A DNA stretch of 63,311 nt, counting the filler, from Platydemus manokwari (Eukaryota), in NCBI GenBank assembly GCA_037951405.1. It is 6 parts of 6 records of this genome, joined end to end, with 100 filler letters (N's around TTAATTAATTAA, not from the genome) between each part and the next. Parts side by side here need not be neighbours in the genome. Positions count along the whole stretch, not along the records: positions 23,979 to 34,539 come from JBBMOY011124108.1; 5 more parts are not named here. One strand, written 5' to 3'. The translations under genes were made by a program, and so were the position numbers. Below are positions 1-63,311 of the stretch, in pieces; positions within the stretch are counted from its first letter, which is position 1, and each line of letters opens with the position of its first letter. Under the pieces are notes generated by a model that was given only the letters and a program-made list of their open reading frames with translations, was not told the origin of the DNA and made no database searches.

Positions 1-11809: not shown

Positions 11810-14800
11810 GTATAAAACAATTCTGGAAAATTCATTTAATGATGAAACTATTGTCACAGAATATACCGAGGAATACAGAGCTGGAATAAAATCCATGGTC
11901 GGAATGGGTTTAACAGAGAGATTTCCAAAAGAAACAACCGAATTTCTTTGGGTTGGAATTCTTGATTTTATTAATTTTCCAGTAAAAAATAATAATAATT
12001 TATGTTAACATGAATCGAAAGTTTTGATAAAAAATGAACTTCATTGTTAGTGACTCTATACGTGTTGGTTTCCTATTGAAAGAATATAATTTAATTGTCT
12101 CACGAATAAGGTTAAAAATAATAGAATGTTACTATTATCATTATTATCATCGATCAATCGTACTGATAAAAATTCATAATATTATTATGAAAGGCGTCTT
12201 TAACCAAACCATAATCAGTAGCAAATGTGAGTGAAATGAAAGTTGGTATGAATCCCCAATTATCAAATTCTTGAGTAAGAGATTTAAAACAAAAATGAAA
12301 CCTGTACTAGGGTTTGTTTGAAACCAATTTGAGATATATATCTCCAAACATATAAACGAGAATACACAAACATGACAAAAATATCCATTAAAAGCAATGC
12401 AAAGATAAACACAAAATTTAATAAAACTTTGAGAAATACACATTGCTATACATGACCATATAAACATGCTCAATTCATTGAAAATGCTAAATAAAGAAAT
12501 AAAGATAAAACTATTCAATTAAAACCAGCACACTGAAAATTCCAATATAATTAAAAATCTCTTTTAATTTGAATAAATTGCCTTTTAAAAGCTATTGTGC
12601 AACGAAATTAATAGGCGCTAATTTGCGATTATCCACGTTCAACCACTTCTCAGTAATTGCTTGTGAGAATGGGTGAATCACAGACCATTAAAAATGTTAG
12701 CTGCCAAAATTTCTTCGTTTTTAATTTTCAAATCAAAAGTCATGTTTTCAACAGAACAAAAACTATACATTTTAAATATACCAATTTTCGAACAAATTTG
12801 AAAATATTTAACATTTATTTACATGAGATTTGTCTTCTTTTTTGATTCAAATAAAAAGGCTCTAATTTTAATTTTTTATTTAAAAGATTTAAATTTTACT
12901 TTTAGTAATTTAAATAATTTTTAAAATTGAGAGATTAACATTAGTTTTTTAAGCAAGATCATTTTATAAATATCAATATGGTATATTTTTTTAATATAAT
13001 TTTTTAAAAATATCTTTTAACTCAAATTTTTATAATTTTAATCTTATTCCAATTTTAATTATTTATCGCATTTTTAAATAAACCTCACAATAAAATAAAC
13101 GCTTGGTGCTTTTCGTTGTCTTCGCTCTTCGTATTTATTAAATACTGAATTATAGATCCTATCCGATATTGATAAGGAAAATAGATAATGAAACCGGTCT
13201 AGAGATAAAATACCTGTTATGACTGGTAGTAGTTCAATCAGCAAGTCCTCACGACCTTTCAAATTATTATAATTATTCAAAGTCAAATAAAATAAACAAT
13301 ATTCAAATTTTAAAATACTTCACTGAAAATAATCGTAATAATTTTCTATATTGTCACAGGAATCAGAGCAAAATTTTCAATATGCATTGAAAAAAGCAAT
13401 TTTCGATTATATTTTACTAAATAAAAAGGAACAAATTCGCCTGGGTTTACCTATGCCAGAAAAAGTAAGCGCTTGAATATTATATGAAGTCCTACAATAA
13501 TAACTGTTTTAGCAATCGCTTTCTGTATTGAGAGAGCAAATGCCTTGGCATGAAAATTGTGACAATTCCAAGAATTCTCTACAAAAATACGGTTATTTTA
13601 CACATTGCGTTGTTGTTAAGTTATTATCCAATTTCACAAAGAAGTATTGATTCTTATCCACTAATAAATTGATTCCAAAATCCTTTTACTAGATATTGGA
13701 ATACTAGATTGATCAATACGCAGGAAATCCGTGATCTGGCTCCAGTCTCATTGAACGATCTGGTTGTGATGTGCGAAAATTATTCGATAGCACAGAGTAA
13801 ATTTTTGCAAGAAAATTGGATGAAAGATTGTCAAACTATAATCAATGCAAACATTGACACAATAGAGAGTATAATGCCTAAAGATCCGGTTATAATTTTT
13901 ATAAAAATTATGAGAATATTGATGGAAACTATGACGATTATGATAATAATAATAATAATTATTATTATTCCAACAGTGATATTCCTATTAATCTAAAATT
14001 ATAATCATTGAAATTATAATTAATATCAAGGTGATAATATTATAAATGATATTGATTATAACGAATAATATGAAATATAATTAAAATCATGGTGATGATA
14101 CTTCAACTCTAAAACAAGGTAATGTAAATACTTAATCTTCTGTTGCTGTTTTTCTTATCAGTTATCCACTTTAATGAATTATTTGTTTTAATCATAGCAC
14201 ATGTAATTTCATTTTGATCTCATATCAGCTTATCTCTCATATTAGTGCAGCAAATAAAACCGCGCTACACAATTAATTTTTTATATTACTGAGTTCCAAC
14301 ATGACGAACATTTTTTAATTTAAAATTCGCGGGTTTATATTTTCTTTCCTTTAATTTCTTTTAGGTTGGTTTGTACCAGTGTCACATTTTATGTCGGTAT
14401 AAATTTACATTTGAGATTATCAAAACAAAAAGTGTTTTTCGAATTTTTCAATGTATTATTTTGTTGAGAAAAGAAGTTATACTGAATTTTGTTTTTGGAA
14501 TGATATTTCGAAGGCAGAAATACTGAAGATGTTGCCGAAGGTCTTCGATAACAAGGCTATATGAGTAGTATAAAATGTTCATGGCTGTATCACATTTTTA
14601 TTTAATCTGTACTGTTCCATGTTTCTATTGGGCTTACTGGTTTTTGTATATGCGAGGTTGGTCAATACCTGTGTGTTGTTGTGTGGCTGTTCCTTTTTAC
14701 AATTATTGCTTTCCATCTAACTATGATTGGTTGATTGCCATGAATGTATGGTTGTGTAAGCATGTGAATGCTTAAAGTGCTAAAACAAAGATTCCAAGGT

Positions 14801-17800
14801 TCAAATCCGTTTTTCTTTTGCAGGATTTCGTCTCACTTAACACAATAATTTGAAATATTTATTTGGTGTTGTTATTCAAATTGACTTCCCAAATGATTAG
14901 GTTAACTTGTAAAGCTTGAGTTATTAATTCATTAATATGTTCAAATATTAATGAAGACTAATCACGAATCGATTTTGACCAATATATTAACATTTTTGAA
15001 ATGAACCATTTGAATGACATTTAAGCAAATGGTTATTATATCGATTTTTTATTAATTGAAAATGCAAGTCGATACTATTTTATAAAATATCGCATTGAAA
15101 ACGAACTAAGCCACGATCCAAAATATATATTTTTATTATAATTATTAAATTAATATCTTATAAATATTTTCAAATTTTATTTATAAATTATCACATGGGT
15201 TATTACTGATTTATCACTAATAAAAGGAATTGATTTACTTTACAACGAATTACGATGAATAAATCGTCGATTATTTTCTTTTATTATTAACAAGGTATAT
15301 TTATTAACTTAGCAATTTATAGATTGGCCATACTAAAGAGATGCAAAAATACTTCAACTGTGTAGCCACATTACAATCAAATATTTTGAGATACATTGTT
15401 CGATGTTCGATTCAAGAATTTATCGATCTGTTTGAAGAGTTTAGTGATGTCATTTGTTATGAAGGAACATATGATATGTTCTCTGGATTTGCAGTTTCAG
15501 ATAAAATATCGATATTGAGAATTCATCTGGTAAGCGATTTGTTCTCACTTTCGTCAACTCTCAGAAATTCATTTTCGATTGCTGTAGATAGTCTTATAAT
15601 GTATTACTATATAAATTTATTTATTTATTGTGATATTTAAATGTCAATCTTTTGTGTGAGTTTGATGGGCATTGTGGGATGAGAATGTTAGAGGACCAAT
15701 ATATGAGTATAAACAAATTAAATTATTTTAATATATATATCTTGCGCTCAAATAAGATCATTTTGACAGGCATTTGAACCAATCATTTTTTTCGATCCTA
15801 AATTTAATTTAAGTACAAAAAATTTAAGTATGCAAAAAATTAAATAAGAATGTTTTACTTATGAATTTCCAATACAAAAAATTTCGAAATTGTTTATGTA
15901 TATTACAAGTTATTTTGGAGAACTCTAGTGGAGCATAGTCAATACATACATTAGTCCAAATTTTAATCGAAAAATATAGTTCTAAAATAAATATTAAATA
16001 TGATACTTGACACTGGAAATCGCCGGTCGACTGGTTTGTAATGTGAACATAAGTTGAATATCAAGTCCTCAATCATTGATTCAAATGAACGTCAGTGAGT
16101 CTTATTCGGTTTTTTATTTGATTTATTTTAAATTGGGATAGAATGATTCACAAGAATATGTTGATAATTTAATAGGGTTCCTTTTGATAGCACATCTCAA
16201 CAATAAAAACTTATTTCCATTCCAGAAATTCGAGTGTTTTTCTTCATTACGATGCGATATCAATTCGATGTCGTTTGTTACAATTTTAATTACTATTTCT
16301 AAGTTCTAAATGCATCGCACGTGGTTTTTTTTAATAAGAAAAAATTTGTAAATTCTTCAAATTCATTTTCCCAGTATGGAATAAATTTAAAAATCTTTAT
16401 TCTACTTTTCTTTTAGTGAGCCATCTAACTTCTGTGCGATTAAGACTTCAAATTCAGTGTCTTATTTATAGAAATATAATTAATCTATGATGCACTGCTA
16501 CTGGTCTCATTAAATTTGTATAATAAGTTGAAAAAGAATTATTTAATACTTCTTGCTGAATAATGAGAAGAAACTTTTGTTGACAGTCTTCTTTCCAGGT
16601 TCTCCCTCTGTTGTAATTACAGATAACTATTCTAAAGGCCGGTTGTTTTCTTCGTCTAAATATTTTTTCAATCCAATATGGATATCGTTCCCTTCTGAAC
16701 ACCTTTGTAAAAGTAGAATTTTTGGAAATTCTTCTTTACTGAATAGTCGTAATAACCACCTTTACAACAATAGTAGTAGTACATATAGTTTTTGATAGTA
16801 AAATTGTTCTTCTCATTGCTCATTAAATTATTGTCTTTTCTGATTTTTTCTTTATTCTCCATATATTTTGTAACAACAATAAAAAAATAAAAATAAAAAA
16901 GCTAAAGTTAAGATAAGGGATTCCAAAATAAAATTTTAAAAACCATGAGAGTCTCGCTAGAATCTGAATAATTGTAGCAATTATATTTAATTATATTATT
17001 TAATTTCCCTGAATTTTTAAGCAGTAAAAATTGTCCTAATTTGAAATATTAAGTTAAGGATGATTAAATATTGGAAACATTCAAAAATATTTTTTTTCTG
17101 TAAAAATGTCTAAGTTGGCTAATAATTTATTTTTTAAATAATGATGAGGACTTCTCTTTATATAAGAAGCGAATTAAGATTTTTCGATATAATTTAGTTT
17201 CCAAAATTTTTAATTTTCTTAAAAATCTTTAATGTAAAAACCATAATAAAAATATTCATTCACCATTAATTTATGAAAGCAGAAAAAGATTATGAGATAA
17301 TTTTTCATAATCTAAGTCGATTTATTCGTCCAGTCATGCAGAGCCATTTCAAAGTCTCTAAGAATTATTTTTTGTTAAAATTCTAATTCTACAGTTTAAA
17401 CAATTAAACTGGTGTTGAAATTTCTAAAACTTAGAAATTTCAAAGTTAATACAGCGGCCACGTGAATGTATCGAACGACGTGTTACAAACCATTAAATCA
17501 GATAGTAATCGAAATGTCAAATAAGTAATGAAAATATCTCATATTTTTTCAGAATGTCGACTCAACAGAAACTGCTCAAGTTATTTTTACACCAAGTTTC
17601 GATCGAATTTGCGATCAACTCTGTCAAATCATTGACAATATGATTGGATCAGTAAGTCAATTTCAAAGACTAGAAAAAGTTCTTTTCATACCCGTAGAAG
17701 GCGCACCTTCATTACCCCATATATACAGCACATTGTGCTATGAAGAGTTTGTAATTTTAAACAAACAGAAACTAAGGGATTATGTGATGCGCAACAGTGA

Positions 17801-20800
17801 ATCACCAATGAAGTGAGTTAAATCTTAGAGATCAATAATTTTGACTCATTTGATAATATATCAGGTACTCGATGATATATGGTAAATTCAAATATCTTTT
17901 GAACAAGAATGCCGAAGAAAGTGCAAATCAATTCATCAATTCGGATAGACATTTACGTGAATATGAAACTGAACTGGAAAAATTAAAATCCCTTGCAGAT
18001 GAAGCTGCTGATTTATCGATGTTTCTACCGATGAATCTTTTTTTCCTTGACTGTCAGATAATAAATCAGGTAATGAAATCATCACCATAACGTAAACAGT
18101 GTATTCATAATTCTTAATATGTGAATCAGTGGCTCCTTGATCGGGAAATGCAATTGCGAATGATCTATTTGAATCATATGACGAATAAAAGTAGAATCTT
18201 CAATCGATCGATATGTACTCAGTACGACCAGATTGTTCGCAAAATTACCAAACAGTCTGAATCAACTTCTCAACTAGTGGAACTTCAAAATTATATAGAA
18301 AAACTCCATACCGGTGAACTTCTATCATTGAAAGTAGTAGTTGTTATGTGTAAAATATATTTTTAAAAATTCTTCAGACAAAATTGGATAAAGCTGCTAA
18401 GAATGTCTTATTTTTAATGAGCTATGCGATTCTCCCATCAGATGATATTCTTTTGAACAATACAACATTCACATGGGAGAAACGAATTATACCAATATTA
18501 GAGAGCTCGTAATTTTAATTTTTTTAATTTTTTTTTAACTTTTAATAATATTACTGAAAATTAACATAAATGATTAGAATTATTTGTATTAAATTAATTT
18601 TAAGATATATTTCAGAACATCACTAGAATATTTTTCAATAAATAAAGTTCATAATTTCACATCCGTTCAGATAATCTGTTGTAGAAGACATAAGTCGAAA
18701 TATTGGTGTGTGTGCATATATAGTAAATATTTTAAAAATATTTTCTTGCCTTTAGAAAAATACGGACAGTTGAAGTTGATGGCATTGTCTTTGATTAATT
18801 TTCGTAATTACACACTATAAAATTACACTACTAAATTACAATTATCAAGTGGAAGATATAATATTTTTAAAATATATGATAAGGAACACTTTTATTGAGC
18901 GAAAGAAATCTAAATTTGTTTTTGATTCTTTATCATATTTAAATGAGATAATCGATTAAAGTTACAATTAATTCTGTTCTGATTGTGTGGTCTTGCCTTA
19001 AAATAGAAAAATGATTTCTTTACATAAAATGTTAAAAAAACATTTTAAAAAGATAGACCTGAAATTACGTTAGCAATATTTATGATGTTTGTGGCAATAA
19101 TAGCAGCAATAATCGTATTAATAACATCAATAGTAATAGTGTTAATAATAATGATGATGATGATTAATAACGGTTACCTAATATCAGATCTTTAGGTGAA
19201 ATGCAAATCTCGTTAACTACAAGTGATTTTAAAATATCATTCACAATTCATGTCTAGTCGATACGATCATTTTAGAGGTTTTCTTTTTATTCGCATTATT
19301 GTTCTTTATTTTAGTAATCATTAACATTGCAAACGAGTTCAGTGGAAATACTTTATATTTTGCGTAGTTCAAATTAGGATGCACGTACTCTTTTATTGGG
19401 ATATTTAATTAATATTTTCAGAGTCTATAATTTGACAAAGGAGCACGAGCGCGCTCTAAGTAAATTGGAAAACTGGCAAAAACAATTTCTGGCAACACTG
19501 ATCGAAATGAAAGCTCAGATCAAAGAGTTCAGTCAGAGAAATCAGCTTAACGAGGCCGTCGAGAATGATTTAGAATTGGATAAGATGGGCGACAGATTGG
19601 AACAATGTATTGAAGAAGTATTAGTGTTGTATTTGGCTTTTAATGTTTTTTCCCATTATTAAATTGCTGATCAGCGATTATTGAAATACATATGAACATC
19701 TATACAAGCAATAAATTGAAAGATGTGGCTAATTATATATGTGAGGTGAATATGAGCAAGTTGACATTGAATTTGTTGGTTTGTAATTTCAATTTATATT
19801 GACTCGTAAAGAAAATAACTAAAATGTCATGTCAATAAGCCATCTGAAGAGCTTGTCAGTGAATCGATGAGCACGGTATCATAAACTTAAAATAGTACTA
19901 AATATCTCAGAAATTAAATTTGTTTTTCAATGTGATTAATTGCAGTTTTTAAATTATAAATATCGTGTCATTTTAATTACAATATATTTGGAAATAAAGG
20001 TTCTCTGATACAGATTGAGTGTTTAAATATTTATTTTCAAGGAAATTTGGTTATCTAAAAATATAATTTGTTTTGAAACGAAATATGTTTTCCATATTAA
20101 AAAAAAAGTTAAATATTTTCATTGTCATCTCAATTGATGTGAAATTAATTATGATCAATTCATGAGGCCAAGCTGCTATCGTAGAACTAGTGAAAGTATG
20201 ATTGATGAACATCAATTATTAGTTTTGTAAATGCATATTATTTTAGAAAGAAGCAGTTAAAATAATATTTCAGAGTTAATTATTGATTTCGCTTTTTAAT
20301 TTTTTTATCATTTAATTAGTTGTATTTTATTTTAAATTTGTTGTTTGAATATTTATGATGTAAATGAAAACACTTCATTTTTAAAAATTATTAATTAAAA
20401 CGTAATATTACACTCTCATATATATATAAATCAATAGTTTTCAACCAGGATTCCACCAGTACATTACAGGAGTTCCACAATTTCTAAATTTTTAAATTAT
20501 AATAACGAACAAATAAACAACATGTTAAATTCAATTTCGAAAATCTATCCACATTTAACAATTACTGGTTGAAAAGGAATATCCTGAAATTGACCAGAAA
20601 GTTTTTCGACTTCTTGTGCAATTTTCAACTTCATATTTATGTGAATTTGGATTTTCAAATATCATAATCATTAAACATAAGAAACGAGTACAATTGCTGT
20701 CTGTGGAAGACGAACTTCGTGTGTGTGTGTCAAAAACAAGACCGAATCTTAAAGAGTTGTGCAGGAAAAACCAGGCTCAAATTTTCCACTGAGTTTTTGA

Positions 20801-22468
20801 TAAAAATAAATTTAGTCTATTCAAAGACGTATAATTTTGTTTTCATTTCATCTACATCATTTACAATACTCAGACAATAAATACTTTTATTTCATTTTAA
20901 AAATGAATGCAATTTTCTGCATAAAACAATTAAATTATTGCACAGAGGTTCCTCAGGCCAGAGGAATGTTTCTGTGGGGTTCCTCTCCAGCTAAAAGGTT
21001 GAAAACCACTGATATAGATAGATGGATTTTTCGTTCAATTTATAAAAAACCACGTTGTTATGTTATCAAAAAGTCAAGAAATTAATGAAATATATTAAAA
21101 AGATTTAGATGTCAATAATTTCATTTTATCAAATTGTATATTAATCATAAAGTTATTTTAACCTGCCTAAAATTTTCGTTTTGGTTTTCTTTAAATTCTT
21201 CACAGATATTGATGAGATTATTCGTTGTAAATATGATTCAATTAGATGAAAACAGAAAATGTATCTCACTCATTGCGAACAATTTCCCATCAAAATTTGA
21301 TTATGCATATCTCTTTTTGAATGTTACATACATTTTTTTATGTAATAAATCGGAATATATTGATAAACTAACTATTACTTAATTGGTTAATTTTATTTCC
21401 TTAAAAAACGATTACAAATTATGTATTTTCAGTCTAATAACTGTATTTTTTTATAAGCTTATTTTTTAATGTAGGAACGAAACTTATACTAATATATTGT
21501 TTGTATTTAACTAATTTACTTTAATTTTGGAGTCAATATTTCGGATTTGTTCCACTCTTGTTTATAATTTCAGAGTTAAAGATTAGACATAATTTATCTC
21601 TATTTTATCGAGATACATAATTTGGAAAACTGTATTAATTTATAAGGAGTATTTCATAATAGTATTTGATAAATAATTATAGTTCTCTAAGAACAATGAA
21701 GTAGGCTTTCAGACTTCATATAAATGAAATTGAATTATATCCATAAAAGGAATCACGTCCAGTATTGTTAATTGCAATTCTCACATCTAATTATAACATA
21801 TTAAATAAATAGAACGAAAGATGGCAGAGAACTAGAGTCGGCACTGTCATTATATAGTGTTTTAATGAAATTATGTTTAGCCACCGATCTTATTGATATC
21901 TTAATACGATAAGGGCCGTATAAACTTTTAACTTAAAGTCATAAATATTTGAAATTTGTATTGATGTAACAATCTCTGAATCAGAAACGACTGATAAATT
22001 ATGAAGAAATGCTACTCAATACTGGTACTCAATCACCTTATTTTCAATTGCAAGAAATTCTGACAATTAAAGAACCTTACGATCGTTTGTGGAAAATTGC
22101 TGTGAGTTATCACAAGCTCTATGATAAATGGATGAATGGTCCGATTCTGGAGGTTGATGCTGAAGAAGTTGAAACGGAGGTCAGAGGGATTAATTATTTT
22201 TGAAATTAAAGATTTTATTTAATAGACTCAAAGTCTATGGAAAACAGCATACAGACTAACAAAGGTGTTCTCGCATCCGGAATACAAGGGTCCAATGAGA
22301 TGTGCTGCTACTATCAAAGCAAAACTTGAAAAATTCAAAATCAATTTACCCATAATTCAAGCATTGTGTAATCCCGGATTGAAACAGCGACATTGGGATG
22401 ACATGAGCAGCAAAGTTAATAATTACATAATAATTATTATTGATATTATAATAATTATTATATTCGTG

Positions 22469-22533
<65 letters not shown>

Positions 22534-22914
22534 GGTTGGTTTTGACATTACTCCGCGAATTGATACCCCACTTTCCGATATGCTAGCAATGGGATTGGAT
22601 AAACATTTAGAGGATCTTACCGAGGTTTCATCAAAAGCAAGTAAAGAATTTTCATTGGAGAAGGTAAGTACAGATGTAGCAATGACACATTTATTGTTTT
22701 TTCAATAATTTAGGCATTGATCAGAATGAAGAACGATTGGCAAGAAGTTGTTTTCAATTTCACTCCATATAAAGAAACTGGAGTGAATATTCTTTGTGCT
22801 GTCGATGATATTCAAGTGCTATTGGAAGACCATCTTGTCAAAACGTCAACAATGAGAAACTCTCCATTCATTGGACCATTTGAAATAGAAATTAATGATT
22901 GGGATAAAACTTTA
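11810..22914 (+). CDS. Axonemal inner-arm dynein heavy chain (DNAH3/7/12-like), partial: tail to start of DHC_N2/linker. Exons: 11810-11951, 13360-13464, 13513-13643, 13693-13888, 15323-15529, 17553-17812, 17865-18069, 18130-18333, 18378-18508, 19422-19617, 21985-22179, 22226-22414, 22535-22663, 22714-22914
   Basis: All introns are GT-AG with matching phases. Motifs YALKKAIFDYIL..KEQIRLG, MPWH, INYEEML, EPYDRLW, LCNPGLKQRHW, ASKEFSLEK, VDDIQVLLEDHLVKTSTMRNSPF. Truncated at both contig ends; exact paralogue not resolvable by eye. Confidence 0.92.
20432..21011 (+). mobile_element. Non-autonomous hAT (Buster/Charlie group) element in a dynein intron, retaining the transposase C-terminus
   Basis: TIRs CAATAGTTTTCAACC / GGTTGAAAACCACTG; 8-bp TSD ATATAAAT/ATATAGAT (nnnTAnnn); internal frame EYPEI...FSTSYLCEFGFS...KHKKR...VEDELRVCVS...QAQISH*. 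Confidence 0.9.
22415..22534 (+). repeat. 120-nt dynein intron largely made of an (ATT)n microsatellite
   Basis: GT...AG boundaries, perfect ATT run ~22469-22531. Confidence 0.9.
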
Positions 22915-23878
22915 GTAAGTATCTGAAATATAAAGCTTAACTCTCTTAGAAACGATCCACCTAAGTAGATGGATTTGTAATTCTGTAATTGAAAGGGAGC
23001 TGAATATTGATAATAACAAGTTCCCAGTAATTCAATTTTAAATTGTTTATAAAATATTGCCTTTTATTACTCATTACTATCAGTAGCTAAGTATTTAAAT
23101 TTGTAAAACAAAAAATTGCAATGAAATTTTATGTCAATTAATTACAACAATTTATGGATGAAGAAATAAAGTACAAGTTTTTTAGTTAGTTGAAATAAAC
23201 TTATTTTTATATTACCTGTTATTAACTTAGTTACAGAAGTGCTTGTAATGTGACTCTAACGTGATTATCGATACATTCTTAAAAACAAATAGGATTAATA
23301 AAAATATTATTAATAAAATTAATTTGATAAAGAAGCTGGAATAACAAGTTAAAAATTGGTATCAATGAAAATGAAGATGTATTTGCTGAAAGATTTGTTA
23401 AAATTTTACATAGTATGATGTGGAAACATTCAACTAATATTAAGAATCGAATTGGAATATTCCAATTTGTTACTTAAATGTGTTTGTTAATTGATATAAT
23501 AATAAAATTTATTGGAATATTAGTGATACCTAGTTTGTATTTTAATTTGATTAAAAATTGATTTATTATCAAAGTTTTCAAAAACATCTTCGTTGGTAAA
23601 ATATCATAAAAATTAAAATAAATATTTACTTAACGAAACACAAAGATTTATTACCTTAAATAGTTCCTCAATTCATAATATCTTTTTTAGTTGTAGATAT
23701 TTTATTAAACACGTCTCTCATGCAAACCTTAACATTTAAATGGAAGCCAATATATTAGGTGTATTAGTATGATTCCGGCTTTTACAAAAATGAGTTAAAA
23801 TTTGGATTTCAATGAATAAATTTAATTGTTATCGTTTAATAATTGTAAGGTCATATATTAACTAATTGATAAACACAT

Positions 23879-23978
23879 NNNNNNNNNNNNNNNNNNNNNN
23901 NNNNNNNNNNNNNNNNNNNNNNTTAATTAATTAANNNNNNNNNNNNNNNNNNNNNNNNNNNNNNNNNNNNNNNNNNNN
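23879..23978. other. Artificial contig spacer
   Basis: N44-TTAATTAATTAA-N44. Confidence 0.97.
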
Positions 23979-24769
23979 TTTGTAAATAATGACCACGTGG
24001 TGTAGTTTTTCCTTTACAATCGTTGTAAAATTTAGAAGCAACAGCCTTCATTGATCTTGTTGATTTCGTATTGTTTGGAGATTCCATGTGATTAACTCGT
24101 GCATGATGACATTCCTTAGCACCAAAATCTCTTTCCTGCATGATTGAACTTGGCTTTTTGAACGAAATCTCCTTCTGAAAGGGCTTTCTTCATTTACTTT
24201 GAAATACTGAATGATCATATATTTTTGTGATGGCTTTTATCGGCGTCGTCGGAATAAACTTCTCAAAATTGACAGCTAGCTCTCTTCGAAAGTAAAAGAC
24301 TCTTTCAATATAATAAAACATAAGGAGAATTTCGTGAGTAATTATTAATGCATGTTTTATATTGTTTAGATAATGGATTTATATTTGATTATATTATTGA
24401 TCAGATGTACAATGAACTCAGTTCCTTCGAATTAAAATTTCCCTTAAAATGTGTTTTCACCATTTTCATATTTTAATAATTAAAAATGTCAATAGTTCAT
24501 AAATTCGATAATAGTTCAATAAATAATATGACAGATGGTCAAGAAATGATTATCGCTAGAGAAAGAACTTATGGTAGGCAATGTATTAATGAAGACGGAA
24601 ATTATATGAAAGGGCATTTGAGATTAAATAATTACTGAATAACGTACTCAGGTGATCCCGAGAATGAAACAAATCTTATCAATAAGAAGTATTTCAAATA
24701 AGAAAGAAAGTATTGATAAACTTGAATAATTATGTGAATCAACAATAACCAGGATAAATGATAATAAAA

Positions 24770-24955
24770 ACATAAATAAAACGGAACTAAAATTAATCTC
24801 TGAAAAACTTAAGCATTTGAAATTCATAAAAGGAAAAACAAAAACAGAATTTGTCGAGCCGATGAAGAAAAAATTTGGAGTCCTACCTGGAAAGCAAATA
24901 TTAGGCAAACAGAAAAATCTCATTAAAAGTAGGAAAAATATTAAAAATAATTGAC
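24770..24955 (+). mobile_element. Possible pogo/Tigger (CENP-B type HTH) transposase N-terminal remnant
   Basis: ISEKLKHLKFIKGKTKTE...KKFGV loosely resembles a CENP-B-type HTH; no downstream DDE domain seen. Confidence 0.25.
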
Positions 24956-25163
24956 AGAAACTATTAATGATTTAAGAAAATTAATTAATGTTTATACTGT
25001 CGACGTACGCCATATTGTAACACTGTGCCATTAGTAATTTTTAAATGGTGATTACTTCTGAAAAATAAAAATAAATTCCAGTTTAGATTTTGATAATAAA
25101 ACATGCTAGTCTTTATTTTATCTATGAAATTAATTTATTTATTAGTAGCGATAAAAATATGTT

Positions 25164-25281
25164 GTTCTCTCTTAGCAACTGGTTTGACTACAGCGATCAA
25201 CAAACCATTCATTTCTAAAGCGCATAACGATAAATTCTTTGACTGAAACAACAATTGAATGATACCGGTTGCCATGGTATT
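25164..25281. promoter_or_regulatory. Two RFX X-box-like motifs
   Basis: GTTGCCATGGTATT (25268-25281) and TCTCTTAGCAAC (~25168-25179) vs consensus GTTNCCATGGNAAC. Confidence 0.4.
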
Positions 25282-25478
25282 GTTACGTTTGTAATTTTAT
25301 TTTTGTCATCTTCATGCTTTGCCAATATTTATATTTATTTTCATGATTATCGAAATAATAATAAATATAATTTAAATAATAATAATTATTATTATCATTT
25401 TCATAAAATAACAACGAATAATAACATTTAAGACACATTATCGATTACCGTTATTAAATTTCCAAATCAAATGATAAA

Positions 25479-26054
25479 TTATTTTGGATCCGGGATGAAT
25501 GCCGCATTATATGCAGGTGGATTCCCATAATATTGATATGGTTGCATATTTGGATAACTGCTCAAATATTGGGGATAAGGAATTTGACTTTGAGGATAAG
25601 GTGCTTGAATTTGTGAATAAGAGGTTGGACAATGTGGATAAGCAGTCTGGTCATGTAAATAAGAACATTGGCCTTGAATCAATTCATTTTCGAGTGTACT
25701 TGGAGCAGAATTAATCACTTCAACAGTTGTTGTTCCACTGTGTAAGAACCGTCCTCTTCTCTGGATACCCGTTCTCTCGGAACAAATACAGCCACGGCAA
25801 ATTGCGATTACAACGGATACAATAATGATGACAGCTGCCGATGCTATTATTCCGCCAGCAATAGCAGGTATGTAATAGGAATTACATTCAGGATGAGGAT
25901 ATATACTACTCTGACAAGTATAACAGCATCGCATTACTCCACAACAGTAAAACTGGCATCGAAATAAACTATTTGGACAATATTCATATCCACTGATGGT
26001 TGTGGTAAAGATGAAAACAATAACGAATATAGTCATGCCTTTTCCGATCGCCAT
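25479..26054 (-). CDS. Shisa-like / WBP1-VOPP1-type single-pass membrane adaptor, intronless
   Basis: Signal peptide, Cys-rich ectodomain (CPNSLFRCQFYCCGVMRCC), TM helix followed by CRGCIC, Pro/Tyr/Gln-rich tail with PPAY motif; ATG at 26054 or 26036. Confidence 0.85.
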   Translation of the reverse strand: MAIGKGMTIFVIVFIFTTTISGYEYCPNSLFRCQFYCCGVMRCCYTCQSSIYPHPECNSYYIPAIAGGIIASAAVIIIVSVVIAICRGCICSERTGIQRRGRFLHSGTTTVEVINSAPSTLENELIQGQCSYLHDQTAYPHCPTSYSQIQAPYPQSQIPYPQYLSSYPNMQPYQYYGNPPAYNAAFIPDPK

Positions 26055-28190
26055 TTCCAATTTTTAATTCAAAATCACTAAGTAAAAGTGTTGATTAAAA
26101 CAAAAAATAAATAAATTAATCTCCAATGGAGTAAAAATTTCTGACTAGTTTTAAAATCATTTTATTAGAGATTTATTTAGCCAATGAAATTCTTTTTCCC
26201 TTGTTGGGGTGTTGTGTGGGGATATTAATATAGTATTGTAATATATCTATACAATTAATAATATGTTAGAATTATTATCCACATTCAGTTGTTCCAATAT
26301 CGATTATTGGTGTGTCCTTGTTATTCAATTAGAAATGGTAGAAATTCATTATTATTATAACTAATAAAGCGGTCATATTTACAAATTGCAAAGTAATTCT
26401 TATCAACATAAAGTATTATGATAAATATGATGACTCGATATTTATTTATTTCTTCTCAAATCCAACCCCAGTTGTTAACAAGCAGCTTGGGCTATTATTT
26501 TATTTTTAAAACAAGATTTAATATTATTATTTTCAACTTAAAAACAATTTAGTGCTTGCCGAAACATTTTAGTAAATAATTCCATGGTGTTAACCCACTT
26601 CAGACCTTTTCTTGTCAATGATTTTTTCCCAACGATTTTGTCCGTCATTCACAAAATTATGGATTTATTCGAATTTATAAATAATCGATCAAAATATTGG
26701 GCTAAATAAATAAATATTTTCATTCTTCATAAATATCTTCTACTTGTTTGAAGGACAATTGAAATGTTTTATTTTAATAACCAGAATCAATCTGGAAACT
26801 CTCTTTCTTGTAGAGTTAATTTCAGTTTCAGTTCAGGAAACTAGATGATCTTATTTTCCAAAATAATGATTCTATTATAAATGATTTCATGTTTTTAACA
26901 ATCAATAATTGTGAAATATTTTCATGATGTTTGGAGATTCTCTCATTGACAAATTTGAGTTTCATTTTTAATTTCAAATTTCGCTATTTCATTTATATCT
27001 TTTCTCTCTAAATTAAATAGTGCCCGATAATTCACAATAATCTACCAATTCTATAATCAAACCCCACATCCCCAAGCACTCTTTCTGGTTCATCGCATTG
27101 TATCTTTATTCGAACCTAGATAAAACACAATTTCATTCTTTGATATTTTAATTCCTCGATTATTAATATCTCAAATTTTTTCCAGTTCCTCATTCCTTTG
27201 TTTCACTGAAGCCAAAACCGATAACCAAATGAAGGAGCTCAATTCAAAGTGAAAATTCAAACATAAATCATATTACATTTAAATAAATGATAAAGAGAAC
27301 AAAACGATGATAAGCTGTTCAAGCAATTATGATCCGAATTAATAATAATTGATGTTGATCAAAAAAATATAAAGGTACAACAAAAAATTTCAAACAAAAA
27401 ATATCAGCTACTCAGTAGAATAAGCACAAGAGCATATTTTGCAAATAGATCAAATATATTGTTTTTTGTTTCTCCACTCTTCATTAGATATTTATTAATT
27501 CCAGTTTGGAATGCGTTTTCGAATTCATTCAGGATCGTTAATTTTGAGATGATAATCATGTAATAGAACGTTTCCTATTACTTTTGAATAATAAATTGAT
27601 TTTTTCCTATTAATTTTGCTTCTTTTAATAATTTACTTTTCGCTACTGTTTACTTTTATCATATATTGATATTGTGTGTCATTCCAGATAATCTGGTGAT
27701 TTTATGCCTATTTTGGTAGATGATCTTTCATGAGAAATGTTTATTTTATTATCATTTTAGAAATTATATCGTTTACAATTGTGGTTTAATTGTTTTGAAT
27801 CATGATATAAATATCACGCGGGAACATTTCTAATTGTAACATATTGATTTAAGGATTGCTTTCCTGATACAGTTTAAATATGAAGTGGTTCAACATACTG
27901 TTTCCTTAATAATAAAACAAATGAGTTACATACACATTTTCACCGTTAGTCTGATTCAATTAAAATTCTAGTAGTTCCGTCACCATGCATGTAATTGATT
28001 CCCTTCCATGGATCAAAAGGAACACACAAATCATATAAAAATACACCTAATAGAAATATAGAAAAAACATTGTTATTCTTATTTTTAATGAGGTGTTTTT
28101 GAAAAAGTTTAGCTCGTCATATTACATTAAGTGTTTTATTTATTTATACTTTTGTGGCATTAAGATCTGACAATTATTAATGACGTGGCT

Positions 28191-28442
28191 TGTTATATAT
28201 GTGAATAGTGTAGCGATCATGCAATGATTTTAAACTCATCTAGATCATTTTTACCACAAATATTATCCTCATATAGTATCGTGTACGAGGTGAAAGAAGA
28301 ACAAATAAAAGACTTTAATAGTTTGTAACTTAGGCTTGATTAGAACTCATAGAGACTGATCAAGACAACAGTGATCTTACAAGGATTAAAGAGACTGATA
28401 AGATAAAATAATAAAATAAACTTATAAGTCCTGAGCACAACA
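28191..28442 (+). repeat. Probable 5' LTR of the large Gypsy-type element
   Basis: Ends ...CACAACA immediately before AT-TGGTG (PBS), contains AATAAA; 5' TG either at 28191 (TGTTAT) or 28209 (TGTAGC); the partner LTR is not in the contig. Confidence 0.5.
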
Positions 28443-31400
28443 ATTGGTGTCCCAAGTGAGAATATAATTGGTTTAAAAATTTAATATAAATTCTGTAAAA
28501 TCAAATAGTTAGTCGAAATTTTTGGACCCGAGTGAGAAGTTAATAAAAATCCAAGAATTAAAGCTAGTTTAAATATTCAACAAATCGTGAACCGTAGTGA
28601 GGATAAAATATGTTAAAAATTTGAGAAGTTAATATTGGGTTCAATAATAAAGCAAAAAGTGAAGATAAATTTGATAATCAAAAATTAATAATAACTGGTG
28701 CTCGAATGGTTCAAGTTGCAAGTAGTGAAAATTGAAAATGGGGAAATTAAAAATTGAGAAATTAAAGTTAAAAATTTTAATAGAAATTAAAAATATAAAC
28801 TTTAATTATTGAGGATTTTATAAATTCATAAAGTTGATTTGAGCCAAGGAGCTATTATTGATAATTTGAAATTGAAATAAGGTCAGAGAAATAAATTAAA
28901 ACGCATTCGATAAATTTTTGCGTAAACCGGAGGGCTAGTTTAGCGACCCATAATAAGTAATTTCGGTATATAAAAAGAAGAAAAATAGATACAGTTTTTG
29001 CCTTAAAGTTAACAATAAAGTTAACAATTTTGAGAGACCTTACCCTGCTCTAAAAGTTATTTTCTGATTAAGATTTGATAGCTTGATAGTCTAGTTTCAT
29101 AATGAGTATTGATTTAGTTCCACAAAAGTGTTGATTAAATAATGTACGAAAGCGTTATTAGACTTGAACAATCTGATTTTGTTTTAAAGCTAATTTTACA
29201 TTAAAGGTAACTTTAAAAATTTGGCGGTTAGGGGGAGCATAAGAGATATTTTGCCTGTTTAATAGGATAAAATTCAGTATTAAGCATTGAGCGATTCGCA
29301 TTGAGCGATATAATTGATAATTTGAAATCCGCATTGACCGCATATGAATAAAAGAAATTCAATATTGAATAAATCTGATAGGGGATTACGTAATGCAAGC
29401 AAAAGCAATCTATTTGAAAATTTGGATATAGTGCATAAACATTTAGGAAAAAGGAGAAATAATAGTGAACTTGAAAATTATAGTGAAATAGAAAATAATA
29501 GTAGTGACAGTGAATTAGAATAATAATTATTTTGATTAAATACAGCCCAGTAATACTAATCTACCTGAGATAAGTGAAGATTCGAATTCAACAATAATTC
29601 TAGGAGAGGATAATATTGAGAAAACAAGTATCATAGAAAAGGATAGTAAAATGATTAAGAAACACAATATTACAGAAACAGGCCCACGAATTGACATAGA
29701 TAGTGAAATAATTGTTTTAGAAAATATTGTAAAGCACCATTAGACAAAATGAATGAAGCAATTGAAAATAATTTTGAACTTAAAAAAATGTGTTTTCCGC
29801 AATAAATTCCTATGATGGTAAACAAGAATGGTTTGATGATTTCTTCAATGAATATAATAGAATCACTAAACCATATGGCTGGACTCAGGCAGAACGATTT
29901 CTAAGGTTGTCATTGTATTTAAAATCATACGCGTTGCAAATGTTTCGAGTATTAGATTTTAGTGAAATTACGAATTAAACAAAATTCGAAGAGGAATTAA
30001 AAAGAAAAATAAGTTAAGGAAAGTGATGTACATGAATTATATGTGAAACATTTTAATGATAGATATCAAATGTCTGGAGAAAATGCAGAGAATACTCATT
30101 GCCATTAAAAGAATAAGTAATTAAGACTTACAGCAAATATTGATTTGCTGATGGGCTTGAGCAAATGGTAATAGATCAATTTTATAGGAGAATAACACCA
30201 TTATTAAGAAGTCCAATAGTATTAGCAGAATGTAAAATCTTGATGAGTTATTTCAAAAAGCTAAAAAAGTTGATATAATTTATGAATCAAATACAATATA
30301 CAATTATAATACTATATACAATTATAATACTAGAGCAAATGATATGAGTAGAATTCCACTGAACAAAACGAAAGCAATAGAGAATATAACAACAAAAATA
30401 GTTCAAATAAAAGAAGCAGAAGCTTATATGATAGAAATAATCACAATAATTGGCAAAATGGGTATTACAGTAATAATAGTGGATCTGTTGATATAATGAC
30501 AAATAAAAATTACGAAAACAGTTAATACCATATAATGGGAATAGGAGTTTATCAATAGAAAGATCATTAAATAGTGACAATAGAACATAAGTATTTAATC
30601 ATGCAAGAGATAAGTTAAATAGTGATGGAGAAGTCCAATGTGAATACTGTAAGCGAACAACACACAATTACATCATGTAAATTGGGAAGAGGTCGATATG
30701 ATAGAGAAATACAGCAGTAATGAAACATAAGGAAGACATAAAAAGAGGAATACAAGAACAAAAAGATATACATCGAGAAATCATGAGAAGAAAAAGAGCA
30801 GAGGAACGAAAAAAGATGCGGGAAGAAGAACAGAAAAATAGTTGGACTAAAAAGAGAAAGGGAAATAAATAGGAAAAAGAACTAAGTAAAGAAATAAAGA
30901 GTGTAGAAAATTTGTGGAAAAAGAAAAACAGGAATATCAAAATTAAATTAAAAATTTAGAAAAGGAAAGAGAGGAATTACAAAGAAAATCAGAGGAATTA
31001 AGGTATAATGAAATAGATCATGGTAGAAAATTAAGATACAGGGAAATAGATTATGATAGAATAAGAAGAACATAAAATAAAGATAATAGAGATGATAATA
31101 AATACTAAAGAATAAGAAATAGGAGAACTAAAGAAGACGAAGTTGAAAACATTAGACAGGCATTAAAAAGAAATTCATGTTTCAACTCAAGCCAAGAAGA
31201 AGAAAATATATTAATAAAGGAATGTAGTTGTGGACTGTACTTGTGTAGTGAAAGTAACAATAGATCATGTATAATGAAGACAATAAAAGGAAAAGTAGAA
31301 AAAGTACAATAATTAGTCAGGTATGAAATTTAGAGAAGATCAGAAAAATGATAAAGGAAATACAATTACAAGCAAGAGAGGGGAGAAAGTTAACAGAAGA

Positions 31401-34400
31401 AGAAGGATAAGCATTACAAGAATGTGCAAAAATAATTAGAATTTAAACGGAATTGCAAAAACTGTTTAGATTAAGCATTTGGAAATTCATGGAAGATAAA
31501 GATTATCAAATAAAATTCCCCTTAGATGCATGCATTAATATTAAGAAAATCAGGAAAACAATAATACACCAATTAGATGAAAAACATGGCATAGTAGCAG
31601 AAGATATGGTAACAATATGTAAAATAAAGGAGTTAGGAGACAAAGAATATTTAATAGATACATGATTTTCACAATATGATCCGATAGTCTCTATGCACGA
31701 ATTAAAAAATACATAAAATGTAAATCAGTAAATAAAAGAGAATAAATTGAAGACAGTAACGATACAGATGACGAGGATAATAGAGAAATTTGCATGTTAC
31801 TTAATAACTGAGCAAGACAATGAGATAATAGATAATTTGATGACCGAAAGTCATTCCATTAGTATTGCACCTGAATTTCAGTTTAAAGAATCTGCAAAAC
31901 CTGTTTGAAAACCTCTTGTTTAGAGGAATATTATGCCGATAAAAATAATGAACCGATAATAATAAGGGATATATAAAATATGGTTAAAATAGAAGAACAA
32001 TTTATAAAAGAATTACATCTACAAGCAGTAATTAAAGATGTTATGATACATATACCCTATTCACCAGTGGAAAAAGGAATTAATAAAATAAAAGACAAAT
32101 TAAAGAAAATAAAATAATAAATATGATGAATAGAGAAGCAACTGGAATAAATCAACCATCATTAACGTAAACAATAATAGGACTAGTATGTAAAAGAAGA
32201 ATAACAGCAGAGGAAAAGGCTGAGATATAAATTCAAATGCATCAGTAGAAATGATAATAAATGAAATAAATGGAATTTGGCCATTTGAGAGGGATAAAAG
32301 AAAATGTGGAGAAGATAGAATATGAGCAATACGAGGACAACAATATATTAATGTAGAAATAGATGCAAATGGAAGAAACGTAGAATTACTGACGGAAGGA
32401 GTGCTTATGTGTGGATAATATTTAAGTTTTTATCTGATAAATAAGAAAGAGGAAAATAAATTTAAATTTTGGTACTATCCACTAAGTGAAAAATATGAGA
32501 AAGAAATAGTGATCACACTAATAGAAGAAGAATTAACACATTATATAGTGAAAATAGACATTGAACCTAATAATTACACTGATAGAATTACGATACATGA
32601 GTTAGCATACAAACATTGGACGATGAGAAAAGTAAATGAAGGAATACAAGAACAGTATATTTATCAGATAGAATTGAATGATGTTAAAATATCATCTACC
32701 ATATATCATCATAAAATATCATCTAACTAGGAGTAGATAAAATTAAGCTAAGAGACATATTTAAGGAAGATAAAATAAATCCAATAAGCGTAGTATTCAA
32801 GTCAGAAAAACAAAATTACACAACAAAAGCAGCCCATGGAGGCAATGGAAAATAAATATGATAACTTTTCAGAAGGAAAATAACCAGGAAAATGAAATGA
32901 AAAGAAAATAGAGATAGAATTAAAAATGATAGATGGATTTGGCACTGTATTAAAAAAATTGTTAAACTTTAAATTACAGCAAACGGTGGAATATCTGAAG
33001 TATGAAATAGATCAAATCTGGTCATTCAGGAGAGAAGGAACTAATAGAAGATCATATAAAATAGATATAGGAATGTTAATAAGTAAAAAGGAACCCTTAC
33101 TAGAGGTAACTTTGGAGTTGATAATAAAAGGGGTTTTCTTGAATGAACACCAATTGAAATACTATCAAATAGATGCAAATAAATAAAATAGGATAACAGC
33201 AATTATAATAACTTGGGATAAAAGAATCACTAGTGATAAGGATAATATTAAATTACCAATATGGATATTAGGATCATCTGTATATCAATTAAAAATGAAT
33301 ATGAGAGTAAAAAACAAGAATAGAAATTACTGATGAGCGGAAATGCCTCCATTAAGCTGTTTAAAAAAATGGGTATCTAAACAAACATGAATACCACAAG
33401 AAAATACATAGTAAGATGGAAAAGCATACCAAGAAGAATAGAACTTAAATATGAACATAAAGGAAATTTGGAAAATATTGGATGATGAATCTCAATTCTG
33501 GCATCATATTTTAGAAGTAACTGGGTGGAATAGTACAGGCATTGGACTAATAAGATAAGAAAATAGATACATAGTGAAAATAGAAGTATTAAATAGATAT
33601 AATGATGGATTAAGAAACTATAGATTAATCAAGAAGGATAAAAATTTGAAACAATTGAAAAGAAATATAGAAGAACAATATATAAATAGAATGGAATAGG
33701 GATTAAGGTAAATAATTATGAGGCATAAACAATGACCATTAGTAGAAGAGAAAGATCTAAAAAATATATTATTGGAAAATTAAACTAAAATAGTAACAGT
33801 TAACATAATTGAGCCAATGCCAATTATCCCCAGAACAATGCCTTCGATACATGTAAATTTGGACGTATGTTGGAGATGTAATGACAAAAAAGTCATAAGG
33901 TTGGGAAAAAAAATAAGGAAAAGGAAACAATAAATGGCAAAGTTAATAAAGTAGAAAGAATAGAGATTGTAAAATATAGGAAAAGCAAAGAAAGAATGTT
34001 TAATATACAATGGTCAGTGGATTTGGATGAAATAATAGATGAAGTAGCAAGTGGAGACGACAAAAGGAGCAATGTAAAGAGAGAAACATAAAAGAAGAAA
34101 AAGAAGTTAAAAATACAGAAGATACTGAATCATTTCGAAAAGATTTCATGAAATCTATAGAATCACTAGAAACATATAAGGTGAACAAGCAAATAAGAAA
34201 ACAGCAACATGAGTTAGGAAGTTGTATGGTATGTTTGCAAGGACAATATCATGACCCATATTTTAGAAATCAGAATAAGAATAATAATGAACGAAATAAT
34301 ATAGAAATCAAAAAGGTGATTTATCCATACCGAGAAGAAATAAATTTGACTACATCAGAAATGAATAATGAAGATAAATAAGAAGAAATAATTTATGATG

Positions 34401-34480
34401 AAGAACATATGCAACAATTACCAGTATCCCCATTTGAATTTCAACCACAAGAAAATTATGGTTATATATTAGGTGTATAA
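28191..34480 (+). mobile_element. Large degenerate Ty3/Gypsy-type retrotransposon, 5' part: LTR, PBS, long leader, gag, coiled coil, ubiquitin-like repeat array; pol not reached before contig end
   Basis: Gag capsid pattern SYDGKQEWFDDFFNEY...YGWTQAERFLRLSLYLKSYA (29790-29978); CEYCKRTTH..C knuckle at ~30639; strongly A-rich plus strand with continuous decayed coding texture. Confidence 0.8.
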
Positions 34481-34539
34481 CCTTAAAATTTCGGTTTTTT
34501 TTGAAAAATATTTATTTATTTAAAGTACATTTTGCATAG

Positions 34540-34639
34540 NNNNNNNNNNNNNNNNNNNNNNNNNNNNNNNNNNNNNNNNNNNNTTAATTAATTAANNNNN
34601 NNNNNNNNNNNNNNNNNNNNNNNNNNNNNNNNNNNNNNN
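34540..34639. other. Artificial contig spacer
   Basis: N44-TTAATTAATTAA-N44. Confidence 0.97.
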
Positions 34640-34708
34640 CCATTTTTAAATGGAAATTTGGTTTTGAAAGGTTGAAATGACTTATACCACTTTCATAATC
34701 AAGGGCTC
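34640..34708 (-). mobile_element. Terminal fragment of the same Sola-like MITE family as 5518-5753
   Basis: Reverse complement of ~5518-5584, followed by AAAT (AWWT). Confidence 0.85.
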
Positions 34709-34716
34709 AAATATAT

Positions 34717-35351
34717 CAGAGCTTCAAAATCTCATTGAATTTGATTATTTGAAACCCCGATCAAATAAGTTGAAATTAAAATTCATTAAAAATTAACGGG
34801 GACTCTTATTTTAACATTACACACAAATGGAGGCAGGCACTACATTCTTAAAATTATTCGATCAAAACAAGTAATATCAGACTATGAAACATGTCATGAG
34901 ATTCCTAATTTTATTTATAGTTAAATAAATTTATATATACAATATCAAATGGTCATGTACGTTTATAAAACTATGTTTTGTCCCGATTCGACATCCTAAA
35001 AAGTGAGATATTAACTAAATTTTACAAAATAAATCAAACAAAGCAATTATTTATAAAATCAAGTTATAAAAAATTACTTCATGAGCGAAAATTCATCATT
35101 ACGAAAGTAGGTCAAAAGACCCCTTTTAACTTAAGTTTTTTTAAAAATTATAAATCGGGTTATTTAATTACCGACATGTTTAATAATATCATTGCTTATC
35201 CTAATAAGGTAATTGTAAAAATTGAGATTATCTCTAAATTTGCTTCTAATGTTTAAAGGGATCCTCACTAAAATATCTTCAATAAATTAGTATTCGACCT
35301 ACTTTAATCCGCCTTTAAAATAATCAAAATTTAGGAGATTCTGAAGCTCTG
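34717..35351. mobile_element. MITE with CAGAGCTTC termini
   Basis: CAGAGCTTCAAAATCTC ... GAGATTCTGAAGCTCTG, flanked by ATATAT on both sides. Confidence 0.7.
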
Positions 35352-36176
35352 ATATATTTAATATTTTATTTTAAACAACTTAAATTCTTATTATAATATC
35401 CATAACAATGCCCGACATGTAATTGTCAACACAATCAAGCCATGTCAAACATTGTTTCCCACATAGAGCAATACAGAAATTTTAAAATTAAATAATAAAT
35501 TTAAATAAATTCTTATAATTCCATTGGAATCGTTAAACTTTAAATCAATTATCCCATTAATTAAAACAAACGATTTCAACACACGAATTCAATCCATAAC
35601 GATGTCAAAATCGATATAGTTTTCGATTCCAAGGTATGTTTGTTAATGGGACTATAAAGAAATTAATACGATCTAATATCAAAAGTTTGGCCAGGACTTG
35701 GAGAGTATTTCCTTTCAGCGGATTGTTTTAATGAATTAGAAATAATGTTGTGACAACCGAAATATTTTTAAGCCGGCGACTTGGATTTTGCGTTGGGAAA
35801 GAATAATTATGAATGATGTAATTGTTTAACGAAGCGAAATATAATATAAATTAATAAATCTATTGAATATAATAAAATATTTACAAATAAATAAATTGGT
35901 TATTTACGATAGCAATGTGTAAGATAAACAAAACATGTTGTCATTGGCAACGGATATGGGATCGATCGATAATCCTGTGAATTGCCTCATGGAAGATTTT
36001 GTTATAATATCGATTAATTCTAAATAATATATTGTCATTAAATATTAATATAAATAATTTAAAAATTTATTTATAAATATAACTAAATAATAATTATTAT
36101 AATCACCACTATTATTCCTATTATTAATATTGCTAGTATTGCTATAATCACAATAATGCCCATATGTTTTATTTAG

Positions 36177-36452
36177 CTCTAGGTGAAGGAGATTCAAATC
36201 ACGTCACTTATCCCATTACATCCCAGACCAAACTACAAGATAATACCATTCTTTTCATCGTTGCAGCCAGTGTATTTGGATTTGTTCTATTGGTCGTCAA
36301 TATATTAGTCATTATATTCGTCTTGCGCAGACGACGTCAAAGATCGCGAACAGCTAAATTAGAGGCCCGTTACAACAACCCAAAATCGTTACTTGCTGCA
36401 AGCAATGGGCTCATATTAAGCCGTGACGATTCAATGAAGGATTCGAATTTCA
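36177..36452 (+). CDS. Internal exon encoding the TM helix and juxtamembrane region of a type I membrane protein (nephrin/Kirrel-like IgSF is a guess)
   Basis: AG/GT boundaries, phase 1-1; ILFIVAASVFGFVLLVVNILVIIFVL-RRRRQR stop-transfer. Confidence 0.65.
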
Positions 36453-36569
36453 GTATGTTTTACAAGTTGTGTCATCTTAACATCATAACAATAAATTGAA
36501 CATGGATATTTGAAATGATTTGGTTTAAAAGTGATAGGGAGTTATTGATATTATCATCGATATTATTAA

Positions 36570-36639
36570 GATTATTATGATGATGATTATTATTATTATT
36601 GTTATTATAATAAAAATAGTTATAATTAACATTATTATC

Positions 36640-36685
<46 letters not shown>
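36570..36685. repeat. (ATT)n microsatellite region
   Basis: Visible ATT tandem runs. Confidence 0.9.
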
Positions 36686-37393
36686 TACATCTGCTAAGAT
36701 ATTGATCCCTCCATTTAGTAATTAACTTATTGATTGATTCTATTTAATAGCTATTTAACTCATATATACTACCAGGTCATGGAAACCAATTAAAATTCGA
36801 TTTTAGCTTCATGGGAACATATATCTATAATTCTAACAATCACTACTACAGTTTAGCTTGGTTAATGTCGAATTAAATAAAAATAAATTTAATAATTTAT
36901 CTTAATAATTTCTTTCATTTTCGTTTTTCAATTTTTTAATTTTCGTTTTTTTAATTTTTTTAATCTCTCCAATTTCAATTCTTCTTAAATTTATAGTTCA
37001 CTTGGTTTATGTCACTTTTTCCGTCGAAAAGATATGATAATATCAACATCATTCGATATATATTATTAGTCGCCATGATTTATTATCTGAGTTTCATATC
37101 TACCTCTGATTGTATATCACTAGGAGTCTGAGTTTAATTAAGGATTGATGAATTGCTTTTTGGTAGTGGTGAATATTGAAGAAATCACAATGCGGTTTCA
37201 ATTGATTCTTGTCATCTTAATTATTTTATTACTCTTCCACTTGATGATTAATATTATTAAAGGCTTCTCTTGTTGGGATCTGAAATATTGCTTCCACATA
37301 CTTAGAGCTTGTGATAGTTTAACTGAAATATTATCTATTTATATAAAGTATTATTATTAGAATAATTATGAACGAATGTTTTTCTTTTTCCAG

Positions 37394-37995
37394 GAGTCAC
37401 GATACAGGCTTGTAATCCAAAATTGGGATACGAAGTGACTCAAGTGCTATCAAATTACTATCCGGAAAGATTGGGTTTGGTATATTGCGTGAATACCAGT
37501 GCTCTATTCCAAGGTATTTGGAAAGCAATAAAAATCTTTCTCCATCCAAATACATCGAAAAAGGTTAAGCTATTGAAAAATAATGTCGCGAAAGAACAGT
37601 TTTCAAAGATGTTCAATCAGGAATTAGTGGATTGGTTGATCACTGAAATGAAGCTTAACAAAAGCAAACACATAACTGAATACCAAAAGCGGTTTTGGTG
37701 TTCGCATGAAAATCATGATCCGCGAGGTGTCCATAGTTACGTTCAGAATTATTGCCAAAAGATTCCAAAGAGTTCCAATGATTACAAACCACATCCGAAT
37801 ATTGTTGATGTTCTCACGGGCAAATTATCGCCAGATGCAAGTCTGAAGATTTTGCGTAACTCATCAATTAACGAAATATCATCACTGAAAAATGGATCAG
37901 AAGATTGCTTAGACGAATGGGAAAATCTCGAGGACGACGCCATTGAAATTCCGCCAGAATTTCAAATTTCCGAGCATTCTTCAACAATCAATTAA
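37394..37995 (+). CDS. Terminal exon of a CRAL-TRIO (Sec14-like) lipid-binding protein
   Basis: Strong acceptor TTTCTTTTTCCAG; LSNYYPERLGLVYCVN..ALFQGIWKAIKIFLHPNTSKKV motif; stop at 37995. Confidence 0.88.
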
Positions 37996-40199
37996 TTATT
38001 TTCTATTTGGTGTCATAACTGTTATAAATGGTGCTCTATGTACCGAACATTCACAAATATCGATATCTGCAATTCTTATTTCAATTGATTTATTCGTATT
38101 TTGTTCCGTATCATCACAGAGTTTCGTTGCTTTATATTCATATTTTTTATATGGAACCTGTCAATGGAAATATATATTCATGAAGATTTTTCGGGAAACA
38201 ATCTCAACATTTTTGACAAATCGGCGAATGGAAAATAGTTATCATTATTATTTTAGAAGTTTCAATTTAATTTCAATAAATATATCGACTTTTCTGTGGT
38301 GTTTTTGATTTATTGATTTTTTATTAATACTTTGAGATATGATAAAATTATCGATCCAGAAATATAAATAGAAAAATTTCGTTATTTACCGATCAATGGC
38401 GAATAGTCTGTTTAAACTGGAAACAATTATAGATAAATTGAAAATCATTTTATCTAGAATCTAAATGATTCTCCATATATAGTCCAGGAGATTCGGGTCA
38501 CTTGGTTTGCTTGTAAACATTAATATTCTGTTACTTGTAATTGAAATTGGTATTTTTTAAAAATTTTTGAAAACAATTTATCTCTCAAATATAAATATAA
38601 AAATCCATTAAAAAGCTCCACTTGAAAATTGATTAAAATTGGGTTTGTGGACTTTTATTTCTGCGTGTAATAATTTCTTTCTTTGTCAATTGACCTAAAA
38701 ATAAACTTATAAACCAATCGATTTTTGAAATTTAGCAATACAATAAATCACAACTTTCTTGCCTTTCATTTTTATTTGACAAAAACATTTTACCCAAACA
38801 TGCTACCTGTCGATCAATCGATTTCGAAAAACATGACACTCAAATAATTAACGCCGTTATCAAATATTAATTAAACTAATTCACACCGTGAAAAAAACAC
38901 GATTTTCGATATCATTGTCAATGCATTGAGTCGACACTTGAAATGCAGCCGTCGAACTGCAGTCTATATCATTTCTAAAAATAACATCATTTTCATTTTG
39001 GAATTTTAAGCTTTATTTAAATTAAAGTAACAGCAAAAAAATCAATATTAAATATCCCAATATCCTGCCGATGATTAAAATTTTAAATTGCAAACCTTTC
39101 TAATTTCTAGAAGTATGAGAATTCAGTTTGTCAAATGCATTCTTTATCGATCTCCATTGATTATTTTGATACCATTTTAGTTACATTCCACATACATACT
39201 TACTGAGACCTTCAAAATCTGATTGGATAACTTATTAATGATAGTTTATGTAATTAAATGATATTTATTTCTTTATACTTGATTTGAAATGTTGTGTTGT
39301 TTATTGATTTTATAATGTTTGTGTTTGGTTCTTGATATAGCATAGATTAGAAACAATATAATTTGGACACCAAGGCTTGTATTGAGTGTTCATAAATTAT
39401 TTAATTGAGTAAATTGAAATATCATTAAAATGTAATGATTGAACTATTGGAGATGTCGAGACAAAATGGCAATTTAAAAAATAAGCAATTCATTAATTGA
39501 CACAACTACCACTCAATTAAGTAAGCAAATAAATTATTAACAAGAGCTGTCTAAAATAAACTTAATTTAATGAAATTAACCAAACCAAATTTCGATTAGT
39601 TCCACAGAAATTTAGATCAAATTTCTTGCGTTGTTGAAAATTAAATGTGATTATCGATTAACAATATTACAAAAATAAATCTGCTAGTTTTGCTCGGTAC
39701 TTTATGAAATTCTGTACCTGCAACAGGCCGTTTAATTTTTGTTTACCGATTTTATCTGTGTTATATTGATGACCTTAGCATTTGATGCCAATCAATGTCG
39801 TTCCGTAGTTGAGTTAAATCTAATTACATGTTTTTAACTCCTGTGGATGGCAGATGCACACTCATCACACACAATAATTATATAAATATTAAAAAAATAT
39901 ATTGTTTTATATGTTGGGAAATCATAGACCATAGTATCTATACACCAGTTACCTTAGAATAAATACATACAAGCTACACATCCATTAATTTCATAATTAA
40001 AATCTTAGAACCCTGTGCCTTGACTATAATGAAGCGATAGAAACGCAATCAGTCCCTATAGTTTGTGTCCAGAATGAATGTAGATATTTTGAAAATTTCG
40101 AATTTATTGATTTTAACTACATATTGATCGATTTTTACACTAATACTTTCTTTTGATTTTGAAGAAATATTTTTATTGTTAATTGATATTCTATTTAAT

Positions 40200-41750
40200 T
40201 GATTATGATTTTCAATATTATCAATTGTTTATTTATTTTTATTAATTGAGGTTATGAATGGGTGTCTGATAAACTTTCTTCTGTTTATGGACCGAAGACC
40301 ACCTGGTGGTCCAAGGTCAGACATACTGTTCAGTGAGTTTGTAGCTTTGGAATTGATTGTGTCTTTCACATTGAGAATTCTTCTATTCTTTTCAGCATCA
40401 CTCCGGCCAACCCTGATAAGGTCTTTCACATATCATTCCCTTCACAAATACAAAGATTGTCTAATCTTACATGATCCTGTCACAATGGTTTTCTTTCATC
40501 GTTGGACCAAATGTACATATCAGGAGAAACCCACTCTCTGTCTTTCGCTTTCACCCAAAAGTACGTCATGGCGTTCTCAAAGGTCATCATCTTCACCCTG
40601 AACTTTGGGAATTTATCATTAGAGCTTGGAATAATCTTCTGAAATTAAGCTTTCAACCATATCGAGCTCAAAAGCATTTGTCAATTGCTTGTCGAAGATA
40701 TAATGCCTCTCATGAATCTGCGCACATGTTCTTATTCACTGTCCTGCAACACCAAAACTTACTGCTGCTCGTCATAATGCTCTCTTGGATACTCAGGGTT
40801 ACTTTCTTATCTTTCGTGTGCCTAACACCTGTCGAGATAACCTCAACTTTACGCCATGACACTGTTGTCGGAGACTTTAAGAAAAAGTTTATTGTTATCT
40901 TAGGCTTGAAAATCTCTTATGACTTGATAGAAAATTTTCAGACAAGTGGTCCCAATAACCGAGATAAATCTACACAACTCGCCGTCGATATATGCAGGCG
41001 GAATCGACTCGACTCTTACCTTGACGTCATAAATCTTGGTATTCTTGATTCTTGGGACCTTCTAAACGATAATGCTTTCAATCTTTTAGACTTCGAATTT
41101 ATTAATCACATAAGTGATCCGGTATACCCACAATACCTACTCGAGTCACATTCGCAGTGATAACACAAGGCAAATAACAATCGGATCTTTACCTCTTCAT
41201 TCGAAACAATGAACAACACAGCTATGAAACCCACAATAATCACACCATATTGAGGCTCATCTTATCATCCATCATTATCACTATCATCCACAATCAATCA
41301 CACTGTCATATCACTCATCACCTCATCATCTCATTAATTCGTCGTATAATTAATCCCGAATTACCTATCTTTGCTTTCTCCTACCGATTTTTACTTTATC
41401 GTATCGGACTTGCTCGCCTTGTCTTCGGACTTGGCAAACCTTATCTACTCATGACTCGATTTTTCCCTCCTATTCTCTCTGGATGATATTGATCATAACT
41501 ATATCTTGCCATATGATTCGGTAAATATTTCAGATATTTTCCTGGACGAATCAGATTACGAACTTCCAACAATGAAAGTGAGCATATCTCCCTCTTCAGT
41601 CCGATGATAACCATCGTCGATTCCGGAGTAATCGGTGCTTGGAAGTGTGAAAAGTATCCTCCAGGGTCCGAAAGACAAAAGACATCAAGTGGTCCTGTTG
41701 CTCAGCAAGTCGGATTTATATGTTAAGATCACCTACCAAACTACTACATA
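40200..41750 (-). mobile_element. Degenerate retroelement coding region, possibly non-LTR ORF1 (RRM-like)
   Basis: GC-enriched island; broken minus-strand frames KIYDVKVRVESIPPAYIDGELCRFISVIG and ISTGVR resemble L1/Tx1-type ORF1; the plus-strand ORFs look like antisense shadows. Confidence 0.4.
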
Positions 41751-42104
41751 ATGTATATAAAAAATCTAATCATATAATCAGAAGTCACCCAATAAAATAA
41801 AAGTATAACTGTACAACACATACAAATCTCACTCAGTTACACAACATAACCCTTGATTATGGAAATTTCAGAATAAAATGAGAGCGGAGCGGAGAATCGG
41901 CGAGAGTGGCAAAGAAATGCAAATATAAACAACAGTCGACGTTTAATTTTTTGAAACAATATTTGAACAATGATTGTTATGTGTTGTTTTTATTTTATTA
42001 ATAACTCATGTTTGGATGTTATGAATAAGTATAAAAATCTTAGATATCATTCTTATTGCTTCTAATGTTAAAAGAAGGAGCCCTCGCTAATTTCAATTAA
42101 TTGC

Positions 42105-43640
42105 ATTTTGACCTACTTTGACCCATTTTTCAAATAATTAATTTTAAGGAGATTTTAAAAATCCTATGCATGTATTATTCGATTCTAAATAACTAAAATT
42201 TTACTCAAGTTCTTAAAGAAAAAATTCAAGATGTTATTAAAGATTTTAATTAAATAATCTATATAGATTTTTGCAATACACACTACAATTTTAAAATTTT
42301 ATTTTAGGACCCTAATTTTTAACTTTAGCCGAAAATCGTAATGATGACTTCTTTTGTAAAAACATTAGTTGCCACTTACATTTTTAATGGTGAAAATTGC
42401 TGGGTATAACGACCTATTAATCCAATCTTCTATAACCCGACATCATTAATCGTATCTCAAGAGCCAAAGCAACTGATATTGACTCTTATAGCCAGAGTGT
42501 ATATGCAAGTACCTCTGTTGATTATATATTTCTTACCATTCTGAGTACATCTAGAACAGACGTTTGTTTGGTCATCATAGGGGAGTAGCTATGGTTTCTT
42601 GTTTTAAAGGTTTGAAATTAGCTTAGAATTAAGTTTTTTCTCAATCTTAGATTTGGGTCTGATAAAGAAATTAAATAATACGCCAAGCAATCAATTGTGT
42701 GTTATTACGTTTTCAAAATGGTCTCGCTAATGAACGGTTGTAGATTTGTGTTGTAATACCTTCAAAGCCATACACTTAATGATCTAAAATTATTTTATCA
42801 GCGTTGTAAATAAAATAAGCCATATGCAAGAGTGTAATGAGAGATCATTGGTCATTTCTTGAAGATCTTTGTGATTAGTTTTACCTATACGATTTGATAT
42901 TTGAGTTTAAATAATTTTTTCACCTCAATTATTGTTACAAACATGTTTCATTTATCAAAACAATAAATTTCAGATTTTCCCGTCGATTATTTTTCCATAA
43001 TCTATTATAAAAACAGGCTAAATTTTCGATTCAAATCCCAATAAATTTGCCCTGATATCAATTATGTTTAAGAGTTGAGTGGCAAGTAAGAATGACTTTT
43101 GATTCCCAATCATATTTCATTTACGTATAATAATTTATATAACCATTATTTCTGGATGAATTCGACAACATATTTGTTTATAATTCTTATTAAATATAAA
43201 CCCATTATTTATTTATGTTTATTTTATGCATAAATTATTACGACAGACTAGTTTAGATTTGATGTTTAGAAATTAATTTTTTCGACATCTGTAAATAAAT
43301 CTTGACATTTTATTTAAATTTTTTGTGTACATTTGCCCTGCTTCCAGTTCTATCATTTAATGAAACTATAATCAGTATTTAGATATTAGTTAAATTTAGA
43401 TATCATTAATTAATTGTTGCCGGTTTTGGCTAAAATTAAAACAAAAGGGTCCTAAATTGAAATATTAAATAAGTTGAGTGCATTGAAAAATTCTATGTAG
43501 TTTATTTAATTGAATTCTTTAAAAAGAATTTGAATTTTTTATTTAAGTGCTTAAGAAGAATACGAGTTGTTGGAAATCAAATATTAAATAGACTTGAGCT
43601 TAAAAATCTCGTAAAATTTTATTATTTGAAAAAATGAAAA
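42105..43640. repeat. Pair of ~230-bp diverged inverted repeats (42105-42345 / 43415-43640) around a LINE-like remnant; third copy at ~55435-55670
   Basis: TTTAGGACCCT...TTTAGCC at ~42303 vs GGCTAAA...AGGGTCCTAAA at ~43428-43455, with extended similarity outward. Confidence 0.65.
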
Positions 43641-43823
43641 TTAATATTTTTAATATTATTACTATTATAATATTAATTACTATTATCATAATTATTATAG
43701 TTAAATAAATTTTAGATATTTAACTTGCTTAAAAAAACAAATTGATAGATATTCTTAATTTTTACAATTATTTTATAAAAATAACCAATGATATTATTAA
43801 ACATATCTGTAATTAACTAACTC

Positions 43824-43923
43824 NNNNNNNNNNNNNNNNNNNNNNNNNNNNNNNNNNNNNNNNNNNNTTAATTAATTAANNNNNNNNNNNNNNNNNNNNN
43901 NNNNNNNNNNNNNNNNNNNNNNN
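43824..43923. other. Artificial contig spacer
   Basis: N44-TTAATTAATTAA-N44. Confidence 0.97.
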
Positions 43924-44800
43924 CTATTTCTAATATTTTCTAATGTTTTTCCATAAATTGAATTATTTAATAACTTGTAGAAAAAATCACCGAAAGTATC
44001 CCCTTTTCTCTTTGCTTCATTTCTTTTCATTATATTATACCTTATATATGGTTCCAACCATTTAGATTTCTTAAATTTTAACTTTTTATGATTTTTTTTA
44101 TTTCCATTCCATGTTGAACAAACCAATCTAACATTGTTCCTTCTATAACATAATTATCCTTATCAAGCTGATTTAATACTAATTTTTCAGTTGTTTCATT
44201 TATAAGATTATTTATTTGATATTGAGATAATAAGTCTTTTTCTATTTTTAATTTTTCTGGAGAAAATGGAAAGTTCTTTGTATACTCATGTATTTCTTTT
44301 GGATATGATAAATTAACATCATATATATTCTTCTTTATCTACTAACTTTTCTAACCTTTGGTTGATTCTTTCTCTAGGGGTATAAGTTGGTCCAACCTCT
44401 TCCATTTCTCCCGTTGGTAAAGGTAAACACATACAACTCGAATATAATGAGTTATTATCATAATATTTTATATGTGATTCTTTAAAATATTTATTGTTAG
44501 CAAAAGATTCATCTGTTGTATTAGGATTAAAAAATCTTTCATTATTTCTTCTAATTCATATCATTTTACTTCACGAAAACATTCAAAATTTGGATTTGTT
44601 ATTTTATTATTACAAACCGATCTTCTTTTCCCATGAACTCCAGCAATTCCCCCTCTTATTCCCTTTTCAATTATTAAAAGATTATTACATGTTTCTTCTT
44701 TAAAATATTTTAATTTTGTTTGACAAAATTTCATTCCAGCATTCCAAGATAATCCGGGTGTGCTATAGCAATAACACGGATCTATTTCATAATCACTATA
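43924..44800 (-). mobile_element. Degenerate protein-primed family B DNA polymerase fragment (Polinton/Maverick or adintovirus-like)
   Basis: YEIDPCYCYSTPGLSW; YDNNSLYSSCMCLPLPTG (motif A); KWLEPYIRYN..KR..A...DFFYKLLNNSIYGKTLENIR (motif B). Confidence 0.85.
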
Positions 44801-45005
44801 ACACTTACAAATAATCCTGGCAAATAAAGAGTGACATAACGAGCGCTTAATCTGAATATCATATTAATATCACAATCATCAACAATTATTATTACCTCGA
44901 AATCTCAACATCTTGATTTATCAATACCAGAAATGGTTCGATGTTGAGATGGAAGCAAGCCAGAATCAGGTAAACCAAAGTCATCACAATCATTGCTGAA
45001 TGATA

Positions 45006-45155
45006 NNNNNNNNNNNNNNNNNNNNNNNNNNNNNNNNNNNNNNNNNNNNNNNNNNNNNNNNNNNNNNNNNNNNNNNNNNNNNNNNNNNNNNNNNNNNNNN
45101 NNNNNNNNNNNNNNNNNNNNNNNNNNNNNNNNNNNNNNNNNNNNNNNNNNNNNNN
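45006..45155. other. Intra-scaffold gap (150 N, no linker)
   Basis: N run. Confidence 0.97.
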
Positions 45156-45735
45156 ATTGTATTCGTCGATTTATGTCGTAATATAAAATTTATTTCGTAA
45201 CTACTGAAGAATGGTTTAAAGAAAAAGAAAAGGAAAGCTTCTGTTAAATATAAGGAAACAATAAATTAGGCTAAGCAGAAACACAAAATATCTTTTAGAT
45301 AAACAAATCGTCAATATTTTAATGAGGAATAAACTCGTATTGAAATCACCATTTTATTTGTTGACTTAAGAATATTTTTTTGCCTCTTTTATTTTATCAA
45401 AACATCGATTTAGTTAAAAGATGTAATGCGCTCTTAGAGAAACAATACATAACACATTCTCATTGCAATTATCAGAATCTGATAAATGTGTTTATTTATT
45501 GTTGAAAAAAACAAGGCTAACCTCTTTGTAACATCAGCCCTAATCGTTTCTTATTGTTGCTACCGTATACCTGAAGATGATAATTGAGATTTTCATTGAT
45601 CAGTGCAACCTACTTGGGCAAATAATGTATCACATGATGTTGAAAATCCAAAATCAATTGCAACACCGAAAACATTTATCAACTGAAAATTAAAATTTCA
45701 TTATGATAGATTTTTCATTATTACAAATACAATGA

Positions 45736-45850
45736 CATAATAATAAATATAATAATAATAATAATACTAATAAAAATAATAATAATAATAATAATAACAA
45801 TAATAATAATCATAATCATAATAATAATCATAATCATAATATTAGTATTA
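45736..45850. repeat. (AAT)n / (AATCAT)n microsatellite
   Basis: Visible tandem runs. Confidence 0.9.
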
Positions 45851-45999
45851 CAAATCTTTAATTAATTGTTTACTTTAATAATTAATTTCTAAATGTTTTC
45901 TCCAAAGTGATCTATTTATAGCTTTCTTATGAAAATAATCGTTAAAATCAAAAATTATAATTATAATAAATTTCAATCAATATTTTATTGAGGTTTTTA

Positions 46000-48250
46000 A
46001 AGAAATTAATTTAATCGGTTCATTCTCATATTGGAGTTTGATTTTCAGTCGATTTCGTTGTAGACATGGGCAGAAATATTTATTCACGTCATTTCGTCTA
46101 AAATATTCACCAAAATGCTGAACTATTGAATCTCTCTGCCATCATAAATGCATCACAAATTCTTTATTTATCACCGAATCCTGTTATACAATAACGATAT
46201 GGTATCAGCATCTCTCGATAATTAAGTAATAACTGACGATGAATCATTTCTTCGGTTTTTCTCGATTTCTTTTCTCATTTTGCTTATTCCTAATATCTTA
46301 CTTTTTTTATTATTCTCGATATATTTTCTTTTAAACTTATTTTATCGTTGTATCTCGACATAATCAATATCGTCATGTAATATTGATAACCATATTTAAG
46401 TTCTCAAGTCACGTTAATCCAATATCTACTTTTTAATAAAACCATGCTCAATGTATAACTCAAATCTCTTTAAAGTCCACTTTATCTCTTTGAATCTTTC
46501 TCTTCGTCTCGGTTCCAATATCTCTAGATATTAATTTACATCTAATTTTCGGTGTGATTTTATTTTACATCCCACACCAATTTGAAATTATGAAATCTGC
46601 GGAATTAGATTCGTGATTATAGCTTTTACATGAACATACAATAGATTAGAATGGCTGTGGAACTTGTTGCTTCACCTTATTTAGACATTTTTAACGAGTT
46701 TATCAGTTTACTGAATCTATCTTTATTTATTCCGGAAATTTCAAGCTCTTCCTAAGTAAGAATATCTCTTTTGTTCGACCTTGATCTATATTCTTTTTGC
46801 ACAGATCAGTTCTTAATATATCCTTGATGGTTTTAATCATAGCTGGTCATAAAAGCTAACTCTTAAGCACTCGAAAGACTTCTTACCTAGGATCTGGCAC
46901 AATTACTAGTTTGACCAATAATCTCAACTGGATTCTTAATCCAACAATATAATTTATATTGCTTCTGTTTGATATAATCAAGCATCTTCAACATTTAGTT
47001 CATCTTTAATTTTCTTCAGAGAATCGATTTTCCAAAATTCTATACCATCTCGCAATTAACTTCTCCATATCTTTTTTAATGATTTATTTCATTTTCAAAA
47101 GGATTTCATTTATCCGGATTTATCTCAATATCCAATTGGTATTCACAACTAAATACAATAATTGATTATGATTTATCTCTGTCGTTGTCGAGATTAAAAA
47201 ATCATCCAAAACAAATCCTATCCACAATTAGTTCCTCAAGTTCTCACATTTTGCTGTGACTGCGAATAATCAAAACCGTAGCCAGATGAAAACTGGTCAA
47301 TTTACTTACTAAATGCTGTAGCACCTTGTGTATCATGAATAAATCAACCGGAAACACATCAGATATAACATTAAAATAATATCTGGTATAGCACTGTTGA
47401 ACTCCTCGATTATTGAATGATTTACGATAAATGCCTTACATAAAGATAAATGTAAATACCTTCAATACGATAAACAATTATAGGAATTCAATTGGCTTTG
47501 GCAAAACGATATAAAAGCCTGTTTTAATAACTAATCCTCATTTTGTCACTTGAAATGCATATGTTGTCATCTTGACCTTTGATGTATTCGATTTCTCGTT
47601 GAAAGAATGTCACCAAATATCCAAGTTATTATACTTAGATTGAAATTCGAAGCCATAAATATACCACCGCATTTCATTGTAAAGATTCATTATTGTTATT
47701 CTTCAATTTCAATGACACAAAAAACTTCCACAATTTCTCGCAAAAACCTCACTAAGACTCCCCAACTCGTCCTCATTTCAGCTACTATATATTTAACTAT
47801 CACTAAATTATTTTTCGTTCAAACTTCGACTGATGAATAGCATTTCTTCTAGTTACCTTCTGATTATATTAATGTTTTATATAAGAAATGAGGGTTACAA
47901 GTTGTCTCTGGTTTTTGTAATTTTATTCATCATGTAGAGGAATCCTTAATCCGATCTTTGAGATTACGTATATTGTTGTTATAGGCGATTTTCTCTGAAA
48001 TTTCATCTATCGTGTTCACAAAATACGTATCTGTCTTGTGCTCACATAAGTTTCTCGAATCGTAATTCTCATTTGATTAACAGCAATTACTAGCACATTA
48101 TCTTTCGTTTTTATGTTATTCTAAACCACATCTCTGATTTGTTAGCATTTATTATGTCTGTTTATCATATCAACGAGTCCCGAATTGGTTCTGATTTGAC
48201 TGATAGGTTGTTTGTATAATGAGCTATTCCTGATTTATCCGAGGAATCCA
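46000..48250 (-). mobile_element. Old, heavily decayed Ty3/Gypsy gag-pol remnant
   Basis: Minus-strand fragments GATAFSK and VLDDFLIS (~47190-47330, RT motifs); A-rich coding-strand bias. Confidence 0.5.
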
Positions 48251-49057
48251 TGGATCTCCATATTTATTATTATGACATATCATTTTATTAGAGTAAAAAT
48301 TTGACTGACATCAATCAATTACAAGAATATATAGCAAAATAAACGAAATGATTTCAAAACACTGTAGATATCAGATAAGGTCAACGCCCTATGCCAAATT
48401 TACTACATATGACAACGAGTTTCGATTTTTATCCTAATAATGATATTAGAATACCAAATTGGTATTCCCAGGGGTCACGTTCTTCAGTGTTATCTCGGGT
48501 TTACAAAATAGAAATACAAATATCGTAATGTGTGCTTTGTGTCATCCATTCTATCTTTGTTTATCTCAATATTTTCCCAGCTCCATTTAATAATTGTTTC
48601 CCTCTTATTATTTATTGATTGATGAACATTATTTCTCGATGCACAGAGGGATGTGAGATAAATCTTGAATTATTAATACGCTTTGTTCGTTTTTATGATT
48701 CGTCAAAACCAATTCTGGATCAGTGAGTCTGCCAGCTCCATTAGAAAGATGAGTAAATTATTCAATCTCGATTTTCTTATCAATCTACTGATATTGTATT
48801 TGTTTAACAAGTTGTTCTCCTTTGATATTCTCTGAGTACAGAAAGCAGTTAATTGATTATTGATGAAAACAAAGTGAGAAAATACTGTCTTGTGACATTT
48901 TGCAATATTTTAAGATACAAGGAAATACTTCCGGCATTTCAAATATTAATTTTATAAAGAATTCAATGGGATTATTCACAGGCAATTATTAAATGAAAAT
49001 CTAGTTTGTCTGTTGATGTATTTATAGAAATTAAAGTGATAGATGTACATGAATGAA

Positions 49058-49121
<64 letters not shown>
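49058..49121. repeat. (ATT)n microsatellite
   Basis: About 21 perfect ATT units. Confidence 0.95.
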
Positions 49122-49124
<3 letters not shown>

Positions 49125-50499
49125 ATTTTCATTTAAAATTCACCGCTCATCAGGAATTCATATAAAAAATAATACATTTCACGACACATCAAATTATATC
49201 AACAAGTAAACAATACATCGTCTTAATATTCGGTCGATGTTACCAAAAATACATTGTTACATTTAATGTATCGAACTTAACTCGTTAGCCATGACCAAAA
49301 AAGGTTACATAGTTTTTTTACTACATTGTTAATTAAAATATTTATTATTATTAACTTTCACAACATTCATAAAAATTTTGCTTAAGTTACTTTTACACAT
49401 TGATTTAAATTACTAAATATAAAACAATGATTAAAAAGTATTATTGACACAAAATTGTTAAGATTTAATGTTATTTTCGCCTCGCTTGGCCAGATTCCCA
49501 ACATACTGGTAGCTGGAATGTATTTGTGTTATTACATTTTAATTTGATATAAAACATCTTCAATAATAATTGGGCCTAACGATCTTCTATTTTCTGGAAT
49601 TGTCAATCCCTGTGCGCATTGTTGTTTTACCGATTTGGAATCTTAAATTTATGTCATCTCTCATTGGCTGACTACTATGTCTATAATTATATACATACCG
49701 TGAAAGTATGTACATCTGTAATTGATTAAATAAAGGGTTTCATAATGTTATAATCTTATTTTGAAGTGACCTAGTCTTTACTTTACAATATATTTATTTA
49801 AAAGATATTATTAAATATAGCATAAACATATTTAGATGAAACTTTGGTCTCTTGATATTTTTTTATTCTCGAAAGATTATTTTGATAAATAATCAGCTTT
49901 ATTCTATAATGCACGGTTTAAGAAACAATAAATCTTATAGTGATAGGAATCTCGCCAAATTCGAATAAGTTTATTTGCACCATCTATTTTTCATTGAATG
50001 ATACCTTGAACGATAATACAAAAAGTATCTTTTATTTTCAATAATTGTCGAAATATTTCTTGTTATTTTTATAACCTTTTGAATTAGGAGGGCAAAATTT
50101 ATGAGCGAGCATTTTCCACAGATCAAATTGTTATTTTTGATAAGATTGTCAGAATCTTTTTAAGCGTTCTCTGGTGGACACATTTTATATATTTGAGATG
50201 ATAATTTTATGCCTGTTGCAATTGAGATTCTTAGATCCACTGATTGATCGGAATCTATTGTTATGTTTCAGATTGTTTGCTGCGATTGAAAATGAGCATG
50301 CGTTGATAGTTTTGAGGTTCCTAAAGTTTGAATATAAGACTTTTTTCGTAAATATTATTAGTCGAAGTTATGTTCACATTTATTGGGATTTTTCCACAAA
50401 GCTCTATAGTTGGTATGTTAGAATGTTTTAGAAGTTTAATTAATATTTTGGTTAGTAAAATCACATTAGGTGGAATAGTTTTCTATTAATAAGGTGCTG

Positions 50500-51800
50500 A
50501 TTAGAAAAGATAAAATGATGTTGATATAAATTTTGTCTACGCCTATAACATCGAGTATTTGATTGTTATTTTTATCTCAGGAGCACATCACACCATTATT
50601 TTGGACAAGTGGTCCTAATTTTCGCTAATTTTCTAGTTTGAGAATCGTATGGTTGTGCCTATCCTATCGAATGCCGGCCTCGAGAAGAAGAAAATCACGT
50701 TTATCACCTATTTTCTAATAAAGGCAATGCTCAAAAGATGCCTACTCTCCAAAACTGGTCAGTAAAAACAGCATGTCAATAACTGAACCTTTGCCAATGT
50801 TGCAGAGCGAATGAGAAAAATTCAAATGGATAAATAAAATGGAGAATATGAGATTCATCTATATTAAAAATTCAATTTAAAAGTCGATTTGAGGATATGT
50901 GTCACCGCGTCTATAAAAATTTTTTGTTTCCATATTATAAATTTTAATTTTTTTGGTTGGAAAAAATGATGGTTGAGATATTCGGTGAAATGAAGGAATA
51001 AAATATATATTTCGGTAAAGTGCTAACAATACTCTGGGTATAATATTCTAGTAGAGAGAATTAAAAAGAAAAGGTGATAAAAGAAAAGAATAATGATTGA
51101 TTTGGAACCTTTTACTTGTAAAATCTGCTTCATCGATCAAATGCCTAAAATTTTCGTTATTGCCAATGAAGATCAGAAGGTGTCACAAATTGGTGATTGT
51201 AAGGACTTGTTGGAATCGGAATGAAAATTCAAAATGAATAAATGTATTGAAAGTCTTAAAGACACCGAGATACAATTGAGATTGGAGGAGGTTTACAATT
51301 ACGGAAACAGATTTGTCATTAATGGTAAGATTGATGCTCTCGGGAAAGTATAGTATCGATATTATTGGACGTCAATTGTGAGGTGTGTGGGCTGATTAAG
51401 TTTAAATTTAAGATTTTCACTTTACCTATTTAGAATTATTAAGCCATCACCATAAAGTCTTTCCATATCCAGTAAAAAGTGTGTAATACAAAGAGACAGA
51501 AATATAGGGTTTTAATTCAGAGCTGCACTCATAGACTATTAGGAAGGCTTATTGTGATAAAAAAAAACGGGTGAGTATTGTGCTCAGCACAGCTATCAAC
51601 GGAAAGATAACTGACTGGTTTTAAAAAAGAACATTACTGGATACGATTATATTAATTTAAGTAATTGTGAAGGAGATTTCGTAAAACGTGTCTCTGAAAG
51701 CAAGTGAGTTTCCAGGAGATACGATGTGGGAAGTACATTGCTAACACAGTTAAAAAGAAGATTCGGCTCATTGAATCGGTTGTTAATATTTTAGCAAAGT
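50500..51800 (+). mobile_element. Decayed LINE (CR1/Jockey-like) remnant
   Basis: INGKITDWF and SEFPGDTM fragments (~51595-51730) resemble the GI.GK...W / SGVPQG RT motifs. Confidence 0.35.
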
Positions 51801-53093
51801 ACTGATTTGGTAATTTCCTTTAAATAATAATTTGCTCGATCTCTCATCTCATTTTCAACTATTCCTCAGACCCATTAAATAATTTATTTTAATACTTAAT
51901 ATTTTCATTTCTCAAATTTAAAATTGATAGGATTAAATTCCGAGCACTTAGAAGGGCAATCCAATACATTAAATGCTTCTAAAATTAAATGATTTTAAAC
52001 TTGTTAAAATATCTTGTTTCGGTTGTTTTGGTTTTGAAATCAGAGATCTCAGATTTTAAATGATTTAAGAAATAATGGACGGATTAAATGAAATGTACTA
52101 GCCTTTATATTTAGAAATTGAGAATCGATACGTAAAAGTGAAACATATAGACCTTAAAAAATGATGTGTTGTGTAATAACAAATTATCCTTAAGCGAAAA
52201 ATAAATAACTCAATCGATTATCATATCATTGTATTTGTGTAGGCACGCATTGAAAACGAATCAAAACGTCACAACAGATAAAAGTATTTGATCAATTATT
52301 TAAGATAAATAATATTTCTATTATAATTCCTGAATACATATAATTTTGGGTCCTTTATGAAATTATCATTTCCTTTATAATTTTTCATTTTCTAAGCGAT
52401 TTTAGTTAAGTTAAAATCGAATACATTTCATCTAAAAATATATCGATATGGGGATGTATTAAAACTTTGATTTTTAAGTGGTTTCAAGTCAAATTTCTTT
52501 GTTAAAACCTTTCAATCAAACCTTTCAAATTATATGACAATTCTCGGAAGTGAAAACATGTACCTGAACATTGCATTCAGTCTTTGTACTTTTACCAAAT
52601 TGATTTGAAAAAAGGAAATAATTATAAATATTAGAAAATATTTTTCTCTGCTGATAATTATATCATTGAAAATATCCATAAAATTAATAATTTCGTGACT
52701 GAAAGAATTATTTCAATACACAACCAGATTATTTCCAATCTAATGACAGAGGAAATGTATTTTGCCTTGATTAAATGACATCTAAAACAGGATTTCGTCG
52801 AAAACAAAAATAAGTAATTTGATTTTTCTTTTTCTCTTTTAAATGTTAGTTTAATCTTTATTTTTCGATTTGTTGTTAAATGTAAATGTCGTCAAAAGTA
52901 AAAAAAAAAAAGAGACTTATTGTTAAAAAAGAACTCAATATTCAAAGATTTCCTAAAAAATCATTCTATCAGAAATTAGCTAAGTATATCGGTTGAGTAA
53001 ATCAGATTGAATAATCGAAAAATAATTATAAATCTCTTTTTTAATATATTAATACAACATTAATGTAATTATTAATATATTCATTGTAAAATT

Positions 53094-53193
53094 NNNNNNN
53101 NNNNNNNNNNNNNNNNNNNNNNNNNNNNNNNNNNNNNTTAATTAATTAANNNNNNNNNNNNNNNNNNNNNNNNNNNNNNNNNNNNNNNNNNNN
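53094..53193. other. Artificial contig spacer
   Basis: N44-TTAATTAATTAA-N44. Confidence 0.97.
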
Positions 53194-53764
53194 ACACTTA
53201 GTCTTTCCATTAAAAGAGAAGTGAAACCTGAACCGGTACCACCACCAAATGAATGAAACATGAGGAATCCCTGTAAACCAGTGCAATTATCTGCAACTTT
53301 TCGAATGCGATCTAACACTTGATCAATAAGTTCTTTTCCAACGGTGTAATGGCCTCTTGCATAATTATTAGCTGCATCTTCTTTACCATTTATAAGCTGT
53401 TCTGGATGGAATAATTGCCGATATGACCCATTTCTAACTTCATCTGTAATTAAAAGTTAAATCAATCTGTAATTAATTCATAATATCTACCTATAACACT
53501 TGGTTCTAAATCAATGAAGAGAGCCCTCGGAACATATTTTCCAGTACCAGTTTCACTAAAAAAAGTATTGAAACAATCTTCATTGCCATGTTTGGGATTT
53601 TCGCTGGGTTTTTGTCCATCTTGCTGAATACCATGCTCAAGGCAGTACAATTCCCAGCAAGCATTGCCCATTTGAACACCTGCTTGACCGATGTGAATAC
53701 TAATGCACTCTCTCTGAAATAAATCATCAAATATCAGAAATTGAAAAACAGAAACTCAAACCAT
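53194..53764 (-). CDS. TUBA: Alpha-tubulin, 5' part. Exons 53764-53762 (ATG), 53713-53491, 53443-53194 (truncated by contig end)
   Basis: [30 protein letters not shown]; LFHPEQLI; [12 protein letters not shown]; [10 protein letters not shown]; intron directly after ATG as in other animal alpha-tubulins. Confidence 0.97.
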
Positions 53765-55677
53765 TTCCGTTTGATAAATTCGTGACAATACTTTACTGTT
53801 TGAAACAATTGATATTTATATTACGAAACCAATGGTGTGCATGAATCACCAATTTTCTATCCCCATTTTACACAAATAGCACACATGTACAAGTTATTCA
53901 CGTGTCCTTTGATTAAGATACGAATTGTACGAATCTCACTTAAGTATTGAGGTATGACGAATTGAATATTGTGTTGAATACAGTTAACAGACTTCGAAAA
54001 ATAATTCCAGAACTTCCTGTTTATTCAATTCTGTTAAGGATACTAGTATTGTGTTGCATTTCATTAATCACCGAAATTAATATACACGCTTTAATTGATT
54101 TTATCTAGATTTTTCAAGTTTAAATTTCATGTTTTTCATAATTTATATCTGATGAATAATGAAACATATGATTATATTTGGTCCTCTATAAATATGAGAA
54201 ATAAAATATTCACAGAATTTTTTATAATTGCGTGATAAACTACAATTTATTTGCCTAATTTTTATTTTGGAAATTACTGAATTATACATATGATATTATT
54301 TAGCTTTATGCATTCATTTACATCAGTAGTTATTTGATTTCGAGGAATAATAATCGGCTGATTAATAAAATAGCAATTCATTTTGAATAGGAATCAAATA
54401 TTACGTAATTAACCAACAGAATTTCTCTCAGAAGTGAAATGCTTAATAATTTAAAGGAATACTTACGTCTTAATAATATCCAATAGCATATTGTATGACA
54501 TTGACTTTTACAAACAGTCGGTAAACTTAAAATATTATTATGATGATAATCACCATGTTCGATTCTGTTGTTATACTATCAAATAACCTATTCGATCATG
54601 ATATGCAATCGTATAACTTTGTGAATGGTTTGATGTTTTATTATAATTGCCTTTGATGAAAGTTTGTTTTATTTTAATATAGCATTTACTTATTTAAAAT
54701 TGATAAAGCTAAGATGATATCTGTAAATCCTTTCCGATAAAATTTGACAGAATAAATGTAAATATAAACGATAAATAGGTGAAATAATTTTAAACAAAAA
54801 GCTTAAATGCAATAGAAACCATTAATCTAAGAAAAATGCAATCAATATTGAAAATATAAAAATTGAAAACACGCTTAAAGTACTAGTTCCACTTAACAGA
54901 CGTTTATTTTTGCTAGCCATATTCTATGAATACTTCTTTATAGAGTTTACTCGATGATTTATTCTGATTGTTTCAAATATTCCCACTTAGAACAAAATAA
55001 TTTTGTTCAAAATTTTATCTATTTGTCATCCAGTTTTAATTTGTTGTAATTTGCTTTTTTGAAAAATAAGCTAGTAATTGACATGGTTAAGTATTTTAAT
55101 TTAAGTTAAAACGTTCATTTGATTTCATTTTCTGGGACCATTTACTTTAGAAATAAACGTGTTATTATTGTATTTATTTTATGGTTCCTATGTTGGTGAT
55201 TAGCTAATTTATACACTTTCCTTACATTTGTGGTATTGAAATTTATATAATTCTTTTGCGCATTTGCAAAAATTTTTTATAAGATTTCAGAATCCACATG
55301 TTTCCAACCTTTAAATTAAAATTTTATTTTAATCGTAAATCGACTTATATTTTAATATTCTAATATTAATTATTTTTTATAAAATAAGAATATCTCTATA
55401 CTTCATTCAAAACTTCACTAATTTTCAATAAATTACAATTTGACCTTTTGACTCATTTTCAAATAATCATTTTTTACTACATTTTAAAGCTCGTATTTGT
55501 TTAATTCTTGATTTCAAACCACCAGAATTCTTTGCAGACACTTAAATCCAAAATTCAAAACGTTTTTAATTAATATAATTAAATATACTATATTGTTTTT
55601 TGCAATACACCTAACAAATTTCAAATTTTATTTTGGAACTCCTTTTTTCTTAATTTTTAATTTTACAATTGAAGTTA

Positions 55678-57514
55678 ATGGAGATGAAGTTAGTAATATT
55701 ATAAATTATAATAGTTTTTATAAAATATCCTATTAATCAATTTTAGAAATCTTCCAGATGCTGATGATTGTTCAACTTTTTCTGAACAACAAGCTATTGA
55801 TTATATATCTGAAGTTGTAGATCAATTGCGTCAATGTGAGAAATCTCTGGATATGAATTTAGTGTCTGATCTTATATACCGAATCTCATCATCATATTTT
55901 GATTTAGATGATCATCTGGACAAAATTTGTGACATATTCATTAATAAAGGTCTCATTAAATCTCTGTATTATTTTCTATGGATATTAGGTAACTCCAAAG
56001 ATATAACCGATCAAACTCTAAATTTAATATATGTTTCACTAATTAATTTTACGGATCATTCGGAAAAATTTGCTCAAGCCGTTTATTCGTCTGAAATATT
56101 GAAATTGTTAATAAACAATTGTCTGGATGATAGTAATCTCCTCAACATCAAACATAAATCTATAAACGAATTAATTAAATTTTCTCTTCAAATTCTTAAT
56201 AATATTTATCGCGATCCTGGCAATATCATCTCAGATCGTTTGGCAGAATTTAAAGCAACTTTGATGAAATTGATCAAAATGGATAATAACAATATTTTGA
56301 GTGTATTGTCGATGTTGACATTGTCGTACATTATCAATGACAATGAATGTCATTTGCTCGACGAAGGATTGAATGTTGTGAATATTCTATTTGAAAAAAT
56401 CAATTACATTCTCGATACCAGTAACAGATCGAGCGGATTTACGATTGGTGAATTGATGAATGGCATTCGATGCATATCGTCCAATGATAAAATGAAGAGA
56501 AGAATTCATGACTGTAATGGAATTCCGATTTTTATGGAAATTTTTAAACGAAACGTCGAAAAAGAAATCGAACCGACATTGGGAACGATTTGGAATTTGT
56601 GTTTCATCTATGAAATCAAATCGGAATTGGTTAATGTTTTCAATATCAACGAAATCATTCAACCGTTTATCGATCATGAATCCGATAAGATTCGACGAAA
56701 TTGCAATGGGATTTTGTGGGAAATTTCCGATAAAACCAATCGACAAGGTGATGAAGTACAAACATTGGCAAAGGACTGTTTCGATGTTTTCATCAGTTAT
56801 TCATGGTCGAATAAATCGAAAGTGTTGGAAATTTATGAATATCTAATCCAATACAATATTCGCGTTTGGCTTGATGAGAACCAGATGGTCGGCGATTCAT
56901 TGGAAGCGATGGCTTCGGGAATTGAAAATTCGTGTCTGTTCATTGCCGGTATGTCTCGACCGTATATGAAGAGTCAGAATTGTCGAAGCGAAGTGGAATA
57001 CGCTCATCGAATCAACAAACCAATCATTCCCATGGTTTTGGAATTGAAATTCAAACCCCACGGTTGGTTGGGTATCATAATGGGAACAAAGGTCTATTAT
57101 GAATTCAGCGAGAGACGGAAATCTGATGAGGTGATTTTTGGTTTGATTAAATCGATAAAATGCCAATTGCAAAAATCTGCTATTCCAATCGAAGAACCGG
57201 AAATCGTACCCACTACTACTCGGTCTGAGACGTTTGTAGAAAATCGTAAGAATTCGATTTCTAAAAATCCAAAATTGAATGATGATGTAAGAAATTGGAA
57301 TTCCGGTCAGGTGATGAAATGGCTTGAACGATCTCAATTGAGTCATGTCAGTAAAAAGTTTGCTTCGATCAATGGTCCATTGTTGGAGATCATGTTTGAT
57401 ATCAGATCAAATTCACCTGAATATTTTAATAAGACTTTAAAAAGTGAATTCGGTATCAAATTTGTAGACGTGTTGAAGTTTCATAAAGCGCTTAATGATT
57501 TGACATCATATTGA
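55678..57514 (+). CDS. ARM-repeat / TIR / SAM-like domain protein (~592 aa). Exons 55678-55688 and 55747-57514
   Basis: ATGGAGATGAA|gt..58 nt..ag|A joins in frame; ARM-like helices (TIWNLCF, CNGILWEI); TIR DVFISYSW...VWLDENQM...SQNCRSEVEYA...KPIIPM...GWLG; C-terminal WNSGQVMKWL...INGPLL SAM-like. Confidence 0.9.
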
Positions 57515-59299
57515 TTTGATATTTCATTATTATATAATTCCATTATATCTCGGACTGGATTCAAAATGATTTCATTCATTTTCTCATCTGCAATCAAATC
57601 CATTTTTATAATAATTTTCAAATATTGATTTGTCAATAATCGATTTCTACTAATATTCTAGTCATCTAATCGAGGCCAGTGCTTCGTAAGATGAGTCATT
57701 TACTCTATGAAAAGTCAACAAAAATATTCAAGCAATGACATTTTGGAATTCAGTGTATTATTTCTATTTTGCAATTTTTAAATGATCGTAACTATGAATT
57801 ATGAACTTTATGAAGTGTTGTCCACAAAATTGAGAATTTATATCTTTAACTAGATATTTTATAAAAATAAAATTTCAATTAGTTCACGATTATGTTTTAC
57901 ACAATGAAGTTCAACTGCAACATTGTTGATATTCAATGAATGAGTAATTCGAGTAAAATATTGATTGTTTCAATGAACTCTAATTTAAAATTTTCTTACC
58001 AATATATTCTTTCACGTTAACTGTATTAGAAGACTGGATTACCAGGGTGATTGAGGTCAGACATTCAGGTTGGTTTGTATTGAGAACTTGTGGGTACAGA
58101 TTTTGAATGAATCGATGAATTGAGAAGACAAAAATAGAATAAAGAATCGCTATCGTTTAATTTCAATCCTCAAATTATTGATCTAAATAAATGAGTTATA
58201 ATGATTAAGTATAATCATAAGAATAACATCCACGATTAATTCTTTAACTTTTATCGTACCAATCATCTCGTCTAGTGTTACAATAATATCTTATTGCTTT
58301 TCCAATTATCTCCACTGTTTTTATTCCAATTTTCTCTATAATTATTATTCCACCTACAAGATATTCCAAATGATTCAAACCGTTAATATGTTATTGACAG
58401 TTAGAAGTCGATAAATGATGCTTACACCAAGAATCTGACAAATATCAAATAATTAAGTGAGTGCTACTAATTTTTATTGATTATAATAATAATTGACAAA
58501 TGCGCAATGGGTGATTTTTAAAGAAGCAGTATAGTGACCTCAAGAACAAAAAATCGACGGAGGGGACTCTGTGGCTCTCTACTTCGATGTAGAAATTAAA
58601 GAAGTGTATTATTTTAAACTACAACAAATTCTTATTAGACTTTGTGGAACATGCTATTAATACTTCTCGAATAATCTTCTGTCGGAGACTGATGAGAAAA
58701 AGCTTACGATACTAATAATAATATTTGCCATTGTACTGATTGAAAATAATGAAAATTTCTACCGCTAACGGAATTGATTCTAAATAATGAGGAGGAAATT
58801 GAACGACCCTATGAACGTGAATTTATGAAACAATGCTGATCCTGATAGGTTTTTAATTAATCCTGTTCTGTGACACATATGCAAATTAATAATCCTGATA
58901 GAATCCAATTCAGGCAAATCTGAATTTATGAGAGATTTTGTTCAATTGGCTGATGATTGTCATTGCTTTTATACTATTTTAAATTTTAAGCTTTTGCAGG
59001 AATTATTACTCATTTAATATATTGTTCCCTGCTTTTAAATGGTGATTTGGGATTTGGAGAATTATATTTTAAAGAATATAATTTTATAAAATAATGAGAG
59101 AAATAAAAGCCCACGTAGAGAAATCATATAAATAGGAGGAAATCAGCCCTGAGAGCCCATTAATTTGGAAACCACTGGTACGTAAAAATATTTGATACAA
59201 CATTTGTGCCAACATCTATAGTCATTCGCATAAGCTCGACAATTCGCAAAATGTTTGTTAATAAGCCGATAAGGTCTAGTGAGCGTTAATTTGTGTAAA

Positions 59300-62200
59300 C
59301 AACTGATTGATATTATAATTCCTGTAATACCCTATCATCAAGCTTTGTTTAAAATATCTCCCTGTAAAAGGTTTTGCTCTAAGAGTATGTGGTTTATAAA
59401 CTCCCTCTTTATTTTGAATTTGTTAAGTTACTCGTCATAGGATTCACTGTACATTGTATTTGTAAAATCAGTTTCTAATTTTTATATGGGCGTGATATTT
59501 AAGCTAACAATGAATTTTTATAAAATCAAGAGATGGTTTTTGATTTATTAAAAATTCCTTAGTTCTTGATTGATCAACCTTTCTTTTTACCCAGATAATA
59601 TATTCTTTCAGTATCTCTTTGATGATGTTTAACATGACGCGCTAATAAAAACTGTCGTTCGAATATGCGAAGGTTTTCTTTGAGCCTATGTGACAGGGTT
59701 CCTAGTGAATTATCTTGACAAATTGAGCGGCAAAAATTTTCGGTGATCTAAAAGCCAAACCCTCCTCTTTCTCTTGCGGCCATCTTCAGCTTATCTTTAA
59801 TTCTCGAAAGTGAATGTTTATCCCAGAACTCCGTGCTAGTTAGAGTTGTTTCACCATTTAGAAATCTGAGCGTCTCCACTATTTCTGCATCTCTATGTCG
59901 TGCTTTTCTGTTTTTGCTCCATCATGTCTCATCTTTCACTGAGAACATAGTGTCTCGTTGATGCTAGACAATCTGTTTCTTATTTTCTGTATCTTAAATC
60001 GATATCGTATTCTGACAGCGACGCCATCCATGTTTGAAATTGAGGGCCGATCAGTTTTCGTGTCAAGTTCAATAATACAAGGGCTTTGTGATCAGACCTC
60101 GCGATGAATTTCTTCCCTTACAGGTATTGTTTAAAGTAAATAACATACTCTTGGATAGCAAGCAGTATCCTTCTTGACAGTAATCGAGACCTGTGAGCTA
60201 TAGCTATTTCTGTTCCTTCTTCAGTAACCTGGCTTAGAACAGCCACTATTGCACCAAAATTAGCATCCGTATATAGTAAAAATATCCTGTTTTCTCTTGG
60301 GTAATCCAAAATTGGTGCTTCACAGAGTGTCGACTTTAGCTTCAAAAAACTTGTTTGACACGTTTCTAACCATTGTAATTCCTTAATATCCATCCGCGAT
60401 TGCGGCCTATAGTGGAGCCGCTATTAGAGCATAATCTTTGAGGAATCGCTTGTTATAGTTTGTCAGGCCTAAAAATGATCGCACTTTAGTCGTACAATGA
60501 CGTACTTGGGCATCCGGAATCTGTTCGATTTTGTCGTAATTAGTCTGTATCCTTTGGCACTGATCGTGTGGCACAAAAATCTCACTTTATCTTTGATTAG
60601 TGTACATTTCTTAGGATTCACTTTCAGACCAGACTCTTTAATTGGTCGAAATACGGCTTCCAGTAGATCGTCATGCTCTTGGTGAATTTTCCCTTATACC
60701 AGCACATCATCAAAATATCCCAAAACGCTCTTAAAGATCAATTCATTCAATAGCTTATGCATTAGCTTTTGTAAAGTTGCTAGTGCTGTAGATAATCCAA
60801 ACTAAAATCTATTGAAACAGTATTGGTCGGTTCTTGTGCTAAAAGCTGTGCAATCTTGGGACCTCGGACTTAGTTCGACTTGGTAATAAGACTCTCCAAA
60901 TCTATCGAGGAGAAATATTTAGCGTTTGCCAAACGGTCTAGAAGTTTATGGATATCATACATAGGGAAACTAAATTTCTCTGTCATTCCATTGAGTACTT
61001 GATAATGCACTCACATCCAAATGGATCCGTCCTTTTCTCCTACGATGACCAAGGGTGAATTCCAACCACTCTTGCATGGTCTTATTACTCTTATTTCTAG
61101 CAATTTTTTATCATATCTTCAAATTTTGCTTCTAAGTGCATACGCTGGCTCCTGAGATTCTGCAAAATAGGATTTCAGGTAGTAATAATCTCGAGAACAT
61201 CTAAGTTGGTTCTGCCTAGATCTAATTTCGAAGCTATGAATATTTTTCCGTATTCCTTGATGAGTCTTCCAATTTTACCCTTTTCCTAGTCTTGATCGTT
61301 TCCTGTGCGTTCTTTGATCTTTTCTCAACTGTGTATTTGTCATTACATAGTGATGAATTGATTGCGGCTACCTCATTCAGTTGAATCCGGAATGCATTTA
61401 TCATGTAGACACCTCCGATGAAGTCGGGACAAATTATTTTGCAAACACAACCCTGAGTTTATTTTTCTTTCCTTTTCACTTGGCCATCACTCCTATATAA
61501 CCCAGAGGGCAATCGGCCTCCATTGAAAACAATCTATTAAGCGTAATGAAGCTATCCTACAATTTTTGGCTTCCCACTTTCTTCCAATAGCTCTCGCTCA
61601 TCACTGTACCCTTGAATCCCACAACATCTCTTATTCAGATCCATTGATCAGCACGTTACTCCACACACTGACATAGTCCTTCTTAAACATCTCTTTACAT
61701 TTGGTTCCATTTCGAATTTTCTTCTTATCTGTTGATTTAACCCCACTGGTTGTTTCTTCCAATTTTTAAGGCTTGAACATAGCTGTCTCTACAAATTGTA
61801 CTGACTGCCCGGAAATATCGTTGAAAATTTATTCCCGATTCTTGAAGACCTTTGCAACAATCCTAACTTCCATTATATTTATGTCTGGCTTTAGGCCAAG
61901 AGGATCTCTTAACCCATTCGATCGTGCTCTCTTGCTGATGATATCTTTAGCTGTTGCATCTTGCTTCAAACTGGAATTCATCACCGCCTCAACCAATCTG
62001 TGAACCATTATCTCGTAGGTGGCAAACCTCTCGCTTTCTGATTGTAGAATATTTGCATATCCGTTATTTTATATCCATTTTTTATATCCATTTGATTGTG
62101 AATGTATTTTCAAACAACGATTTAGCTAATTCTTTTGTGGTATCTTCCGATTTGATATTTTAACACAGAATACCTGCCTCGTCTGAAAGTAGTAAATTGA

Positions 62201-62400
62201 ATGCGCTAATAAGGCTGAGATTATTAATTAATGGGCGCTCCTCCGTAACTCGTATTAATTTTGCAGCCTCATTTGAATTTCTTCCATCGAATTTTCCTAA
62301 ATCGAAATTAAGGGCTTCCTTGCTTGTTTCGGTAGTTGTTTCTCCTGCTGATTCCTTGTAATTGCACTGATTTATATGGAATGGTCGCCGGTTACATCAT
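59300..62400 (-). mobile_element. Degenerate Ty3/Gypsy retrotransposon (copy 2, same family as 1430-5510)
   Basis: Collinear reverse-complement similarity to copy 1 from gag through integrase; retains GYFDDVLV (~60700-60725) and RNase H LYTDANFGAIVAVLSQ. Confidence 0.9.
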
Positions 62401-63311
62401 TAACATTCGCAAATATAATATTTATTTAAAAAACAAAACTAATCTGCCAATCAATTATTTAAAAAAAATATAACTTATAATGGGATCCCCACCCAACTAA
62501 CTACACCAGCGCAGTACTGACAAATTACCATATAAATTCTCAATAAACCCAAGCTACCCTCGATTACACTGCATACAGCCATGTACATAACATAGATATA
62601 CATAATATCTTTGACTATGGAGCAGACAATTCAGCTAAACCCTCAATTTAGCCAGTCCAGATCTGTTGCTGACGACATTTGCGAAAAAAATACATTATTT
62701 GACAATTGATAATCTTTGTGTTATTATCCTCATATTGTGACAGCTTGACAATCTTTGTTTTACATTATTTATTATCTTGGTGTGTTACAACAATTATTAT
62801 GTATTATGTGTAAACATTTTTTTATTTAAGTGTTATAATGTTATAATGTCAGGAAGCGGAGCGAGAGAGGATTTGGCAGATTATGATAAAATAGAATAAC
62901 GAAACAGCAAAAAAGACAACAATAAAACTATAACGAAAAATGAACATAACATTTATAAAGAATTATAAGGGACTTAATTAGATATACAATAAATAAGCAA
63001 TAAAATATATTAATAAAAAGCTCATTATATATTTATAATAAAGTGCAACGAAATAGATAATAAAACGTATACATAAAAATACAATGGAATGTCAATAATA
63101 AAGATATAAAAATGCAAATTATCGCCAACAGCGAGATGTTGCTAAAAATAGAAGTGTTGGGGTCGGCACAGCGAAGTATAAATACCGAAATGAAACCAGA
63201 ACCGTCCACATCCAGTATTGCAGCAAACTGTTGAGTTTTGGTACTTATATGTTCGTATTCCCAACACCAGTGAGTTCTTAAGATTGATCTGATTTAAATT
63301 CAAATCAACCC

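Follow-up and report, generated by a model that had tools for sequence, protein, structure and literature searches.

Does the decayed coding stretch that follows a gag-like region in the genome of Platydemus manokwari encode a tandem array of ubiquitin-like (UBL) domains, and what might a retroelement do with such an array? The locus belongs to the part of our window taken from JBBMOY011124108.1 (positions 23,979 to 34,539), the window being the whole stretch of DNA analyzed here, 63,311 nt joined from six parts of assembly GCA_037951405.1. From the sequence alone, an earlier reading had described 31450-33830 as a portion of a retrotransposon polyprotein in which about seven diverged UBL domains follow Gag. 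We have examined this description with respect to the element that carries the array, the origin of its units, their likely fold and their possible function.

Setting and borders of the element

The window is AT-rich throughout (GC 23-39%) and also contains intron-split genes and scaffold gaps. The features that surround the array are as follows.

28191-28442, plus strand: LTR-like stretch of ~250 nt, TG...CA, with AATAAA at 28304 and a left border that we infer from contig depth
28445-28462, plus strand: primer-binding-site-like stretch that starts with TGG, two bases past the CA of the LTR-like stretch
28463-29749, plus strand: non-coding leader with short tandem repeats; coding signal absent (z 0.3)
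29750-30290, plus strand: probable Gag capsid region with stops and frame changes (weak homology and anatomy)
30639-30690, plus strand: single CCHC-like zinc knuckle, broken
30720-31290, plus strand: charged coiled-coil-like stretch, then a Cys-rich segment (~31170-31270), seen in translations; no Pfam family
31291-31374, plus strand: H1, a short, probably helical segment repeated as H2 (blind self-comparison, z 6.0)
33830-34480, plus strand: decayed sequence that continues to show a coding signal (z -3.6) and has CxxC pairs at 33868 and 34223; no meaningful Pfam family
34465-34539, no strand assigned: a repeat of very high copy number, probably distinct from the element and interrupting it (contig depth reaches 172,751 in the last bin, and contigs join or end loosely at 34465-34523)

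The left end shows a feature of Ty3/Gypsy LTR elements, namely a 5′ LTR-like TG...CA stretch (left border inferred) and then a primer-binding-site-like sequence, which we take to resemble a tRNA-Leu site. The window held no tRNA gene to set beside it and no second copy of the LTR-like stretch. A further Ty3/Gypsy feature, dispersed copies, is supported by 2353 contigs of one public sequencing run that match the stretch and fall into four identity classes (613, 563, 509 and 668). This was the one run listed for the stretch; no RNA run was listed, which has no bearing on whether the element is expressed. Contig depth jumps from 12-14 to about 1970 in the bin 28205-28439, within the LTR-like stretch, and reaches 33-4361 over the array as compared with 12-14 in the flank; depth here does not equal copy number, and the window itself may derive from this public run. 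Even so, repetition of the element is clear.

Beyond the leader, about 4.7 kb of decayed coding sequence extends to the very high-copy repeat near 34465, which is followed directly by an assembly gap (34540-34639). The purine share of the plus strand is 0.56-0.81 in 30 of the 31 200-nt bins across 28200-34399, and 0.47-0.54 beyond the gap. Neither pol nor a 3′ LTR of the array element was found in the window, where the element is interrupted at ~34465 and the gap opens at 34540. No relatives of the element were found in a word-based protein search, among 1.84 billion representative sequences or in metagenome and viral contigs, and an exact look-up returned 0 of 4. The stretch is the broken 5′ part of a repeated retroelement, likely of LTR type. 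As a separate observation, two contigs join the high-copy repeat to the LTR-like stretch at 28376, and this repeat may also lie inside other copies of the LTR-like stretch.

The gag-like region was compared with 19 open stretches from seven retroelement loci, and the top match was to a carrier of Retrotrans_gag (PF03732), covering 123 of 162 residues (SW 59, z 5.0, equaled by 1 of 200 shuffles). A five-row gag profile was weak on the same region, with 37 of 1000 shuffles scoring as well, and no Pfam match was obtained in 29750-30290. Judged by its anatomy and by this weak homology, the region is likely Gag. The placement of the array behind Gag in one element was upheld, as no N occurs from 23978 to 34540, so that the gag-like region and the array stand without an assembly gap between them, and a single contig without differences covers 30352-31604, from before the knuckle into U1; the Gag identity that this placement presupposes is itself likely rather than settled. 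The knuckle and coiled coil that had been described ahead of the array were recovered as one broken knuckle, matched by zf-C2HC_2 only at E 0.11, and a coiled-coil-like stretch. Only one CxxC is present in 29700-30720, and decay could hide further knuckles.

Elsewhere in the window, an ordinary Gypsy-type element is present as two diverged copies, 76-88% alike, at ~1450-4600 (plus strand) and ~59550-62320 (minus strand). It has matches to RT, RNase H and integrase, and neither copy matched the array element. The top match of a retroelement protease profile (13.3 bits, E 0.007) falls at 39399-39569 (plus strand), which is possibly another element remnant. An uninterrupted 596-codon frame at 55724-57514 (plus strand) contains TIR_2 (E 5e-19) and a weak SAM match, with a long, probably helical N-terminal part ahead of them. 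A CRAL-TRIO domain exon is located at 37372-37995 (plus strand, E 3e-14), and several frames of 100-230 codons occupy both strands of 7704-11418, with no Pfam family at 10449-11045. Exons at 13673-22708 (plus strand) and 53142-53755 (minus strand) presumably belong to a dynein heavy chain and an alpha-tubulin, respectively.

Coding signal and units of the array

As had been described, the region 31450-33830 is a decayed plus-strand reading frame, and it is coding beyond chance. Specifically, its read-through cost is 30, compared with 54.6 +/- 4.8 in dinucleotide-matched nulls, and none of 100 nulls was as low (z -5.2). The standard Gypsy element of the window gave the same read-through z, and two flanks gave 0.0 and 0.1. 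The minus strand of the array also costs 30 (nulls were drawn for the plus strand only), which is expected for a strand that lies opposite a purine-rich one. Upstream, the coding signal of 30720-31450 is z -2.3. All protein segments quoted in the sequence-only reading were present in the plus-strand translations, close to where they had been placed, and the array resolves into the following units.

31465-31707, plus strand: U1, probably ubiquitin-like, one stop (PDB and UBL-profile matches)
31941-32027, plus strand: H2, a copy of H1 and not a ubiquitin-like unit (self-comparison)
32171-32490, plus strand: U2 (type A), broken; homologous to U4, with its end homologous to the end of U5
32536-32810, plus strand: U3 (type B), one frame change; homologous to U6, putative fold, with no UBL signal when taken alone
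32899-33222, plus strand: U4 (type A), one stop; two halves fit the UBL profile in order, with an insertion of ~20 residues between them
33238-33522, plus strand: U5 (type A-like), broken by several stops and by frame changes; UBL profile, with frame changes placed by eye
33559-33822, plus strand: U6 (type B), four stops; homologous to U3, putative fold

The order along the array is U1, A, B, A, A-like, B. The tandem arrangement was borne out, but the count is six and not about seven, because what had been quoted at ~31675 forms the final strand of U1. A seventh unit at 31852-32114 was considered and rejected: its match to U3 was weak (4/1000), 1796 of 2000 shuffles reached its UBL-profile score, and a better explanation of the stretch is that it repeats the segment preceding U1. 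The absence of C-terminal Gly-Gly was confirmed, with none of the six units carrying it at the ubiquitin position after the last strand. We infer that the array and the gag-like region form one polyprotein.

Internal duplication

The array grew by internal duplication, and this is our firmest new result. In protein comparisons with X at the breaks, U2 matched U4 at z 7.2 and U3 matched U6 at z 9.1, in both cases with 0 of 1000 shuffles as good. Among the other 19 pairs, only the rejected seventh candidate with U3 approached this level (4/1000), and pairwise homology between type A, type B and U1 was not detectable. A self-comparison blind to the chosen unit borders (76 windows, 2539 pairs) placed 32452-32673 with 33481-33696 (z 11.3) and 32242-32439 with 32983-33171 (z 6.6) as its top two pairs. 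The match between U3 and U6 continues upstream across the linker and also takes in the ends of U2 and U5 (z 10-11.3).

A 29-residue repeat, H1 and H2, was also found before U1 and before U2, with 0 of 1000 protein shuffles as good and 58 of 84 identical positions in the DNA. U2 and U4 resemble each other as proteins, whereas their DNA does not stand out from nulls (52/200), which suggests old copies kept at the protein level, and no DNA-level tandem repeat spanning units was detected.

Evidence for and against a ubiquitin fold

In terms of fold, the ungapped match to ubiquitin that had been noted at U1 is real but weak, as 11 of 500 shuffles reach its score. When U1 was compared with 177,635 PDB sequences, five matches were obtained at E<=10, and the top four of these are designed ubiquitin variants, aligned without gaps over 49 residues (E 0.097-0.55). 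A gag piece drew a chance PDB match at E 0.11, equal to U1's best. No UBL-like PDB match was returned for the whole array, U4+U2, U6+U3, U5, U4 or U6.

In a six-frame scan with a narrow profile of 61 ubiquitin sequences, which was too tight, the U1 match came fourth with 2.5 bits (E 15). A wider UBL profile was home-made from fetched loci, with 31 of 44 rows kept after 13 doubtful or partial rows were dropped; the family of one row was checked against Pfam. Of 2000 shuffles, those reaching the unit's score numbered 0 for U5, 26 for U1, 30 for U4, 67 for U6, 191 for U2 and 866 for U3. The register was as expected in U1, U4, U5 and U6, with both halves of U4 fitting in order, and the helix-region pattern of ubiquitin was seen in U2, U4, U5 and U6. 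With loop-aware gaps, the score of U4 was reached in 22 of 500 shuffles and that of U5 in 1 of 500; among real-protein windows, none of 249 did as well as U4 and none of 262 as well as U5. Pooling by Fisher's method gave P 0.002 over six units and 0.03 without U5, values that are optimistic since the units were chosen by eye. All U5 scores rest on a reading with frame changes placed by eye.

HHalign scores were equaled in 4 of 100 shuffles for U1, 0 of 93 for U5, 1 of 85 for U4+U2 and 11 of 87 for U6+U3, the last in the wrong register. Pooled sets gave 0 of 74 column shuffles for U4+U2+U5 (48 columns), 1 of 93 when U1 was added and 0 of 82 for all six units. HHalign probabilities for the units were 1-11%, and the six-unit alignment varies with the mode and the pieces supplied, tool alignments of six single-frame pieces being out of register. 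Statistical support for a ubiquitin fold is absent for U3 and slight for U6.

Against these matches stand several negative results. The Pfam check that the sequence-only reading had proposed went against it, as no unit matched the ubiquitin clan at E<=10. With uniform gap costs, only U5 passed (2/300), with U4 at 136/300. In a blind window scan with the UBL profile, U1 ranked 10 and the units did not rise above background. A frameshift-tolerant blind scan ranked U4 at 4-6, U5 at 11-13 and U3 at 19-24, with U1 outside the top 25; its top score was an antisense frame of a host gene, and it located the borders of U3, U4 and U5 unaided within that top 25. AlphaFold, also proposed as a check, returned models at pLDDT 29 and 49 with no beta-grasp; in the U1 model (pLDDT 49) a helix stood in place of the expected strand 1. 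Foldseek with these models gave no match at E<=0.001, a result that means little because the AlphaFold models, made without an alignment, were uninformative. In the Atlas, the natural frame of U4 was protein-like (recognition 2805), its first matches (0.86-0.88) were unnamed, and no UBL family or cluster was returned for this unit.

The fold proposed earlier thus survives in part: U1, U4, U5 and the pooled sets beat shuffles, but a Pfam clan match and any excess in blind scans are lacking. On these profile comparisons we consider a ubiquitin-like fold probable for U1 and the related U2, U4 and U5, and the array as a whole is likely beta-grasp, with U1 and type A more strongly indicated than type B. 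The alternative that survives best is that the units are duplicated small domains of another or mixed fold, with at most U1, U4 and U5 ubiquitin-like and the remainder pattern matching on I/K/N/E-rich decayed sequence. The missing Pfam, Atlas and fold support, the background-level blind scans, the wrong register in which U3 and U6 fit UBL and the lack of detectable homology between types A, B and U1 all speak for it. We nonetheless regard it as unlikely, as each of U1, U4 and U5 falls into the register expected of UBLs, with the halves of U4 in order, and these tools give the probable gag no better scores, so that low power is to be expected on this decayed copy.

As an observation apart from the locus, 80 genome records of prokaryotes contain ubiquitin genes that are near-identical (84-96%). 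Some of these lie on contigs of megabase size, Dyella being an example, and many are probably contamination.

Comparison with known systems

The closest described parallel is the Burro/GYPSM1 group of giant Ty3/Gypsy elements from planarians, whose polyproteins, in the accessible portions of the source, comprise Gag, two to three knuckles, an Smc-like coil, MATH, one Ubi2/SUMO-like motif, BCL2, BIR, ankyrin and env; the authors propose that this cargo interferes with ubiquitination (PMC6431247). The Burro description (PMC6431247) thus already provides a UBL domain downstream of Gag. As in the accessible Burro account (PMC6431247), a probable N-terminal Gag and a knuckle here precede a coiled-coil-like stretch and a long accessory region, probably all in a single frame; a Ubi2/SUMO-like (PF11976) motif there is paralleled by UBL candidates here, and many copies and an AT-rich genome are shared. 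In contrast, the part of the Burro account available mentions one UBL motif and two to three CCHC knuckles, as compared with six candidate units and one CxxC in 29700-30720 (where decay could hide others). Burro measures 25 kb internally and over 30 kb in total in the same account, which implies LTRs of kilobases rather than the ~250 nt seen here; repeat depth begins only at about 28205, and a 5′-truncated LTR is possible. MATH, BCL2, BIR, ankyrin and env gave no Pfam match in the three plus frames, a search of low power on an element whose 3′ part is missing. With no pol in view, the element cannot be placed relative to Burro, and the likeness is one of description and not of Burro sequence.

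The earlier claim that such an array is undescribed holds in part: no six-unit UBL array was found in print, but a single Ubi2/SUMO-like domain is published for Burro in the portions of PMC6431247 available, and the original Burro paper, supplements or Repbase could already list several units. Neither 'ubiquit' nor 'SUMO' occurs in the accessible text of a review on retrotransposon accessory domains (PMC6338049), and the accessible parts of PMC13524379, PMC13238120 and PMC11410931 hold nothing on UBLs.

Among host proteins, USP7 has five UBLs that lack Gly-Gly and to which partners bind, a viral protein among them, according to the portions of PMC6502913 available. Its Ubl1-5 resemble the present array as tandem beta-grasp domains without Gly-Gly, the beta-grasp being only predicted here (PMC6502913, in part). 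Unlike the array element, USP7 is a host enzyme, a deubiquitinase that also contains TRAF and catalytic domains, as far as the available description goes, and no USP7-family Pfam or PDB match was found in the array. The internal duplications point to growth of the array inside the element rather than to capture of a ready-made one. With respect to ubiquitin and PF00240-type UBLs, U1 is alike in its ungapped alignment over 49 residues, whereas the units differ in falling far below family thresholds, in their insertions and in having no Gly-Gly tail. Coronavirus polyproteins, likened here by description and from partial sources, likewise contain non-conjugated ubiquitin-fold domains (the fold is a candidate one here); there, however, one or two domains (Ubl1/Ubl2) sit beside a papain-like protease in a different virus group.

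Possible function

Our preferred functional reading, to which we assign slightly less than an even chance, is that six self-duplicated ubiquitin-fold units without Gly-Gly, linked to Gag, serve either as a platform to which proteins of the host ubiquitin-proteasome system bind or as a decoy for that system. The long first reading frame probably runs from Gag into the six units, and the array would be produced in the same amounts as Gag. It would either stay on Gag or be freed by the protease of the element, and could then occupy host ligases, deubiquitinases or proteasome receptors, by analogy with non-conjugatable UBL arrays such as the USP7 tail. The missing Gly-Gly ends make conjugation, or cutting by host deubiquitinases, unlikely. 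A decoy or platform is favored on the analogy with the Gly-Gly-less UBLs of USP7 and on the ubiquitination-related cargo of Burro.

The main functional rival holds that the ubiquitin-fold units are purely structural, serving as rigid spacers or folding aids in a very long polyprotein or particle without contact to the host ubiquitin system. Strong divergence from ubiquitin, the large type A insertions and serial duplication with a conserved linker all suit such a role, and the beta-grasp fold is often a mere scaffold. We consider it unlikely in light of circumstantial signs of interplay with the ubiquitin pathway, namely the Cys-rich segment that adjoins the array here and, in Burro, cargo that includes MATH, BIR and UBL domains.

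Pestiviruses carry ubiquitin inserts that are used in polyprotein processing, and units cut by host deubiquitinases to process the polyprotein would give a comparable system, the cleavable-spacer role raised in the sequence-only reading. One Gly-Gly does occur at 32838, in the probable coding frame about 9 codons past U3, but no unit itself ends in Gly-Gly and the sequences are far from ubiquitin, which leaves this role disfavored and very improbable. An ordinary gag-protease layout, with the end of U1 a decayed aspartic protease and the rest unrelated cargo, has just as little to commend it: the residues just ahead of the U1 stop, which we take to resemble the start of a retroelement protease motif, are the only such site in 30700-34480, but they fall within the ungapped ubiquitin match, and neither a protease family nor an in-register protease-profile match was found in 31600-31929. 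This test is weak, since the protease region of the Gypsy element elsewhere in the window likewise escaped the profile.

Returning to the platform or decoy reading, its most far-reaching form is that a retroelement lineage grew its own six-unit ubiquitin-fold array on Gag as a multivalent decoy that shields particles from degradation, a transposon-made counterpart of the USP7 tail. We offer this form tentatively and regard it as rather unlikely. The present case is one decayed, truncated copy, and its ubiquitin fold is predicted. If the reading is true, a retrotransposon would spend about 800 codons of its most abundant protein on ubiquitin-fold repeats, and host protein degradation, not only small-RNA silencing, would restrict such elements. 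The suggestion, made in the accessible part of PMC6431247, that giant Gypsy cargo meddles with ubiquitination would then become testable with small single domains.
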